Virus record (IMG/VR): IMGVR_UViG_3300032820_000008
Coordinates: 1 to 59,448 of that record
Strand: one strand, 5' to 3'
Length of the DNA: 59,448 bases
Source of the DNA: a virus
Lineage: Duplodnaviria > Caudoviricetes
The notes under the pieces: generated by a model
The model's database searches: none
Told to the model about the DNA's origin: nothing
What the model saw: only the letters and a program-made list of their open reading frames with translations
Shown: positions 1 through 59,448 of the stretch, piece by piece
Position numbering within the stretch: the first letter of the stretch is position 1
Layout of the letters: every line of letters starts with the position of its first letter
Made by a program: the position numbers and the translations under genes

Positions 1-258
1 CCCAAGCGATTAAGAATCCGAGACCTGATACTTCTTATGCACAGACCGCTAAAAGTGCCGGAAGTAGAGTATTTCAATGGGCGTGGAATCCTGTAGGTTT
101 TAATGATAGTGACGGACTTACACCGAACAATCTAAAAGCAACCGGCGAAGTAGGCACTGTAACAGTTACGACAAGTTAGGAGAATTTAACTATGGCTGAA
201 AAAAACACGAATCAACCTAAACCTGTACCTGTCCCCAATACGAGTGGGTATCCAGATA
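1..258. repeat. Terminal direct repeat (circular-assembly overlap), left copy
   Basis: Identical to 59191-59448 except at positions 128, 129 and 132; it cuts through a gene, so it is most likely a circular contig overlap. Confidence 0.95.
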
Positions 259-341
259 AAGTACCCAATACGCAAACTAAGCAGATGAGAGGTACAGGTG
301 CTGCCACTAAAGGTACTGGATTTAGTAACAAGTCAGACTAG
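192..341 (+). CDS. Small basic virion-associated protein (49 aa, RGTGAATKG motif); absent from ORF track
   Basis: AGGAG RBS at 178-182, ATG at 192, TAG at 339-341; fills the gap in the structural operon. Confidence 0.7.
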   Translation: MAEKNTNQPKPVPVPNTSGYPDKVPNTQTKQMRGTGAATKGTGFSNKSD

Positions 342-347
342 TAAAAT

Positions 348-983
348 ATGAATTACACAAATCTTGTTACTGAAATACAGTCGTATACGGAGAATGAATT
401 CGTTACGGCTGATATAAATACGTTTATCACACAAGCTGAACAACGTATATATAACGGAGTTCAGCTTGCCAATTTACGTAAGAACACAACAGGAACACTG
501 ACTTCCAGTAATAAATATCTTTCACTACCGTCTGATTGGCTTGATGTATTTTCTTTGGCGCTTGTAGATGGAGATGGTCTTTATAGCTACTTATTAAGTA
601 AGGACGTTAACTTCATTAGGGAGAGTTTTCCCAATCCTTCAACTACAGGTCAACCTGGATATTATGCGCTTTTTGATAGTGACACCTTAATATTAGGGCC
701 AACACCTAATTCAAATTATACAATGGAACTGCATTATTACTATTACCCCGAATCCATAACTACAGTTAGTTCTGGTACTACATGGGTTGGAGATAATTTT
801 AGTTCCGTATTGTTATACGGAAGTATTTTGGAAGCTTATACTTTTATGAAAGGTGAACCAGATATGGTTGGACTCTATCAAAAAAGATATGACGAAGCAT
901 TAGCGATGTTAAAAGAGTTAGCAGAATATAAAAACCGTAACGATACTTATCGAGGAAATCGAAGAAGAATTGCTAATGCTTGA
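348..983 (+). CDS. Head-tail adaptor / tail tubular protein A-like
   Basis: 211 aa; 'FITQAEQRIYN', 'GQPGYYA...LILGPTPNSNY', 'LLYGSILEA' resemble podophage adaptor proteins; position in the structural operon. Confidence 0.65.
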   Translation: MNYTNLVTEIQSYTENEFVTADINTFITQAEQRIYNGVQLANLRKNTTGTLTSSNKYLSLPSDWLDVFSLALVDGDGLYSYLLSKDVNFIRESFPNPSTTGQPGYYALFDSDTLILGPTPNSNYTMELHYYYYPESITTVSSGTTWVGDNFSSVLLYGSILEAYTFMKGEPDMVGLYQKRYDEALAMLKELAEYKNRNDTYRGNRRRIANA

Positions 984-1260
984 TACGAACGGAAATGTTG
1001 GCTCCGTTATGGTAACAGCTACCGTAGATAGAGGTATGAACGCTGAAGAATGGGCAGAAGCAGCAGTACGACGAATTGTATCTGTGTCCATGGATTCTCC
1101 GATGCCTATACGTGAACAAGCTCTCGCATTTCGCGGGAACGTTAAAAATATTCTCGTTCATTATTTCAAAAAAGTAGCTCGAAGTGAAAGAACAACTGTA
1201 AGAGCTATTTTGGAAAAAGAAGGATATTTTGAATTAGCTAAACATATTGAGGATATTTGA
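976..1260 (+). CDS. Hypothetical phage protein
   Basis: ORF overlapping the previous stop codon; co-oriented with the operon. Confidence 0.6.
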   Translation: MLDTNGNVGSVMVTATVDRGMNAEEWAEAAVRRIVSVSMDSPMPIREQALAFRGNVKNILVHYFKKVARSERTTVRAILEKEGYFELAKHIEDI

Positions 1261-1261
1261 T

Positions 1262-1693
1262 ATGGCTATAACTCAGGCAATGTGTACAAGTTTCAAGAAA
1301 GAGCTGATGGAAGCCAAGCACAACTTTTTAAATAGTGGTGGGAACACCTTTAAAATAGCGTTGTATACATCTTCTGCGACTTTATCGGCGGCTACAACGG
1401 CTTATTCGGCAACTAACGAGGTTTCAGGCACAAACTATACGTCGGCAGGGAACACGCTTACCCGCGTAGATCCAGCAACCAGTGGCACTACGGCGTATAC
1501 GGATTTTGCTGATACCACTTGGTCTTCCAGCACAATAACGGCGCGAGGTGCTGTTATTTATAATGACAGCGCCAGCGGCGATCCTTCTGTTATTGTTTTA
1601 AATTTTGGTGCTGATAAATCATCCAGCGCGGGGGATTTTACGATTACATTTCCTACTGCTGATGCAAGTGATGCGATTATAAGGATTGCTTAA
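1262..1693 (+). CDS. Tail/structural protein
   Basis: Thr/Ser/Ala-rich, beta-type sequence 'TFKIALYTSSATL...ITARGAVIYN...VLNFGADK'; GAGGA RBS. Confidence 0.6.
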   Translation: MAITQAMCTSFKKELMEAKHNFLNSGGNTFKIALYTSSATLSAATTAYSATNEVSGTNYTSAGNTLTRVDPATSGTTAYTDFADTTWSSSTITARGAVIYNDSASGDPSVIVLNFGADKSSSAGDFTITFPTADASDAIIRIA

Positions 1694-2265
1694 TGGCGGC
1701 AATTACCGGCTGGGGCCGAAGTACATGGAGTTCTGGCACATGGGGTGAAGCCCTTCCTGTCTCCGTTACTGGGCTTGCAGGAACGGGAGCAGTAGGCTCT
1801 GTAACAATTGAGCTTAGTATTGATGTTTCTGCAACAGGAGTTGCGGGAACAGGGGCAGTTGGATCTGTAACCGTAGTACAAGGCTCTGGAGTTACTGTTT
1901 CCGTAACCGGATTGGCCGGGACAGGTAGCGTAGGGTCTGTTGTTGCTACGGGTGACGCTAATGTTTCTGTAACAGGTATTGCAGGAACAGGGGCTGTTGG
2001 ATCAGTAACTGTCGTTACTGAAGCTAATGTTTCTGTAACAGGTATTGCAGGAACAGGGGCTGTAGGCAGCGTAACTGCCACCGGAGATGCTAATGTTTCT
2101 GTAACTGGAGAATCCGCTACAGGTTCTGTAGGTTCGGTTCTTGTATGGAGTGTTATTGATGATTCTCAAACACCTAATTGGACAAATATTGATGATTCAC
2201 AAACAGTAACTTGGTCAGAAGTTGATGATTCGCAAACACCTGATTGGATAGATATCGCAGCTTAA
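1693..2265 (+). CDS. Gly/Val/Thr/Ser-repeat tail-associated protein
   Basis: About six ~21-aa repeats of VSVTGxAGTGAVGSVTV; C-terminal (I/V)DDSQT repeats. Confidence 0.6.
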   Translation: MAAITGWGRSTWSSGTWGEALPVSVTGLAGTGAVGSVTIELSIDVSATGVAGTGAVGSVTVVQGSGVTVSVTGLAGTGSVGSVVATGDANVSVTGIAGTGAVGSVTVVTEANVSVTGIAGTGAVGSVTATGDANVSVTGESATGSVGSVLVWSVIDDSQTPNWTNIDDSQTVTWSEVDDSQTPDWIDIAA

Positions 2266-2277
2266 AGGTGATTAAAA

Positions 2278-4323
2278 ATGGCTAGTACATACGTAAATGC
2301 CCTTAGACTCAACGAAATGGGAACTGGAGATGAATCCGGTAATTGGGGTGTAGTCACAAATTTAAATCTGGACATGATTGGAGAAGCATTTGGCTATGGT
2401 TCAGAAGCAATCGCTAATGCTTCCACTCATACAATAACAATGGCGGATGGTGCTGTAGATGAGGCTCGTAACTTTTATCTAAAATGCACTGGAGGTGGAC
2501 AAGCGTGTACGGTTACGCTTGCACCTAATACAGTATCCAAAATTTGGATAATAGAAAATGCGACAAGCTATACGTTAACATTTTCTCAAGGGTCTGGAGC
2601 TAATGTTGCAATTCCTGCGGGTGATGTAAAAGTAATAGCAACTGATGGCGCAGGTGGTGGAGCGGTTGTTTATGATTTGTTCGTTGATTTAAATATAGCT
2701 ACTAAATTAACTATAAAAAATCCCGCTACAAGCGCAAGCCCCGCTACTGTATTGCTTCAAGCTGGTGATACTGATGTTGCAGTAAATGATGTATTAGGCA
2801 AGATTCAATTCCAAGCTCCTGATGAAGGGGCGGGCACGGATGCCATACTTGTCGCAGCCGAAGTTGCTGCTATTTCAGAAGGCGATTTCAGTTCGAGCAA
2901 TAACGCCACGAAGTTAGCATTTAAAACAGGCGCATCCGAGGCCGCGACGGAAAAGATGTCAATCAGCTCAACCGGCAACGTCACGATGAAACAGACCGCG
3001 ACAGGTGATGACACCCCGATGACGCTTTTGTTGCAGACGGGTGAAACTGATATTGCGGTAAACGACATTCTCGGCAAAATTCAATTCCAAGCTCCTGATG
3101 AAGGCGCTGGGACGGACGCTATTTTAGTTGCAGCAGAAATAGCGGCAACCTCAGAAGGCGACTTTAGTTCGAGCAATAATGCAACCAGTTTGCAGTTTAA
3201 AACAGGCGCGTCAGAAGCTGCCGCAACAAAACTGTCGTTAACTTCTGCTGGCGCGTTAGTAAGCGTAATTGGAGGATCTGCTGGTGTCCCCACGTATGCC
3301 ATTACTACTGGTGCTTTAGGCGTCAACGGCATCTACGTGGCTACCGCTAACACTCTTGGATTCGCTACGGCAGCAACCGAGCGGATGAAGATTGGCTCCG
3401 CTGGGACATGCACTCTAACCACCGCAGGATCTGGCTTTATTGTGCCTGACGGCGGTAATTTTGGGTCTACAACGACGCCTACTGCCATTGATGTTATCTC
3501 CACTGGCCAGGTTGGAATGGGTCAATCTGGCTACGCTGCTGCACAACTCTATCTCTACGACAACTCTACAGGTGCAAATGGTCTCCGGGTCCATCTGGAC
3601 AATGCGTCTAGTGCTTATTCTGCGGTGTATGTGTCGCATGACGGTACAGGCGCAGCGGGGTATTTCGTTACTGCTGGCGCTAACTACGGTCTTTACGGAC
3701 AAGGTGCAAGCTATGGTATTTACGGGAAAACAACGGCGGCGGGTTCTGGTGGAGTTCTCGGGTATACCGCTGACTCCGCTCACTACGGAATTTTAGGTCA
3801 CGCAAATACTCATGGCTTTTACGGGACATCCGTCTATTGTGTTGGCGCACTGTATAAAGGGTCCGGCACGTTTCGCATTCCACATGGTCTGCGCGAAGGG
3901 TATGACTTACTCCACTCATTTGTGGAAGGGCCGCAATGCGATTTAATTTATCGAGGCAAAGTGGCTCTTGTTGACGGACAAGCTACTATTTCGATGGACA
4001 CTAAATATGGAATGACTGCTGGAACTTTTGAATGGCTCACGAAAGCAGAGGATGTGCAAACTTTCACAAGCAATGAAACCGGATGGGACGCTGTTAAAAG
4101 TAGTTTTTCCGGCGATACTATTACGATTGAATGTCAAAACGCCTCCTCTACAGACACAATAAGCTGGATGGTTGTTGCCGAGCGCGGTGATCCAAACATC
4201 AAAGCATCTGAGATAACAGATGATGATGGTAATCTGATTATTGAGCGACCAAGTGAGCCGGAACCAGAGTTTGGGCCAACACCAACACCACCACCACCAC
4301 CACCAGAACCAGAAGAGGATTAA
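2278..4323 (+). CDS. Tail fibre / receptor-binding protein
   Basis: N-terminal 'MASTY...GDESGNWG' anchor, duplicated internal domain, Gly/Tyr-rich beta-repeat segment, chaperone-like C-terminal region. Confidence 0.75.
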   Translation: MASTYVNALRLNEMGTGDESGNWGVVTNLNLDMIGEAFGYGSEAIANASTHTITMADGAVDEARNFYLKCTGGGQACTVTLAPNTVSKIWIIENATSYTLTFSQGSGANVAIPAGDVKVIATDGAGGGAVVYDLFVDLNIATKLTIKNPATSASPATVLLQAGDTDVAVNDVLGKIQFQAPDEGAGTDAILVAAEVAAISEGDFSSSNNATKLAFKTGASEAATEKMSISSTGNVTMKQTATGDDTPMTLLLQTGETDIAVNDILGKIQFQAPDEGAGTDAILVAAEIAATSEGDFSSSNNATSLQFKTGASEAAATKLSLTSAGALVSVIGGSAGVPTYAITTGALGVNGIYVATANTLGFATAATERMKIGSAGTCTLTTAGSGFIVPDGGNFGSTTTPTAIDVISTGQVGMGQSGYAAAQLYLYDNSTGANGLRVHLDNASSAYSAVYVSHDGTGAAGYFVTAGANYGLYGQGASYGIYGKTTAAGSGGVLGYTADSAHYGILGHANTHGFYGTSVYCVGALYKGSGTFRIPHGLREGYDLLHSFVEGPQCDLIYRGKVALVDGQATISMDTKYGMTAGTFEWLTKAEDVQTFTSNETGWDAVKSSFSGDTITIECQNASSTDTISWMVVAERGDPNIKASEITDDDGNLIIERPSEPEPEFGPTPTPPPPPPEPEED

Positions 4324-4325
4324 TT

Positions 4326-4487
4326 ATGGATTGGATTATTGACAGATTTAAAGAGCCGTCAAGCTACGCCGCTGCTGGAGCCGCTGTTATGGGCATCGGT
4401 ATGCTGACAGGGCAGAATTGGCTAATCATGCTTGGAATTGTGGGGGGTGTTGCGGGTTTTGTGCTGAAAGAAAAGGGCGTGATTTAA
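4326..4487 (+). CDS. Small two-TM membrane protein (holin-like, 53 aa); absent from ORF track
   Basis: GAGGA RBS; MDWIIDRFKEPSSYAAAGAAVMGIGMLTGQNWLIMLGIVGGVAGFVLKEKGVI; lies upstream of the endolysin. Confidence 0.6.
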   Translation: MDWIIDRFKEPSSYAAAGAAVMGIGMLTGQNWLIMLGIVGGVAGFVLKEKGVI

Positions 4488-4588
4488 TACCCGTATGTAA
4501 AAGCGAGCGGGGGCCGTTAGCTCAACGCGGAGAAACTTTCAGTGACTCAATTATTTATTAGAAATGGACACCGTGTCGCTTTTTGATA

Positions 4589-4864
4589 ATGGATATTGGT
4601 TTTTTCGAGGGCGGTGCAATCGCTTTGTGTCTTGGACTTGTAGGTACAATGTGGGGATTTCTTCAAAAACTCGTATCAAGCAAATTACGTGAGCAGTATG
4701 AGGTCATTGTGAAATTGATAGATCGCTTAAATCGCTTAGACGATGCCGCAGAAAGACGGCACAATGCAATGATTGAAAAAACAGATGAATTGGAAAAAAC
4801 AGTTGGGACATTATCTGAAAAAATTAGTTTTCTTCAAGGCCGTGTAAATTCTGGAGGGCATTGA
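4589..4864 (+). CDS. Membrane-anchored coiled-coil protein of the lysis cluster
   Basis: N-terminal hydrophobic helix followed by a heptad-rich tail. Confidence 0.55.
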   Translation: MDIGFFEGGAIALCLGLVGTMWGFLQKLVSSKLREQYEVIVKLIDRLNRLDDAAERRHNAMIEKTDELEKTVGTLSEKISFLQGRVNSGGH

Positions 4865-4872
4865 TAGTAAAA

Positions 4873-5268
4873 ATGGCTACTGTTGATCATGGACAATTTT
4901 TTAGTAAAGAAGAGCTACAGTGTCGTTGTGGTGAATGTGGGTATCTATGTGAAATGGATGAAACATTCATGTTGTACCTTGAAGAAGTACGTAAGAAATT
5001 TGATAAGCCTCTTTATTTGAGTTCTGGATTTAGATGCCCCGCACATAATAGAAAGGTAAGTAGTTCTGGATCTGCTAATGGCCCGCATACTACGGGTAAA
5101 GCAGTTGATATATTAATTGCTAAACAAGATGGGTATAAAATTCTTAAATTAGCATTGGAATTAGAATTTAGTGGGATTGGTATAAATCAAAAAGGAGCAG
5201 GACGATTTATCCATCTTGACACTTTAACGCGACATGAAGGTCTTAGACCAACCATCTGGAGTTACTAA
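4873..5268 (+). CDS. Endolysin, peptidase M15 family (Zn-dependent)
   Basis: SSGFRCPAHN, H-x6-D (HTTGKAVD) and FIHLD motifs. Confidence 0.88.
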   Translation: MATVDHGQFFSKEELQCRCGECGYLCEMDETFMLYLEEVRKKFDKPLYLSSGFRCPAHNRKVSSSGSANGPHTTGKAVDILIAKQDGYKILKLALELEFSGIGINQKGAGRFIHLDTLTRHEGLRPTIWSY

Positions 5269-5651
5269 TGATCCCGTTAATCGAAGCTGGTTTGAGGATT
5301 ATTGATAAGATAATTCCAGACCCGGAAGCAAAGGCAGAAGCCACCCGAAAATTGCTGGAGATTCAACAAGCGGGAGAACTCGCAGAAGTTGAAGCCGCAA
5401 TGAATGTCGTCGTTGCTGAAGCCAAAAGCGAACACGCGCTCACGAGTCAATGGCGTCCCATTACGATGTTGGTTTTCACTGCTATTGTTGCAAATAATTA
5501 TATTATTGCTCCTTATTTAATGGCTATGTTTGGCTGGAACGTGATGTTAGAGATGCCAGATCAACTGTGGAATTTACTCAGCATTGGTATTGGGGGTTAT
5601 GTAGTCGGAAGAAGCTCAGAAAAGGCAATTAAGAACTGGAAAGGCACGTAA
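5268..5651 (+). CDS. Holin (GTA 3TM holin-like)
   Basis: 'IDKIIPDP...AEAKSEH...WRP...LW.LL..GIGGYV.GRS.EK' pattern; next to the endolysin. Confidence 0.8.
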   Translation: MIPLIEAGLRIIDKIIPDPEAKAEATRKLLEIQQAGELAEVEAAMNVVVAEAKSEHALTSQWRPITMLVFTAIVANNYIIAPYLMAMFGWNVMLEMPDQLWNLLSIGIGGYVVGRSSEKAIKNWKGT

Positions 5652-7576
5652 TGCTTAGAAAGTTTTTATTTAAACCTGGAATAAACAGGGAAATTACTGA
5701 TTATGCCCAGGAAGGAGGTTGGTATTCCTGTAATAAAGTTCGTTTTGTTTACGGGTTTCCTAAGAAAATAGGAGGTTGGGCCAAATATACTGTTACGGCG
5801 TTCGTAGGTATTTGTCGTTCCTTATTTACTTATAGTCCTGCTGGAGCTAATAACTTCATGGCAATGGGGACGAGTAAGAAAATCTATATTGATACAGGTG
5901 GCTCGCTTACTGATATAACACCTATACGCCTTACTACTTCTGCGGGAGATCCACGTTTTACAGCCACTAATGGATCAGCTTCTATTTCTGTAGCTGAAAC
6001 AGGGCATGGTGCCATTGCTGGAGATTATGTAACTTTTTCTGCTGCTGCTTCTTTAGGTACCTCAAACAACATAACTGCTGCTGTTTTAAACCAAGAATAT
6101 GTAATAGACAGTATTACGAGTGCGAACGCTTTTAAATTTACAGCCACAGCCACAGCTAATGCTAATGATACTGGAGATGGTGGCAGTTCTACTGTCGCTA
6201 AATATCAAATTAGTATTGGATACGATACAAACACAGAAGGATATGGGTGGGGTGTAAGTACATGGGGTCTATCAACATGGGGAACAGCTCGACTCACGCC
6301 AATCAACTTACCTATGCGCCTAGTATTTTTTACGACATATTATGACGATTTAGTTTTTAACGTTAGTGACTCAGATATTTATTATTGGGTAAATGATACA
6401 AGTTTAGCTACACGCGCTGTTGCTATGGAAGATATGAGTGGTGCTAACGAGGTTCCACAGGAAGTAAGCCAAATACTTATATCACAGGATAATACGAGTA
6501 ATATTTTATTAGCACTTGGTTGCACTCCTTATCCTGCATCCGGCACTCCTGATAAAGATCCCCTCCTTATACGATGGTCCGATGTAACAGATAAAGTGGA
6601 GTGGGAGCCTACTGATCTAACAACTGCTGGCTCACTATCTGTGCAGAGTGGGTCTAAAATTTTAGCAGGTGCTCCTACTTATAGAGAGACACTTATATTT
6701 ACAGATTCCACCTTAAATTCGCTGAAATTTGTTGGTGGTAACGAGGTTTTTCGTCTTGATGAGATTTCATCCAGTGTTTCTTTAATTGGTCCTAACGCTT
6801 GCGCTACGACCGGCAATGATACTTATTGGATGGGGACTACTAACTTCTATAAATACAATGGGCGGGTAGCTACATTACTATGTCCCTTATCGAATCATGT
6901 ATTTAAAGATATAAACACAGATCAAGCTTATCAAACCTTTGCAGGGCTTATTAAAGAATTTAACGAAGTCATATGGTTTTATTGTGGTGGGGGCAGCACC
7001 ACTATAAATAATTACATTATTTATAATTTTATAGAAAATATTTGGTATTACGGTGATACAGAAGATAATTTCGATAGAACTGCATGGGCTGACGCCTCTA
7101 TTCGTGAATACCCACAAGCTGCCAGTGATGACGGATATGTTTACAACCACGAAAAGGGAAATAATGCAGATTCTTCAGCACTAACAGCCTCTATTACGTC
7201 TGCCAATATATCTATGGAGGAAGGAGATCGTTACGTATTATTGCAGCGGATTATTCCTGATATTGATTTTACGGGTTCTGATGTAGGGACAACGCCTACA
7301 GCAGAGTTTAAAGTGACAGCCAAAAAATTCCCCGGCGCTGCTCCCTATACTACAAATGAAGCCGGTAGCGCTACGGACGGTTCAGTCACTGCTGACGGGG
7401 CAACGCAGGTTCCAGTACCATCAGCAACGGCTACTGTAGACCAATATACTGACCAACTTTACATAAGAACGCGGGGAAGGCAGATGGCCTTTACAGTTGA
7501 ATCAACTGCCAGCGGAGTAGCATGGGGGTTGGGAGTTCCCCGTGCAGATATCAGGCCGGATGGTAGACGAGGTTAA
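5651..7576 (+). CDS. Tail tubular protein B / head-closure (nozzle) protein
   Basis: 641 aa beta-propeller-like sequence 'LLIRWSD...AGSL', 'EVIWFY', ending in 'DIRPDGRRG'; precedes the ejection genes. Confidence 0.7.
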   Translation: MLRKFLFKPGINREITDYAQEGGWYSCNKVRFVYGFPKKIGGWAKYTVTAFVGICRSLFTYSPAGANNFMAMGTSKKIYIDTGGSLTDITPIRLTTSAGDPRFTATNGSASISVAETGHGAIAGDYVTFSAAASLGTSNNITAAVLNQEYVIDSITSANAFKFTATATANANDTGDGGSSTVAKYQISIGYDTNTEGYGWGVSTWGLSTWGTARLTPINLPMRLVFFTTYYDDLVFNVSDSDIYYWVNDTSLATRAVAMEDMSGANEVPQEVSQILISQDNTSNILLALGCTPYPASGTPDKDPLLIRWSDVTDKVEWEPTDLTTAGSLSVQSGSKILAGAPTYRETLIFTDSTLNSLKFVGGNEVFRLDEISSSVSLIGPNACATTGNDTYWMGTTNFYKYNGRVATLLCPLSNHVFKDINTDQAYQTFAGLIKEFNEVIWFYCGGGSTTINNYIIYNFIENIWYYGDTEDNFDRTAWADASIREYPQAASDDGYVYNHEKGNNADSSALTASITSANISMEEGDRYVLLQRIIPDIDFTGSDVGTTPTAEFKVTAKKFPGAAPYTTNEAGSATDGSVTADGATQVPVPSATATVDQYTDQLYIRTRGRQMAFTVESTASGVAWGLGVPRADIRPDGRRG

Positions 7577-7578
7577 GT

Positions 7579-8058
7579 ATGGCATTTCAAGGATTTAGGT
7601 CTCCAACTCTACCAACTCCTACCGAAGAATATGAAGAAACATATTTTATGGACCTTATACGGAGTATTGGGGCTTATTTTGACCTTCACGATTCTAAAGC
7701 TGGATTGAACGTAGATAGCATTATTTCTGATTTCATCCAACTCCCCATTGGGGCTTTAACACTCGTAAATGGCGCAAATAACAATGTTGCATTGCCAAAA
7801 AAGTCTTTTGCTCGAATTACTGGACCAAGTGCTGTTTTTAATATTACTGGTATTCGGGGTGGTGCAGACGGAAAAGTGGCTATTTTGTACAATACTACGG
7901 CTTACGCCATGACAATAACTCACAATGCGACTTCTACAGCAGCTAACCGAATCCTTACGAATACGGGTTCTGATGTTGTGACTACAGGAACCGGAATTGT
8001 TTCTCTTATATACTCGGTTACCGACAGTAGGTGGATTTTACTGTCGGTATTAGCATAG
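7579..8058 (+). CDS. Tail accessory (needle/plug-like) protein
   Basis: 'PTLPTPTEEY' N-terminus; position directly after the nozzle gene. Confidence 0.45.
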   Translation: MAFQGFRSPTLPTPTEEYEETYFMDLIRSIGAYFDLHDSKAGLNVDSIISDFIQLPIGALTLVNGANNNVALPKKSFARITGPSAVFNITGIRGGADGKVAILYNTTAYAMTITHNATSTAANRILTNTGSDVVTTGTGIVSLIYSVTDSRWILLSVLA

Positions 8059-8067
8059 GTAAATCAC

Positions 8068-11000
8068 ATGGACCAACGAAATTTAGTGGCGGGAATAGCT
8101 TCTTTGGGACGAGGAACAGACTCTGCCCTTGTCCATATGTCGCCTTCTGAAGTTCAAGCCCTTCAGCAATTAGCTGAACAGCATGGTGGTTCGCTAACCA
8201 TAAATCCTGAAACGGGCTTACCCGAAGCGGGATTTTTAAGCAACCTTCTTCCTTTGATTGCAGGACTAGGTTTGTCTGTCGTTTCAGGTGGCGCACTTAG
8301 CCCTCTGATGACAGGTATGCTGATGGGTGGTGGTGCTGGTATCGCCTCCGGTGGTGACCTACGCAAAATGGCTAAATGGGGATTGGGCGGTTACGGCGGT
8401 GCTAGTTTGGGTGCAGGGCTTACTGCGGCAGGGGCAACACCAGCCGCAACAACAGCAGGAACAACAGGAACAGCAGCAGGAGCATTTAATCCTAATGCCG
8501 TGCCGGGACTTAGTTCCGCAGTTTCCACGCCTGCGGGTGGAGCGCCTGCTTTTATGGGGGGAACAGGCACCGTAACTAATTTAGTAGGCGGTGCGCCCGT
8601 TGCGTCACTGAGCGGACGAGCCGTAACAGGAGGAACATTTTCAGCAATACCGGGAGCAGCAGCAGCACCATCATTCTCCCTGGATCAGATTGGAACTAAT
8701 TTCGGAACCGCTGTGGAGGGAGTCGGCAAACTTGGATCTCCAGCAGGACAGGCAGCGTTTACGGGTGCTGTAGAGGCTGGCGGTATACCTGGGCTAGGAG
8801 TCAAAACTGCGGCTCTTGCCGGTCTTGGGTCAATGGCCCTTGAACAGCCTGAACCATTCGAGGAAGTTGAAGTGGGCGGTAAGAAAGTTGGATATCCGGC
8901 GTATTCACCTTTAGATCGTCAGACAACGTTTGACGAATCAGTTAATTTAGCGGATTCCGCAGAACGTGATTATTTTTCGGAACCAGTTTATAAGCCCTAT
9001 GATCCCTCAGTTGATCCCTATACACCCCTTTATGAACCCGACCCTATGGCAACAGCCGCACAGGGCGGCATTGTTTCTTTACGAGGAGGTGGACCTGTAT
9101 TAGACCCAACAATGAGAGCGGAAGCTAGAAGTCCTCTTTTTGGTCAATACACACCCACCCCTGCCCCTGTCGCTGCCCCTAGAGCTGCTATTATTCCTGC
9201 ACAGCGTCCAATTGCTGGCTTTGACAACGGCGGATCTGTTGGCGAGCAATCTTATTTTACTAATATCTCGGGTCAGAACACTGATCCTGATGAAGCAAGT
9301 ACTACAAATCCGTACATGTCTGGGTTTGGCCTGTGGTCACCGCATCCCCTGTACCCAAATCTACCTACCCCCGGATACCGAGTCAGTCCCGGCAGTAGTA
9401 ATACTGGTACTTTTAGTGCGAGAACGGCAGCAGACCTTGGGGTAAATACGAGTACTACTGCTAATACTGCTAATACTGCTAATACTGCTAATACTGCTAA
9501 TACTGCTAATACTGCTAATACTGCTAATACTGCTAATACTGCTAATACTGATAGTAGCGAACAGAATTATTTTGCTGATAGGTCTCTTGACACCTCTGGA
9601 GGAGGATACCCCCCCGGAATCACTACCGCAGCGGATAGGACAAGCTATGATGCGATAGTGAAAGCTGGCTCTCCAGAGGCTCAAGCGAGGGCAGCAGCAC
9701 AGAGAGCGACTTGGCCTGCTCAACTTGCTGCTTCAAATGCTGCTATGAACCCTGGTACTGCTGTTGAGCTGGGCACCAATTGGCAAACGCGCGGTCCCAA
9801 TACTAACCCCCTTAATGTATTGCCCGCTAACACCATGTTTAGTGGCTATTTCAACGCAACTCCCCCTCCTTTAACGTCGGCTCAGTATCATGCCAACCCA
9901 GCCGCAGTTGGAAATATAGGGGGTAAGACCCCCTCTCAGCGACAGGCTGAGTATTATGCGTCCACGGGGGGAACACCCACAGGCGCACCAAACGCAATTA
10001 CACCAACAGGAGCACCCGCAGGCGCACCAAGCGCACCTGGATTAACAGGAGCAGGAGGTGGCATTGTTTCCCTCCAGACAGGTGGCAGCGTTGGGAGTGC
10101 ATTTAGTCATGGATTGCCTACTAATACCATGTTTAGCGGCATGTTTGGTGGTCCCGGTGGTGCGTATAGGGGTCCAACTACACCCGCTGCCGCTACTACA
10201 CCCGCTGCCGCTACTACACCTAGTTTTGTTGGTAGTGGGTGGGGTGCATTAAATAATGTTATTCCTGCCGCTACTACACCTGCTGCTGCTACACCTGCTG
10301 CCGCTACTATCCCTGCCGGATTTAATTTGCCTATCCCCGGATACCTAGTCGGTCCCGGTGGTGCATATAGGAGTCCAACTACACCTGCTGCTGCTACTAC
10401 ACCTGTTGCTGCTACTACACCTGTTGCTGCTACTACACCTGTTGCTGCTACTACACCTGCTGCTACTACCCCTGCTGCTACTACACCTGCTGCTACTACC
10501 CCTGTTAATTATGCTGATGACTCCGTATGGAATAAAATGGTTAGTACTGCTTCGGATGATCATGCCAGATTGACGGGAGGATTGAATAGAACTCCTGCCG
10601 AAGTCCAGGCTACAGCGACTCAAGCGGCTCCTATTGGTAGTCCGCAGTGGGTGCAAGCTCAATTTGGGGAAACACTTGCAAATCCACAGTGGCAAAACGA
10701 GGTACAGGCCGCTGCGAATGTGGGACGTCACGCTAGCCTTACGGGTGACGATAGACGGTATTTCGGTGCCTATAGGGTAGCACCGGGAGCTTTAGGATTA
10801 AGGACGGGTAATGTGCCGTTTGGCACCGAAGGGTGGATCAACCCCGGCTATCATCCAACTCGTAACGCTTCAGGGTATCAACGCTTTGACGCCAAAAATC
10901 AATTCGGATCGGGGCTTGAGCGAGCAATTGACGCGCAGGCCGGGGCAGGTATTTTCGACGCTTATTATGCCAGACCGGAATGGCGTTCCCATGATCAAGG

Positions 11001-12231
11001 TCAGAGGGCGTTGAGTACCCTTGCTGATCTCGGCGTAACGCCGGAAACCGCAAGCAAATGGGATAAATTTGAAGCCGCTGATTCCGCGTTTCGCTTAGGC
11101 CAATTGAAAAACCAACGACCGAAACGTAAATTTGGTCGGTTGGGTTTCCCATTCGGGCCTTTAACAGCGGTTACGCAAGGCGCTATTACTAGCCTTACTC
11201 CTACATCTGGTACACCTAGTATATCTGGTCCTGCCGCTCGTGTTCCCGGCTATGCTTTAGGTGGCAGCATTGGTGGCTCCGGTGGTGGACGGGGCGGGTT
11301 ACCTGCTAATACCATGTTTAGTGGCATGTTTGGTGGTCCCGGTGGTGCATTTAGTGGACCAACTACTCCTACTCCTCCTCCTAGTCAAGCGTATCAAGAT
11401 TTTCTCCGCCAACGCGATTATCCGAAAGAACAAATGGGCGCTACCACCCTTACTCCTACTCCTACACCTACTACTCCTACACCTCCTAGTTTTGTTGGTA
11501 GCGGATGGGGTGCATTAAATAATGTTATGCCTGCTCCTCCCCCTGCTCCTTTCCCTGTTCCTCCACCTACAGGTGGGTTTTCGGGGCCGAAAATACCGAG
11601 ATTACCACCGGGAGTAGCAGATGATTGGAGGGAAACAATGCCACCGAGAATACCGAGATTACCATCGGGAGTAGCAGATGATTGGAGGAGAACAGTGCTG
11701 CCGCCGACGGTAGATCCTGTGCAGGACATGGAAGCCTATGTAAGGCAGCAAAGGGAGATACCAAGGCTGGGCGGGAGAGCTGGTACACCGGAATTTGATA
11801 CGTTCATGCAGCAATTTACTCCCCCTGCTCCTCCTGTAGGGATGGGGTCATCTCAACTTACTTACCAACGTGAACCTTCATTGCCTCAGCAAATTACTGG
11901 TTCAGGACTTGCTCCTATTGGAAGTCCGCAGTGGGTACAACAGCAAATACGCGCTGGTGTGCTTCCGAGACCCCGTTATGCTTCAGGTGGCTTAACAACT
12001 GGCCGAGGTGATGGTATGAGCGATGAAATAATGACGACGATTGCAGGGCAGCAACAAGCGGCCTTATCTCCTGGTGAATTCGTTGTGCCAGCAGATGTAG
12101 TTTCAGGCATTGGTAACGGCGATACGAATTCCGGTGCTAAACGTCTGTATGCCATGATGGACAACATACGTGGCGCACGAACAGGTAAAACTAAACAACC
12201 CCAAAGAATTAACCCAAGGTTGCCAACATGA
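8068..12231 (+). CDS. Internal virion (ejection) protein with large low-complexity insertions, 1387 aa
   Basis: Ordered-looking ends (GRGTDSALVHM..LTINPETGLPE; GDGMSDEI..LSPGEFVVPADVVS) flanking Pro/Ala/Thr repeats. Confidence 0.65.
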   Translation: MDQRNLVAGIASLGRGTDSALVHMSPSEVQALQQLAEQHGGSLTINPETGLPEAGFLSNLLPLIAGLGLSVVSGGALSPLMTGMLMGGGAGIASGGDLRKMAKWGLGGYGGASLGAGLTAAGATPAATTAGTTGTAAGAFNPNAVPGLSSAVSTPAGGAPAFMGGTGTVTNLVGGAPVASLSGRAVTGGTFSAIPGAAAAPSFSLDQIGTNFGTAVEGVGKLGSPAGQAAFTGAVEAGGIPGLGVKTAALAGLGSMALEQPEPFEEVEVGGKKVGYPAYSPLDRQTTFDESVNLADSAERDYFSEPVYKPYDPSVDPYTPLYEPDPMATAAQGGIVSLRGGGPVLDPTMRAEARSPLFGQYTPTPAPVAAPRAAIIPAQRPIAGFDNGGSVGEQSYFTNISGQNTDPDEASTTNPYMSGFGLWSPHPLYPNLPTPGYRVSPGSSNTGTFSARTAADLGVNTSTTANTANTANTANTANTANTANTANTANTANTDSSEQNYFADRSLDTSGGGYPPGITTAADRTSYDAIVKAGSPEAQARAAAQRATWPAQLAASNAAMNPGTAVELGTNWQTRGPNTNPLNVLPANTMFSGYFNATPPPLTSAQYHANPAAVGNIGGKTPSQRQAEYYASTGGTPTGAPNAITPTGAPAGAPSAPGLTGAGGGIVSLQTGGSVGSAFSHGLPTNTMFSGMFGGPGGAYRGPTTPAAATTPAAATTPSFVGSGWGALNNVIPAATTPAAATPAAATIPAGFNLPIPGYLVGPGGAYRSPTTPAAATTPVAATTPVAATTPVAATTPAATTPAATTPAATTPVNYADDSVWNKMVSTASDDHARLTGGLNRTPAEVQATATQAAPIGSPQWVQAQFGETLANPQWQNEVQAAANVGRHASLTGDDRRYFGAYRVAPGALGLRTGNVPFGTEGWINPGYHPTRNASGYQRFDAKNQFGSGLERAIDAQAGAGIFDAYYARPEWRSHDQGQRALSTLADLGVTPETASKWDKFEAADSAFRLGQLKNQRPKRKFGRLGFPFGPLTAVTQGAITSLTPTSGTPSISGPAARVPGYALGGSIGGSGGGRGGLPANTMFSGMFGGPGGAFSGPTTPTPPPSQAYQDFLRQRDYPKEQMGATTLTPTPTPTTPTPPSFVGSGWGALNNVMPAPPPAPFPVPPPTGGFSGPKIPRLPPGVADDWRETMPPRIPRLPSGVADDWRRTVLPPTVDPVQDMEAYVRQQREIPRLGGRAGTPEFDTFMQQFTPPAPPVGMGSSQLTYQREPSLPQQITGSGLAPIGSPQWVQQQIRAGVLPRPRYASGGLTTGRGDGMSDEIMTTIAGQQQAALSPGEFVVPADVVSGIGNGDTNSGAKRLYAMMDNIRGARTGKTKQPQRINPRLPT
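9457..9549 (+). repeat. Perfect 9-bp tandem repeat (ACTGCTAAT)x10 encoding (TAN)10
   Basis: Read directly from the sequence. Confidence 0.95.
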
Positions 12232-12695
12232 GTGCGCTATCCAAACTCCCTCTCACTCCCTCCCTTCGGGAAGCCCCCTACGATGTTCCGGTTGTAGCAG
12301 ATATACGTAAAGAATGGGATTGGGTGAAGATTGGGATTGCTGAGATATTAACAGACCAACCTCAACTAACTTACAGAGCGGAAGATGTATACGCAGAGTG
12401 TGTAAATGGTGATGCGACCTTATTTATTTTAGAGAAGAATTTTGCAGTAACTACAATATATTTGGATAAATTCACAAATGACAAGGTATTTCTAGGGTGG
12501 TTAACCTGGGGGAAAAATATGCAAAACGCGCATAGGCTTGTAACCTTTTTTGAACAGGTTGCGCGTGATTGTGGGTGTGTTTACTTGGAAGGTAAGACCT
12601 CAATAGACCGACTAGGAGAATATTACTTAGAAAACGGCTGGGAATTAGAAACTAGAGTTTTCAGAAGAAAGCTTGACCAGGACGAGGAGAAGTAG
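12228..12695 (+). CDS. Putative GNAT-fold / tail-assembly protein between ejection genes
   Basis: 155 aa; 'FFEQVARDCGCVYLEG...YYLENGW' resembles a GNAT C-terminal half; syntenic with the T7 gp13 position. Confidence 0.4.
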   Translation: MSALSKLPLTPSLREAPYDVPVVADIRKEWDWVKIGIAEILTDQPQLTYRAEDVYAECVNGDATLFILEKNFAVTTIYLDKFTNDKVFLGWLTWGKNMQNAHRLVTFFEQVARDCGCVYLEGKTSIDRLGEYYLENGWELETRVFRRKLDQDEEK

Positions 12696-12697
12696 TT

Positions 12698-13699
12698 ATG
12701 GGCGGCAGTAGTCCTAAAACACCTACACATACAACGCAAACTGTTAAACAGAATGTTTTACCTGAATATCTTGCACCATATGTAACAGATGTTGCTGGGC
12801 AAGCTCAGGCCATATCGAGAGAAGACTATATACCCTATGGTGGGCAGCGTATTGCTGGATTTGATCCTGCTCAAGCTGCGGCACACCAACAAATGCTAGC
12901 GTTGCAAAGCCCAGGGGGAGCAACAAGCGATTTTGCTCTAGCAAGGCATAATCTAGGACAGGTGGGGCAGTACGGTTTGCAAGCTGCGGGTGGTGGAATT
13001 AATCGAGCGAACCAATATTTAGCTACACCATCAGAACAATTTGGCGCAGCACAAGCTGAGCAATATATGAATCCGTACCAACAGGCTGTTACTGATGTAG
13101 CTTTACGGAATGCTAGAGAAGGCGCACTTCAACGAGCAAATAGGGCTGCTTTAAGGTCGGCTGGGCGTGGGAGTGCTGGGGGATCACGACAAGCTGTGGC
13201 ACAAGCTATGGCTGATAGGGATGAAGGACGTTTATTATCCGATATACAAACAAAGGGAAGTGAAAGAGGTTATTTGTCAGCCCAACAACAGTTTGAACGG
13301 GATCGTGCAGCACAATATAGACAAGCCCAGCTAGGTTCTCAATTTGGAATGCAGGGATTACAAGCAGCAGGTCAAGCTGCACGGGGCTTCGCGGCATTGG
13401 GACCAGCAGAACAAGAAATGGAAATGCAGCGTATATCTGCGCAGGAACGAGTGGGTGGTATAAGACAAGCCCAGGAACAGCGAGGTATGGATTTAGCGTA
13501 TCAGGATTTCCTCCGGCAGCGTGATTATCCGAAAGAACAAATGGGTTGGTATAGCGGTATTTTACGCGGTTTACCCCAAGAGATGGGATCATCTCAACTT
13601 ACTTACCAACGTGAACCTTCATTGTCTCAGCAGATTACTGGTTTAGGACTTGCTGGTCTCGGCGGATATGGGGCGTATAAGGATCTCACGGAGGGATAG
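12698..13699 (+). CDS. DNA ejection / pilot protein
   Basis: Gln/Ala-rich helical; 'YMNPYQQAV', 'GGSRQAV'; hydrophobic Gly-rich C-terminus. Confidence 0.65.
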   Translation: MGGSSPKTPTHTTQTVKQNVLPEYLAPYVTDVAGQAQAISREDYIPYGGQRIAGFDPAQAAAHQQMLALQSPGGATSDFALARHNLGQVGQYGLQAAGGGINRANQYLATPSEQFGAAQAEQYMNPYQQAVTDVALRNAREGALQRANRAALRSAGRGSAGGSRQAVAQAMADRDEGRLLSDIQTKGSERGYLSAQQQFERDRAAQYRQAQLGSQFGMQGLQAAGQAARGFAALGPAEQEMEMQRISAQERVGGIRQAQEQRGMDLAYQDFLRQRDYPKEQMGWYSGILRGLPQEMGSSQLTYQREPSLSQQITGLGLAGLGGYGAYKDLTEG

Positions 13700-13704
13700 A
13701 AATT

Positions 13705-15558
13705 ATGATGAACCAACAAAGCATCAGTAATTCGCCTGATACAGCTCCTATGATGGAAAATGTTAATACTTTTAAAGAAAAATTAGAAGTATTGCCCCCT
13801 GATGTATTGGAAACATGGCTTCGTCATAACCAAAATCACCCGTTTGCTTTTATTGGATTAGGCGTAAAGGCTGAACAGGAAAAAATGAGAGCAGGTAGGC
13901 AGGCAGGACCAACACCCACGGTGTATGAAGAACAAGTAGGCAATAGGGGAATGACATCATTAGGTATGCCGGGAAACCCCGATGCTATGACCCCCCAAAT
14001 GGCAACGAGGATGGTAGAGGGGGTTAACACACCCCGAGATATGTCCCAAATAGCAGCGCGTCCCGGTACAGAAGGCGTAGCGGGATTACCAACTCCCTCC
14101 GACATGTATATGAACAATGGTGGGATAGTAGGTTTTGCGGCGGGAGACCTTGTAGGAGGAGACTTCGTAGAAGAAGACCCTGTAGGAGATCCAGCGGGGC
14201 CGTCATATTGGGATCAAGCTAAAAATTGGGCAGGTGAAACCTTTAGTCGAGAAGGTGATGCTTGGGATACCGTCGGAAATGTCGCTAACTTCTTAGTCCA
14301 ACCAGAATCATATAAGGATATGGCCTACCATTTCAAGCAAGATCCAGCGGGAATTGTTGGCAGAGGGATTGCTGGTGGGGCGCTTGCGGGCATCGGCGTT
14401 CCCACTGCTGGAGTTTTGGGCGCAGTTGGACTAGGAACTTTGAAGTATGGCGGGCGGTTCATCCCCGGAAGGCTGGCACGAGAAGTTTCGAAGATGAGTA
14501 AGAAAGACATAGCAAAGGCATGGTACGACCCTAAAAATAAATTAGGGATAAAATTGCGAAAAGCATTCAAGGGTAAGGGTTGGGCTACAACAAGACCAAA
14601 AGGCGTAGCCCCCGGCACCACTAATAAACTGACTGCGGATGCCATAACCAGCGCACTTGGGAGGCAGGCGCTGCCCAAAATAGCCGGTGCCGGTGCGGCT
14701 GCTGCTGCTTTGATGGGGGCTAGTGAAATTCAAGAAATATTAACTGACCCTAGATACTCAGATGAGCAAAAAGAACAAATACTAGCTAATGCAGAGAAAA
14801 CTAAAGCTGATGCTGCTGCTGCTGAAGCTGAAGCTGAAGCTGAAAGGTTAGCGGCTATTGAAGCTGAAAGGTTAGCGGCTATTGAAGCTGCTAAAGCTGC
14901 TGCCGCTCCTGCTGATGCTGCTGGTGATGCTGAAGACCCACCTAAAGCTATGAAAAAAGATCGCGAAATCTCCGCTCTTAATGAGGCTTATATAAGAGCG
15001 GGCGCTAAAATGATGCAGAGTAAAGCGTCTACATTTCTTGGTGCCGCAGGGGAGGCATTAGAGGTAGGATTGGGTACTTTAGGAGTGCGTAAGAAAGAAG
15101 CTAGGGAAGACGCAAAAGCAGCAAGCGAAATAGCTTTCAAAGAAGCAACGATACTCCAAGGCGCGGAAAGTAATAGGATAAAACTTGACTACAATGAGAA
15201 ACTTACACTAATAGCCGGTAACAAATTAGGCTTGAATCAGGATCAACTGCTAGACCATTGGACAACCTGGCAGAGTTCCCTAGAGGCACGGGCAATAGAG
15301 GCTAAAGTTATAGAGGACATACAGAATAAGCGGGGGTGGTGGGGTAACTTTTTTAGTTTCGACGTAACGAAGGATGACGCCGGCGTTGCGACAGCCATTC
15401 GATTACAACAGGGTATAGCGTTTCGGATGTGGCTAAATGCTGCTAGTCGCCATGGGATGCCTGCTGGTGTCGGCGGGCTGGCTAGTCTCGGGGCATCGCC
15501 GACGAGTGGGGGCGTACCACCAACGGGTAAGTATTCTTACGAACCCATCCCAGATTAA
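13705..15558 (+). CDS. Internal virion (ejection) protein
   Basis: Ala-rich helical protein with 'MNNGGIVGFAAG' motif; lies between ejection genes. Confidence 0.55.
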   Translation: MMNQQSISNSPDTAPMMENVNTFKEKLEVLPPDVLETWLRHNQNHPFAFIGLGVKAEQEKMRAGRQAGPTPTVYEEQVGNRGMTSLGMPGNPDAMTPQMATRMVEGVNTPRDMSQIAARPGTEGVAGLPTPSDMYMNNGGIVGFAAGDLVGGDFVEEDPVGDPAGPSYWDQAKNWAGETFSREGDAWDTVGNVANFLVQPESYKDMAYHFKQDPAGIVGRGIAGGALAGIGVPTAGVLGAVGLGTLKYGGRFIPGRLAREVSKMSKKDIAKAWYDPKNKLGIKLRKAFKGKGWATTRPKGVAPGTTNKLTADAITSALGRQALPKIAGAGAAAAALMGASEIQEILTDPRYSDEQKEQILANAEKTKADAAAAEAEAEAERLAAIEAERLAAIEAAKAAAAPADAAGDAEDPPKAMKKDREISALNEAYIRAGAKMMQSKASTFLGAAGEALEVGLGTLGVRKKEAREDAKAASEIAFKEATILQGAESNRIKLDYNEKLTLIAGNKLGLNQDQLLDHWTTWQSSLEARAIEAKVIEDIQNKRGWWGNFFSFDVTKDDAGVATAIRLQQGIAFRMWLNAASRHGMPAGVGGLASLGASPTSGGVPPTGKYSYEPIPD

Positions 15559-15561
15559 CAG

Positions 15562-18500
15562 ATGCCAAAATATAAGGTCACAGCCCCTACAGGACAGGCA
15601 TACACTGTTGATGCCCCAGAAGGTGCAACAGGACAGGACGCTATTGCGTATTTAAGCGCACAACTGGGTGGAGTTGGAGCTGGAGCTGGAGCAGCTATAT
15701 CGGACAGTGAAAGATATGAAAATATTCTAAAAAGAATTGAGCAAGAACGATATGCGGAGGGTAACGCACTTACCCAAGGTCTTAGTCGTGGCGTAGACAT
15801 TGCCCAAATGGGGTATGGGTCATTCCTTGAAGGAGTTGGAAAAGGTCTAGGGCTGGAAGGATTGGAGGAATACGGTGGAGAGGTAGTTGCGGAGCAAGAA
15901 GAAGAACTTGCTGCCAAAGCCCCTTATGCGACACGATTAAAAGATGTTAGAGAAGCAGAAGGAGTACTTGATACTGCTGGGGAATTAGCTTCTTTTACTG
16001 GTAGCGCATTAGGTGAATCTCTCCCTCAGATGGGGACTACGATTGGTGGTTCGCTGGCAGGTGCAGCAGCAGGCGCAAGAATGGGCGCAGTAGCTGGAAT
16101 CCCCGGTACAGTAATTGGTGGCATCGCAGGTGGGTTATTAGCAAATGTACCGTTTTTCTACGGTATGAACCGTGAAGCTCAGAAAGAAGCTGTCGCGGAC
16201 GGAACTAAAATCAAATTGAATGAAGGGGCTGCTTTTCTAGCGTCCATTCCGCAAGCTATTATGGATTTAGTCGCAGATCGCTTCCTATTTGGACTTGGCT
16301 CTAGGGCCGGGGTAAACGTTGAAAAACTTACCCGTCAGGGAGGGTTGTTTACTCGTGGGGTCAAGGGTGCTGCCCTTGGTGTAACAGCAGAAGTACCGAC
16401 TGAAGTAGGACAGCAGGTTATTGAACGCTTTCAGGCAGGTCGACCAATAGACAGCCCGGAAGCTATTGAGGAATATCTTGAAGTAGGTGCGGCGGCAGGT
16501 TTGGTTGGCAGTTCAATTCGCACGGTAACTAATATTGTCGGCGGAGATCCTGAAGCTAAAAGACTAGCAGATGAAGCGAAAGCCAAGAGTGCGCTTGGGT
16601 TAGATGGTGGAGCGGCAGCGGCAGCGGCAGCGCCAACGGGGGTAAGTTTAGCGGCAGACGAGGAAACAACTCGTTTAGCTACCATAAAGGCAGCAGAGGA
16701 AGAACTCAGGGTAGCTAAAGCTAGAGAAGATGCATTAAATAAGGTAATTAACGATTCCGAAGCTACGGCATCCGACCGACACGCTGCAAATCTTGAGCAA
16801 AAAGCTGCTGAAGCTGAAAGGGTAAAAGCTGAAACAACGTTAGCTGCTGCTGAAGACGCACAAGGATTTGCTCAGTTTATACAGCAAGAACCTGAGCTTC
16901 AAAATGTAGGACAGCAAAAACGAAGAGAGCTGTTTGACGAATATAAAACTGTAAATAAGGCCAGAGCAAGCTATGAATCAGGTGATAACACCCTACAGGA
17001 TTTGTATACCGGATTCGGCATAAAGATCGGAAAAAATATAGACGGAGAAATTAAGTTAGCCGATATCACCCCTGAGATGGCTACTACGATTGTTAATGAT
17101 TTTACAAAAAGAAGCGAAAAACTTGTAGAAAAAGGTGCGGAAAAAGACAGGGTATTGATACGCGAGCTTGAGCAGCTCGACAAAAGTGACTTGTTCCGAA
17201 CTATAAAAGACAAAGTTCCCGAAAGAGATAGAGTACCCCTATCTAAAAAAGATGATTCCATTACTGCTGAAATTGATAGAGTTGAAGCTAGAAGACTAAA
17301 AGAAGCTCAAAAGCGAAAAGCTGATACTGCGGCTGCACCAGCCGCTACTCCTGTTGTAGCTACTACCACCGAACAGCTTTCGCGGCTCGATAAAATTCCT
17401 GATTTTAAACCCACTGAGGCTTTTCTGCCTCCTTCATCCGAACAACGTCGGGAGGTAACAGAAGTATTATCTGGACGTTCTCTACAATTTTTCGAGGAAA
17501 TTGAAGATCGTATTGGAGGGGGGATAGCTCCAAGAACCATTTTTGCCGAAGCCCGTAAAAAACTTACGAAGAAAGAAGACGTCGCTGCGTTTGGAGTTGC
17601 TGAAAAAGCGATTAAAAAACTTTGGCCCGGAGCGCGTGGGACTGTTGCTCCTCCTGTAGTTACTACACCTGTTGTAGATAAGGCAAAAAAACAACTGACG
17701 CCTGAAGAATTCATGGCGCAACAAGATGCTGCTAAAGCTGCTGCTGATAAAGCTGCTGCTGATAAAGCTGCTGCTGATAAAGCTGCTGCTGATAAAGCTG
17801 CTGATGCGGCTGCTGAAACTGTAGTTACTAAACCTGTTGGTAGGACTAGAGATTACGAAGTAGTAGGGGATTCACCAGAGGCTATTGTTTTAAACAAAGA
17901 TATTGAGGAGGCTAGGAAGGCATGGTCTGAAGTAAAGGAAGCTGTTGACGCCTATATCTATGATCATGGCCCTGAACTGGAAAAAGCACGTTTTGCAGAA
18001 ATGGAGAAGGTAGCCCGAGGCGAAGCTACCACAGATACAGCTCTCGCAGACCTTATGGCTAAGGAGGAATCCGCACGCGACCGCATAAAAGAAGCCGAGA
18101 ATGCGTCAAATGAAGCGGCTAGAGCTAGACGAGCTGCTGCTGCGGGTACTGCTGCTCCTGAAGCTGCTGCTGCTGAGGCTGGAGCTATTCCTGAAAGCCT
18201 TGTTGTTCCTGCTGCGCTTAGACCACGTAAAGATGGTAAGGAGTCTGCATACGATGCAGTAACAAAAGGTGAAAACCCACTTACCTTGGAAGACCTAGAT
18301 AAGGAAACGCCCACGGGGGCAAATAAGAAATTTACAGGAACACAGCTTGTAAAGTTTTGGGGCAATAAAAAGAAGAGGGTAAAACAACTAGCAGATCGTG
18401 CGCCTGCCGTAGAAGAGGCAGCACAGTTAGCGGGTAAGAGAGTTGCTGCTGATACCAAAGCTGCTATATACGATGATCAAAAAATCGAAGAAATTACAAA

Positions 18501-21500
18501 CGGTCTCGTGTATAAGCGTTTTATTGAGAGGGTCACGAAGAGCAGACAAGCAGTAAATGCTAAAGGAAAAACTGACCTACAGAAGGGATTAGAGGCGGAT
18601 GCTTCCATTGTTGCTTCAAACGAGCTATCGGCAGCGGGATTAGACGAGGGAATAGGTACATCCGTAGAAGATGACGCTATAGATGCTGCGGGAAGGGCAG
18701 CGGCCCAAGATATAGCACGCGAAGGCGGTGAACCCGCTCTCACGGAAGAAGTGCTACAACAGAATTTTAAAGAATATGTTTACCGTACATTTGATCCTGA
18801 TCTTGCTGGTCTTGCTAACCGAGCATTCGTCGTAGGAGGCACGAGATCGGGCAAAGATACCCGCTTAACGGGTGAAGCTTTAGAGCAACTAACTAATGCC
18901 GCAGAAGCGTTTTATAACGAAGTCATTAAAATAGCCGAGGCGATGCTACCGGCGAAAGTTGCCTATTCAATTGCTCCCGAAACGGTAACTACGCCAACAA
19001 GCCCTGAAGTAATGAGCGCCATACTGTCCACGCGAATGGGGCAGAATATTAACGACACCGTTACGATTGCCAGAAACCCTCAAGAACTTGGCCTAACTCA
19101 ATTAGAACCTACTGCAAAAGGCGTTATTTTAGATAAACGGGTATACCTATTCACCGATAACATAGAAGCAGGTAATGAATTAGGTGTGTTTCTGCATGAA
19201 GTAGGCTCCCATGTGGGGATGAAAGATTATGTGGGAAAAGGTAACTACAATCGATTAATCAATACCATTAAGCGGTTTGCTAGTAAAACAGACGGAAGTT
19301 TTGAAAGTCGTCTTGCTAAACGAGCTATGGACAGGCTTAAATTAGCAGAAGATGTATTAGATAAAAACGTATTACCTAATGATGAACTACTAGCTTACTT
19401 TATTGAAGAAGCCGTCGATGCGGGAGTTGATCCTGTAGAAGCTGGGAAAGAGAAATCTCCGATAGGGAATATCTTTAGGTCAATAATGGCATTTTTTAAG
19501 GCGGGGTGGCGTAAGCTTTTTCGGTATCCCTACAACAACCCAACGGCACAAGAAGTGGTAGACATGGCGTATGGGGCTGCTGGCTTAGTAATCCGTAACC
19601 CAACGGCTATGCTAAGTAATATAGATAAGCAATTACTATATTCTATCGCTACTACTGCGGGTAATGAATTTGTAGAGACCCAATCTAAAATCAATGTAAA
19701 TACACAAGATCGTGATTTTCTTGCCACAATTAATGATATAGGTCTAACAGGGCTAGGAAAAACAACGTTAGAAAGGGCTACAAACTATAAAAAACATGTC
19801 TATAACTTTATGGGATTACTTCAACTTGCTGATCAGGTGTCTAAGAAATACCCGGAGCTTGCGGGAGTTATACGCAAAATTGAAGCTATTGTTAACACGC
19901 GGAAACAGATAATAGATGATAAACGTAGGGAAGTAGAAGATTTCTCTCTCCACCTAGATACGGTACTAAATAGTAAAGAGTACAAACCTTACAGAGAGGC
20001 TTTCGAGGATGTTGTTCACGACTCAACTATTGACGAAATAGACCTACGAAACAATACAGACCGAACCGATCCAAACAGAGTAGTTCGTAATACTGATTTA
20101 TATAAACGTTTTGCACAACTACCTGCCCCCCTGCAAGAGGTTTATATTCGGCTATCAAATAAATATGAAAATTTTGCCACAGAATATATAGCAACTTTAG
20201 AAAAGTTCCTAGGCGAAGCAGGTATAGCTGACGCGCATAAAAATATGCTTGATCTCTTAAAGGGACAGATAACTCCATATTTCCCGCTACTTAGGCATAA
20301 CGGAAATTATTGGCTAGACTTTAGAGTAACTAATCTAAGGGATGCGTCTGGTGCGCTCACTATGGACGACACCGGAGCAGCCTTTGTCAAACGTGTAACT
20401 CTATCGTATGAATCCCCCGAACAACGGCTTGCTGCGAAACAAATACTCGAAAAAGATCCTGATGTAATCAAAGGCAGCATACTTACTTATGCCCGTCCCA
20501 ACGATGCTTCAATAAGTAGTGAAGTACCTAATCCAGAGATAGAAAAACTTTTGGGCGCACTAACTGGGGATGCGGATTTACCGGCCTCAACTAAAAAATT
20601 AATAGTCGATAACTATCTTAATATGTTTCCTGATTCTTCTCTAAAGAAACAGTTTAAAAAACGTAAAAAGATAGCGGGGTTTAGAAAAGATTCAGTACGT
20701 AATTTTGCGCAGATAGGCCATCAGATGGCAAATCAGCTAGCTTCAATGCAGCAATCAAAAGAATTACGTGATGCTTATGCGGCGCTTGACGAAATTCAAA
20801 GAACATCTGCCGAACCCGAAGGCTACATAAGGAGCGACGATGATTCGGGGGCAACTAAAGCCGACCCTAACGTTGCCCAAATTATACAAAGCGTAAAAGA
20901 CAAAAGGGAGTTTTTAGAAAACCCGCAACCTAAGTCATGGGCTGCGACACTTTCATGGGGGAGCTATGTGTGGTACATCCTGGGCAATTTATCTTCCGCA
21001 TTTGTAAACCTATCACAGATAGCGATTGGATATTTTCATATGGTTGGGCGATATGGTTTGGTAGATACCCATAAAGCTTTTATGAACGCAATGAAAATGT
21101 ACATGAACGGGGGGCGGGATAACAATACTAAATTTGAAATACCGAAAGCACTTGGTTTCCTAACTGGTTTTAATACATCGCTTGCAGATAAAACTTTTGG
21201 GGCGAATAAAAATTTATCCCCTGAGTATAGAGCGTTGTACGACGCTGGACTCGCTCGCGGCGCTGTCCGAAGGACTACAGGTCAAGAATTAGTCGATATG
21301 CAAAAAGGCCGAACCGGAAAGCTTTCTCAGCGGGTTCACAAATACACTTATGCATTAAGTTGGTATTTCCAAAATACTGAGCGGGCCAACCGGGAAATTG
21401 CTTTGATTGCGGCTTACGATTTAGCTAGAAAAAAAGGAACGGCAGAAATAAGAGCGGGGAGTAGTGAGTACGGGGCCGAAAAGGGAGCTACAGATAAAAA

Positions 21501-22581
21501 ATCGGCTATTAACTTTGCAGTTGATTTTGTAGACACCATAAACGGCCCTGCGATTGCAGAAACTGGGCCTACACATTTCCAAGATGGTATTGGGAAAGTA
21601 ATGGGTACTTTTAAACGGTTTGCTTTTTCACAAGTTTATCTGCAATACCGCCTAGCAAGAGATGCCGTGTCCCACGTAGATCCTAAAGAACGAGGTATCG
21701 CGTTTAAACAGATTGCGGCGATCATGGTACCGGCTTATACACTGGCAGGTATGAAGGGCTTACCTTTTTATGGCGCAGTGGATGCAATTGCAAGTATGGC
21801 GATGAGCGACTTCTTATTGGGAGATGAGGACGAACCGTGGGAGTTTGATACTTCCCTTAACGCTAAAATGGGGGATTTTGCCTTTTTTGGATTATTCAAT
21901 GCGGTATTGGGAACTGATCTAGCAAGTCGGACAGGTTTTGGGAATATGTTATTTCCTCATGATAACCCCTATAAACGAGAACAGTTAGAGTGGTTGTATT
22001 ACCCACTAGCTTTTGCGGGGCCAGCAGTAGGGATTGTAGGGAGTCTGTATGATGGTATAGAGCTGTTTTCTGAAGGGCAGCTTCTACGGGGGATGGAAAA
22101 AATCACCCCATCCTTCATGAACAACCCGTTGCAAGCAGCTAGGTTTAGTGATCTCCCTATGCTTGGTGAAGGAGGCGCACTAACTCGGGATGGTATGACT
22201 CCTATAATGGACCCAGTGCCTACGGGGTCTATACTGATGAATATGTTTGGTTTCTCGCCTGCGGAACTAACTAAACGATACAGAGCAAATTCATCTGCAA
22301 AACAATACCAAAGAGCAGTATTGGAACGCCGTCGCGGTTTATTAAATAAACTGTATGGCGCTAAAGTAACCGGAGACTATAAAGAAGAAGGAAAGGTGCG
22401 GAAAGAAATAGCTAGATTTAATAACAGCCGCTTTGGACGCGCCATGCCTATAAACGCTTCTAGCGAAATAAAAAGCTTCAAAGCAAAGCTTAAACGGAGC
22501 GAAGAATATATTAATGGGCTATACATAAATGAGAAACTACGAGATCCTATATTAGAAGACGTAGGGATAGAACTAAGTTGA
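15562..22581 (+). CDS. Very large ejection / polyvalent protein (2339 aa) with a zincin-like HExxxH motif and a PLxRFG-like segment
   Basis: FLHEVGSHVG plus a downstream 'DELLAY' Glu; 'PYFPLLRHNG'; last and largest gene of the ejection cluster. Confidence 0.65.
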   Translation: MPKYKVTAPTGQAYTVDAPEGATGQDAIAYLSAQLGGVGAGAGAAISDSERYENILKRIEQERYAEGNALTQGLSRGVDIAQMGYGSFLEGVGKGLGLEGLEEYGGEVVAEQEEELAAKAPYATRLKDVREAEGVLDTAGELASFTGSALGESLPQMGTTIGGSLAGAAAGARMGAVAGIPGTVIGGIAGGLLANVPFFYGMNREAQKEAVADGTKIKLNEGAAFLASIPQAIMDLVADRFLFGLGSRAGVNVEKLTRQGGLFTRGVKGAALGVTAEVPTEVGQQVIERFQAGRPIDSPEAIEEYLEVGAAAGLVGSSIRTVTNIVGGDPEAKRLADEAKAKSALGLDGGAAAAAAAPTGVSLAADEETTRLATIKAAEEELRVAKAREDALNKVINDSEATASDRHAANLEQKAAEAERVKAETTLAAAEDAQGFAQFIQQEPELQNVGQQKRRELFDEYKTVNKARASYESGDNTLQDLYTGFGIKIGKNIDGEIKLADITPEMATTIVNDFTKRSEKLVEKGAEKDRVLIRELEQLDKSDLFRTIKDKVPERDRVPLSKKDDSITAEIDRVEARRLKEAQKRKADTAAAPAATPVVATTTEQLSRLDKIPDFKPTEAFLPPSSEQRREVTEVLSGRSLQFFEEIEDRIGGGIAPRTIFAEARKKLTKKEDVAAFGVAEKAIKKLWPGARGTVAPPVVTTPVVDKAKKQLTPEEFMAQQDAAKAAADKAAADKAAADKAAADKAADAAAETVVTKPVGRTRDYEVVGDSPEAIVLNKDIEEARKAWSEVKEAVDAYIYDHGPELEKARFAEMEKVARGEATTDTALADLMAKEESARDRIKEAENASNEAARARRAAAAGTAAPEAAAAEAGAIPESLVVPAALRPRKDGKESAYDAVTKGENPLTLEDLDKETPTGANKKFTGTQLVKFWGNKKKRVKQLADRAPAVEEAAQLAGKRVAADTKAAIYDDQKIEEITNGLVYKRFIERVTKSRQAVNAKGKTDLQKGLEADASIVASNELSAAGLDEGIGTSVEDDAIDAAGRAAAQDIAREGGEPALTEEVLQQNFKEYVYRTFDPDLAGLANRAFVVGGTRSGKDTRLTGEALEQLTNAAEAFYNEVIKIAEAMLPAKVAYSIAPETVTTPTSPEVMSAILSTRMGQNINDTVTIARNPQELGLTQLEPTAKGVILDKRVYLFTDNIEAGNELGVFLHEVGSHVGMKDYVGKGNYNRLINTIKRFASKTDGSFESRLAKRAMDRLKLAEDVLDKNVLPNDELLAYFIEEAVDAGVDPVEAGKEKSPIGNIFRSIMAFFKAGWRKLFRYPYNNPTAQEVVDMAYGAAGLVIRNPTAMLSNIDKQLLYSIATTAGNEFVETQSKINVNTQDRDFLATINDIGLTGLGKTTLERATNYKKHVYNFMGLLQLADQVSKKYPELAGVIRKIEAIVNTRKQIIDDKRREVEDFSLHLDTVLNSKEYKPYREAFEDVVHDSTIDEIDLRNNTDRTDPNRVVRNTDLYKRFAQLPAPLQEVYIRLSNKYENFATEYIATLEKFLGEAGIADAHKNMLDLLKGQITPYFPLLRHNGNYWLDFRVTNLRDASGALTMDDTGAAFVKRVTLSYESPEQRLAAKQILEKDPDVIKGSILTYARPNDASISSEVPNPEIEKLLGALTGDADLPASTKKLIVDNYLNMFPDSSLKKQFKKRKKIAGFRKDSVRNFAQIGHQMANQLASMQQSKELRDAYAALDEIQRTSAEPEGYIRSDDDSGATKADPNVAQIIQSVKDKREFLENPQPKSWAATLSWGSYVWYILGNLSSAFVNLSQIAIGYFHMVGRYGLVDTHKAFMNAMKMYMNGGRDNNTKFEIPKALGFLTGFNTSLADKTFGANKNLSPEYRALYDAGLARGAVRRTTGQELVDMQKGRTGKLSQRVHKYTYALSWYFQNTERANREIALIAAYDLARKKGTAEIRAGSSEYGAEKGATDKKSAINFAVDFVDTINGPAIAETGPTHFQDGIGKVMGTFKRFAFSQVYLQYRLARDAVSHVDPKERGIAFKQIAAIMVPAYTLAGMKGLPFYGAVDAIASMAMSDFLLGDEDEPWEFDTSLNAKMGDFAFFGLFNAVLGTDLASRTGFGNMLFPHDNPYKREQLEWLYYPLAFAGPAVGIVGSLYDGIELFSEGQLLRGMEKITPSFMNNPLQAARFSDLPMLGEGGALTRDGMTPIMDPVPTGSILMNMFGFSPAELTKRYRANSSAKQYQRAVLERRRGLLNKLYGAKVTGDYKEEGKVRKEIARFNNSRFGRAMPINASSEIKSFKAKLKRSEEYINGLYINEKLRDPILEDVGIELS

Positions 22582-22621
22582 AAGCTGCACCCCATATACT
22601 ATTTCTTACCAGTTCCCTAAT

Positions 22622-22987
22622 ATGAATTGGGAACCACCCCTCCCTACGTTCTTTAAGCTTAGTAGTTTTAAACGAAGTCTAGCGTGGGTTTCTGTTTCTG
22701 CATTTATAGGAATAATTTCTCTTACGTGGTTCATCGAAGACCGTTTTGTAAACGCAGAGGAAATGGACGCGGAAATAGAGGAAGTTATCGAGGATAGCAC
22801 TGCTCAGCACGATAAAATTTATTTGCAGATGGACCTTGCGGAACGGCGGGCATTAGTGAAATCAGAGGTTGAGTTTAAGCAGATGTTACGGGCAGACCCA
22901 GACAATGCGGATCTGCAAGAAGGACTAATGGAAGTACAGGAAGAAAAAAGAGAAGTTAAGGTACGAATTGCTAAGAGGTTGCAATAG
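22622..22987 (+). CDS. Membrane-anchored coiled-coil hypothetical protein
   Basis: One TM helix followed by an acidic coiled coil. Confidence 0.55.
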   Translation: MNWEPPLPTFFKLSSFKRSLAWVSVSAFIGIISLTWFIEDRFVNAEEMDAEIEEVIEDSTAQHDKIYLQMDLAERRALVKSEVEFKQMLRADPDNADLQEGLMEVQEEKREVKVRIAKRLQ

Positions 22988-22992
22988 CTACA

Positions 22993-23292
22993 ATGCGTAA
23001 GAGCAGCAAAGCGAAAGACTCCCGGCTTGTCCGTGCTGGAGTTTCAGGATACAACAAACCTAAACGAACTCCTGGGCACCCTAAAAAATCCCATGTCGTA
23101 GTTGCCAAGGTAGGCGATAAGATTAAGACGATACGCTTCGGGCAACAAGGCGTGACCACTGCTGGCAAACCCAAGGCTGGAGAGTCCGCTAAGCAAACAG
23201 CCAGACGAAAATCTTTCAAGGCTCGGCACGGGAAAAATATTAAGAAGGGTAAGATGTCAGCAGCTTATTGGGCGGATCGTGAAAAATGGTAG
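22993..23292 (+). CDS. Small highly basic phage protein
   Basis: 'GYNKPKRTPGHPKKSHVV...IRFGQQG...RRKSFKARH...SAAYWA' pattern that I recall from aquatic phages. Confidence 0.7.
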   Translation: MRKSSKAKDSRLVRAGVSGYNKPKRTPGHPKKSHVVVAKVGDKIKTIRFGQQGVTTAGKPKAGESAKQTARRKSFKARHGKNIKKGKMSAAYWADREKW

Positions 23293-23297
23293 GCGCT

Positions 23298-23498
23298 TTA
23301 CTTCAGCCTCCAAACCCTAATCCCCCGTATTCTATTTTCTATTACAGTTTTTATACGCACTTGTAATTTTCGTTTTCTACATTCAGCGTACAGAAGTTTT
23401 TTTGCTTTCCTGTCATTAAGACACGGAATAAAAAAAGAACTGTGTGGTTCAAATTTATCCCATTGAATGTCAAATACTATCCCGTGTATTTGGGTCAT
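23298..23498 (-). CDS. Hypothetical protein downstream of primase-helicase
   Basis: 'SFFIPCL...GIRVWR'; overlaps the end of the primase gene. Confidence 0.6.
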   Translation of the reverse strand: MTQIHGIVFDIQWDKFEPHSSFFIPCLNDRKAKKLLYAECRKRKLQVRIKTVIENRIRGIRVWRLK

Positions 23499-26229
23499 CC
23501 GTTTGCTGTTCTAAATTCTTTATAAATTGACTTGTGTCGATTAGCTCGTCTGTAGAAACATCAAATATATGCGTTTCTACGGGTGGTGAATCAATGGAAG
23601 TTCCCTTAGCTAGACGTTTACGCTTAGTCCCTTTGTATATATTCTTTTCACCTAAATCAAAAATTAAATCCTTGAAAATAATTTGTTCCTGAGCGCAGTA
23701 TTTTCTTATTGCCTTACTGGAAACGTATAACATTTTCTCATCGGGTTCCAATCTAATTGATAACTCAAACCTGGGTTCGACTAGAGGTGCGGGATGCAAA
23801 ACTGTTCTAGCGTCCGTTTCCCCATTCACAACCAAGATGTTCCCCCGATTAGTATTTAAGAATCCTCCTAAGACACCAATAAAATCTATTTTTGGCTCCG
23901 AAATTTGTTGTCGCAACATTGGAATAAGTACATTTGTAGCCCATCTCAATACACGGGGTACATCAATATCTATTAGTCCTTGGTCTTTAGCAAAATGTGC
24001 GCCGGTTATGTTGCAAGAAATTACAGCCGACCAGAATCTTTCTTTAGCATCCAAATTCATTTTACTATCAAGTGTTCTTTGTACATCTTTTGTCATGCTA
24101 GTAGCAGTTTTCAGATTCCTAACTAACCATTTAATGTATTCAGGACCAGCTAAACCATAATTATGCAGCATGGTCCCCTCGAATAAATCATATGCATCTG
24201 ATTTGCTTATATTATTAGTTTGGTCAATGCGGTATTCCAGTAACCGCATGAGTTCTCCATCAGCAAATTGTTTTATTAAACCTAGTTTTTCAGCCATTGA
24301 TGAATTGGCGCTCGCTAATGCAATGAGTGACCATGATGTATCGTTTTTACGTTCGACATTAGTCTGGGACTGCATACGCCCCGGCCCTGTACCTTGCGAA
24401 ACGTTGTATAACAACTTAGAAACAGTAGCGGGGTCCATATTAGTCACTTCGTCAATGGTGTAAGGCATACTATTCATGATGCCTAACCTAAACATTTTGT
24501 GCGCAAACGTGTCAGTTTCTTGGGCTAAGAGTCTATCCGGGTGTCCATATACAGAGTTACACACTTTAAGGACAGTTGACTTGCCTGTGCCGGAAGATGA
24601 ATTAATTAAATTAATTAACGCGCCGTTGAAACCGAGGTGTTTCATGAGCGGTGCGCCGAAGGCTGTGAAAATACCGAAGCAATGTGGTTCAAAACCATCT
24701 TGGTCATAAACCGAAATAACTTTTTTCCATTCTTCTAAAGCTCCTCTAGGCTGTACCCACGGACACAATGATTCAGTCGAAGGAGAGGGAGGGCTGTATT
24801 TAATAGTTTTTAAACCTATTTCTTTATCACCAAGAATAAATTTGTCATTTTCGCCAACCCATCCAAATTGTACGCGCATAATTTCAGCTTCCTCCTGCTC
24901 CTGTTGATGTTTTGTACATGCCATTAGGTACACCATCATAGCGTCCAACTGTTTGGACATTAGGAGAATTCCTTCTTTGGCTATAAGTTTCCCTAGTTCC
25001 TCTTTACTTCGCATCACAGAAAGTGGGATATAAAATTCACGAGGAGCGTCCTTTGGCAAGATGAATCTTGCTAAAGCTACATCACCTTTTTCTTTATCGT
25101 TAAGGCGCTTAATTAGATAAATATCATTATGGTAAATTAAAAGGTCGTCGTCGTTAGGGTCGCGAGATTTTTTGTATATACCTCCCGCTACGCCCCTAAA
25201 ATATGGTTTAGGTATATCTATTTCAGAAGCAGCAGCTTTTTTAATTTCTACTCCGAGTTCTAATGGGCCATTTATTTTTCTATAGTGGGAACATGTATCA
25301 CAGATACCCACCTGATTAGCATGGAACGTAGTACATAATTGGGGTTTATCGATTGTGCTTCCCGCAATTTTTTCAGTTTCCTTAGCGGAGTAATTGGGGT
25401 GCTTATTAGAAACAGCATGAATAGCTATTTTAGAATCTTTACAATTAGCGGCTATAGATAGTACCCCGCGCCAGAGATTGTATCCAACCTCGTCTTGGTG
25501 CGTTAAGGCATAATTAATTTGCCCACACCCTTTTCCGTTAAGGGTTTTCTTAGTAATTTTATAAAAAGAGTATTGTTGGTTATCTTTCTTTTGTGTCGTA
25601 AAGGATTCCTGTAGTTTCTGTGGCTGTTTAACATTTCCAACAACTTTTTTGAAGGTCTCTAAATGAATATCATCACCCGCATGTAGGCATGTGACATACA
25701 CAGGGGGGTCAGTCTTATAGTTATATGTTTCGGGAATTCGCAGAATGCGGGCTGCATCGGCAGTAATGGCTGCATCGGCGTCTAAATTATTTTCTACACA
25801 CAGCAGCTTTAGTTTCTCTGCAACAGGAAGCCATTCAGTTTTCTCTATGGCTTCAGAAAGAATCCAATAAGCATGGATTCCACTCCCGCTGGAAATCAGT
25901 GTAGGTATTTGTAAATTACTACTACTGCAAAATGCCTTCAGTGCTAGAATAGCTTTCCCTTGACTAGCGTAGGGTTTCCCTTTTCCGCAGTCTATATCGA
26001 GGAAAAAACTCTTGAACCACGTAGCGTTAACTTGCGTGCGTTTATAAGGTTCCTTAAATGTGGCACACGCGAAATAGATATCATGGTTGTCGGATAGTAG
26101 TCTCTTTGCTTCAAATTCGACATCTTCTAACGTTTCATGGAAACTTTGCTTTGGCGGCGTATCTTTCTTAAGCCCTACAAGACAATAGTATCCCTGCGGG
26201 GCAAGTATGCGCGATAAAAGCTTTATCAT
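23470..26229 (-). CDS. Primase-helicase (AEP/RepB-like N-terminus plus DUF927-type SF3-like helicase)
   Basis: FLDID, SGSGIHAYW and RILRIP primase motifs; Cys-rich linker; Walker A SGTGKST and Walker B TIDE. Confidence 0.85.
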   Translation of the reverse strand: MIKLLSRILAPQGYYCLVGLKKDTPPKQSFHETLEDVEFEAKRLLSDNHDIYFACATFKEPYKRTQVNATWFKSFFLDIDCGKGKPYASQGKAILALKAFCSSSNLQIPTLISSGSGIHAYWILSEAIEKTEWLPVAEKLKLLCVENNLDADAAITADAARILRIPETYNYKTDPPVYVTCLHAGDDIHLETFKKVVGNVKQPQKLQESFTTQKKDNQQYSFYKITKKTLNGKGCGQINYALTHQDEVGYNLWRGVLSIAANCKDSKIAIHAVSNKHPNYSAKETEKIAGSTIDKPQLCTTFHANQVGICDTCSHYRKINGPLELGVEIKKAAASEIDIPKPYFRGVAGGIYKKSRDPNDDDLLIYHNDIYLIKRLNDKEKGDVALARFILPKDAPREFYIPLSVMRSKEELGKLIAKEGILLMSKQLDAMMVYLMACTKHQQEQEEAEIMRVQFGWVGENDKFILGDKEIGLKTIKYSPPSPSTESLCPWVQPRGALEEWKKVISVYDQDGFEPHCFGIFTAFGAPLMKHLGFNGALINLINSSSGTGKSTVLKVCNSVYGHPDRLLAQETDTFAHKMFRLGIMNSMPYTIDEVTNMDPATVSKLLYNVSQGTGPGRMQSQTNVERKNDTSWSLIALASANSSMAEKLGLIKQFADGELMRLLEYRIDQTNNISKSDAYDLFEGTMLHNYGLAGPEYIKWLVRNLKTATSMTKDVQRTLDSKMNLDAKERFWSAVISCNITGAHFAKDQGLIDIDVPRVLRWATNVLIPMLRQQISEPKIDFIGVLGGFLNTNRGNILVVNGETDARTVLHPAPLVEPRFELSIRLEPDEKMLYVSSKAIRKYCAQEQIIFKDLIFDLGEKNIYKGTKRKRLAKGTSIDSPPVETHIFDVSTDELIDTSQFIKNLEQQTDDPNTRDSI

Positions 26230-26498
26230 TACTCGACCTCTTGTTGACTAGCATCCAATCCTCCGCCTCCTTCAAGCACCTCTATTATTTTTTCTTTATG
26301 CTCGATTGTAGGAATCCATGTACCGTCAAACCATCCATAGATAGTCATTCGGGTAACGTTGAAATGATTTGCAATTTCAGAAACAGAAATGTCTCTGGGA
26401 ATACAATACCTCCCCAACTTAACTCCAAAACTTTTTTCGGATGCTTCTTTGTTGGCTAAGATGATTTTGTTGCTGTACCCACGATTATCCGTAATCAT
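26229..26498 (-). CDS. Helix-turn-helix DNA-binding protein
   Basis: 'ISVSEIANHFNVTRMTIYGWFDG' is a Cro/XRE-like HTH. Confidence 0.75.
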   Translation of the reverse strand: MITDNRGYSNKIILANKEASEKSFGVKLGRYCIPRDISVSEIANHFNVTRMTIYGWFDGTWIPTIEHKEKIIEVLEGGGGLDASQQEVE

Positions 26499-27421
26499 CC
26501 GTCGTCAACTTCCTTGTTATCTTCATCTTTCCAATTCTTTAGGATGTCACCAATGTCTTCAGTAACATCTCCTTCTTCAGGAGGAGGAACGTCTTTTTTA
26601 GTACGTGTCTTTACTTGAGGTTTTTCTTTGTCGGTAGTCGTCCATAAAGATGCTTTCGGGGTTTTTGATTTTTCTTCGGACTCAACAAACCCTGTTTTAG
26701 AAGCCTCATCGTTGGCTAACGAATAGGATGTTGTTATAGCCTCTTGTATTTCCGGCGCATCAACTAACGTTTCTAAAACTTTCGTGTTTTTTGCACTAAC
26801 GAATTCTACCGCTGCAAAAAACAACTTACCGTAGCTTACTTCTTCATCAAAATACATTTGAGTAATTACTCGGTCGATGGGTGTATTTTTGCTATTGAGG
26901 TAATTAACATATCCGTTAAATGCCATCTTAGTCCCGTCGTTTTTTGGGAATATGGTGGTGGATGGTAGTTGCATTTGGTAAATCTGACCATTTATGTCAT
27001 CAGGACTAACCACAGCAATCCTACGAAAAAACCTACATGGCTTGCTACCGCTAGGTGCTTTAATATTTTTTGGACATGCGGCACACGTAGGAGCCTGTGG
27101 GTTTGCTATGGCCTGATTTGGGGTAATGCTATCTGTAGACCAACAAATAGGAGGTTTGGCAAAACCCGGAGTGTACGCATCCTCATAGAATGCTCGGGAA
27201 ATTTGCGGTGCTACACCTACAATTATGACATTCAAATCCTTGGACTCGATGTTTTTTTGTGATTCGGAGCCAAGTTTCATTTCCCAAGAACCTTTGCCAT
27301 TGAACACAATACGAGGAATTATAATGCTTTGTGTAGTGGCAAGGGATTTTGATAATTCCGTCTGTTGAATGTGTTTTGGGACATCTGATAAATCAAATGA
27401 AGAGGTTAGGTTATTAGCCAT
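26495..27421 (-). CDS. Putative single-stranded DNA-binding protein
   Basis: C..CxxCPKN..C motif, acidic C-terminal tail, position in the replication module. Confidence 0.55.
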   Translation of the reverse strand: MANNLTSSFDLSDVPKHIQQTELSKSLATTQSIIIPRIVFNGKGSWEMKLGSESQKNIESKDLNVIIVGVAPQISRAFYEDAYTPGFAKPPICWSTDSITPNQAIANPQAPTCAACPKNIKAPSGSKPCRFFRRIAVVSPDDINGQIYQMQLPSTTIFPKNDGTKMAFNGYVNYLNSKNTPIDRVITQMYFDEEVSYGKLFFAAVEFVSAKNTKVLETLVDAPEIQEAITTSYSLANDEASKTGFVESEEKSKTPKASLWTTTDKEKPQVKTRTKKDVPPPEEGDVTEDIGDILKNWKDEDNKEVDDG

Positions 27422-27432
27422 AGTTTACTTCC

Positions 27433-27852
27433 TTATTTTTTAGTAGGGCGACGAACGGTTATTGAGTATTTAGAATCAACATTTAAACCGCGAGGTTGGA
27501 TAGTCGGGTTCTCTTCAAGGAATTTTTTTATGTTCCCCTGATGTATGCGCTGTTCGACTAAATCAAACGCATTATTTTCCTTCATGATTTCGCAAAAATG
27601 AATCCAATCTGAGGTCCAGTATCTCTGGCGGACACTTCGGATAATGGTCCCAGAATTTGTATTAATGCTATTTACACCATCCTTTTCACAGACCTTTTCA
27701 AACTCAGTGGCAATTATATTTTTTTGCTTTTCCAGAGCTTTTATTTCTCTGTCTGCTTTCTTTTGCACTTCTGAAATTTTATTCCTGATGGCAAGAAACG
27801 CCCCTGCCATTTCATCCAGTGAATAGGTTCTTTCTTTCATAACGGCACTCAT
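27433..27852 (-). CDS. Hypothetical replication-module protein
   Basis: Coiled coil followed by 'DW..F', 'EQRIHQGN', 'PRGLNV'; upstream promoter and RBS. Confidence 0.65.
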   Translation of the reverse strand: MSAVMKERTYSLDEMAGAFLAIRNKISEVQKKADREIKALEKQKNIIATEFEKVCEKDGVNSINTNSGTIIRSVRQRYWTSDWIHFCEIMKENNAFDLVEQRIHQGNIKKFLEENPTIQPRGLNVDSKYSITVRRPTKK

Positions 27853-27882
27853 AAATATATCTACTCCTTTTCTACCTTCAAT

Positions 27883-27910
27883 ATTCTACTCGTATCCTAT
27901 ACAGTGTCAA
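27883..27910 (-). promoter_or_regulatory. Sigma70-like promoter TTGACA-N16-TAGAAT
   Basis: Reverse complement of tgtcaa (27905-27910) and attcta (27883-27888); AAGGAG RBS downstream. Confidence 0.65.
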
Positions 27911-27914
27911 GGGG

Positions 27915-29468
27915 TTATTCGTTGATAGTTTCGTTATATAGATCAAGTAATTTAACGTGAGCATCAAGTCGCCCCGATAGCAAATTGTATAACCGCCGCT
28001 CTACTGCGGAGCCTTGAACGTTCACGATGGTCATAATATTTTTCTGTCCGCGCCGATTGATACGAGCATTAGCTTGTAAGTAAATTTCCGTAGAGGTAAT
28101 GGGTGCGTACCAAATAACTGTGCTGGCAGCGGTCAATGTCACACCGTGTGCTGCTGCTTGTGGCTGTATAACAAAAACTTTTATGTCGTCCGATTCTTGG
28201 AATCGTTTAAACAAGTCTGTTCTTTGGTTTAAAGAGGTATCACCGGTTATACATTCTGTAGCTATACCTTGGTCAGTAAGATACTCGTGTAAAAGTGTAA
28301 TCGTGTGCCGGAACGGAACAAAAATTAATACCTTGGCAATTGATTCGTCGATAACTTCTTTAATTACCTTAAGTCTGTTGGATACATCAAATTCGATTGT
28401 GCTTCCAGAATTTGAATAGACGGCCCCACCTGACACCTGTAACAATTTACTCATGTTTACAGCAACATTAGCAGAAGTAACTTGTTCTTCACCTGCCTGC
28501 ATAAGAAATTTAGTTCTTAGTATTTTGTAATAATGTTCTTGTTGCAGCGTAAGGGGGGCTTCCCGCTCTACGTAAGTTATCTCCGGTAAATCCAGACATT
28601 CTTCTTTTGTAAATCTAATAGCGGGTTGTAGTGTTTCAAACACAGTATCTAAAGCATTTGGCTTTGGAACCCATTTAAACCGAGACACTGGGTACATAAC
28701 CAAATTGCGAAATGTCGTTAGTGATCGAGTCACATTATCCGGTACACATAATTTGGCTAAGCCATGTGCATCGACAGGAGACTGTGCAGCAGGACTTCCA
28801 GTAAGCATCCACATCCATGTAGATGGTCCTATAAGTTTGCTCATGGTTCTCCAACGTTTAGTAGTAGATGTCTTATAAGCATTAGCTTCATCTATGATTA
28901 CTAAATCAAAATTACTATTCTTGATGGTATCTTTAACAACTTCTATACCGTCATAATTAATGACGATGTATTCATACTCTGTGTTGTTAATTATTTTCTC
29001 TCGCTTCTCCCGTGGACCATAAGCAATTCCTACTTTTCTATGCACCGCAAATTTAAATAAATCTGCTTGCCATGCAGATTGCATAATCGATAGAGGGCAA
29101 ACTATAAGAACACGAGTGACGTGTTTTTTATCTAGTAGGTAGTCGGAGGCCCATATTGCAGCGGCAGTTTTGCCTGTCCCCTGCTCATTGAAACAAAATG
29201 CGCGGGGATTAAGCGTCAAGAACTCTGCGGTAGTTTTCTGATGTTCCATAGGGGGAGAAACCCCCGCCCACGCATACTCATACGTAATGGGGGATGGAAC
29301 ACCTTTCATCTTAAGTCTTGCTAGTTTTTGTGCAGTTGGAAGGTTCCAATCTACACAAATGGTGTAAATATCATCCTCAATATCCACTACGGAACTTTGG
29401 GGAATTTTATCTACAACTTTTTCAGGATGGCGTGTTCTTAATAATATTCTATCCTCAATAACTTGCAC
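27915..29468 (-). CDS. SNF2-like superfamily 2 helicase
   Basis: QGTGKT, IIDEA, LTGSP, HGVTLT and QANARINRRGQ motifs. Confidence 0.9.
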   Translation of the reverse strand: MQVIEDRILLRTRHPEKVVDKIPQSSVVDIEDDIYTICVDWNLPTAQKLARLKMKGVPSPITYEYAWAGVSPPMEHQKTTAEFLTLNPRAFCFNEQGTGKTAAAIWASDYLLDKKHVTRVLIVCPLSIMQSAWQADLFKFAVHRKVGIAYGPREKREKIINNTEYEYIVINYDGIEVVKDTIKNSNFDLVIIDEANAYKTSTTKRWRTMSKLIGPSTWMWMLTGSPAAQSPVDAHGLAKLCVPDNVTRSLTTFRNLVMYPVSRFKWVPKPNALDTVFETLQPAIRFTKEECLDLPEITYVEREAPLTLQQEHYYKILRTKFLMQAGEEQVTSANVAVNMSKLLQVSGGAVYSNSGSTIEFDVSNRLKVIKEVIDESIAKVLIFVPFRHTITLLHEYLTDQGIATECITGDTSLNQRTDLFKRFQESDDIKVFVIQPQAAAHGVTLTAASTVIWYAPITSTEIYLQANARINRRGQKNIMTIVNVQGSAVERRLYNLLSGRLDAHVKLLDLYNETINE

Positions 29469-29486
29469 GTATTACTCCTATATTAA

Positions 29487-29810
29487 TTACGCCTTTCGTT
29501 TCGATTTTCTCTTTTTCTTTTTAGGCGTGTTTCTTTTTACGCTTCCATCTGAATTGCGACTGAATGACCTATTTTTACTTGGTGACACACTTCTTAGGTT
29601 ACTTTTTTTGTTTGTACCACCCTTAGACAAAGGCTTCTTGTGATCAATGTCTTCCCCTTTGACATCCGTAATCTTCCCATCTTTGCCGGGATTTTTAGCC
29701 TCGTATCTAGCTCTTTCGCGAGTGTTTCTTCGTTTTCTTTCGTTTCTTTTTTTCTGTAGTTGATACTCTTTTTTGTAATTTCGATCTCGTTTTGGGTTTT
29801 TGTATGGCAT
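29487..29810 (-). CDS. HNH endonuclease
   Basis: [29 protein letters not shown]. Confidence 0.8.
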
Positions 29811-29934
29811 CTGTCTTACCTCGTGCTAGAGAAAGCGCAATCGCAATCGCTTGATTTTTAGGTCGACCCGATTCTATGAGTTCTTTCACGTTGGCCGCTA
29901 TGTTCTTTTTACTCGTACCTTTTTTCAATGGCAT
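29707..29934 (-). CDS. Small basic phage protein
   Basis: 'MPLKKG.SKK.I..N..EL...[11 protein letters not shown]' pattern; the 3' part overlaps the HNH gene. Confidence 0.55.
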
Positions 29935-29937
29935 TTT

Positions 29938-30600
29938 TTATCCTCTCCCATTATATTCACAGTCTAAAACCGGACAGAATTTACGACAAGTGAAGTTAGA
30001 AGTAGGATTCCAAGTATCTGCTTCAAAAGACATATTTAATCTATCTAATTCAGTGTCCCAACTGGCCCAATAATTTTCCTCGTCTTTCCTGTAAAAATTA
30101 GCTTTTTTAAATTCTTCTGAAACCAAAAATAGTAACCCTCCTTTAACACATTCAACCTCTGGAAAATGACTAAAAATAGCAAGAGATAGTATTTCCAGTT
30201 GTTTAGTATCTGCATATTTTGCGGACTTGCCGGTTTTGTAATCTACTAACAAGGCGTTTTTATTATCTACAGAAATAAAATCAGCCACGCCTCGCCACCA
30301 TGCTTCCTTATCCCAAAAATCGCAGGGTTCCAAATCAGCAGTTAGAGCCATCTTATGCTCAAAAAATTTATCCCCGGCTGCACCCAACAAAATATCTATA
30401 TGAGGCTGAATAAACTTATGTTCCTCTGGTATCTCTTTGTTATCGCGCCCGTATTCCTCGGCAACTTGGTGGACTTCTTTACCGTATGTTAGATGACGCG
30501 ATTCCGGCTCTACTATATCTTTTAATATACGTAAGCGATAAAACTTACGGGCACATTGCGTAAACAAAGATAGCGACGAATAGGACCAACAAAAATTCAT
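29938..30600 (-). CDS. Cas4-like PD-(D/E)XK exonuclease
   Basis: WSYSSL..F.QC, G..D...VDYKTGK, QL, and C-terminal CxxC-x4-C (Fe-S staple). Confidence 0.85.
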   Translation of the reverse strand: MNFCWSYSSLSLFTQCARKFYRLRILKDIVEPESRHLTYGKEVHQVAEEYGRDNKEIPEEHKFIQPHIDILLGAAGDKFFEHKMALTADLEPCDFWDKEAWWRGVADFISVDNKNALLVDYKTGKSAKYADTKQLEILSLAIFSHFPEVECVKGGLLFLVSEEFKKANFYRKDEENYWASWDTELDRLNMSFEADTWNPTSNFTCRKFCPVLDCEYNGRG

Positions 30601-31100
30601 TCTGGCGGGACTCCCCCCGTAAGCCACTCGAAGAACAATTCCCGCTCTTCCCCGTCTTGGGTGTAGGTCAGCGGGGTCAGATTTACCTCTCCCAGTGGAC
30701 CGTCAATCAGTGCATACAGGCTTCCATCATTATTGCGAACTGCGTACAACACCGACTCCCGACTGAGCATAACCTCGAACGGACTACGATCCAGCCCAGC
30801 ACGTCGGCCTTTCACCTTGAAAAATTCTTTACGCATAATTAATTTCCTTTCCTGTAGAATTCTTGCCCATGCCTGTTTAATTATTTTGTTACCCTCTCCA
30901 TAATCTTCTCTTTCGTCAACCAACGTTTGGATAATTCTAACTGCTTTACTCCAAGGCATTTGCGTTTCTGAGTTTTGTTTGTATTCTTTTTCTATTTCTG
31001 CTATCGAGAAATCCTCCCACCGTTTTTCTATTCGGTCTTGTTCTTCTTCCCTAACGGTGTAATCTTTTCTTAACCAAGGCATTTTTGAAGTATTAATCAT
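30597..31100 (-). CDS. Hypothetical protein
   Basis: ORF with overlapping start/stop junctions on both sides. Confidence 0.6.
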   Translation of the reverse strand: MINTSKMPWLRKDYTVREEEQDRIEKRWEDFSIAEIEKEYKQNSETQMPWSKAVRIIQTLVDEREDYGEGNKIIKQAWARILQERKLIMRKEFFKVKGRRAGLDRSPFEVMLSRESVLYAVRNNDGSLYALIDGPLGEVNLTPLTYTQDGEERELFFEWLTGGVPPE

Positions 31101-32929
31101 CAGCATTCTCCGTAAGATTGACCTACCCCAATATCACAATTAAGTGGTAGTCCTGTTGCCCATTCTGGTGAAGTCTTCATGATGGTTTTTATATAACTTT
31201 GTGCTTTCTCTTGCTCTGCTTCTTCTACAACACACACAATAGAGTCATGCACCGTTAATGCGACCTTATATTTTTTTGAAATTTTGAGCATCTGCCATGA
31301 AATAATACATCGTGCGATAGCTTGGCAAACATTCTCTATAACTTTACCGCCGTATATTTTTGTACGTGTGTTATTTTTGGATAGATACGAATATTCATAA
31401 TCTTTAGTGCGTTCTAACTCTGGGTAGCTCAACATCATCTTATTTGGTAGCACAAAACCAACATCCCCATTTATTGCACTCTCATCTAAATATACTACCT
31501 GTGGTTGTACACCAAGTGTTTCCGTTTGGTTGTCTAGCATTGCATTCAAACAGATTTGTCCATCGCTCCATAAAGCAGGTATTTGCGAATAATTACTTCT
31601 ATATGTATTGATAATTCGTTTAGCCTCTTCAAACTCTATCTCAACATCAAAGCCCCATAATTGCGCTTTGAATTTTTTAGCCCCCATGCCATAGCCTGAC
31701 CCTAGAACAACACTTTTACCTACAAACCTTTCGGATTTTGATATTTCAGAAATAGGTTTGTCATATATAGTCGCAGCCATAATTTTGTAAACATCTTGTT
31801 CCGCTGCGAAGGCTTCGACTAAATCATTTTGACCAGCAAGCCATGCTAATACTCTTGCTTCTATTTGTGCAGAATCAGCGTCAATGATTAGATATTTTTC
31901 CGGTGCAGTAATTGCTTTCTTAATGGTATTACCCTTTCGAGTTGGTAGGTTTTGCATATTAAGCTTATCGCTACCTCCCCACCGTCCTGTATGAGCAGCG
32001 TAGTATCGGAGAGGTACGGGTAAAATTCCTGTGCGCTTAGCAATACCAAGCAATCGTTCCGTCCGTGTTTCTTCAATTGTAGACTTAATGCCTATACGGG
32101 CCGAAACTAATGTTTGAACCGCAATGTTAGGATGTTCTCGTAATTCCTGCATTGCGACATCATTTTTTGCGAAAGCAAAAGTTTTCTTCCCAGTGCGAGG
32201 AGATATTTTGGTAGGTGGTATTACACCTAGTGTTTTTAAATACTCAGCAAACTTAGGGTTGGATTGGAGCGTTTCACTATCAGCGTTAGCCGCAGCCATT
32301 AACTCCGCTTTCATATCTTGTATGGCCCTAAGATGCTGCTCTAGCAGTGGGACGTCTAGTTCTAAAACGGGTTCGCTGAACATTTTTATGGTCAGGCTAA
32401 CTATCTCCAGTTCTTCATAGCTGAAGTGTTTTCCATACAAGCGAAATAATCTAAAACATAACTCAACATCGTTGATGCAGTATTTTCCGTACTGTTCTAG
32501 TTCTTCAGTATCAAAATCCTTTCTTTGTTTACCTAATGCAGCTACGACTTCAGTTCCCTTTCGCCCCAACTTATATCGGGCAGCGGCAGCAGCTAAACTA
32601 TGTTTCACATTAACGCCGTCAATAGCCCTCGACATCGATAATGTATCCGCAATACGTTTGGGCTTTATATTAAATTGCCACGAAAGAATGGCAGCATCGA
32701 ACATAGCGTTATGCGCTACCATGATGGAGTTGTCCCAATCTATTTCGTCTAAGTAATTTTGTATATCGGAGTGTTCGCCACTACACCATGTTGATTCTTT
32801 CGCGTTTATTTTTGTAGCGACACCAATTGCTTCAAAACGATAGTCCCGAATATATTCTTCAGTTGTGAGTTTTGACAAGCTGTATTGCTTGTCGTAAAAA
32901 GTTTCAAAATCAAGCGTAACTATTTGCAT
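31100..32929 (-). CDS. polA: DNA polymerase, family A, with 3'-5' exonuclease
   Basis: LDFET and AHNAMFD (exonuclease); HTGRWGG, DSAQIEAR (motif A), RFVGKSVVLGSGYG (motif B), TVHDS (motif C). Confidence 0.95.
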   Translation of the reverse strand: MQIVTLDFETFYDKQYSLSKLTTEEYIRDYRFEAIGVATKINAKESTWCSGEHSDIQNYLDEIDWDNSIMVAHNAMFDAAILSWQFNIKPKRIADTLSMSRAIDGVNVKHSLAAAAARYKLGRKGTEVVAALGKQRKDFDTEELEQYGKYCINDVELCFRLFRLYGKHFSYEELEIVSLTIKMFSEPVLELDVPLLEQHLRAIQDMKAELMAAANADSETLQSNPKFAEYLKTLGVIPPTKISPRTGKKTFAFAKNDVAMQELREHPNIAVQTLVSARIGIKSTIEETRTERLLGIAKRTGILPVPLRYYAAHTGRWGGSDKLNMQNLPTRKGNTIKKAITAPEKYLIIDADSAQIEARVLAWLAGQNDLVEAFAAEQDVYKIMAATIYDKPISEISKSERFVGKSVVLGSGYGMGAKKFKAQLWGFDVEIEFEEAKRIINTYRSNYSQIPALWSDGQICLNAMLDNQTETLGVQPQVVYLDESAINGDVGFVLPNKMMLSYPELERTKDYEYSYLSKNNTRTKIYGGKVIENVCQAIARCIISWQMLKISKKYKVALTVHDSIVCVVEEAEQEKAQSYIKTIMKTSPEWATGLPLNCDIGVGQSYGEC

Positions 32930-33435
32930 TGGTTTTCTTCGCCAAAGCAATCTTTAAGAATTTCTTCTAATTCCTGCGTTGGGTCATCTCCATAATGGGG
33001 GTGTATTGGCTCATCTTCATACCCCGGATACCCTTTTAAATGACCTTGTAACTGACCGCAATATTCATCCATTTCAGGATCAGGATGATCTCTATAGTCT
33101 TCTTCTTTTTTTGAAGTATATCCCCCACCCACTAATGTGCTATAAATTATTTTTCTAGTGGCTTCCCGTTTATGATTGTACAGAGCAGCCTTTATTGCTA
33201 TTCGCTCTATCGGATTAAAAGTACCCGCTTCTAGGATATTTACCCATTTCTCAAAATCGTCCGGTGGGGGCGCTTCTGAATTAAAATCCCATGTTCGTGC
33301 GATGTCGTCTTTTAGCTTGTCGTCAACACAACGCTGTATTATCTCTGCTTTAGTATCCATGTTCCCCAGAATTATTTTTGTGTCTGAGCAACAAAAGGGA
33401 TACAACAGCTTAAAAATTAATCGAGATACCGTCAT
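32920..33435 (-). CDS. Hypothetical protein
   Basis: 171-aa ORF with AAGGGG RBS, in the replication operon. Confidence 0.6.
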   Translation of the reverse strand: MTVSRLIFKLLYPFCCSDTKIILGNMDTKAEIIQRCVDDKLKDDIARTWDFNSEAPPPDDFEKWVNILEAGTFNPIERIAIKAALYNHKREATRKIIYSTLVGGGYTSKKEEDYRDHPDPEMDEYCGQLQGHLKGYPGYEDEPIHPHYGDDPTQELEEILKDCFGEENQCK

Positions 33436-33484
33436 TATAATTCCCCTTTATGTTTTTGTTGTCGTCGCCCCCGCTCACAATTTC

Positions 33485-33790
33485 TTACCAGTTCCCTTCC
33501 CCCGTCTGTAGAAGCTCTCTCAAATCTTGCTTACTCATTGCTGGTTCTGAGTAAATAATAGCGAGACCGCCTGCATCTTTTATAGCTTGGAGTTCTCTTT
33601 CCTGTAGGGCAGTTGTTTTTCCAGAACCAGCTTTACACTCGATGCCAATGAATTGCCCATCAAGACATGCAACTACATCGGGAATCCCGCTGCGACCATA
33701 GCCACCTGTAGCAGGATAAAAATAATAAGCGTTCAATGCTCTAAGTACAGCAACTACATTTCCCTTAACTTTCTTTTCTGGAGTAGTCAT
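33485..33790 (-). CDS. VRR-NUC family nuclease (Holliday-junction resolvase-like)
   Basis: E..V...GIPD...FIGIECKA...TALQ motif. Confidence 0.85.
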   Translation of the reverse strand: MTTPEKKVKGNVVAVLRALNAYYFYPATGGYGRSGIPDVVACLDGQFIGIECKAGSGKTTALQERELQAIKDAGGLAIIYSEPAMSKQDLRELLQTGEGNW

Positions 33791-33975
33791 CGTGAGTAGG
33801 GCTTTCCAATCTTTATGCGTATCATGTTACCTGACGCCCACACTTTAGAAGTTTCTAAGCTTTGAAAAATTAAGGGGAAAACTAAGAAACACCAGATTGG
33901 ATTTTCACGATACAGCCTCGGCATCGCCGGAATATATGCGTCACCCCACCATATTCTCTCCTGTTCATGGAACAT
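33787..33975 (-). CDS. Hypothetical small protein
   Basis: ORF coupled by ATGA overlap to the VRR-NUC gene. Confidence 0.45.
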   Translation of the reverse strand: MFHEQERIWWGDAYIPAMPRLYRENPIWCFLVFPLIFQSLETSKVWASGNMIRIKIGKPYSR

Positions 33976-34099
33976 AATTTAGTACCCCTGTCCACCAGCC
34001 AAGGTAATACGCTATACCTAATACGACAGCAATACCTACTGTAATCGCCAAGACTTCAACGCCTGTTATCAAGATGGGTGTTTGGGGAGGTTTTTTCAT
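33965..34099 (-). CDS. Small single-TM protein (44 aa); absent from ORF track
   Basis: MKKPPQTPILITGVEVLAITVGIAVVLGIAYYLGWWTGVLNYVP; starts 2 nt after array 1 and overlaps the next start codon. Confidence 0.5.
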   Translation of the reverse strand: MKKPPQTPILITGVEVLAITVGIAVVLGIAYYLGWWTGVLNYVP

Positions 34100-34101
34100 A
34101 A

Positions 34102-34542
34102 ACGCTCGCTCTCTCTATTTGGTTCTCTCGCTAATGATGGCTCGCTCCGGCCCTGTGGTTCTCTCAACAAAAATGGCTCGCTCTCGCTCCTTGGTTCTCT
34201 CAACAAAAATGGCTCGCTCGCGCTGCGTGGTTCTCTCAACGCGCTTGGCTCGCTCCCTATACCTGGTTCTCTCAAGAGCCGTGGCTCGCTCGCGTTTCCT
34301 GGTTCTCTCCACGTCAATGGCTCGCTCGCTAATTTTGGTTCTCTCTACGACGCTGGCTCGCTTTCCTTTTCTGGTTCTCTCAACTGCCTTGGCTCGCTCG
34401 CTAATTTTGGTTCTCTCAAGAGCCGTGGCTCGCTCTTGGTTTGTGGTTCTCTCACTTTAACTGGCTCGCTCTTGGATTGTGGTTCTCTCTAATTAAGTGG
34501 CTCGCTCAAGAGCCTTAGTTCTCTCTGACGTGATGGCTCTTA
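34102..34542 (-). ncRNA. TIGR-like guide-RNA array 1 (stand-alone): 12 x 36-nt units GAGCGAGCCA-N8-GAGAGAACCA-N8
   Basis: TGGCTCGCTC and TGGTTCTCTC alternate every 18 nt on the + strand with variable 8-mers between; exact 36-nt period; same repeats as the array next to the Nop-domain gene. Confidence 0.9.
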
Positions 34543-34547
34543 TACAG

Positions 34548-34576
34548 AGTATACCAAAGAGAAATTAAATCCTCAA
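34548..34576 (-). promoter_or_regulatory. Sigma70 promoter of array 1: TTGAGG-N17-TATACT with TG extended -10
   Basis: cctcaa at 34571-34576 and agtata at 34548-34553; predicted start near 34541 coincides with the first (truncated) repeat. Confidence 0.75.
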
Positions 34577-34596
34577 CGCTTACTAATAGTAGAGCA

Positions 34597-34620
34597 TAAA
34601 AAACCCCGCCGGAGCGGGGT
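34597..34620 (-). terminator. Rho-independent terminator
   Basis: ACCCCGC-CGGA-GCGGGGT hairpin with a U-tract on the - strand. Confidence 0.75.
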
Positions 34621-34950
34621 AAAACGTCAAGGAGTAAACGTTAACCAATATCGTAGAGGGTAATGTTCGGCATGGGGACAACGCCGAGTATTACTAATAC
34701 CGGTCACGCGAAAGTGTATCACGAACCTCTATCGGCCGAACTAAAATATCTCGTATATATTCTGTAGTACCCACAGCTAAGATTTCACTGACAGAAATCA
34801 CAAAAAAGGCTATTAAAATTTCAATCTGTCACGGGTGAAAACCCTGTCCGAATAGTTAAAATCCCGTTTATCCCCCCTACCATCCCCCTTACTTAACCTG
34901 AGATCGTCGCTTAGAACGCAACTACGGCGGTCGAATTTTCTTGCAAACAT

Positions 34951-34977
34951 AAAAAAACCCCGCCGAAGCAGGGTTTT
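34951..34977 (-). terminator. Rho-independent terminator ending the early operon
   Basis: aaaaaaaccccgccgaagcagggtttt hairpin plus U-tract. Confidence 0.7.
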
Positions 34978-35025
34978 AATAAATTAGAGGCTAAACTCTG
35001 TGACATTTTGTCACAGAGTTTAGGG

Positions 35026-35226
35026 TTAGTTATCTCTGCGTTCGGTTAGCTTTTTTAACCAAATCTTCACCCGCGTCTTGAAGCCCATCTTCAAGTCTTT
35101 GTAATCCCGCATACTTGCAGGGGGATGTTGCGTTTCGTCCACAGTAAATGACGTTAGATTCTCGCGAATGCGTTCCATGCGTACTTCGCTTGGAGTTATC
35201 GTATGTAGTGTTTGTTTACATGTCAT
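35026..35226 (-). CDS. Hypothetical small protein
   Basis: AAGGAG RBS; 66 aa. Confidence 0.6.
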   Translation of the reverse strand: MTCKQTLHTITPSEVRMERIRENLTSFTVDETQHPPASMRDYKDLKMGFKTRVKIWLKKLTERRDN

Positions 35227-35241
35227 TCTATTACTCCTTCT

Positions 35242-36444
35242 TTAGTATTCCACATTGTCATCAAGAAAATAAAACACCTGACCGTCTTGGCCTCCCTTAA
35301 GTAGGGCATCGTAAGTCGCTGGCTTTTCATACCGTCCAAGCCCTACATTCGGAATGTAATTTAATACAGGGTCATGCGGACCTAAGTCAGCATATGCACC
35401 CATATCACCGTCACTTTGCAAACCAATATTTAAGACAGCAATTTTTTCACTAGCACTTGCGTTCTCATTTATAAAGCTGTCCAGATTTGGGAAGTATGAA
35501 CGCTCAAATTTTGTAGGCCAATCACTATAGAAAGTCACTACATCAGTGGTGAGGTCATGACATACCACGCGCTTTACACTGTCTTTAAAAATATTAAAGA
35601 ATCTATCGTGTACCTCGTATGGTTTTTTAAGGGCAGCTATGGCCTCACTTTCCTTCCTTATAAAGGTAGCCATAAAATCCTTATCAAATATAAACTCCGG
35701 TAAAATAGATTCCGATGTAGCGGGATCATATTTAGAAGTGTCAATGTGATCAAAGAATATAGTAATTGCGTCCCTATACTTCCGTGTAAAGTTGCTTATG
35801 CTAGAACGCATAGCCATTTTTGTCGTCCCTAAATGACGGTCATCAGCAGGTAAGTTACCAGATAAAACAGTGCTAAAAATCGAATCGATTGCAGAAAGTA
35901 TGCGTTTTCCCACGCCTTTCCCATACCATTTATGACATTGATAAGTTAGGGAAGTGAGATTTTTTACACTTATCATATTCGTAGAATCGGAGAAATACCC
36001 TCCAAGTCCATTGTTAATTTGTAGTTGTGACCTTGCCCTCCTTCTAACTGCTTTAGACGTAATAGCAATAACGATAGAATCGCGTTTGCCACCGTGCGCA
36101 CAACCGGCAGAAACACATTCAGGATGCTGTGAATGATGCAACGCAGAGATATCAAATATGCTGACGATTCCCAGATAGCTCCCCGTAACCGTATCGTATA
36201 GTTGTAACCCATGTATGTACTCGTCGTCGTGGAAAATGAATTGGGAATCTGCCCAATCTAACACGGTGGCATCCGACATCGAATGTGACAGCTCCCCGTA
36301 AAAAGCTTTCCCACGTACAAACCCCGTAACACTTCGGGGGTCATCACCCCGCTTTGTTACTACTTCTTTAACACACCTAATCACATATTCCATGCGTGGA
36401 TCTATCGCTAAGTTTTCTGGATTTTTTATAATAATGTCTGACAT
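35242..36444 (-). CDS. Hypothetical protein (400 aa) between the two arrays
   Basis: Strong TAAGGAG RBS; no motif recognised. Confidence 0.75.
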   Translation of the reverse strand: MSDIIIKNPENLAIDPRMEYVIRCVKEVVTKRGDDPRSVTGFVRGKAFYGELSHSMSDATVLDWADSQFIFHDDEYIHGLQLYDTVTGSYLGIVSIFDISALHHSQHPECVSAGCAHGGKRDSIVIAITSKAVRRRARSQLQINNGLGGYFSDSTNMISVKNLTSLTYQCHKWYGKGVGKRILSAIDSIFSTVLSGNLPADDRHLGTTKMAMRSSISNFTRKYRDAITIFFDHIDTSKYDPATSESILPEFIFDKDFMATFIRKESEAIAALKKPYEVHDRFFNIFKDSVKRVVCHDLTTDVVTFYSDWPTKFERSYFPNLDSFINENASASEKIAVLNIGLQSDGDMGAYADLGPHDPVLNYIPNVGLGRYEKPATYDALLKGGQDGQVFYFLDDNVEY

Positions 36445-36447
36445 AAT

Positions 36448-36515
36448 TTACTCCTTAAGAGCTGAACTCCGTGACAAAATGTCACAGAGTTCAGCGGGTT
36501 ATTGTCGTTTAACTA
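36448..36515. repeat. Direct repeat (RBS plus palindrome) bounding the Tas/array cassette, copy 1
   Basis: Near-identical to 37786-37852. Confidence 0.85.
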
Positions 36516-36516
36516 A

Positions 36517-36960
36517 TGGCTCGCTCATTGGCGATGGTTCTCTCTCAATAATTGGCTCGCTCTGCCTTTTTGGTTCTCTCATCCGTCATTGGCTCGCTCT
36601 GAAGGTTTGATTCTTTCGGTGCTTGTGGCTCGCTCTGACCCTATGGTTCTCTCATTCGAACTGGCTCGCTCCTTTCTTTTGGTTCTCTCATGCCCCGTGG
36701 CTCGCTCCGAAACGTTGGTTCTCTCGTGCCCCATGGCTCGCTCACGCTGTTTGGTTCTCTCTTCCGTCATTGGCTCGCTCTAGCCCTTTGGTTCTCTCAT
36801 CCGAAATGGCTCGCTCTAACCCTTTGGTTCTCTCAGGCGGTATGGCTCGCTCCGGCTTGTTGGTTCTCTCTGGCGGTATGGCTCGCTCTGAAACGTTGGT
36901 TCTCTCGTGTCAATTGGCTCGCTTACTAGCAATGGTTCTCTCTCGATCATTGGCTCGCTC
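36517..36960 (-). ncRNA. TIGR-like guide-RNA array 2: 12 units (ten of 36 nt, two of 37 nt) plus a terminal repeat
   Basis: 13 copies of TGGCTCGCTY alternating with 12 copies of TGGTTCTCTC (one variant), with variable 8-9 nt spacers; begins 4 nt after the stop of the Nop-domain gene. Confidence 0.92.
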
Positions 36961-36964
36961 TAAG

Positions 36965-37780
36965 TTAGAACGGTGGCTCGATTTTATGAGCATGGCCCTC
37001 ATGCACCATGACGTATGGTGCCGGTGGCAATTTATCAAACTCATGCCGATACCAGACCTCATGAAGGTGCGATAGGAAAATCTTGACAGCATAGCGTTTG
37101 GCTCGCGCATGAATATGTGCTGGAGGCAACTTGCCTATGATGTAGGCTTTGTAGGCATCCGTTTTCTTACCTATATTATATTTTTCCAGCTTCGCTTTCG
37201 CTTGCTCAGAAAAAAGACCCTCGTCGTTTTTCTTTAACTCAATCTCCTTGCGTGTCTTATATAACGCACCATAGAAGTCGTCGTCGTGGTTGCTCACCTT
37301 CACAAAGCTCTCGCCCAACTTCCAGCACAATGTCTTTAACTCCGCATTGTGTGGACGCTTCTTTCCCTTGTCCCATTTCGCAGTGGGGTCGAGACCGGCA
37401 AATCGCCAGATAGCTCCAGCAGTAGGAGCTTGTTCTATATCTATATGTGCAATCAGACCAGCAGCTATAACTGGGCCAATGCCAACGACCGTGCGAACGC
37501 GCCGACCAATGGGGTGAGCATCGGAGTACACGTCCAACGAAGCACGTACACTTTTCTCCAAAATGTCTGCCTGAGTAGACAGCCAGCCTAATACTTCATG
37601 TGGTTCTTCTTTCATTGACCTAATTTGATTATTAGAACGAATACGATTGCCCTGCATTTGGTAATACGCATCGACTAAAAACCGTGCTTCAGCATCAGAT
37701 AAAGTTCTGGATGCAACACGCAAATCACGGGACAGTTGTGTGACCGACATAGTGATTTCAGTGGTTTCAGTAATATTCAT
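36965..37780 (-). CDS. tasA: Tas protein (Nop / IS110-C-terminal-like RNA-binding domain); no nuclease domain seen, TasA-like
   Basis: Coiled coil (LVDAYYQMQGNRIRSNNQ), helix-hairpin 'VGIGPVIAAGLIAHI', 'IWRFAGLDP', 'HNAELKTLCW', 'HARAKRYAVKIFLSHL'; no N-terminal DEDD RuvC domain and no IS110 catalytic SG motif; adjacent 36-nt dual-repeat array. Confidence 0.85.
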   Translation of the reverse strand: MNITETTEITMSVTQLSRDLRVASRTLSDAEARFLVDAYYQMQGNRIRSNNQIRSMKEEPHEVLGWLSTQADILEKSVRASLDVYSDAHPIGRRVRTVVGIGPVIAAGLIAHIDIEQAPTAGAIWRFAGLDPTAKWDKGKKRPHNAELKTLCWKLGESFVKVSNHDDDFYGALYKTRKEIELKKNDEGLFSEQAKAKLEKYNIGKKTDAYKAYIIGKLPPAHIHARAKRYAVKIFLSHLHEVWYRHEFDKLPPAPYVMVHEGHAHKIEPPF

Positions 37781-37785
37781 TGAAC

Positions 37786-37852
37786 TTACTCCTTAAGGCT
37801 GAACTCTGTGACAAAATGTCACAGAGTTCAGCGGGTTATTATCATGTAACTA
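37786..37852. repeat. Direct repeat (RBS plus palindrome) bounding the Tas/array cassette, copy 2
   Basis: Near-identical to 36448-36515; contains the perfect inverted repeat GCTGAACTCTGTGACA-AAA-TGTCACAGAGTTCAGC. Confidence 0.85.
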
Positions 37853-38104
37853 TAGTTCGCCAAATTCGCCGTATTGATTTTCATCGGCCAACTCTGCCAT
37901 CGGTTCCTCATGCTTACTGTCAAATAGGTCCAGTTGGTTTTTGGAACCCTTTTTGCCATGCTGCACAAGTAGGTAGCTAATGACTTCGTTGTACGATAAA
38001 CGCGAGCCTAGATGTTTCTGTAGTTGTACGTTCACTTCATCTAGTCCCGTCTTAACTTCAGCCGACACCGCGATAGCTTCGCGGCTTCTCTTCTTCGTGG
38101 TCAT
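37850..38104 (-). CDS. Small putative DNA-binding protein (ribbon-helix-helix-like)
   Basis: 'AIAVSAEVKTGLDEV...LSYNEVISYLL' fits a beta-helix-helix pattern. Confidence 0.45.
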   Translation of the reverse strand: MTTKKRSREAIAVSAEVKTGLDEVNVQLQKHLGSRLSYNEVISYLLVQHGKKGSKNQLDLFDSKHEEPMAELADENQYGEFGEL

Positions 38105-38114
38105 AGTTATCTCC

Positions 38115-39542
38115 TCACTTAATTGTGATTAAACTTCCGAACGTCGGTACGAATTCAGAATTCCCACCGCGCTCAATTACAGCCCATAGAACTGGGATAC
38201 CAAGTTTCTCCCAATCCCCCTCGCTATCCCCATAAAAATACCCATCAGTAAATATAATTACCGCATTAATATCTTGGTATTCGCCGGTTAGTATTTTGTC
38301 CTCGACCTGTCTAAAAACACAGCTTGGATCTGTGCCACCACCACCTATCGGCTTGGTCGAATCTTCAAGATTTGCATACGACATTTCGTCGTAGGTTTCC
38401 TCTCCTTGAACACTATAATCCCAATAAACGAGATGAACTTTTTCAGGCATGACATCCATAGCTATTGTCTTAAATTCCGATAGGAACTTATCAATATCAG
38501 AGAACACCGAACCGGACGTATCCATTGCCACAACCATCTGTCCAGCTTTTTCGTCAAGCATGGATGGCATATAAATATCCGAACCGATAAGTCGTCGGTT
38601 ATATTTACGCCAGGTTGTCTGACCACCACCCTTCACTTGTTGTTTTATAAACTCAGCAAGGATTTCCTGCCACGGTGTTTCGACTGCCAGTAATTTAACA
38701 ACAGCTTTAGCAATGCCATCGCTGCCGGTCCCTGCTACCTCCGCAGCTTGGCGAATAGCACGGTCCAACTCGTTGTTGTCCTTCTCTAATTCTTCGGCAG
38801 TTTTTTCCTCGTCGTAGTTGTGGTCGTCGTGCTGGTCCTCGGCACGTTTCCTAATCTTCTCGGAGTATTTTGCTGGTCCTTTTTTATTACTATGATGAAA
38901 CTTTTCTTCGTCCTCCTCTGGTTCTTCTGTTTCATTATCATCGTCATCATTTGGAGGAATAGGATATCCACCAGGAGGGCATGGTCCGTTTTTGCCTGGT
39001 GGTACTGGAGGAGGAGTAACACCTTTTTTACCCTTCTTAGGAACAGTCCCTTGCTTTTCCTCATTCTCAAGCAAGAGAATATCCACCACCTGCTTAGAAT
39101 CCATGTTTATAAATTGGTCATCTAACAGGCACGCTGGCATACCTTTTTTCGGTCCCTCCTTATATCGTGGTATCCGTAAGAACTTTTCGTCCGGGTCCAA
39201 ATCCCTAAGCATGGGATTAATTACGTAGTCATTCGCCATGTTTGTTAGCAACGCATACTTTTCGCGTAACTTTTTCCAGATGAACAGATGTTTGTAGACC
39301 TTGTGCATACACTCATGGAGAACAACAAACATTAACTCCTTGTCATCCAATGTCTGCACAAACGCTGGGTTGTAGTAGGTGTTGATACCATCGGTCGCAG
39401 CCGTTGGTACTTCATCGGTGAATATAGTTTCACCGTGCAGAAGCATACTCCCGAAAAATCTAAGTTTCGGTATCTGCATACAGCGAACGTGTGTACGTTC
39501 GACGCGCTGTTGCGCGGTGTATTCTGGATTTTGTAATCCCAT
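38115..39542 (-). CDS. Metallopeptidase-VWA protein (DUF2201-like)
   Basis: PTAATDG, LHECMH (HExxH), ANDYVIN; MIDAS DTSGS, GGGTD, FTDG. Confidence 0.88.
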   Translation of the reverse strand: MGLQNPEYTAQQRVERTHVRCMQIPKLRFFGSMLLHGETIFTDEVPTAATDGINTYYNPAFVQTLDDKELMFVVLHECMHKVYKHLFIWKKLREKYALLTNMANDYVINPMLRDLDPDEKFLRIPRYKEGPKKGMPACLLDDQFINMDSKQVVDILLLENEEKQGTVPKKGKKGVTPPPVPPGKNGPCPPGGYPIPPNDDDDNETEEPEEDEEKFHHSNKKGPAKYSEKIRKRAEDQHDDHNYDEEKTAEELEKDNNELDRAIRQAAEVAGTGSDGIAKAVVKLLAVETPWQEILAEFIKQQVKGGGQTTWRKYNRRLIGSDIYMPSMLDEKAGQMVVAMDTSGSVFSDIDKFLSEFKTIAMDVMPEKVHLVYWDYSVQGEETYDEMSYANLEDSTKPIGGGGTDPSCVFRQVEDKILTGEYQDINAVIIFTDGYFYGDSEGDWEKLGIPVLWAVIERGGNSEFVPTFGSLITIK

Positions 39543-39557
39543 GATTCTTACTCCTTC

Positions 39558-40430
39558 TTAGAAACTAAATTTGTCCATGATGTCATCGACCTTCTCTTTG
39601 AGAATTTCGCGTGCATCACTGAACTGTTTTATGTCGTCAATATCAGCGGTCTGCAAAACCCTATGCAATTCGAGTCGTGCATTCTCCATCTCTTGGTCCC
39701 CGGTAAGATTGAACGCTTTCATCAAATCGACCAGCTTTTCGGCGTTGGTCAGCATTGACTCGTGGTAGCGTTTTTGCGCCCCATCTTTAGCCTCTACCAT
39801 ATTCTTAGATATAGTTTGGAGAACTTTGTGGAAGCGCCCCCATACATCTTTCATTGAAGTTTCAAGACGTTCTTTGGATGCTGTCTCATACTGCTCGTCG
39901 AGTTCCTTCCGAGCCTCGTTGCCTATATCTATTCTAAAATCACCAGACTCTGCGACAGGTGCGTAGACGCACTTAAACTTAAATTTCCTCATGACCTCCT
40001 CATCATGCTCAGGGTAGTCAAACTCTCTCCACAGGTTGCCCAGTTTCGCCTTGGCTTCTATGCACAAATCCGGCAGCTTTATCTCAAACTGGGTAACGAG
40101 TTCCAAGAACTCGTCGCGTGCTTCGCCTATCTCGGTCTGATGCTCAATCAGTTTGGCGTTGGGTAACAGCCGTGTCCCGCTGTCATTCCACGGCAGCGTT
40201 AACTGCATGTTCCGGTTCCGTATCATGGACGCCTTTTTGATTATCGTATGCAGCGTTTCGCTACCCGCATAGATATCCTTGGTAACTTTCGCTATGCGTT
40301 TGTTAGCGGTGTAGTTATCCTCATTAACCTTGTCGGATTTTTCCTTATCAATTTTCCTCCCTGTCGGTACACTAATACTTAGGTCCACAAGAACGGCTGA
40401 ACTGCTGATACTTCTGCTTTCAAAATTCAT
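39558..40430 (-). CDS. DUF3150-like helical protein
   Basis: 'TLPW...G.RLLP', 'DYP', 'NLTGD..ME'; typical partner of AAA/DUF2201 gene pairs. Confidence 0.55.
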   Translation of the reverse strand: MNFESRSISSSAVLVDLSISVPTGRKIDKEKSDKVNEDNYTANKRIAKVTKDIYAGSETLHTIIKKASMIRNRNMQLTLPWNDSGTRLLPNAKLIEHQTEIGEARDEFLELVTQFEIKLPDLCIEAKAKLGNLWREFDYPEHDEEVMRKFKFKCVYAPVAESGDFRIDIGNEARKELDEQYETASKERLETSMKDVWGRFHKVLQTISKNMVEAKDGAQKRYHESMLTNAEKLVDLMKAFNLTGDQEMENARLELHRVLQTADIDDIKQFSDAREILKEKVDDIMDKFSF

Positions 40431-40490
40431 GGTATTTATTCCTTAGTTTAATTAAACGATGAACTGCGTGACAAAATGTCACAGAGTTCG

Positions 40491-41618
40491 CTACATTCCG
40501 AACAGATGTTTGACCCCGGTCGCCCATTTCCCAAACTCGCTAGTAGATTCCATCACCTCTTTTAGGTCTTCTTTTTCGCGAGCATTAAGCACAAACAGAG
40601 CCTGAGTTTCGTTAGAAAATTCCGGCTCTCCGCCTGCATCTTTACGGGTTATATATTTGAACCAAGCACTAACATCCGAGCGGGTTTTCACCCACTGCAC
40701 TGCCGATAACATTACTAAACACACAGCAGCAGGGTCAGTCGGTACCAACGCTGTCTCGGGGGTATTGCGGATTTCATCGGGCGATGGAATCTGGTTCTCC
40801 AACGAGATAAACGTAGCGAGTTGCTGCGCGCCTTCGCGACCTATCGCACCTTCCAGACAAGCCATCATCTGCCTGTCGGAAATCTTGTTGTCTTTGTAAT
40901 CCCACACAATATGGCTTGCTGTTTCTAAAGAACGAGGAGAGACATAAGACAACCCAGTGCCGTTGTGAGTTTTTGGGTTGTAGATGTACGGGTTGGTGTC
41001 ACCGTCCGCCAAGTCGCGGTACGACTGCATGACCTGAGTCTCGCGTTTTACCCACGCCATCACCACCGGATGGACGTTATTATGTACCGCAAAATTCTTG
41101 ATCCACTCGTCGGCACTTGGCTTGCCTACGAATAATCGGACTTCCCGATTGACGGTATGGCCTTTCATCATGTCGCCCACGCCATCGGTCGTGAGATTAC
41201 CTGTTGATATAACTACAGAATCAGGATGTAACGTGATAGCCCCGATGCGTCGTGGTCGTGTAAGTAGTGGGTGGAGAATAGCTTGGAGTGCCGGAGCACC
41301 CTTGGAATATTCATCAAGCCAGATGCAGACGGGAACACCGAGATGCAGACCCCAATGCTCGGATGGATATAATTGGACAGTCTTGGTTTCGTGGTTGGGT
41401 ATCGGGATTCCGATATCGGATATGTCGGTACTCGGTACGTCCATATAAATGAATGGCATATTCAGTTTCTTGGCTATCTCGCTGCCAATATAAGTTTTAC
41501 CTATTCCGGGTTCGCCCATTAGATGGAAGGTAACCTTACCGCGACTCGCGACAATGCAGTCTATTACATCTTCTAAAGTTGAAGGTTTGGTTGATACAGA
41601 TAATGTAGATTCACTCAT
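40491..41618 (-). CDS. MoxR-like AAA+ ATPase
   Basis: GEPGIGKT, WLDE, STGN, NR finger, SPRS sensor. Confidence 0.88.
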   Translation of the reverse strand: MSESTLSVSTKPSTLEDVIDCIVASRGKVTFHLMGEPGIGKTYIGSEIAKKLNMPFIYMDVPSTDISDIGIPIPNHETKTVQLYPSEHWGLHLGVPVCIWLDEYSKGAPALQAILHPLLTRPRRIGAITLHPDSVVISTGNLTTDGVGDMMKGHTVNREVRLFVGKPSADEWIKNFAVHNNVHPVVMAWVKRETQVMQSYRDLADGDTNPYIYNPKTHNGTGLSYVSPRSLETASHIVWDYKDNKISDRQMMACLEGAIGREGAQQLATFISLENQIPSPDEIRNTPETALVPTDPAAVCLVMLSAVQWVKTRSDVSAWFKYITRKDAGGEPEFSNETQALFVLNAREKEDLKEVMESTSEFGKWATGVKHLFGM

Positions 41619-41623
41619 GGTAT

Positions 41624-42145
41624 TTATTCCTCTGGTTTAGTGTCGGTTATGGGGGGTGTGTAAGCGTACTTGGCAATTATGTTGCCAATTACTGTGCATG
41701 TGTAAGAGTGATGTGTGTCTAGTTCTGAAAGGTATTTTTGCACCGTCGCACGTAGTGCTTGTACTGTGCGTGCGTGCTGTCTCTCGTAGTTATCTATGGC
41801 CGCGAGCGTTAGCTCCTCCACGGCTAATCCATCGATAATTTCATCCATTGCCTTGGCTGCTTTGGCACTGCTTTTGTATGTGTCAGCCAAGTTAGGGCGA
41901 TGTATTACGGTGCCGAAAATGTCAAATATTGCATAGCGGAAGCCGCGAGCGGAGCCGGACATATTTTTCGCTACAGATTCGACTAGGCCAAAGATAAGTC
42001 CGCCGAACGCGATTCTAGTTTGTAAGATTCGAGACTTGTGATACCTGAGCGTATCGTCGGATACGTAGTGAGTCCGGTCACGTAGATTCGCTTGGGCATC
42101 CCATTTCGGATTGCTTGATTCATGCTTGTAACACGTTATATCCAT
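41624..42145 (-). CDS. Hypothetical early protein
   Basis: ATG at 42145 with GGAG RBS; preceded by the palindrome. Confidence 0.65.
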   Translation of the reverse strand: MDITCYKHESSNPKWDAQANLRDRTHYVSDDTLRYHKSRILQTRIAFGGLIFGLVESVAKNMSGSARGFRYAIFDIFGTVIHRPNLADTYKSSAKAAKAMDEIIDGLAVEELTLAAIDNYERQHARTVQALRATVQKYLSELDTHHSYTCTVIGNIIAKYAYTPPITDTKPEE

Positions 42146-42221
42146 GGTTTTAATTACTCCGTTTAGTGCTGAACTGTGTGACAAAATGTCACGGAGTTCG
42201 GGGTTAATTTCATGTTAGTGG

Positions 42222-42407
42222 TTAGTAAACGTCGGCGTAGTATTTATAGACTACGACTGCATCGGTGATGCGGATTGGACGGAAGGCGTAACGTTCAATT
42301 CTAAACGAGCGCATCGAAGTCGGCGGCATCGCGAAGTGCGACAGTGGTTTGATGTGTATTACATTATGGCGGACCCACTGTTTACGTTTTTGGTGGTATG
42401 TAGTCAT
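42222..42407 (-). CDS. Hypothetical small early protein
   Basis: ATG at 42407 with GGAG RBS; preceded by the palindrome; shares a 'PP.SMR' motif with 35026-35226. Confidence 0.55.
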   Translation of the reverse strand: MTTYHQKRKQWVRHNVIHIKPLSHFAMPPTSMRSFRIERYAFRPIRITDAVVVYKYYADVY

Positions 42408-42532
42408 ATTGTCTCCAGAATTGTGTGACAAAATGTCACGTTATTTACCTGCTAATTAATGTTTTAAAATATGTAGGTGGCTAACCTTACGAGGAAGCCC
42501 GCTGGTTTTTTTAAACGTGGTTTGAAAAAACC

Positions 42533-42561
42533 ATTATAGCACGATTACTTATGAATGTCAA
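42533..42561 (-). promoter_or_regulatory. Consensus sigma70 promoter TTGACA-N17-TATAAT (extended -10) driving the AAA/VWA/Tas operon
   Basis: tgtcaa at 42556-42561, attata at 42533-42538, TG upstream of the -10. Confidence 0.85.
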
Positions 42562-42599
42562 GTAAAAACAACTATCCACAGTGGGATGCTGTGAGACCT

Positions 42600-43200
42600 T
42601 ATTACACACTATTTATACTAGGAAATAAACAATGTGACCTAACCGACAATGTTAAGTCGTTGAAAAGTAAGTTTTGTTCCTATTGTGACTAATGTCGGGA
42701 AGTGTATACACCCATGTGAGAATGGGGAGAAAAGTTTATTTTTTTAGTCACAATAGGAACTTTGTGTGCAATGTTCTCTCTCTCTATAAATAATCATAGT
42801 TTCATACGACCCCCCTTTCTATCTTCTACATAAGGCTAAAGGCCTTCGCTCTTTAGTTTTCCCAGAAGTACTAAAAACCCAGTCACATTAGGAACAAAAG
42901 GAACAAAGCTTTAAAATCAACAGGTTAATAATGTGATTTTAGTCACAGTTGCACTGCACCAAAATCACATTATAAAAACAACTTCGTTTGACCTGGAATT
43001 CAGTTTCTGCTATTAATGCCTGAGCATTAATAGCAGAAACCTTGCTGCTTTTTGGGAACTGGTTTGGCATAGCAAACCTTGTGACATTCTGTCACAGAGT
43101 TCGAGGTGAACTTCGTGACGAAAACCAGCGAATCTTGTGACATTTTGTCACAGAGTTTGTCCTGTTTTGTCACAGAGTTTGCAAGGTCCGCATAGTTCAC
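42600..43200. other. Non-coding repeat-rich region, putative replication origin
   Basis: Several inverted repeats, AGTCACAWTAGGAAC iteron-like motifs, an IHF-like site, AT-rich, no ORFs. Confidence 0.5.
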
Positions 43201-43325
43201 GGGGTTGCGAGGTTTGTTTCTAACTTCGTTCTGTAGAATAATTAAGATGCGCCGAGGACTTCGTTTGCTTCGTTTGCTTGGCCGCTGCCCGACCCCTTTC
43301 TTACCAGTTCCCTAAAAAAAGAATA

Positions 43326-43359
43326 AAAAAAACCCCCACACCATCCTTGGCATGGGGGG
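43326..43359 (-). terminator. Rho-independent terminator
   Basis: GC-rich hairpin capped by CCATCCTTGG, with a U-tract on the - strand. Confidence 0.65.
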
Positions 43360-43387
43360 AAGGGTCTAGGGTTTAGGGTCTAGGTGA

Positions 43388-43999
43388 TTATTCTGCGGGC
43401 AGTTCCTTTACTACCGCTCTGTGAAGCTTCACCAATTTGGCTCGCATTGTCTTAAGCGTTTCCGCATCGTCTGCCTTGTTCGCAGTTAGTGCAAGATTGC
43501 GAAGCGTTTTGATATCTGTCGCGATACCATCGCCAAGTGTGCGTATTGCATCCGCACGCGCTTTTTTCAGTTCGGCCTGTTTCTTTTTGGCCTCTGCTTC
43601 TGCCTTGTCTTCTGGCGATTGCGCCGCAAGCTTTGCATCCTTTAACGCTTGCGCTTCCTCCGACAGGACCTTGCTAGGAACAACAAACTCGCGTGGTGGC
43701 GATTGTTCCAAATGGTACGCCACTATGCCTGCCTTGATAAAGCGCCATTTGTTGCGCGCATATGCTCCGAGCGCTTTCTTTTTCAGAAACGCTTGTTCTG
43801 TATCAAGCTTTAACGTTTTCGCCCTAAGACTAGCGAGTTTGGCCTGTGTTCCCTGAACGCAATCGGTCCAGATTGCATCGACCGGCTCACTTTCTCCGCC
43901 TAATACATCAACCGCGTAGTACACGAAACATGCTTCCATAGACGATTCCGCGTCTAGGTACAGTTCCGCACCGTGTTCTGCCTTTTCGTAGGTGTTCAT
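43388..43999 (-). CDS. Hypothetical early protein (Ala/Lys-rich helical)
   Basis: 203-aa ORF in a promoter-gene-terminator cassette. Confidence 0.7.
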   Translation of the reverse strand: MNTYEKAEHGAELYLDAESSMEACFVYYAVDVLGGESEPVDAIWTDCVQGTQAKLASLRAKTLKLDTEQAFLKKKALGAYARNKWRFIKAGIVAYHLEQSPPREFVVPSKVLSEEAQALKDAKLAAQSPEDKAEAEAKKKQAELKKARADAIRTLGDGIATDIKTLRNLALTANKADDAETLKTMRAKLVKLHRAVVKELPAE

Positions 44000-44192
44000 A
44001 ATTTATCTACCCTTTTGCGCCTATGGCGCTCTAACGTCGCGCATGATTGCCCGACTGAGGTTCCTATTATACATACATTCTATACAATGTATAGTGCTAA
44101 GAATCGTATCGTAGCCGCGCCCCAACCCTTTTCTTGCCAGTTCCCTAAAAAAAGATAAAAAAACCCGCACCATTTCTGATGCGGGTGTTCGG

Positions 44193-44444
44193 TTAAATGA
44201 CCCAATCTTCTGGATGTTCGGATACAATTATCATGGCGCTAGACATTGAGGCCTTAGCCTGATCGACCACGTCGTGATTACATTTTCTCGGTGGAATATA
44301 GCCTGACTCGAATGCACCACAACCCAATGCACTGAATTGCCTACCTGCTTCTTGATAGGTTATCTCTTTATCAATCCATTCTCCCATCTCGTGCAAGCTG
44401 TCATGATCCCATGGCTCGCCACAAAAACGGCAATATATATCCAT
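44193..44444 (-). CDS. Hypothetical early protein with CxxC motif
   Basis: MDIYCRFCGEPWD...GC; AAGGA RBS; own promoter and terminator. Confidence 0.7.
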   Translation of the reverse strand: MDIYCRFCGEPWDHDSLHEMGEWIDKEITYQEAGRQFSALGCGAFESGYIPPRKCNHDVVDQAKASMSSAMIIVSEHPEDWVI

Positions 44445-44487
44445 CGCTGCGTCCTTCATTAAGTGCTGCTGTATTGCAGTGATAGTT

Positions 44488-44515
44488 ATTATACGTATAT
44501 CTGATGTAATGTCAA
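44488..44515 (-). promoter_or_regulatory. Sigma70 promoter TTGACA-N16-TATAAT
   Basis: Exact consensus hexamers; duplicated at 44919-44946. Confidence 0.8.
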
Positions 44516-44589
44516 TAAACCATTGCCTAAACTTATATAACGTTGTAGTTGCATCCCGACCCCTTTCTTGCCAGTTCCCTAAAAAAGAT

Positions 44590-44616
44590 AAAAAAAACCC
44601 CGCCCGAAGGCGGGGA
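44590..44616 (-). terminator. Rho-independent terminator
   Basis: CCCCGCC stem, UUCG loop on the - strand, U-tract; duplicated at 45024-45049. Confidence 0.8.
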
Positions 44617-44632
44617 AACGGGGAGGGTTGAG

Positions 44633-44869
44633 TTATTTAATTAATACGTTAAGTTCTTTTTTAACTCGTCGCGCTGTCTCTCCGCGCCATGTTGTGGCAT
44701 TGGCTAGAAAGTAGCGAACAATGGACTTGCCACTGTCGTACCCGTAATCATCCTGAACGGATTGCATTGTTGCCATTGCGTCCAAATACGGCGCTGCCGC
44801 GTAATTAACGTTATTCCAATCTGCCCAAATTTCGTGGACGATGGTTTGTAAGGGTCTGACTTCCTTCAT
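44633..44869 (-). CDS. Hypothetical early phage protein
   Basis: 'RPL..I..EI..DW..V...A.PYLDAM...YFLANA.TWRGE.ARRVK.EL' pattern that I recall from phage early proteins; GGGAG RBS. Confidence 0.8.
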   Translation of the reverse strand: MKEVRPLQTIVHEIWADWNNVNYAAAPYLDAMATMQSVQDDYGYDSGKSIVRYFLANATTWRGETARRVKKELNVLIK

Positions 44870-44918
44870 GTAAAAACTCCCGTTTGATTGCTGCAATCAT
44901 GTTGTTGCAGTGATAGTT

Positions 44919-44946
44919 ATTATACGTATATCTGATGTAATGTCAA
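44919..44946 (-). promoter_or_regulatory. Sigma70 promoter TTGACA-N16-TATAAT
   Basis: Exact consensus hexamers. Confidence 0.8.
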
Positions 44947-45066
44947 TAAACCATTGCCTAAACTTATATAACGTTGTAGTTGCATTCCGACCCCTTTCTT
45001 GCCAGTTCCCTAAAAACAGGCATAAAAAAACCCCGCCCGAAGGCGGGGAAACGGGGGGGGTTATTC

Positions 45067-45270
45067 CTATGCCTCGAAGAACCCGTCCTGACAGGCTTGG
45101 CACATGCCAGACAGGTTATATTCCTTCTGAGAAAGGACGTCGGTGAACTTATCGGCGGGCTTTCCGCATGTTGTGCATAGATTTGCCAACTGATGTGCGT
45201 CGTGTGACCGGTCGAAAAGCAATTGTGACATCGTTTCCCGTAGCTCTCTCATCTCTTTAGACTTACTCAT
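45067..45270 (-). CDS. Small Zn-finger-like early protein
   Basis: CTTCGK...EYNLSGMCQACQD; GGGAG RBS; TAGACA-N16-TATAAT promoter at 45321-45348. Confidence 0.75.
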   Translation of the reverse strand: MSKSKEMRELRETMSQLLFDRSHDAHQLANLCTTCGKPADKFTDVLSQKEYNLSGMCQACQDGFFEA

Positions 45271-45450
45271 AATATGGTCTCCCGTTTGATTGCTGCAATC
45301 ATGTTGTTGCAGTGATAGTTATTATACGTATATCCTAGACAATGTCTAGTGCTAGGAATCGCGCCGCGCACCCCGCACCCCTTTCTTGCCAGTTCCCTAA
45401 AAACAGGCATAAAAAAACCCCGCACCATCCTTGGCGCGGGGGTCACGGGG

Positions 45451-45624
45451 TTAGCGTCGTCGTGTACTTTTTCTTCCTATCTGCCACGCTACGAATGTAA
45501 ATACTGGAAGGATCATTATTGCTAGGGTAAATATCTCTAGCCAAGAATTACCGCTATTGTGTGCGAGTAATAATCCCAATAAAGCGATACATGCAAATAA
45601 CATGCTTAGGTATTGTGCCATCAT
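45451..45624 (-). CDS. Small two-TM membrane protein (57 aa); absent from ORF track
   Basis: MMAQYLSMLFACIALLGLLLAHNSGNSWLEIFTLAIMILPVFTFVAWQIGRKSTRRR; AAGGGG RBS. Confidence 0.55.
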   Translation of the reverse strand: MMAQYLSMLFACIALLGLLLAHNSGNSWLEIFTLAIMILPVFTFVAWQIGRKSTRRR

Positions 45625-45676
45625 TGTTTTATTCCCCTTTAGTTATGGGGCATCCTTGCCCCGGTTAGGTAGATTG

Positions 45677-45877
45677 CTAGCAGTATTTGTCTGCGCCTAG
45701 CCCGCAACCTGGAATCCCCTCTGGAGTTAGCTCGCAGTGGATATCTTCGCAGTAACCACATATGCTGCCCCTTGCCTTAGCTTTCGCCTCAGCTATCTTG
45801 CGCTCCCGACGTAACCGGAGGGTTTTTGTTTGGCGCGAATTACCTGCGCCACGCTTATTGTTTATTCGTTTACTCAT
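45677..45877 (-). CDS. Small basic Cys-containing early protein
   Basis: Downstream of a TTGACA-N17-TACTAT promoter (45921-45949). Confidence 0.55.
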   Translation of the reverse strand: MSKRINNKRGAGNSRQTKTLRLRRERKIAEAKAKARGSICGYCEDIHCELTPEGIPGCGLGADKYC

Positions 45878-46113
45878 GGTATCTATTCCCGTGTTATTAC
45901 TGCGTCATTGCAGTGTTTGTATAGTACGATAAAAGACAATGTATGTCAAATATTTACTCGGACCCCCCACCCCCCTGAACGTCAGTTAGGAGTCCCACAT
46001 CTATATACATATTAATCTGCACAGTCCTACCTACATTTTTTGAAATCGCCGCCTTGAAAACACCCCCCTTTTCCTATAAAAGGCATATACAAAAAAATTT
46101 CTACCAAAAAATT

Positions 46114-46869
46114 ATGAAATCGAAGCTCAACTTAGAAGAAGTGTTAGAGAAATGGACACAGGAACCTGTGCCTAAACCTCCTATTAAAAAACCAGTATTA
46201 GTAAAACCTACCTTCGATGTCCCATTACCCCCTTCATATCCTCGTAAAGAAGAAGTCATTACTGATTTGAAAGAAGGAGTAAGGACGGCTGCGAATACAG
46301 CTACGCTACTCAATAAACTGGGCATGTCAGAGGATATTGGTACTACAGAAGGAGAATCAGAAACTCCCGTTAACTCCCTTGACCCTACTGGATTATTCCA
46401 ACAAGCCTTCGGAATGGAATCTACAGATGTACAAATGGTCGATGAATTAACGGATAAAACTAAGCGTGGCCCCGGTAGACCTAAAAAACTGGATGGCTCT
46501 ACAAGCGTTGTTCCTACCGAATTATTTGATACCTACACAGCAGTCAAACTTGCCACGATATTAAGTGAATATGATAAACAGGTTATTGATGATACGGCGC
46601 AATTACGTACCTATATTACGAATCGGTTGATTGAAGAGTCTAAGTGTGGGGATACTAAGCATGAGATACGGGCTTTGGAGCTATTAGGTAAGATTTCCGA
46701 CGTAGGTTTGTTTTCTGAGAAAACAGAGATTAATATCACGCATACTACGGATTCTCTGCAACATGCCATAAAAGATAAAATTGACCGTCTAATGGGTATG
46801 GTAGGGAGTGATATACAGGATGTGGAGTTTGAGGAAGTTGAAGCTGTCGTAGACGAGGAAGAAATATGA
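46114..46869 (+). CDS. Putative terminase small subunit
   Basis: First gene of the packaging operon; 'LRTYITNRLIEE...IRALELLGKISDVGLFSEK.EI'; AT-hook-like KRGPGRPKK. Confidence 0.6.
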   Translation: MKSKLNLEEVLEKWTQEPVPKPPIKKPVLVKPTFDVPLPPSYPRKEEVITDLKEGVRTAANTATLLNKLGMSEDIGTTEGESETPVNSLDPTGLFQQAFGMESTDVQMVDELTDKTKRGPGRPKKLDGSTSVVPTELFDTYTAVKLATILSEYDKQVIDDTAQLRTYITNRLIEESKCGDTKHEIRALELLGKISDVGLFSEKTEINITHTTDSLQHAIKDKIDRLMGMVGSDIQDVEFEEVEAVVDEEEI

Positions 46870-47480
46870 TTCTATTAAGACTTCTCGTTGTCATGCTGGT
46901 TTTACTTACTGCGTGTACTGAAGAAGCAGTTTCAACACCGCCCCCTACGACTATTGATGAACTTGTTACCCAGTTAAAAGCACAATCGCCGCGTGCATCG
47001 GTTAAGTTGTTATTTGTTGTAAGTGCTAAGAAAGGCACTATATCCCGTATAAATAACACGGGTAATCACATACTAACGATAGCGAGAGAGGATTTGTTGC
47101 GTACTATTGCGTTTACAGACCGCCCACAACGGCTTGCCTATGATATATCACCTGCCATGCTTCTTTCGATTTGGCATAGTGGCAAAGATAGTTTTGCGAT
47201 TGATCCACCCAATGCGGTTCTTCTGGACGACGATAACAAGATTGCCATCACGACGTTATCCGACATGATTGACGACTCTGGTGTGTTAACGTTTAAACTC
47301 AATCGCAATGCATATAAAGAAGTGGATGCGGAGGGTCACCCTTTTGATACGGAATTACACCATCCGACATTGGTGATTGACTCCTCGATTATCACAGTAG
47401 CGGGTGTTGCCGGATTATTACGGGCTGGCGCACAGGCATGTGCAGAGGTCGAATGTTACTGGGCATTAGCGGGAGCATAA
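46866..47480 (+). CDS. Lipoprotein
   Basis: Signal peptide with lipobox LLTA|C; 'FTDRPQR', 'PPNAVL'. Confidence 0.7.
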   Translation: MILLRLLVVMLVLLTACTEEAVSTPPPTTIDELVTQLKAQSPRASVKLLFVVSAKKGTISRINNTGNHILTIAREDLLRTIAFTDRPQRLAYDISPAMLLSIWHSGKDSFAIDPPNAVLLDDDNKIAITTLSDMIDDSGVLTFKLNRNAYKEVDAEGHPFDTELHHPTLVIDSSIITVAGVAGLLRAGAQACAEVECYWALAGA

Positions 47481-47728
47481 TGGAACCTACAGGCTTATTT
47501 AGTTTAGAGACTGTTGAAAAATACGGTCTTCCTCTTGTATTGCTGTTGGGCGCTATTTACGCGCTGTATCGGTTTGTATCTTGGAGCCTCATTGACGTCA
47601 AAAATGAATTTGGCAGGTATCATATTTCACATGCAGAAGCGATCAGCCGCCTACAAGTTGATATTGTTGAGATGAAGACAGAACTACGCTTACTCGCGGA
47701 ATTTATTAAAAAAGAATCTGATAAATGA
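47480..47728 (+). CDS. Small membrane protein
   Basis: TM helix 'YGLPLVLLLGAIYALY' plus coiled coil; overlaps both neighbours. Confidence 0.6.
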   Translation: MEPTGLFSLETVEKYGLPLVLLLGAIYALYRFVSWSLIDVKNEFGRYHISHAEAISRLQVDIVEMKTELRLLAEFIKKESDK

Positions 47729-49374
47729 GTGCTGCTGTTAAAGAAACACGGCCCTATAACAAATCAGAAGCACTACTCCCGCAGTTAACCGCTGTGGAGC
47801 TAGATAATCTGTTGAAGCTGCTGCCGCATCTGAGTGAGAAAGAGCAACAGGACATCTTCAATGATTTAACAACTTATGAAGAGTTGTTAACTAAGGAAAC
47901 TGCACAGGCAGATTTTATAGAGTTCGTACAACTGATGTGGCCCGAATTTATTATGGGTCGGCATCATAAGATCATGGCGAATGCGTTTGAGCGCGTACTC
48001 AAGGGAGAGTGTAAACGCTTGATTGTTAACATGCCGCCGCGTCATACCAAGTCGGAATTTGCTTCATACCTGCTTCCGGCGTGGTTTTTGGGTAGATTTC
48101 CGCATAAAAAGGTCATTCAGACCTCCCATACAGCAGAATTAGCCGTGGGATTCGGTCGGAAAGTGCGTAATTTAGTTAATAAAGACGAATATAGGGATAT
48201 TTTCCCCAATACAGCCCTTCAAGCGGACTCAAAAGCGGCAGGGAGATGGAATACCAGCCTTGGCGGCGATTACTTTGCTATTGGCGTAGGTGGTGCAGTT
48301 ACCGGTAAAGGTGCTGATTTGCTCATTATTGATGACCCGCATAGTGAGCAGGAGGCGACTTTAGCCGAATCCAGCCCTGAAATTTACGATAAAACCTACG
48401 AATGGTACACATCCGGCCCCCGTCAGCGGCTTCAACCCGGCGGCGCTATCGTGGTGGTGATGACCCGATGGAGTAAACGCGACTTAACGGGCAAAGTTAT
48501 CAAATCCAGTGTGCAAAGAGATGGCGAAGAGTGGGAAGTTATTGAATTTCCTGCAATTATGCCGTCAGGAAATGCACTTTGGCCTGAATTTTGGTCTCTT
48601 GAAGAACTGAGTACGCTGAGAAATGAGCTTCCGCACTCTAAATGGTCCGCGCAGTACCAGCAAGACCCTACCTCCGAAGTAAGCGCCATCGTAAAACGTG
48701 AATGGTGGCAGATTTGGGAGAAAGAAGACCCGCCTGCGTGTGATTTTGTATTGATGTCATGGGATACAGCGTTTGAACGGAATACTAGGGCTGACTACAG
48801 TGCTTGTACGGTGTGGGGTATTTTCTATCAGGCTGGCGCACCTGCGGTTGAGATAGAAAATGAGACAGAAGAGCAACGGGTCAAGTTGCAACAAGGACTC
48901 CCACAAGCAAACATAATTCTGTTGAACGCCTACCGTGATCGGTTGGAATTTCCAGAACTAAAACGGCTCGTTATGGAAGAATATAAGATATGGGAACCGG
49001 ATAGCATCATCATTGAGAAAAAAGCGAGTGGCGCACCACTTATATACGAGTTGCGTTCGATGGGTATCCCGGTACAAGAATTTACTCCTACAAGGGGTAA
49101 TGACAAAATTACACGATTAAACGCAGTGTCTGACATTTTTGCATCAGGAAGAGTATGGTATCCGCCCAAGAGATGGGCTGAAGAAGTGATAGAAGAAATT
49201 GCGAGTTTTCCATCGGGTGAGCATGATGATTATGTTGACTCTACATCGATGGCGCTTTTACGATTCCGTAAAGGCGGTTACATCCAGACCACGATGGATG
49301 AGCCAGAGGAAGAATACACCGCTAGGGAACTTTGGCAGTATAAATTACATACCAATAGAACAGCGTATTACTAA
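47725..49374 (+). CDS. terL: Terminase large subunit
   Basis: MPPRHTKS (Walker A), IIDDP (Walker B), MTRW, YQQDP, SWDTA, HDDYVD. Confidence 0.95.
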   Translation: MSAAVKETRPYNKSEALLPQLTAVELDNLLKLLPHLSEKEQQDIFNDLTTYEELLTKETAQADFIEFVQLMWPEFIMGRHHKIMANAFERVLKGECKRLIVNMPPRHTKSEFASYLLPAWFLGRFPHKKVIQTSHTAELAVGFGRKVRNLVNKDEYRDIFPNTALQADSKAAGRWNTSLGGDYFAIGVGGAVTGKGADLLIIDDPHSEQEATLAESSPEIYDKTYEWYTSGPRQRLQPGGAIVVVMTRWSKRDLTGKVIKSSVQRDGEEWEVIEFPAIMPSGNALWPEFWSLEELSTLRNELPHSKWSAQYQQDPTSEVSAIVKREWWQIWEKEDPPACDFVLMSWDTAFERNTRADYSACTVWGIFYQAGAPAVEIENETEEQRVKLQQGLPQANIILLNAYRDRLEFPELKRLVMEEYKIWEPDSIIIEKKASGAPLIYELRSMGIPVQEFTPTRGNDKITRLNAVSDIFASGRVWYPPKRWAEEVIEEIASFPSGEHDDYVDSTSMALLRFRKGGYIQTTMDEPEEEYTARELWQYKLHTNRTAYY

Positions 49375-49385
49375 AGGTAATAGTT

Positions 49386-51911
49386 ATGGCTATAGATCCA
49401 ACTGCACCTGAATTAGAAGTAGTTTTTCCTGACGGGCGTCCTGTTTCCGAGTTTACAGAAGATCAGGAAGACATGGGTACGGTCTTAGAGTTTGATGTTT
49501 CTCCCGAGGGCGGCGTTCAACGAACATCTTTAGAAATTATAATTCCTGTGGATGAAGAGGAAGATGATTTTTATGCAAACCTTGTTGACGAAATATCAGA
49601 AGAAGATCCTGATGTCTTGGAAGCAGTTGCGTCCGATCTATTAAAAGATTTTGAAACTGATTTAAGTTCCAGAAAAGATTGGCTTCAGACTTATGCTGAT
49701 GGTTTAGAGTTACTAGGGTTAAAAATAGAAACCCGTACCGAACCGTGGGCTGGTGCGTGTGGGGTTTACCATCCTTTGTTAGCTGAAGCACTTGTAAAAT
49801 TTCAATCCGAAACGGTAATGGAAACATTACCTTCTAGCGGCCCTGTTAAAACAAAAATCATTGGTAAGGAAACACCGGAGAATAAAGCTGCCGCTGTTAA
49901 TGTCGCTGCTGATATGAATTATTGGTTGATGGACAAGATGCCGGAATATCGTGGAGAGCATGAACGCATGTTGTGGGGCTTAGGTCTTGCGGGTAATGCG
50001 TTTAAAAAAGTTTACTACGATCCAACAAGTTGTCGCCCCGCTTCTATCTATGTACCTGCTGAAGATATTGTTGTGCCATATGGCGCAAGCAGTTTGGACT
50101 CTGCGGAACGTGTCGCGCATGTTATGCGCAAAACAGAAAATGAAGTTCGTAAATTACAGGCGGTTGGGTTCTATAGGGACATTGAATTAGGCGCTCCTGA
50201 AAGTGCTGCATATGTAGATGAAATAGAAAAAAAGATTGCAGAGAATATGGGGCTTAATGCTGCGTCCGATGATCGGTACACCATCCTCGAATTCCACGTT
50301 GATATTGATTTAGAGGGATATGAAGATGAGGATGACGATGGTGAATCTACAGGAATTGGATTGCCCTATATTGTTACGCTCGATAAAACCAACCAAGTAG
50401 TTTTAGCAATTCGTCGTAATTGGCTAGAAGATGATCCTAAGAAAATGAAACGGCAACATTTTGTCCATTACCCCTATATACCGGGATTTGGTTTTTATGC
50501 GTTTGGTTTGGTTCATTTGTTAGGTTCATTTGCAAAATCAGGAACGTCTTTAATACGTCAGCTTGTTGATGCTGGAACACTAAGTAATCTTCCCGGCGGT
50601 TTTAAAACTAAGGGGATGCGTGTTAAGGGTGATGACACGCCAATATCTCCTGCTGAATTTCGTGATGTTGATATTGCCAGCGGTGCGCTTAGAGAAAATA
50701 TTATGCCGCTGCCTTACAAAGAACCAAGTCAGGTTCTATTTCAACTAATGCAAAGTATTGTTGAAGAAGGTAGACGGTTTGCGTCGATTGCTGATTTAAA
50801 AATTAGTGACATGTCGTCGCAATCGCCCGTAGGCACGACATTAGCAATTCTTGAACGCACATTAAAAGTAATGTCGTCGGTGCAATCGCGTGTTTACGCG
50901 GCAATGAAACAAGAATTTAAAATCCTTGCTCATATTATTAGGGAAGATACTCCCGCTGATTATTCTTACGAACCCATGCAAGGACGACCTTCCGTTAAAC
51001 AGTCCGATTATGACATGGTGGAAGTAATTCCGGTTGCTAATCCAAATTCTTCGACGATGGCTCAAAAAGTTGTGCAGTATCAAACGGTGCTTCAATTGGC
51101 GCAAACGGCTCCTCAATTGTACGACCTGCCACAGCTACACAAACAAATGTTGGATACGATAGGGATAGATAACGTTAATAAACTTATTCCGACTGAAGAA
51201 GATGAAAAACCAATGGACCCAGTTTCTGAAAACATGGATATTATTACTGGTAAACCGGTAAAAGCTTTTATATACCAAGATCACGAAGCGCATATCCAAG
51301 TTCATTTAAATGCGGCGCAAGATCCTTACATACAGGGGATCATGCAAAATAATCCTAATGCACAAGGAGTAAACGCGGCTGGGCAAGCTCATGTTGCGGA
51401 ACATGTAGCATTTTTATATCGCGCTAAATTGGAAGAACAACTTGGTGTACCACTGCCACCGCCTGATGAGCCGTTACCAAAAGAAGTGGAAATGGAACTT
51501 TCCCGTCTTGCAGCTCAAGCATCTCAAAAATTGTTGCAGGAAAACACAGCTCGGAAACAACAGGAGGCTGCACAAGAAGCTGCACAAGATCCAGTTGTTC
51601 AGATGCAACAACAGGAAATGCAAATCAAACAAGGAGATTTGCAGCGTAAGGTCACAAAAGACCAAACAGATGCGCAATTCAAACAGGCAGAACTTGCTGT
51701 TGATACGAAGGCTAAGGAAATGGAACTTGCCCTGGATGCGGAACGCATTCAATCGGAAGAAAAACAAACACTTGCAAAAATCCTAGCAGATAGCCATAAA
51801 GAAGAAGAAGTATTAAATGTTAAACAGTTGATTGAAGGAGCTAAAATGGGTATACAGAGCACTGCCATAAACAATAAAAAAGAACAAAATACCATGGAAG
51901 ATAATGAATGA
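49386..51911 (+). CDS. Portal protein
   Basis: 841 aa directly after TerL; 'HPLLAEA', 'GNAFKKVYYD', 'RQLVDAGTLSN', Gln-rich barrel-like C-terminus (P22-like). Confidence 0.88.
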   Translation: MAIDPTAPELEVVFPDGRPVSEFTEDQEDMGTVLEFDVSPEGGVQRTSLEIIIPVDEEEDDFYANLVDEISEEDPDVLEAVASDLLKDFETDLSSRKDWLQTYADGLELLGLKIETRTEPWAGACGVYHPLLAEALVKFQSETVMETLPSSGPVKTKIIGKETPENKAAAVNVAADMNYWLMDKMPEYRGEHERMLWGLGLAGNAFKKVYYDPTSCRPASIYVPAEDIVVPYGASSLDSAERVAHVMRKTENEVRKLQAVGFYRDIELGAPESAAYVDEIEKKIAENMGLNAASDDRYTILEFHVDIDLEGYEDEDDDGESTGIGLPYIVTLDKTNQVVLAIRRNWLEDDPKKMKRQHFVHYPYIPGFGFYAFGLVHLLGSFAKSGTSLIRQLVDAGTLSNLPGGFKTKGMRVKGDDTPISPAEFRDVDIASGALRENIMPLPYKEPSQVLFQLMQSIVEEGRRFASIADLKISDMSSQSPVGTTLAILERTLKVMSSVQSRVYAAMKQEFKILAHIIREDTPADYSYEPMQGRPSVKQSDYDMVEVIPVANPNSSTMAQKVVQYQTVLQLAQTAPQLYDLPQLHKQMLDTIGIDNVNKLIPTEEDEKPMDPVSENMDIITGKPVKAFIYQDHEAHIQVHLNAAQDPYIQGIMQNNPNAQGVNAAGQAHVAEHVAFLYRAKLEEQLGVPLPPPDEPLPKEVEMELSRLAAQASQKLLQENTARKQQEAAQEAAQDPVVQMQQQEMQIKQGDLQRKVTKDQTDAQFKQAELAVDTKAKEMELALDAERIQSEEKQTLAKILADSHKEEEVLNVKQLIEGAKMGIQSTAINNKKEQNTMEDNE

Positions 51912-52099
51912 ATGTTTTTGATTTAATTGATAAAGAAATAGTAGAGAAACATAATTCCTTGTTATCCGCTTTAAGCGCGGGCCATGTAAAAGACTACGCT
52001 GAATATAAATATATATGTGGCGTTATAAGTGGGCTTCTTGGTATTAAGGAATATGTTAATAGCATTAGAGAAAAATTAGAGGGTGAAGAATATGAGTAG
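51908..52099 (+). CDS. Hypothetical protein
   Basis: 'G..KDYAEYKYICGVISGL'; between portal and GroES. Confidence 0.65.
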   Translation: MNVFDLIDKEIVEKHNSLLSALSAGHVKDYAEYKYICGVISGLLGIKEYVNSIREKLEGEEYE

Positions 52100-52469
52100 C
52101 AATGCTGAAACTGTAGTAGATATTGGTGTTGAAGAAACAGCAACACAGCTACCAACCCCTACAGGGTGGAAAATTCTTTGCGCTGTTCCTGATATTGAAG
52201 ATGAATTTGACAGTGGGATATTGAAATCAGAAGAAACCAAGCGTAATGAAGAGGTGCTATCTGTAGTCCTGTTTGTTATTGCGTTAGGGCGGGATTGTTA
52301 TGCTGATAAAGACCGATTTCCATCTGGCCCTTGGTGCAAAAAGGGTGATTTCATTTTGGTACGCGCCCATACGGGGTCGAAACTTAATATCCATGGAAAA
52401 GCGTTTCGTTTAATTAATGATGATGCTGTGGAAGCAGTAGTACAAGATCCCCGTGGGATTCATAGGTAA
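52092..52469 (+). CDS. groES: GroES-like co-chaperonin
   Basis: P.GWKIL, SGIL mobile loop, 'WCKKGDFIL', 'FRLINDDAVEAVV'. Confidence 0.8.
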   Translation: MSSNAETVVDIGVEETATQLPTPTGWKILCAVPDIEDEFDSGILKSEETKRNEEVLSVVLFVIALGRDCYADKDRFPSGPWCKKGDFILVRAHTGSKLNIHGKAFRLINDDAVEAVVQDPRGIHR

Positions 52470-52498
52470 CAGTTGTTTAAAATCAAGAGGATAGTTCT

Positions 52499-53506
52499 AT
52501 GCCACAAACAGCATTAGAAGAGACAGAATTAACTGAATCTGTTGTAGGCGCTCTACCAGAAGTTGAGCCAGATGAAAAACTTGAAGAAAATCAAGAGTTT
52601 GAAGTCATTATTGAGGATGATACGCCTCAAGAAGATCGTCAACGCGATCCAATGCCAGAAACTATTGTCGATGACCTCGAAAATGATGAATTAGAGGAAT
52701 ACTCAGCCGAAAAAACCAAACAGCTTAAAAAAGTTTGGCACGATGAACGCCGTGCAAAGGAAGCAGCAGAACGGGAACGTGAAGCTGCGGTTGCTTTTGC
52801 CAAACAAATAATGAGCGAAAACAATGCGTTAAAGCATGATCTAGGTAGAGGGGAGGAAATGCTGGTCGGTACAGCTAAAACTTCTGCTACTAATGAACTA
52901 GAAGTTGCTAAGAAAAATTTTAAAGAAGCCTACGACGCTGGGGACGTAGATGCAGTAACAAATGCGCAGGAACAATTAGTTTCAGCAAAGATGAAACTCC
53001 AATCGGCTGAAAATTATGTTACACAATATGATCCAGAGGCTTTACAAAACGAACAAAATAATATAAATAATGCTGTAGAAGGTGATTGGTCTGCACAACA
53101 GGTTCCTCAACAGGAACTACCTCTACCAGATGAAAAGGCCGTTGCGTGGCAAAAACGCAATCCTTGGTGGGGTCAAAAACGTGATATGACCAGCCTTGCG
53201 TTTGGTTTGCATGAAGATTTAGTTATGAACGGTGTAGACCCAACGTCTGATGAGTATTATGAAAGCATAGATACAAATATGCGGAAAAGGTTTCCTGAAG
53301 AGTTCAAACAGGAAGCAGAGGAAGAAACAAGTTCACCAAAACGAACGAGAAAGTCCCAAACGACTGTGGTTTCCCCTGTTAAAAGAACCACTGGTTCAAG
53401 GAAAGCAGTGATAACAGCATCAGAAAAGAGACTTGCAGACAGACTACAGCTTACACCCGAAGCGTATGTAGCTGAAAAACTGAAATTGGAGGCACAACAT
53501 GGCTGA
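52499..53506 (+). CDS. Capsid scaffolding protein
   Basis: Acidic, coiled-coil; 'W..RNPW.G', 'L..TPEAY'; upstream of the capsid genes. Confidence 0.65.
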   Translation: MPQTALEETELTESVVGALPEVEPDEKLEENQEFEVIIEDDTPQEDRQRDPMPETIVDDLENDELEEYSAEKTKQLKKVWHDERRAKEAAEREREAAVAFAKQIMSENNALKHDLGRGEEMLVGTAKTSATNELEVAKKNFKEAYDAGDVDAVTNAQEQLVSAKMKLQSAENYVTQYDPEALQNEQNNINNAVEGDWSAQQVPQQELPLPDEKAVAWQKRNPWWGQKRDMTSLAFGLHEDLVMNGVDPTSDEYYESIDTNMRKRFPEEFKQEAEEETSSPKRTRKSQTTVVSPVKRTTGSRKAVITASEKRLADRLQLTPEAYVAEKLKLEAQHG

Positions 53507-53981
53507 AGGTACTAGACCCGTAGGACGACCCCCTCGCGAAAGTAGGGAGGGAGAAGTTCGTGCTAAAAAGGAACGTCCAAAAGAATGGACGCCTCCTGAG
53601 TTGTTACCGAGTGTAGATGAAGAAGATGGTTATTCTTATCGCTACATTCGCACAGCTACAATGGGCCAACCAGATCCTAAAAATGTGTCTGCTAAATTTC
53701 GGGAAGGATGGGAACCTGTAAAAGCTTCGGAACATCCAGAGGCTTTTTCAATGGCCGACTCCAATAGTCAATTTACTGATGTCATAGAAGTTGGTGGGCT
53801 TCTTCTTTGCAAAACAGACGAAGGACTTACCCAACAGAGAGATGCGTATGTTGATAATAGAACAAATCAAGCTACGCAATCTGTTGATAGTAATTACATG
53901 CGTGAAAATGACCCTCGAATGCCTTTGTTTAAGGATAAGTCAACTAAAGTGACTTTTGGTTCTGGGAAAGGAAACGCATAA
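53499..53981 (+). CDS. Head-module hypothetical protein
   Basis: 'W.PP..LP', 'REGWEPV', 'VGGLLLCK'. Confidence 0.65.
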   Translation: MAEGTRPVGRPPRESREGEVRAKKERPKEWTPPELLPSVDEEDGYSYRYIRTATMGQPDPKNVSAKFREGWEPVKASEHPEAFSMADSNSQFTDVIEVGGLLLCKTDEGLTQQRDAYVDNRTNQATQSVDSNYMRENDPRMPLFKDKSTKVTFGSGKGNA

Positions 53982-54013
53982 TTATTTAACGTAAGTTTAA
54001 AGAGGACTTGAGT

Positions 54014-54613
54014 ATGGCTACTTCTGCTACTCCCTATGGGCTAAAACCTATAGGTCTAATAGGTGGGCAATCCTATGCAGGCTCCACCAGACAGATAAAA
54101 ATTGCATCTACGTATGGCACTAATATATTCACCGGTAGCATTGTTAGTATCGTTGCTGCGGGAACGTTGGAAATCGTTACTACTATAGGTAGTAATGCTT
54201 CGCAGTTTCCTGCCGGTACTGTTGGTGTCTTTGTAGGTTGCTCTTACACTGATCCAAGCACTTCCCAGAAAACTTTCAAACAATATTGGCCTACTGGTAC
54301 AGTAGCTACTGATGCTGTTGGATATGTCGTCGATGATCCTGACGTACTATTCATGGCGCAAGCAGATGCGACGGTTCCACAGACAGCTTTGGGAATTAAT
54401 TGCCCACTTGCTGCTGTTCAATCAACTAGTACAGGCTCAACAACTACAGGTAATTCTACTTCCGCCGTAGACGCGACAGTGGCTGTGACGACAGGAATTG
54501 CCTTCAGAATTGTTGATTTTGTTGATAGTACAACATCCACTGTAGGCGATACTTATACTGACTTAATAGTCAAGTTTAATAATCACTCCTACTACAATCC
54601 AGTTGGAATCTAG
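54014..54613 (+). CDS. Capsid decoration/cement-like protein
   Basis: Thr/Gly-rich beta protein immediately upstream of the major capsid gene. Confidence 0.55.
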   Translation: MATSATPYGLKPIGLIGGQSYAGSTRQIKIASTYGTNIFTGSIVSIVAAGTLEIVTTIGSNASQFPAGTVGVFVGCSYTDPSTSQKTFKQYWPTGTVATDAVGYVVDDPDVLFMAQADATVPQTALGINCPLAAVQSTSTGSTTTGNSTSAVDATVAVTTGIAFRIVDFVDSTTSTVGDTYTDLIVKFNNHSYYNPVGI

Positions 54614-54626
54614 GGAGTAATTAACT

Positions 54627-55538
54627 ATGGCTATGAGTAGAGCACAACTACTAAAGGAACTCCTGCCGGGGCTTAATGCTCTTTTTGGGCTTGAGTACAA
54701 ACAGTACGGTGAGGAGCACAAAGAAATTTTCGAGCAGGAAACTTCTGAACGCTCATTTGAAGAAGAGGTGAAGCTCTCTGGTTTTGCAGCCGCTCCGGTG
54801 AAAGACGAGGGAAGTGCCATCGCTTACGATAATGCACAGGAAGCATGGACGGCTCGATACAACCACGAAACCATTGCTATGGGATTTTCGATTACGGAAG
54901 AAGCCATGGAGGATAACCTCTATGACTCACTTTCTGCTCGATATACCAAGGCATTGGCTCGTGCAATGGCATACACAAAACAGGTTAAGGGCGCGAATAT
55001 ATTAAATCGTGCTTTTAATAGTGATTACACCTTTGGTGATGGTGTAGTTTTGTGTAGTACCGCGCATCCGTTAGTTTCTGGTGGAACTAATTCAAACCGT
55101 CCCTCCACGGCGGCAGATTTGAATGAAACGTCGCTTGAGTCGGCGGTAATTCAAATTTCTAACTGGACGGACGAGCGAGGGCTTTTGGTTGCTGGTAAAC
55201 CAAAGAAACTCGTTATCCCACCGGACTTGATGTTTATTGCTCAACGATTGTTGAAATCGGAAGGGCGTGTTAGCACTGCTGACAATGACATCAATGCGGT
55301 TAGGTCGATGGGCGTTATTCCCGGTGGGTTTGGCGTTAATCACTACCTTACTGATACTAATGCTTGGTTTGTGACGACTGATATTCCGAATGGCTTGAAG
55401 TATTTTGTCCGTACTCCTATGAGTACATCTATGGACGGAGACTTCGACACTGGGAATGCGCGTTACAAAGCTCGTGAGCGGTATTCGTTCGGTGTATCTG
55501 ATCCATTAGGAATATTCGGTAGCCCCGGATCATCCTAA
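54627..55538 (+). CDS. Major capsid protein
   Basis: 'RAQLLKELLPGLNALFG', 'ITEEAMEDNLY', 'P.KLVIPP', 'YLTD..AWF', 'RYKARERYSFG'; GGGAG RBS; followed by a terminator. Confidence 0.9.
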   Translation: MAMSRAQLLKELLPGLNALFGLEYKQYGEEHKEIFEQETSERSFEEEVKLSGFAAAPVKDEGSAIAYDNAQEAWTARYNHETIAMGFSITEEAMEDNLYDSLSARYTKALARAMAYTKQVKGANILNRAFNSDYTFGDGVVLCSTAHPLVSGGTNSNRPSTAADLNETSLESAVIQISNWTDERGLLVAGKPKKLVIPPDLMFIAQRLLKSEGRVSTADNDINAVRSMGVIPGGFGVNHYLTDTNAWFVTTDIPNGLKYFVRTPMSTSMDGDFDTGNARYKARERYSFGVSDPLGIFGSPGSS

Positions 55539-55551
55539 TAAAAACATAGGA

Positions 55552-55578
55552 AGGGGTACCTAGTACCCCTTTTTATTT
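55552..55578 (+). terminator. Rho-independent terminator after the capsid gene
   Basis: AGGGGTAC-CTA-GTACCCCT followed by TTTTATTT. Confidence 0.8.
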
Positions 55579-55664
55579 AAACTGGGAAAATTAGCCCTAG
55601 CGACTGTCCCAGCAGACGCTTACCAAGACTCTAGGGCAAAACCTTTGGTAAGGAGGTACTAAAA

Positions 55665-56171
55665 GTGGCTAAAACTACTTTTTCCGGTCCTGTTCGATCT
55701 CTGGCAGGATTCATTAATGCGGGTTCAACGGGTGTCGTTAGTCTAACGTCTGACACGACTTTGACTGTTGCAGCTCACGCAGGAAGACTACTACTAACTA
55801 ATGACGCCGATGGCAAATTCACGTTGCCGTCGATTGACGTTACAACGCCCAGTGATCCGACAGATCCTACTCAACTCAATAATCTTGGTGCGACATTCAC
55901 CTTTTTGGTAATTACCGCAGCCACGGATATGGATATTTTGACCGATGGAACAGATAAGTTTGTCGGTGGACTTTATCTTGGTAAGAGTGATGCAGCAGGT
56001 AAGACCTTTATGTCTGGCGGATCGAACGATGTCATCACAATGAATGGCACTACCAAGGGCGGTATTGTTGGCACGGTAGTTACCTGTTACGCAGCAGCTA
56101 GTGCAAAATATGTTGTTAGTGGAATTGCCCTTGCTTCCGGTACAGTGGTTACTCCATTTGCTGACGCATAA
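55665..56171 (+). CDS. Virion structural protein
   Basis: 'MAKTTFSGPVRS..GF' N-terminus; AAGGAGG RBS, GTG start. Confidence 0.65.
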   Translation: MAKTTFSGPVRSLAGFINAGSTGVVSLTSDTTLTVAAHAGRLLLTNDADGKFTLPSIDVTTPSDPTDPTQLNNLGATFTFLVITAATDMDILTDGTDKFVGGLYLGKSDAAGKTFMSGGSNDVITMNGTTKGGIVGTVVTCYAAASAKYVVSGIALASGTVVTPFADA

Positions 56172-56182
56172 GGGAGGTTGTT

Positions 56183-56431
56183 ATGCCAAATGTAGGCGGC
56201 AGAAAATTTCCTTATACAGCACAAGGTATGCGCGAAGCTCAAGACTATTCTGACATTAGTGGCGTACCTATAAACCGTACATATCGACATGGCGGGGCCA
56301 TAGATATGTACGGTGAAGGTGGTAAGGTTAAGAAAAAGCGTAAAAAACCTAAATCTAAAGTAATAGCTAATGTTGCTAAAACAGGTATTGATGGTAAATC
56401 GCGTGTAAAAACTAAAACCAAATACTGCTAG
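56183..56431 (+). CDS. Small basic protein
   Basis: 'MP.VG..KFPYT..G', xxGG motifs, Lys-rich tail; GGAGG RBS. Confidence 0.65.
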   Translation: MPNVGGRKFPYTAQGMREAQDYSDISGVPINRTYRHGGAIDMYGEGGKVKKKRKKPKSKVIANVAKTGIDGKSRVKTKTKYC

Positions 56432-56440
56432 AGGTGGTTT

Positions 56441-57055
56441 ATGGCTCTTTCAGACGTAAAAGCAGTATTTATTACTGCTGACACAGTGGCACTTGATGCT
56501 GATGGTATATCCGAAGCAGCAGCCGTTGGGGAGGACGCAGCACTCGTAATAGGTGGTGCGTTAGCTTCTGGTGGCTCTTGTACTTTTAACGCAGGACGAA
56601 TTGTAACTATTCTTTCTGCTGGTGATGATTCTGGTATATCGTTTACTGTAACTGGGACTGATGTAAATAGTGATTCCCAAACAGAGTCCATTACAGGTGC
56701 AAATGCAGGGACAGCTACTGGGTCTAAATATTTTTTAACAATATCCGGTATTTCAGCAGTTGGTGATCCCGCAGGTAATGTTTCGGCAGGAGTAAATGCT
56801 TCTGCTGGCAATGTCATCTTTGCGGGTCGTTCCCGCCTTAAAGGGGTATTTACGGTTAACTCTGCAACAGCAGGGACAATTAGTTTTACAAATACCTCTC
56901 CAGCAGGTACTGCTTTGATGAAACTAGGTACTGTTGCTTCGGCTACTGTATCGAGAGATGTCACTGTTCCTGATGAAGGCGTTGTATTTAGTGCAGGTGT
57001 TTATGTGCAATACACGGTTGCTACCTTTACTAACATGACTGCGTATCACGCCTAA
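56441..57055 (+). CDS. Virion structural protein
   Basis: Ala/Gly/Thr-rich beta protein; GAGG RBS. Confidence 0.65.
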   Translation: MALSDVKAVFITADTVALDADGISEAAAVGEDAALVIGGALASGGSCTFNAGRIVTILSAGDDSGISFTVTGTDVNSDSQTESITGANAGTATGSKYFLTISGISAVGDPAGNVSAGVNASAGNVIFAGRSRLKGVFTVNSATAGTISFTNTSPAGTALMKLGTVASATVSRDVTVPDEGVVFSAGVYVQYTVATFTNMTAYHA

Positions 57056-57070
57056 ACAGAGGGTATTAAA

Positions 57071-58282
57071 ATGGTACAGCGAAGATTTGGTGGGCCTGAA
57101 GGCAAAGTTGCATTTCATAAAGAAATGAAGGCGACACACGAAGAGAGAAAAAAAGCTGATAAAAAAGCTGATAAAAAAGATGATAAAAAAGCTACTACTC
57201 CTACCGCAGCACAACTTGCGACAGCGGCAGGTAGAAGAAGCAATAAAAGAGCACAAAGACTAGCAACCGGTGCAGCTAAGACAGGAACTAAAGTTAAGTT
57301 TGGCGTAGGGTCTGATAAAACGGTTAACGGACAAGCAAATGTAACTAAAGATCAGTTAGTAAAGGCTGGATTTCCGACCAATACCAAAGGTCTCCGAGAT
57401 TACATGAATGCTTGGAATAGAACTGGTAAACGCCCTACTAAAGCGACTGCTACTCCTACTAAAGCGGCTGTTAAACCTACTACTGTTGCCCGAAGAGGAA
57501 ATGCTAATGCTGTACCCGGTAGAAGGGGTGTTAAACCACCAACGGTTAAAGCTCCAATTCATACAGCGTTAAAGCGGAGAATTACAAAACCAACTGAAAG
57601 CAGAGCTACTTATGACGCTAGAAGAATGAAAGAAAGGCTTGCTAGAGAAAAAGCAAGAAAAGAAGATACCAGAGTTGCTTATGACGCTGGAAGAAAGAAA
57701 CAAAGGCTTGCTATAGAAGAAGCAAAAGCTAAACAATTACGAGATGCTCAGGCTACTACTACTCCTCCTCTTAACGCTGCTGAAGCCAGAGAAGAAGCAA
57801 AAGCTAAACGATTACGGGATGCTGCTGCGACTAAACGAGCTACAACGGAGCGAATACAGGCTGGACGTAAAAGAATTGCTGATGCTGGAGCTGACGGACC
57901 CTCAAGAAGAGGTATTTTGAGTCAACCACAACAGCATCCTAAAGAAGAAGACAAAAGTATAATTTCAGAAACTATAGAGAAGTATTTAGGACCGACTGCT
58001 GGAGGAAGGGCGGCAACAGTTGCTGGCGCAGTTGCAGGTGGAGGAGCAGGAGCAGGAGTAGTAAAAGGAATTACAGCACTAGTTAAAAAACTCGGAAGAA
58101 TCCCCACGATGGCGGAGGTGAAAGCCCTTGCACAAGGCAATATTACAAGAGGAGAGTTTCGTGGTGGAGAGACTTTTAAAAAAGGCGGTCTTGTTAAAAA
58201 ATCTGCTGCTAAAAAACCATCTCGCAAAAAATCTATTGATGGTATTGCGCGTAGAGGTAAAACCAGAGCTAAACATAGATAG
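57071..58282 (+). CDS. Highly basic low-complexity internal protein
   Basis: Lys/Arg/Ala-rich; C-terminal 'FKKGGLV...DGIARRGKTR'. Confidence 0.6.
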   Translation: MVQRRFGGPEGKVAFHKEMKATHEERKKADKKADKKDDKKATTPTAAQLATAAGRRSNKRAQRLATGAAKTGTKVKFGVGSDKTVNGQANVTKDQLVKAGFPTNTKGLRDYMNAWNRTGKRPTKATATPTKAAVKPTTVARRGNANAVPGRRGVKPPTVKAPIHTALKRRITKPTESRATYDARRMKERLAREKARKEDTRVAYDAGRKKQRLAIEEAKAKQLRDAQATTTPPLNAAEAREEAKAKRLRDAAATKRATTERIQAGRKRIADAGADGPSRRGILSQPQQHPKEEDKSIISETIEKYLGPTAGGRAATVAGAVAGGGAGAGVVKGITALVKKLGRIPTMAEVKALAQGNITRGEFRGGETFKKGGLVKKSAAKKPSRKKSIDGIARRGKTRAKHR

Positions 58283-58293
58283 TGGTATGAAAT

Positions 58294-59001
58294 ATGACAA
58301 CTTCCTCGACTGCTACATTTGATCTGGATCTTAATGAAATTGTAGAAGAAGCATTTGAACGGGCAGGTTCTGAATTACGTTCTGGATATGATCTTAAAAC
58401 AGCCAGACGTTCGCTTAATCTATTATTCGCAGAGTGGGCAAATCGAGGTATTAATCTCTGGACTGTAGAGTCAGGTACGCAGCTACTAACTTCAGGAACT
58501 GCAACTTACGACCTTCCTGTTGATACTGTAGATTTAATTGAGCATGTAATACGAACTGGCTCAGGTACTTCCCAGACAGATATTTCTGTTTCTAGGATCA
58601 GCGTTGCTACTTACGCTGCCATACCAAATAAAACTTCTACCGGTAAACCTGTTCAAATTTATATAGACCGGAAGAGTGGGGCTACTGAATCCGGGGGTAT
58701 CCAATACCCGTCCGTGACCTTTTGGCCTGTACCCGATAGCGCGGAGACTTACACTCTGGTGTATTGGCGTTTAGCCAGAATGTTAGATGCTGGAACCGGC
58801 GTAAATACACAAGACATACCTTTCAGATTCTTACCTGCCTTAGTAGCGGGGCTGGCTTATTATTTAGCCTTGAAAATTCCGGGTAGTGAAGGACGCCTTC
58901 AAATACTCAAACCGATGTATGACGAGGCATGGAGTATGGCCGCTGACGAAGATAGAGAAAAAGCGTCCATGTTTATTACACCAAGGCCTATGTACGTATA
59001 A
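58294..59001 (+). CDS. Head completion / adaptor protein
   Basis: 'EIVEEAFERAG...TARRSLNLLFAEWANRG', 'WPVPD', 'LVAGLAYYLA'. Confidence 0.7.
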   Translation: MTTSSTATFDLDLNEIVEEAFERAGSELRSGYDLKTARRSLNLLFAEWANRGINLWTVESGTQLLTSGTATYDLPVDTVDLIEHVIRTGSGTSQTDISVSRISVATYAAIPNKTSTGKPVQIYIDRKSGATESGGIQYPSVTFWPVPDSAETYTLVYWRLARMLDAGTGVNTQDIPFRFLPALVAGLAYYLALKIPGSEGRLQILKPMYDEAWSMAADEDREKASMFITPRPMYV

Positions 59002-59003
59002 AT

Positions 59004-59369
59004 ATGGCTACGCCATTTGCATCAGCTAAATACACGATTGCGGAATGTGATAGGTGCGGGTTTCAATATAAGTTAAAAGAGTTAAAGGAAATCTATATAC
59101 GGGCGAAGAAAACGAATATTTTGGTGTGCTTTACGTGTTGGGAACCAGATCAACCACAAAATTTTGTGGGTATGTACCCTGTTACTGATCCCCAAGCGAT
59201 TAAGAATCCGAGACCTGATACTTCTTATGCACAGACCGCTAAAAGTGCCGGAAGTAGAGTATTTCAATGGGCGTGGAATCCTGTAGGTTTTAATGATAGT
59301 GACGGACTTACACCGAATGATTTAAAAGCAACCGGCGAAGTAGGCACTGTAACAGTTACGACAAGTTAG
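59004..59369 (+). CDS. Zn-ribbon-containing structural-module protein
   Basis: CDRCG...VC..C, 'DPQA...PRPD'. Confidence 0.65.
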   Translation: MATPFASAKYTIAECDRCGFQYKLKELKEIYIRAKKTNILVCFTCWEPDQPQNFVGMYPVTDPQAIKNPRPDTSYAQTAKSAGSRVFQWAWNPVGFNDSDGLTPNDLKATGEVGTVTVTTS

Positions 59370-59448
59370 GAGAATTTAACTATGGCTGAAAAAAACACGA
59401 ATCAACCTAAACCTGTACCTGTCCCCAATACGAGTGGGTATCCAGATA
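59191..59448. repeat. Terminal direct repeat, right copy
   Basis: Matches 1-258. Confidence 0.95.

What the first reader, a model, noticed from the sequence alone, without database searches (positions are those of the whole stretch)
34102..34620. Second, stand-alone guide array with its own promoter at the head of the replication operon
Seen: about 2 kb from the first array lies another 12-unit array with identical repeats but different spacers. A TTGAGG-N17-TG-TATACT promoter places +1 at about the first truncated repeat, and a terminator just upstream (34597-34620) insulates it. No terminator is visible after the array: a 44-aa ORF starts 2 nt past the last repeat and leads into the VRR-NUC, PolA and Cas4-like genes. 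Inference: one Tas protein uses two independently regulated guide sets (24 guides), and array processing would also define the 5' end of the replication mRNA.
Basis: partly seen in the sequence, partly recalled or inferred. Interest (0 to 1): 0.85.

Follow-up and report, generated by a model that had tools for sequence, protein, structure and literature searches.

The report
Second TIGR guide array heading replication operon
A marine phage carries a second twelve-guide TIGR array, about 2.4 kb from its only Tas gene, inside the untranslated leader of its DNA-replication operon; this is a real but fairly ordinary layout variant of a recently described RNA-guided system.

Summary
On the minus strand, 34102-34541 is a 12-unit dual-repeat TIGR array. 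Its edge repeat is GAGCGAGCCA, its loop repeat GAGAGAACCA, and its spacers are 8 nt. The repeats match the 12-unit array at 36517-36960, which sits next to a 271-aa TasA gene, and the two arrays share no spacer. The terminator, the promoter-like site and the ORF starting 2 nt after the array are all present.

Relatives change the interpretation. The promoter belongs to the replication operon, not to the array. Relatives at 83-89% identity keep it and carry 21, 1 or 0 units at the same place.

The lack of a terminator is normal in this TasA family: 1 of 85 array ends has one within 90 nt. Arrays 7-59 kb from tas also occur in other phage records.

TasA keeps the Tyr/His pair that processes guides in SpTasH, so it could plausibly release guides and trim the downstream mRNA. 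This is untested.

I found no target for any guide. Transcription is not shown, because the RNA-library evidence consists of contigs only.

Verdict: a new member of the known TIGR-TasA kind, with a detached array embedded in an operon. Interest is moderate.

The parts
34102..34541 (-). Detached dual-repeat TIGR array ('S' array). It starts with a 5'-truncated edge (AAGAGCCA), has 12 units of 36 nt (spacer A 8 nt, loop GAGAGAACCA, spacer B 8 nt, edge GAGCGAGCCA), and ends with a degenerate edge GAGCGAGCGT.
34548..34576 (-). Sigma-70-type promoter TTGAGG-17-TATACT with an extended -10 TG. The predicted start is about 34541-34543, at the truncated edge repeat. It is conserved in relatives with 21, 1 and 0 units, so it is the promoter of the replication operon.
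34597..34620 (-). Intrinsic terminator (7-bp GC-rich stem plus T run) directly upstream of the promoter. A 91% identical copy lies at 34952-34974.
   Evidence: (D8)
33965..34099 (-). 44-aa hydrophobic (one membrane span) ORF whose ATG lies 2 nt after the array. It is conserved in L109 and L092 (61% aa). It has no clear ribosome-binding site apart from the purine-rich last repeat.
33787..33975 (-). 62-aa ORF. The likelier start is the ATG near 33951, which follows AGGAGAG. This is the first gene of the operon in the array-less relatives L115 and L117.
33485..33790 (-). 101-aa nuclease, Holliday-junction-resolvase or VRR-NUC-like.
31100..32950 (-). Family A DNA polymerase with a 3'-5' exonuclease domain.
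29938..30627 (-). PD-(D/E)XK nuclease. The Cas4 family match is below cut-off.
36965..37780 (-). tasA: a 271-aa Nop-domain Tas protein without a nuclease domain. Tyr256 and His263 align with the processing residues Y289 and H296 of SpTasH.
36517..36960 (-). tas-adjacent TIGR array ('T' array): 12 units, two of them with 9-nt spacers. It starts 4 nt after the tasA stop codon with a full edge repeat.
34954..34977 (-). Intrinsic terminator that ends the tasA / T-array / 400-aa / 66-aa transcription unit.
42533..42561 (-). Perfect consensus promoter (TTGACA-17-TATAAT with TG), the likely start of the operon that holds tasA and the T array.
35242..36444 (-). 400-aa ORF of no known family between the two arrays. 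It is a gene of this phage lineage (34% identical homologue in L092) and is not linked to tas in other phages.

Best explanation
The feature is a genuine dual-repeat TIGR array lying in the 5' leader of the phage's replication operon.

Proposed steps, all inferred:
1. Host RNA polymerase starts at the conserved sigma-70-type promoter (34576-34548), about 34541, at the 5'-truncated edge repeat.
2. It transcribes the 12 units and continues, with no terminator, into the small membrane ORF, the nuclease and the DNA polymerase genes.
3. TasA is made from a separate operon 2.4 kb upstream. It binds the box C (CCA) ends of the edge and loop repeats as a dimer.
4. Using its C-terminal Tyr/His pair, TasA cuts inside each edge repeat. 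This releases up to twelve 36-nt tigRNAs and leaves the replication mRNA with a short processed 5' end.
5. Together with the 12 guides of the tas-adjacent array, these RNAs direct nuclease-free TasA to 16-bp DNA sites, where it blocks transcription or other DNA transactions. The targets are unknown and are not in the phage itself.

Shown here: the array anatomy, the promoter's conservation, the absence of a terminator, the family and fold of TasA, and the variable unit number among relatives.
For: Array and repeat type:
- 24 repeat matches fall in the two arrays against 0.07 expected, with a strict 36-nt register.
- The repeats are of the same type as the experimentally processed SpTIGR array of Salicola phage CGphi29 (AAGCGAGCCA / AAGACAACCA, 8-nt spacers). 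They end in CCA, the box C of Faure 2025 (PMC12045711, section read).
- The array starts with a 5'-truncated edge and ends with a 3'-truncated edge, as that paper describes.

TasA:
- PDB sequence hits to TasH at 1.2e-10 and TasR at 3.9e-10.
- AlphaFold model with pLDDT 85.2. Its 10 best fold matches are all TasH or TasR chains, E 6e-8 to 3e-6.
- No room for a nuclease domain.
- Y256 and H263 align with SpTasH Y289 and H296 (residues named in PMC13421893, passages). H263 is invariant in 25 of 25 homologues.

Promoter:
- L092, found independently through the polymerase, keeps the -35 to +8 block at 88% identity as an island, and has one tigRNA unit at the same place.
- L109 has 21 units with 4-5 collinear shared units.
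- L115 and L117 have the same promoter and no array.
- A second detached array elsewhere (L024) also has TGGGTATAAT 7 nt before its truncated edge.

Other:
- Frame-breaking 9-nt spacers in the T array and in L109 argue against coding.
- A contig from an RNA library spans the array/ORF junction, 33960-34346.
- TasA proteins repress transcription when guided (bioRxiv 10.64898/2026.09.09.750476, section read).
Against: - Transcription, processing and TasA loading are not shown. The RNA-library data are assembled contigs that cover 22 of 30 bins of the 8-kb stretch laid, and may be carried-over DNA.
- The promoter match alone is no better than chance in this region.
- For the loci found with the promoter pattern, the -10 block is identical by construction. 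Only L091 and L092 are independent on that point.
- Relatives with 1 degenerate unit (L092, L120), a remnant (L091) or none (L115, L117) show that the operon works without the array. The array may be decaying or dispensable.
- Unit 1 has a loop ending CTA instead of CCA, and the last edge is degenerate. Both end units may therefore be processed poorly.
- Tas self-processing is shown for TasH only. TaTasR does not cut its own precursor.
Confidence: 0.62

Rival explanations
1. The array is mainly a cis-acting leader. TasA binding and cutting of the nascent leader tunes the stability or translation of the replication mRNA, and so couples replication genes to TasA levels. Under this reading the spacer content matters little.
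For: - The array abuts the first ORF by 2 nt with no terminator.
- In the related phages L062 and L071 an array is likewise followed directly by a small hydrophobic ORF and then the polymerase module.
- Cutting in the last edge would leave only about 7 nt of leader (sequence).
- The Tyr/His pair is present.
Against: - The operon exists with the same promoter and no array in L115 and L117.
- The 12 spacer pairs are all distinct, and the repeats are kept nearly perfect, as expected for guides.
- In 85 array ends of the family the absence of a terminator is general, so it carries no special signal here.
Confidence: 0.15
2. The array is a by-product of rearrangement: a split or duplicated part of a once single tas-adjacent array. 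It is transcribed passively, has no selected targets, and is on its way to loss.
For: - In L062 and L071 the order is tas, array, small hydrophobic ORF, polymerase. The window's order looks like that arrangement interrupted by about 2 kb of other genes.
- Relatives hold 1 degenerate unit, a remnant or none.
- No target was found.
Against: - 21 of 25 repeats are perfect, and the 36-nt register is exact over 432 nt.
- L109 has an even longer array of 21 units at the same place, with mostly different spacers. This shows turnover, not just decay.
- The truncated first edge sits at the predicted transcript start, as in canonical arrays.
Confidence: 0.2
3. It is not an RNA element at all. It is either a DNA-level repeat such as origin iterons, or a plus-strand ORF (128-136 aa) encoding a 12-residue repeat protein.
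For: - Open frames run through the array on the plus strand, 34074-34460 and 34082-34492.
- It lies in the replication module.
Against: - The same repeats lie directly after tasA, here and in dozens of other phage contigs.
- 9-nt spacers in the sister array and in L109 break any frame.
- All neighbouring genes are on the other strand.
- Cumulative GC skew has no extreme near 34 kb; its turning points are near 24 and 46 kb.
Confidence: 0.02

Closest known systems
SpTIGR-TasH of Salicola phage CGphi29 (NC_020844; Faure et al. 2025, PMC12045711; PMC13421893)
   Same: - Dual-repeat array with near-identical edge repeat (AAGCGAGCCA against GAGCGAGCCA) and a related loop repeat.
- 8-nt spacers and 36-nt units.
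- Nop-domain protein with the Tyr/His processing pair aligned.
- Phage-borne.
   Different: - SpTasH has an N-terminal HNH nuclease, and the window's protein has none.
- The Salicola array is single, lies directly after tasH, ends in a terminator and sits in the head-gene module.
- The window has two arrays in two transcription units, neither with a canonical terminator.
TasA systems (nuclease-free Tas), shown to act as RNA-guided transcriptional repressors (Xu et al. 2026, bioRxiv 10.64898/2026.09.09.750476)
   Same: - Solo Nop-domain protein.
- Arrays may lie upstream of tas, downstream of it, or on both sides (sections read).
   Different: - The repressor assays used MbTasA with engineered guides, and no native target or native promoter is known.
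- That paper states that sequence alone could not tell whether tas and the arrays share a promoter.
- Here the second array is separated from tas by three ORFs and two terminators, and shares its promoter with protein-coding genes.
Orphan or detached CRISPR arrays that use Cas proteins encoded elsewhere (recalled from general knowledge; no call)
   Same: A guide array away from its effector gene, presumably served in trans.
   Different: Different repeat architecture, different protein family and different processing. CRISPR arrays normally have their own leader and are not mRNA leaders.
Box C/D snoRNA clusters processed out of longer host transcripts (polycistronic snoRNAs are mentioned in PMC12045711; the rest is recalled)
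   Same: Nop-domain-bound guides with box C/D-like motifs, cut out of a transcript that also has another role.
   Different: Eukaryotic or archaeal. They target RNA for methylation. They are processed by other nucleases.

Membership tests
TIGR dual-repeat array (Faure 2025) | Two distinct alternating 8-12-nt repeats separated by spacers of about 9 nt (8-12), with units of about 36 nt | tested here: met
   10-nt edge and 10-nt loop repeats with 8-nt spacers; 12 units of exactly 36 nt
TIGR dual-repeat array (Faure 2025) | Edge and loop repeats share their end motifs (box C 'CCA' at the 3' end, a common 5' start) | tested here: met
   Both repeats start with GAG and end with CCA. Unit 1's loop ends CTA, as in L109.
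TIGR dual-repeat array (Faure 2025) | [quoted passage not shown] | tested here: met
   It begins with AAGAGCCA at 34541-34534. It ends GAGCG-AGCGT in the window, GAGCG-TTTAT in L109 and GAGCG-CTCAT in L092.
TIGR dual-repeat array (Faure 2025) | Followed by a rho-independent terminator ('typically') | tested here: not met
   None follows this array. The same holds for 84 of 85 array ends of this TasA family within 90 nt; the method found 3 of 3 positive controls.
TIGR dual-repeat array (Faure 2025) | Lies beside a tas gene (the published surveys used 5-kb flanks) | tested here: met
   tasA ends 2.4 kb upstream on the same strand, but three ORFs and two terminators lie between
TIGR dual-repeat array (Faure 2025) | Transcribed and processed into 36-nt tigRNAs bound by Tas | not testable with these tools
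   Only assembled contigs of RNA libraries could be laid. They show neither RNA ends nor sizes.
TasA (nuclease-free Tas protein) | Nop-domain fold with a coiled-coil dimerisation region, related to TasH, TasR and IS110 RNA-binding domains | tested here: met
   phmmer against PDB: TasH 1.2e-10, TasR 3.9e-10. Pfam Transposase_20 at 25.8 bits against a 21.3 cut-off. Fold search: all top 10 are TasH or TasR, followed by IS621 and ISCro4.
TasA (nuclease-free Tas protein) | No HNH or RuvC domain | tested here: met
   271 aa. The alignment starts about 45-50 residues into SpTasH, past its HNH part. The model is all-helical.
Self-processing dual-repeat Tas (Y/H dyad; PMC13421893, Xu 2026) | Tyr and His in the C-terminal loop (SpTasH Y289 and H296) | tested here: met
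   Y256 and H263 align with them. H263 is invariant in 25 of 25. Tyr is the majority residue but is Phe in L062 and L071. Catalysis itself was not tested.
Sigma-70 promoter | -35 and -10 hexamers at 16-18 nt, conserved among relatives, with a mapped start site | tested here: inconclusive
   9 of 12 with an extended -10. The -35, the spacing and the -10 are conserved in L092, L109, L115, L117 and L120. No start-site data.

The most novel reading that the evidence does not exclude
In this phage lineage guide production and replication-gene expression are physically coupled. One promoter makes a chimeric pre-tigRNA-mRNA, and TasA cleavage both loads a second, differently timed guide set and creates the 5' end of the replication mRNA. 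TasA would then feed back on replication. The 0, 1, 12 and 21-unit alleles at one homologous site, with shared units at both ends and different ones between, would record how TIGR arrays gain and lose units, by recombination inside repeats and not by addition at one end. Unit gain and loss is an open question for these systems.
Probability: 0.25. Interest if true: 0.65.

Novelty: new member of a known kind. Interest (0 to 1): 0.42.

Why it matters
TIGR-Tas systems were described in 2025, and their native biology is largely unknown. The authors themselves list what they target, how arrays are expressed and how arrays change as open questions.

This locus offers a natural case with three useful features:
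- One TasA gene serves two arrays in separate transcription units.
- One of those arrays is fused to the leader of an essential operon.
- Close relatives carry 21, 1 or 0 units at the same site.

That makes three things directly testable with simple constructs: separate promoter-driven expression of an array, TasA-dependent trimming of an mRNA, and the mode of array turnover.

It does not reveal a new kind of system, and it gives no clue to the targets.

Tried and rejected
Self-targets. I scanned the window, with the arrays masked, for 16-bp composite sites of all 24 guides. I used both possible geometries (A + revcomp B, which I deduced from the cleavage rules read, and the opposite), gaps of 0-2 and up to 3 mismatches. 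There were no hits with 0 or 1 mismatch. Hits with 2 mismatches numbered 3 and 2, against 2.3-2.9 for mispaired control guides.

Targets in related phage DNA.
- I tested 1217 unique neighbouring spacer pairs from all arrays against 1.02 Mb. Properly phased pairs gave 0 exact hits, and the counts were equal in the control geometry and the control phase.
- I tested 46 guides (24 from the window, 21 from L109, 1 from L092) against 1.24 Mb. There were 0 exact hits and 4 against 5 one-mismatch hits in the two geometries, about the number expected by chance.
- Host genomes could not be scanned, because the host is unknown. The nearest cultured phages infect Rhizobium and Pseudomonas at only 33% polymerase identity.

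Small membrane ORF as a general partner of arrays: rejected. 2 of 85 array ends have one, against 7 of 252 random places.

Origin-of-replication reading: no GC-skew extreme near 34 kb.

Rfam: nothing reaches a gathering score in 33000-38500. The weak matches are the terminators.

Phage database, DNA search of 33000-38000: no match.

Protein Atlas for the 400-aa ORF: no usable hit.

RNA libraries. Four runs were laid and only contigs are held. A part without cover means nothing, and DNA carry-over cannot be excluded.

Literature.
- The words 'orphan', 'multiple arrays' and 'second array' do not occur in PMC12045711.
- 'Orphan', 'standalone' and 'multiple arrays' do not occur in the 2026 preprint.
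- A library search for 'TIGR array' plus 'orphan' gave only an unrelated paper.
- Supplementary tables and figures of these papers (locus lists, fig. They may already show detached arrays.

Rows left out.
- The alignment A3 used 24 of the 33 TasA loci. L064 was dropped for a stop codon, and L060, L067, L075, L078, L079, L082, L086 and L089 were not included.
- The 85 array ends are arrays with at least 8 chained repeat hits and enough downstream sequence, de-duplicated. They include arrays that lie upstream of tas.
- Arrays of L062 and L071 fell below that threshold.

Full report
What is there.

The window is a 59,448-bp viral record, about 95% complete. Every long ORF between 29.9 and 41.6 kb, and all the genes named here, lie on the minus strand. 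Read on that strand, 34541-34102 is a regular array. It begins with a truncated repeat (AAGAGCCA) and then has twelve 36-nt units. Each unit is an 8-nt spacer, GAGAGAACCA, an 8-nt spacer, then GAGCGAGCCA. The last repeat is degenerate (GAGCGAGCGT).

A second array of twelve units with the same two repeats lies at 36960-36517. It starts 4 nt after the stop codon of a 271-aa ORF. The pattern loop-N8-GAGCG matches 24 times in the window, all in these two arrays, against 0.07 expected. All 24 spacer pairs differ, and no half-spacer is shared between the arrays.

This is the dual-repeat TIGR architecture of Faure et al. [quoted passage not shown] The repeats are close to those of the experimentally studied array of Salicola phage CGphi29 (AAGCGAGCCA / AAGACAACCA, 8-nt spacers).

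The protein.

The 271-aa ORF (36965-37780) matches solved TasH at 1.2e-10 and TasR at 3.9e-10. It also matches Pfam Transposase_20 above cut-off. A model built on 25 homologues (pLDDT 85.2) finds TasH and TasR chains as its ten best fold matches, followed by IS110-family recombinases.

It lacks the HNH part of SpTasH, so it is a TasA. Tyr256 and His263 align with Y289 and H296, the residues reported to cut pre-tigRNA in SpTasH (PMC13421893, passages; Xu et al. 2026 preprint). His263 is invariant in 25 of 25 homologues. Among the window's own ORFs this is the only Tas-like one; I ran no dedicated search of the rest of the record for another Tas.

Transcription units.

The scan finds a 12-of-12 consensus promoter at 42561-42533. 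It finds intrinsic terminators at 34977-34954 and 34620-34603. From this I read one long unit running from about 42.5 kb through tasA, the tas-adjacent array, a 400-aa ORF and a 66-aa ORF. A second unit starts at the promoter-like site TTGAGG-17-(TG)-TATACT at 34576-34548.

That site alone is weak evidence: the scan found 13 promoter-like sites in the 9-kb region scanned (31000-40000), against 17.6 in shuffles. Relatives make it credible.

Relatives.

L092 was found independently through its polymerase (86% aa). It has the same gene order and about 83% nucleotide identity. It keeps the -35 to +8 block as an island of 88% identity. A scan of metagenome contigs with the -10 block added five informative contigs:
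- L109, 89% identical upstream, with 3 differences in the 110 nt before the block.
- L120, like L092.
- L115 and L117, about 85% identical.
For these pattern-found contigs the -10 block is identical by construction. The -35 TTGAG(G/T/A) and the 17-nt spacing were not part of the pattern and are conserved as well.

What follows the promoter differs between contigs:
- Window: 12 units.
- L109: 21 units.
- L092 and L120: a single unit with degenerate edges.
- L091: a degenerate remnant.
- L115 and L117: no unit and no small membrane ORF; the promoter leads straight to the 62-aa ORF.

So the promoter is that of the replication operon. The array, together with the 44-aa ORF, is a variable insert in its leader. 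The window and L109 share 4-5 recognisable units in the same order: the first unit, the last spacer A, and two or three between. All other units differ.

Is the layout unusual?

Not within this family. I collected 54 stretches of viral DNA holding the same repeat pair and 33 loci encoding TasA relatives. Arrays lie on the tas strand, usually directly downstream of tas or on both sides of it.

Of 85 de-duplicated array ends, 1 has a terminator-like site within 90 nt and 2 within 150 nt. My detector found 3 of 3 known terminators, and random 90-nt windows gave 12 of 336. Most arrays are followed closely by an ORF. The missing terminator is therefore the family's habit, unlike the 'typical' arrays of Faure 2025.

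Detached arrays also recur:
- In a complete 104-kb record, an array of about 27 units lies roughly 59 kb from the only TasA-like gene.
- In a 116-kb record, arrays lie about 7 and 50 kb from it.
- In a related 60-kb record, an array lies about 7 kb from it.
One of these arrays has an extended -10 (TGGGTATAAT) 7 nt before its truncated edge, the same geometry as in the window. Another is wedged between two ORFs.

The two papers I read surveyed 5-kb flanks or 'surrounding' regions and do not use the word 'orphan' or the phrase 'multiple arrays'.

How it most likely works.

The shown and inferred steps are separated under Best explanation. The predicted start at A34541-34543 lies 2-4 nt before the expected mature 5' end (AGCCA). 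The three alleles all end in GAGCG, which fits a cut in the middle of the edge repeat. A cut in the last edge would leave an mRNA with about 7 nt before the ATG of the 44-aa ORF. These are inferences from sequence and from the SpTasH work. TaTasR was reported not to cut its own precursor.

A 387-nt contig from an oligo-dT RNA library spans the array/ORF junction. However, contigs from that library cover 22 of 30 bins of the 8-kb stretch laid, and may come from DNA.

Targets.

None was found in the phage itself or in 1.24 Mb of related phage DNA, in either pairing geometry. With 16-nt guides and an unknown host, nothing more could be tested.

Verdict.

'Its own promoter' should read 'the replication operon's promoter'.

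It is a new member of the TIGR-TasA kind in a detached, operon-embedded layout. It is useful as a natural test case for array expression and turnover, but it is not a new kind of system. Interest 0.42.

Noticed in passing
window 34994-35020, 36465-36491, 37802-37828, 40462-40488, 42172-42198, 43075-43101, 43131-43157: There are seven copies of a 27-nt perfect or near-perfect palindrome (AACTCTGTGACA-www-TGTCACAGAGTT), against 0 expected. All sit between genes of the minus-strand early/replication operon, and two are in tandem near 43.1 kb. They could be RNA hairpins (processing or stability sites without a U tract) or operators of a dimeric repressor.
   Followed up: partly
window 36461-36515 and 37798-37852: 55-nt direct repeats, 93% identical and including the palindrome, flank exactly tasA plus its array (1337 bp apart). 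The tas-array pair therefore looks like a cassette that could be gained or lost by recombination between these intergenic elements.
   Followed up: no
window 34102-34541 and 36517-36960: Half-spacers recur within an array in new combinations. Spacer A of units 4 and 8 is identical, as is spacer A of units 10 and 11, and spacer B of units 4 and 6. The tas-adjacent array holds near-identical families (TACCGCCA/TACCGCCT, ACGTTTCA/ACGTTTCG, AAGGGTTA/AAGGGCTA). This suggests unit duplication and recombination within repeats as the way these arrays change.
   Followed up: partly
window 34499-34541: Spacer B of unit 1 (AGGCTCTT) is complementary to the truncated first edge (AAGAGCC). The 5' end of the transcript could therefore fold into a 7-bp hairpin that encloses spacer A and the first loop repeat. 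The same holds in L109.
   Followed up: no
window 34813-34950, with terminators at 34954-34977 and 34603-34620: A 45-aa ORF without a ribosome-binding site lies between two 91% identical terminators. Its ATG sits in the T run of the first terminator. It is 92% identical at protein level in L092 and may be non-coding conserved DNA.
   Followed up: no
records G003 (L038, L044), G001 (L009, L024) and G004 (L049): Other phage records hold arrays of the same repeat family 7 to about 59 kb from their only TasA-like gene. One such array has about 27 units, and one has an extended -10 box just before its truncated edge.
   Followed up: partly
L062 4949-5884: In this related phage the tas reading frame stays open about 100 nt past the end of homology and runs into the first array units. 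This resembles the intragenic units mentioned in the 2026 preprint.
   Followed up: no
L071 5166-6101 and 7017-7943: The polymerase gene of this relative matches in two pieces about 900 nt apart. This suggests an inserted element (intein, intron or homing endonuclease gene).
   Followed up: no
L123-L130 (genome contigs): The exact edge-N8-loop repeat pair also occurs in contigs of Acidobacteria, Gemmatimonadota and Burkholderiales genomes from soil-type MAGs. This repeat type is therefore spread far beyond marine phages.
   Followed up: no
window 35242-36444: The 400-aa ORF between the two arrays has no Pfam or PHROG family and no Atlas look-alike. A 34% identical homologue sits at the same place in L092, and there are none next to tas in other phages.
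   Followed up: partly
window 9456-11568: There are several short in-frame-length tandem repeats (periods 9, 12, 15, 18, 39) rich in ACT/GCT/CCT codons. They probably encode a low-complexity Thr/Ala/Pro-rich stretch of a structural protein.
   Followed up: no

Follow-up and report, generated by a model that had tools for sequence, protein, structure and literature searches.

An uncultivated marine tailed phage carries an accessory cassette that is best accounted for as a dual-repeat TIGR-TasA system, very probably one that directs DNA binding by means of guides without cutting the DNA. Within the window (the whole stretch of DNA analyzed, 59,448 nt), a phage record of 59.4 kb with an estimated completeness of 95%, the cassette comprises the minus-strand gene tasA (36965..37780), which encodes a 271-aa solo-Nop Tas protein, and two arrays of 12 guide units each on the same strand, one at 36517..36960 (array 1) and the other at 34102..34539 (array 2). 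The locus holds 24 guides in two 12-unit arrays and is of the ordinary dual-repeat TIGR-TasA kind (Faure et al., 2025); the 2025 description of TIGR-Tas systems covered about 20,000 tas loci, among which TasA is reported as the commonest effector (PMC12045711). The original prediction had pointed to the 271-aa minus-strand ORF, quoted motifs from it, and placed a 12-unit array 4 nt past its stop codon, all of which we confirm. It captured the locus as far as array 1 and missed the second 12-unit array, which has a promoter of its own.

The tasA gene was identified from its ORF, from matches to PF02371 and PHROG 4285, and from the fold of its product, and has an AAGGAG 8 nt 5′ of its ATG. PF02371 is the only Pfam family that matches the protein (residues 93–135, E = 1.4e-5), while PHROG 4285, a family that carries the label “transposase,” matches over the full length (profile positions 6–272 of 277, E = 6.6e-49). 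Compared by sequence with PDB chains, TasA matched TasH (21kl_A, 1.2e-10) and TasR (9mty_A, 3.9e-10), with IS621 at 0.31. Its AF2 model (pLDDT 89) retrieved TasH and TasR chains at all of ranks 1–10 in Foldseek (E 1.7e-7 to 2.5e-6, TMq 0.56–0.65), and IS621 and ISCro4 only at about 2e-3. Structural alignment with VIA-align gave Z scores of 19.7 for TasH 21kl_A (213 aligned, rmsd 3.5), 18.8 for TasR 9mty_B (193 aligned, rmsd 2.8), 13.2 for ISCro4, and 7.3 for Nop5p 1nt2_B (model residues 25–270, 143 aligned, rmsd 3.8), the last being within the range that the tool deems common for helical proteins. The profile and structure search proposed along with the original prediction has thus been run, and Tas structures came out best, with IS110 proteins far weaker.

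TasA belongs to the Tas-type Nop proteins and has no nuclease domain. It consists of a coiled-coil hairpin (approximately residues 19–80), a Nop domain, and a C-terminal loop with Y255 and H262; in the model, residues 1–87 form three long helices. We found no HNH or RuvC nuclease domain by Pfam, in the AF2 model or by structural alignment, no N-terminal DEDD domain by Pfam or in the model, and no Nop5-family Pfam match. Consistent with this, the VIA alignments begin past the nuclease domains of TasH and TasR, at chain residues 66 and 110, respectively. The WDKG of TasA stands opposite the YESG of IS621 in the alignment, with Lys in place of the Ser that we take to be the catalytic residue. The lack of RuvC/DEDD, HNH and IS110 SG motifs that had been read from the sequence therefore stands. 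Relatives of similar length made up 6445 of 7144 candidates (E up to 0.001).

Y255 and H262 align with Y289 and H296 of SpTasH, to which TasA is 28% identical and in which these two are reported to be the processing residues (PMC13421893; Xu preprint). H262 is invariant in all 52 aligned relatives. The Y255 column is Tyr by majority, with Phe in two of eight aligned sequences, and is not among the columns conserved at 90% or more in the 52-sequence alignment. Together with the sequence and fold matches and the arrays that lie beside the gene in relatives, the Tyr/His pair upholds the assignment of this protein to TIGR-Tas as a nuclease-less member. A homodimer model scored 0.58, against 0.00 for the best of three controls, with the interface at residues 19–80; at least 71% of contacts agreed among the runs and the pLDDT of the partner was at least 81. 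Among proteins solved as one-chain pairs, 20 of 30 attained the mark used for this score, against 1 of 23 solved as single chains, and TasA may pass it merely by likeness, because similar dimers have already been solved.

Array 1, recognized by repeat anatomy and Tandem Repeats Finder, starts at 36960 and ends at 36517. Thirteen edge repeats, GAGCGAGCCA, alternate with 12 loop repeats, GAGAGAACCA; one edge repeat begins with A instead of G, one loop repeat has two changes, and the edge repeats are full at both ends. Twenty-two of the 24 spacers are 8 nt long, in keeping with the predicted N8 spacers and 36-nt units; in units 6 and 11 the A spacer has 9 nt, which brings these two units to 37 nt and leaves the rest at 36 nt, the latter also being the period returned by Tandem Repeats Finder. 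Directly 3′ of the array is a palindromic hairpin that lacks the T-run reported to be typical of the hairpins that follow published TIGR arrays (PMC12045711).

Array 2 has the same repeats by anatomy. Its first edge repeat is truncated at the 5′ end, and its last is degenerate and abuts the ATG of orf44 (33965..34099, minus strand), which encodes a small hydrophobic protein. In both arrays, the edge and loop repeats start with GAG, after a variable base, and end with CCA; the literal “UG” start described for the repeats of TasR arrays is absent. The definition of a dual-repeat TIGR array (two alternating repeats of 8–12 nt, short spacers and units of roughly 36 nt, next to the tas gene and on its strand; PMC12045711) covers both arrays: they lie on the tasA strand, their repeats measure 10 nt, and their spacers measure 8 nt except for two of 9 nt. 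In sequence, the 10-nt blocks are constant letter by letter and the 8-nt blocks vary at every position. When we located all 10-mers within two mismatches of GAGCGAGCCA or GAGAGAACCA, clusters with an 18-nt step on the minus strand were confined to the array regions, so the pattern is not a chance one. No palindromy was detected between the A and B halves among the guides, and the GC content of the spacers, 0.46 where the phage has about 0.44, is of no help in telling possible targets apart.

Array 1 probably shares a transcript with tasA, as part of the operon that begins upstream. Going upstream from tasA on the same strand, the first strong promoter-like site is a consensus sigma70-type promoter 4.75 kb away (42533..42561, minus strand; TTGACA, 17 nt, TATAAT, with TG, 12/12), and no terminator-like site is listed on that strand between it and tasA. 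The early operon with a consensus sigma70 promoter that had been proposed is thus plausible, if inferred. The first terminator-like hairpin with a T-run (34954..34977, minus strand) is located downstream of tasA, array 1, orf400 and orf66. Array 2 probably has a separate transcript, driven by its own promoter, in which it forms the leader ahead of orf44 and of the endonuclease and DNA polymerase genes. A promoter-like site (34548..34576, minus strand; TTGAGG, 17 nt, TATACT, with TG) lies directly upstream of it, and a related phage (L151), with only a one-unit remnant of the array, retains the sequence of that site. Array 2 leads directly into orf44 with no terminator between them, and it lies in the 5′ leader of orf44 because orf44 is the first gene past it. 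Because of this place within the replication-operon leader, the processing of guides might also trim the operon mRNA just 5′ of orf44. Contigs from RNA libraries of one study span both arrays without differences; they carry no strand or end information and are possibly derived from DNA, and the parts of the stretch that lack such a contig are uninformative.

A palindromic element with a GTGACA-N-TGTCAC core occurs in seven copies within 34996–43155. One copy lies directly upstream of the ribosome-binding site of tasA (37804..37826) and a further one directly after array 1 (36467..36489), and together these two make up an approximately 65-bp direct repeat on either side of tasA and array 1. We considered an N4-like virion RNA polymerase that reads such hairpin elements and found no support for it: the 2339-aa virion protein has no PDB or Pfam match.

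The phage itself looks lytic and recurs across marine metagenomes from several studies. Its TerL relatives are only about 52% identical and include the Pelagibacter phages HTVC027P and HTVC023P and phage 023Pt_psg01, a similarity that does not identify the host. Megablast of positions 33000–39000 against the phage collection returned no match, and neither tRNA genes nor Rfam families at the gathering score were found. No match to orf400 was found in Pfam, PHROGs, phage records or the Atlas, and fibrillarin and L7Ae were absent among the 37 ORFs scanned against PHROGs. In tblastn against phage records, matches to TasA were limited to Salicola and Microcystis phages. Cultured carriers of TasA include Acidobacteriaceae bacterium KBS 96 and Halomonas sp. 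NO4.

Among the closest known systems is that of Salicola phage CGphi29 (NC_020844), SpTIGR-TasH (9W03, 9W04, 21KL), which is likewise carried by a phage and has its dual-repeat array 3′ of the gene. Its edge repeat, [A/G]AGCGAGCCA, matches that of the present phage, its spacers are 8 + 8 nt, and SpTasH shares the Nop fold and the aligned Tyr/His pair with TasA. However, SpTasH is a DNA-cutting protein with an HNH nuclease at its N terminus, whereas TasA has no nuclease domain; the loop repeats differ at 2 of 10 positions; and SpTIGR has a single array ending in a terminator, while here there are two, neither with a terminator directly after it. FpTIGR of Flavonifractor plautii is described as pairing a solo-Nop protein with an alternating edge/loop array, as here, but its guides carry 18 nt of spacer where those of the phage carry 16, a comparison drawn from the published description (PMC12045711). 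MbTasA (Xu et al., 2026; 10.64898/2026.09.09.750476) and PlTasA (Guan et al., 2026 preprint) are nuclease-free like the present TasA, but are reported to use stem-loop guides and to have no C-terminal Tyr/His loop, in contrast to the loop and dual repeats found here. IS621 and ISCro4, the IS110 bridge-RNA recombinases, have the RNA-binding Nop-like C-terminal domain (PF02371) in common with TasA, but add a DEDD/RuvC-like N-terminus and use one bridge RNA, whereas this locus has no such N-terminus, keeps its guides in arrays and shows no element ends. Archaeal Nop5 (1NT2), a protein of the box C/D snoRNP that works with fibrillarin and L7Ae, combines a coiled-coil dimer with a Nop domain, as TasA does, but has a fibrillarin-binding N-terminal domain that TasA lacks, and the published Tas targets are DNA rather than RNA.

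By analogy with these systems, a TasA dimer held together through the coiled coil would bind the transcripts of both arrays; PlTasA is reported to have been solved as a dimer on its tigRNA. The C-terminal Tyr/His loop would then cut in the middle of the edge repeats and release 24 tigRNAs of 36–37 nt, and 36-nt RNAs are reported in dual-repeat TasA ribonucleoproteins (PMC12045711). On a 16-bp DNA site, spacer A would base-pair with one strand and, at the adjoining half-site, spacer B with the opposite one, with no need for an adjacent motif and without a cut, so that transcription or replication of the bound DNA may be blocked. The original prediction regarded the function of nuclease-less members as open; it is less so now, because reversible repression of a reporter by MbTasA, which binds target DNA without cleavage, is reported in a 2026 preprint (Xu et al., 2026).

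We scanned for guide targets with the two halves arranged either way (A + revcomp B, or revcomp A + B) and a gap of 0–2 nt; exact 16-mers are expected by chance about 0.002 times per guide per 4 Mb. With the arrays masked, none of the 24 guides matched the 59-kb record itself with one mismatch or fewer, and the two-mismatch matches (three and two in the two arrangements) were at the level of 20 shuffles (2.8 and 2.85). With the arrays unmasked, the sole near-match was that of array-2 unit 1 to its own 5′ flank, half of which is trivial. Likewise, the 24 guides had no match with one mismatch or fewer in 293 kb of IMG/VR TasA loci, no exact match in 1.23 Mb of TerL and DNA polymerase neighborhoods of related phages and bacterial TasA loci, and none in a further 74 kb. 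The 428 guides pooled from the family had no exact match in 676 kb, and their one-mismatch matches numbered 28 and 20, against shuffle ranges of 13–27 and 11–26. Overall, no target was found in the phage or in about 2 Mb of related DNA. As none of the guides matches the phage, we consider DNA outside it, of the host or of competing mobile elements, to be a likelier target.

These scans bear directly on the suggestion that TasA regulates the phage’s own genes, with guides aimed at its own promoters or origin as a timing switch. The position of tasA among early and replication genes and that of array 2 in the leader of the replication operon would suit such a role, but we consider it improbable given that the masked record holds no guide match within one mismatch, that two-mismatch matches are at shuffle level, and that the only near-match inside the arrays is the half-trivial one of array-2 unit 1.

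It is a little less probable still that TasA serves as a targeting module for a nuclease or other effector that is encoded elsewhere and destroys the targets. The original prediction had raised a partner in trans, and the region does contain a PD-(D/E)XK exonuclease (29938–30627) and a small Hjc-like endonuclease (33485–33790, below the Pfam cut-off), with a small endonuclease homolog near tasA in two related loci (L007 and L019). These nuclease genes, however, belong to a replication backbone that is present in relatives without tasA: tasA occurs in none of 96 backbone loci and the backbone in 2 of 58 TasA loci of at least 5 kb, none of which shares orf84, orf400 or orf66. We thus see no sign of such a partner. 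TasA is also reported to have no clear protein association apart from occasional ParB-like genes (Faure et al.; PMC12045711), and no ParB-like gene was seen among the scanned ORFs of this phage.

It is very improbable that TasA is a decayed fragment of an IS110-type transposase next to an unrelated tandem repeat, with no RNA-guided function. Pfam names only the IS110 C-terminal family and PHROGs label the protein “transposase,” but the ORF is full length against PHROG 4285 and has thousands of relatives of similar length, the model is confident and matched far better by Tas structures than by IS621, and the array travels with the gene through different contexts. Translation of the arrays as a repeat protein, which the original prediction had named as an outcome that would speak against it, can be dismissed with near certainty even though 36 is divisible by 3 and the arrays are crossed by mechanical ORFs, mostly antisense and at most 150 aa long: in either array, none of the six frames is free of stops (from 3 to 14 on the transcribed strand, from 1 to 6 on its complement), the two 37-nt units disrupt the frame, the 10-nt blocks are fixed while the 8-nt blocks vary, and relatives alter the number and order of units.

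Across relatives, the array accompanies tasA in differing genomic contexts. In IMG/VR, 29 of 33 loci with a TasA homolog show a 35–38-nt periodic signal near the gene, although one of the 29 (L031:8329-8662) is a 12-nt tandem repeat, the short TIGR-like chain of that locus being at 5866-5948. All 59 array consensus rows of relatives lie on the tasA strand. In dual-repeat systems, the two repeats have box D at the 5′ end and box C at the 3′ end in common, with covariation from one repeat to the other, and the relatives bear this out: the 3′ ends of edge and loop repeats agree in 52 of these rows (43 CCA/CCA, 8 CCG/CCG and 1 CCT/CCT); three of the remaining rows are mixed and four have unclear 3′ ends.

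Five of the 24 guides recur, with no more than one mismatch over the two halves taken together, in phages whose TasA is 89–91% identical. In these roughly 90% identical relatives, the shared units appear in another order and at the other array position; relatives keep the repeats while the number and order of units change. Among 28 loci with 399 units, we counted pairs of units in which one half matches with one mismatch or fewer and the other half differs at three or more positions, and found 42 against 3.8 in shuffled data, about 10 times chance, whereas whole-unit duplicates numbered only four. Reused halves keep their side, A remaining A and B remaining B. The locus from Latescibacterota (L146) was left out of use, its arrays being too degenerate. 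We tentatively suggest, as a possibility that we hold to be less likely than its opposite, that TIGR arrays gain guides by recombination of half-guides at their own repeats and trade whole units between phages. The discoverers call the growth of arrays without adaptation genes an open problem, and this suggestion, if true, would be a sequence-level clue to how such arrays expand and diversify.

The locus contributes little as one more example of TIGR-TasA, and is of use chiefly as a clean natural case. The repeats match those of the sole dual-repeat system for which RNA processing and structure have been solved, and repression is so far reported for a stem-loop TasA only and not for a dual-repeat one. 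Given its near-complete, lytic-looking genome, its recurrence in metagenomes, its 24 guides and its matching repeats, the phage thus offers a convenient dual-repeat TasA for tests of repression. For nuclease-free Tas members, the main question is that of their natural targets. In addition, the locus and its relatives provide comparative data on the evolution of TIGR arrays, in the form of shared modules, the reuse of half-guides, and one array that ranges from 1 to 12 units.

The locus carries each sequence-testable defining feature of a dual-repeat TIGR-TasA system except the terminator that typically follows TIGR arrays, which is absent here. It is a further example of an already described family (Faure et al., 2025; PMC12045711), in which TasA is the commonest effector. 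For one stem-loop TasA, RNA-guided, reversible repression and DNA binding have been reported (Xu et al. preprint, 10.64898/2026.09.09.750476).

The effector gene, tasA (271 aa, 37780 to 36965, - strand), has AAGGAG 8 nt 5' of its ATG and ends in a TAA stop. Four bases past this stop, array 1 (36517-36960, - strand) begins, interleaving 13 edge repeats of GAGCGAGCCA (one variant being AAGCGAGCCA) with 12 loop repeats of GAGAGAACCA (two changes in one copy), and its final repeat terminates at 36517. Spacers are 8 nt long in 22 of 24 cases and 9 nt in two. Recounting of the repeats and the 36-nt period found by Tandem Repeats Finder bore out the original prediction for the coordinates and 12-unit count of array 1, but that prediction had overlooked a second array with the same repeats and also 12 units (array 2, 34102-34539, - strand), so that the locus carries 24 guide units. 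The 3' end of array 2 is a degenerate edge repeat adjoining the ATG of a 44-aa ORF (orf44, a small hydrophobic protein, 33965-34099, - strand). Translation of the arrays as a repeat protein is excluded by stops in all six frames of both arrays and by two units of 37 nt.

The boundaries of the arrays have features of their own. The final tasA codons (36965-36985), which specify a conserved ...IEPP motif, encode an 8/10 match to the edge repeat, and in two relatives of ~90% identity (L038:1792 and L039:1087) the repeat chain begins within the coding sequence, at the IEPP point. In array 2 (34507-34543), spacer B of unit 1 is complementary to 7 of 8 bases of the truncated first edge repeat, so this transcript could pair with itself at its start. 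In the same two relatives, the first unit resembles this one in its spacer and has an identical variant loop repeat.

The only Pfam match to TasA is the IS110 C-terminal family (PF02371, E 1.4e-5, residues 93-135), and PHROG 4285, labeled "transposase", spans its full length (6.6e-49). Among the sequences of solved structures, TasH (21kl_A, 1.2e-10) and TasR (9mty, 3.9e-10) were the best matches, and IS621 scored 0.31. With an AlphaFold2 model computed from 52 relatives (pLDDT 89, pTM 0.85), the top ten Foldseek hits were TasH and TasR chains (E 1.7e-7 to 2.5e-6), below which came bridge-RNA recombinases (~2e-3). An independent aligner gave Z 19.7 for TasH (213 aligned, rmsd 3.5), 18.8 for TasR (193 aligned, rmsd 2.8), 13.2 for ISCro4 and 7.3 for archaeal Nop5p (143 residues). 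TasA has no nuclease domain; in the model, residues 1-87 form three long helices. An identity as IS110 was rejected, the locus falling outside the definition of that family.

When modeled as two copies, TasA pairs symmetrically via residues 19-80 (score 0.58 versus 0.00 for the best control), with contact agreement between runs of at least 71% and partner pLDDT of at least 81. Of 30 proteins solved as one-chain pairs, 20 attain the mark passed here, against 1 of 23 whose solved form is a single chain; since solved Tas dimers exist, the pass may simply mirror likeness to them. Residues Y255 and H262 align with Y289 and H296 of SpTasH from Salicola phage CGphi29 (28% identity), the pair responsible for metal-independent pre-tigRNA processing in dual-repeat systems (PMC13421893; Xu et al. 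preprint). H262 is conserved without exception in 52/52 relatives, and the Y255 column holds Tyr in the majority and Phe in some.

Compared with SpTIGR, the array of that Salicola phage ([A/G]AGCGAGCCA and AAGACAACCA, 8-nt spacers), the edge repeat is the same and two of 10 loop-repeat positions differ; both systems have 16-nt guides (PMC12045711). A periodic 35-38-nt signal lies near the homologue gene in 29 of 33 IMG/VR loci, one of these signals being an unrelated 12-nt tandem repeat. Across 59 array rows (loci L002-L115, every row on the strand of the gene), the edge repeat GAGCGAGCC[A/G] is almost constant and the loop repeat varies in its middle. The final three bases match between the two repeats in 52 rows (43 CCA/CCA, 8 CCG/CCG, 1 CCT/CCT), the others being mixed (3) or unclear (4). 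This agreement is the covariation described by Faure et al., who attribute it to both repeats being read by a symmetric dimer (PMC12045711).

The 59,448-bp record, a linear viral contig with an estimated completeness of 95%, has structural genes on the + strand and a - strand replication/early block holding a primase-helicase, a helicase, a PD-(D/E)XK exonuclease, DNA polymerase A, a MoxR-like ATPase and a DUF2201 metallopeptidase/VWA protein; a scan of 37 ORFs turned up no integrase. Its closest cultured relatives by terminase (~52% identical) are Pelagibacter phages HTVC027P and HTVC023P and phage 023Pt_psg01, and the stretch recurs nearly verbatim in marine metagenomes from several studies. 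The 475-aa protein at 38115-39542 is labeled "HNH endonuclease" in PHROGs, a label that looks wrong given its Pfam DUF2201 metallopeptidase and VWA-like domains and the adjoining MoxR-like ATPase gene (40491-41618). In the structural block, a 2339-aa ORF (15562-22581) is matched by PHROGs of giant phage proteins in its C-terminal third only, with no match in Pfam or PDB sequences.

tasA is an accessory gene. Of 96 loci retrieved from related phages around their polymerase or terminase, none encodes it. The backbone of the window is shared by only two of 58 TasA loci of at least 5 kb, L007 and L019, and there tasA lies elsewhere, between a small endonuclease and the polymerase; the neighbors of tasA (orf84, orf400 and orf66) are present in none of the 58. 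Here, tasA and array 1 are flanked by two copies of an intergenic element with a palindrome and a ribosome-binding site (37781-37849 and 36445-36512). As the copies are near-identical over ~65 bp, ribosome-binding site included, they form direct repeats around a cassette and could mediate its gain or loss. The palindromic element itself has seven copies (34996-35018, 36467-36489, 37804-37826, 40464-40486, 42174-42196, 43077-43099 and 43133-43155), with none expected by chance; its core GTGACA-N-TGTCAC is invariant, a longer AACTC...GAGTT stem surrounds most copies, and in the early block on the - strand several directly precede a ribosome-binding site. Its role could be that of an operator, a hairpin for RNA processing, or a promoter or terminator specific to the phage.

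A single sigma70-type promoter in the region scores 12/12, at 42561-42533. From there to tasA, the - strand has no listed terminator-like site; 3' of array 1, the first one is at 34977-34954, past orf400 and orf66. We infer that tasA and array 1 may be expressed from this promoter. Array 2 has a predicted promoter of its own. A sister phage (L151; flanks of ~83% nucleotide identity) retains this promoter along with orf44, the endonuclease and the polymerase; in place of the 12 units (window 34102-34576) it has a single loop repeat plus the remnant of an edge repeat (L151:2040-2140). Array 2 is thus a variable element inserted into the leader of the orf44-endonuclease-polymerase operon. In one study, contigs of two oligo-dT RNA libraries span both arrays and part of tasA with zero differences; DNA is possibly present in these libraries, and the contigs give no transcript ends. 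Between two terminator-like hairpins lie ~350 bp devoid of a convincing gene (34603-34977), partly kept in the sister phage (L151:1300-2000), where a ~45-nt motif occurs three times; there is no Rfam match.

Two relatives whose TasA is 89-91% identical (L036, L041) have the same repeats and mostly different guides. Five of the 24 units (array 1 units 8 and 10; array 2 units 5, 6 and 12) recur there at no more than one mismatch, in changed order and all within the tasA-adjacent array. Within the window, 10 half-guide pairs are identical or one base apart, versus 0.63 expected (maximum 4 in 500 shuffles). Under stricter criteria (no more than one mismatch in one half and at least three differing positions in the other), 28 loci with 399 units gave 42 pairs in which a half-guide is reused with a different partner, versus 3.8 expected from a shuffling null that is rough because it ignores relatedness between loci. 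Neighboring units account for 13 of the 42, and whole-unit duplicates are rarer (only 4). Sharing between A and B halves was not enriched (4 versus 2.75 expected): A stays A and B stays B. The passages of Faure et al. on duplication, recombination and expansion contain no mention of half-guide reuse (PMC12045711), and the discussion of the Xu et al. preprint states that the mechanism of spacer gain is unknown.

In the published pairing rule, the two spacers pair with opposite strands of adjoining half-sites and a gap of up to 2 bp is allowed; given the 8-nt 3' overhangs, the target should read as spacer A and then spacer B in reverse complement (PMC12045711). Searches for this arrangement and its opposite gave no matches above the level of shuffled guides in the phage itself, in 0.68 Mb of TasA-bearing loci, in 1.23 Mb from backbone relatives and from bacterial TasA loci, or in an additional 74 kb. 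Self-regulation of the phage by its guides is thus unlikely, and close relatives, within the sampled sequence, are not the targets. Chromosomal TasA homologues (61-63% identity) occur in two cultured bacteria, Acidobacteriaceae bacterium KBS 96, which has a clean six-unit array with both repeats as in the window, and Halomonas sp. NO4. For these two carriers, the guides could be compared with the genome of a known host.
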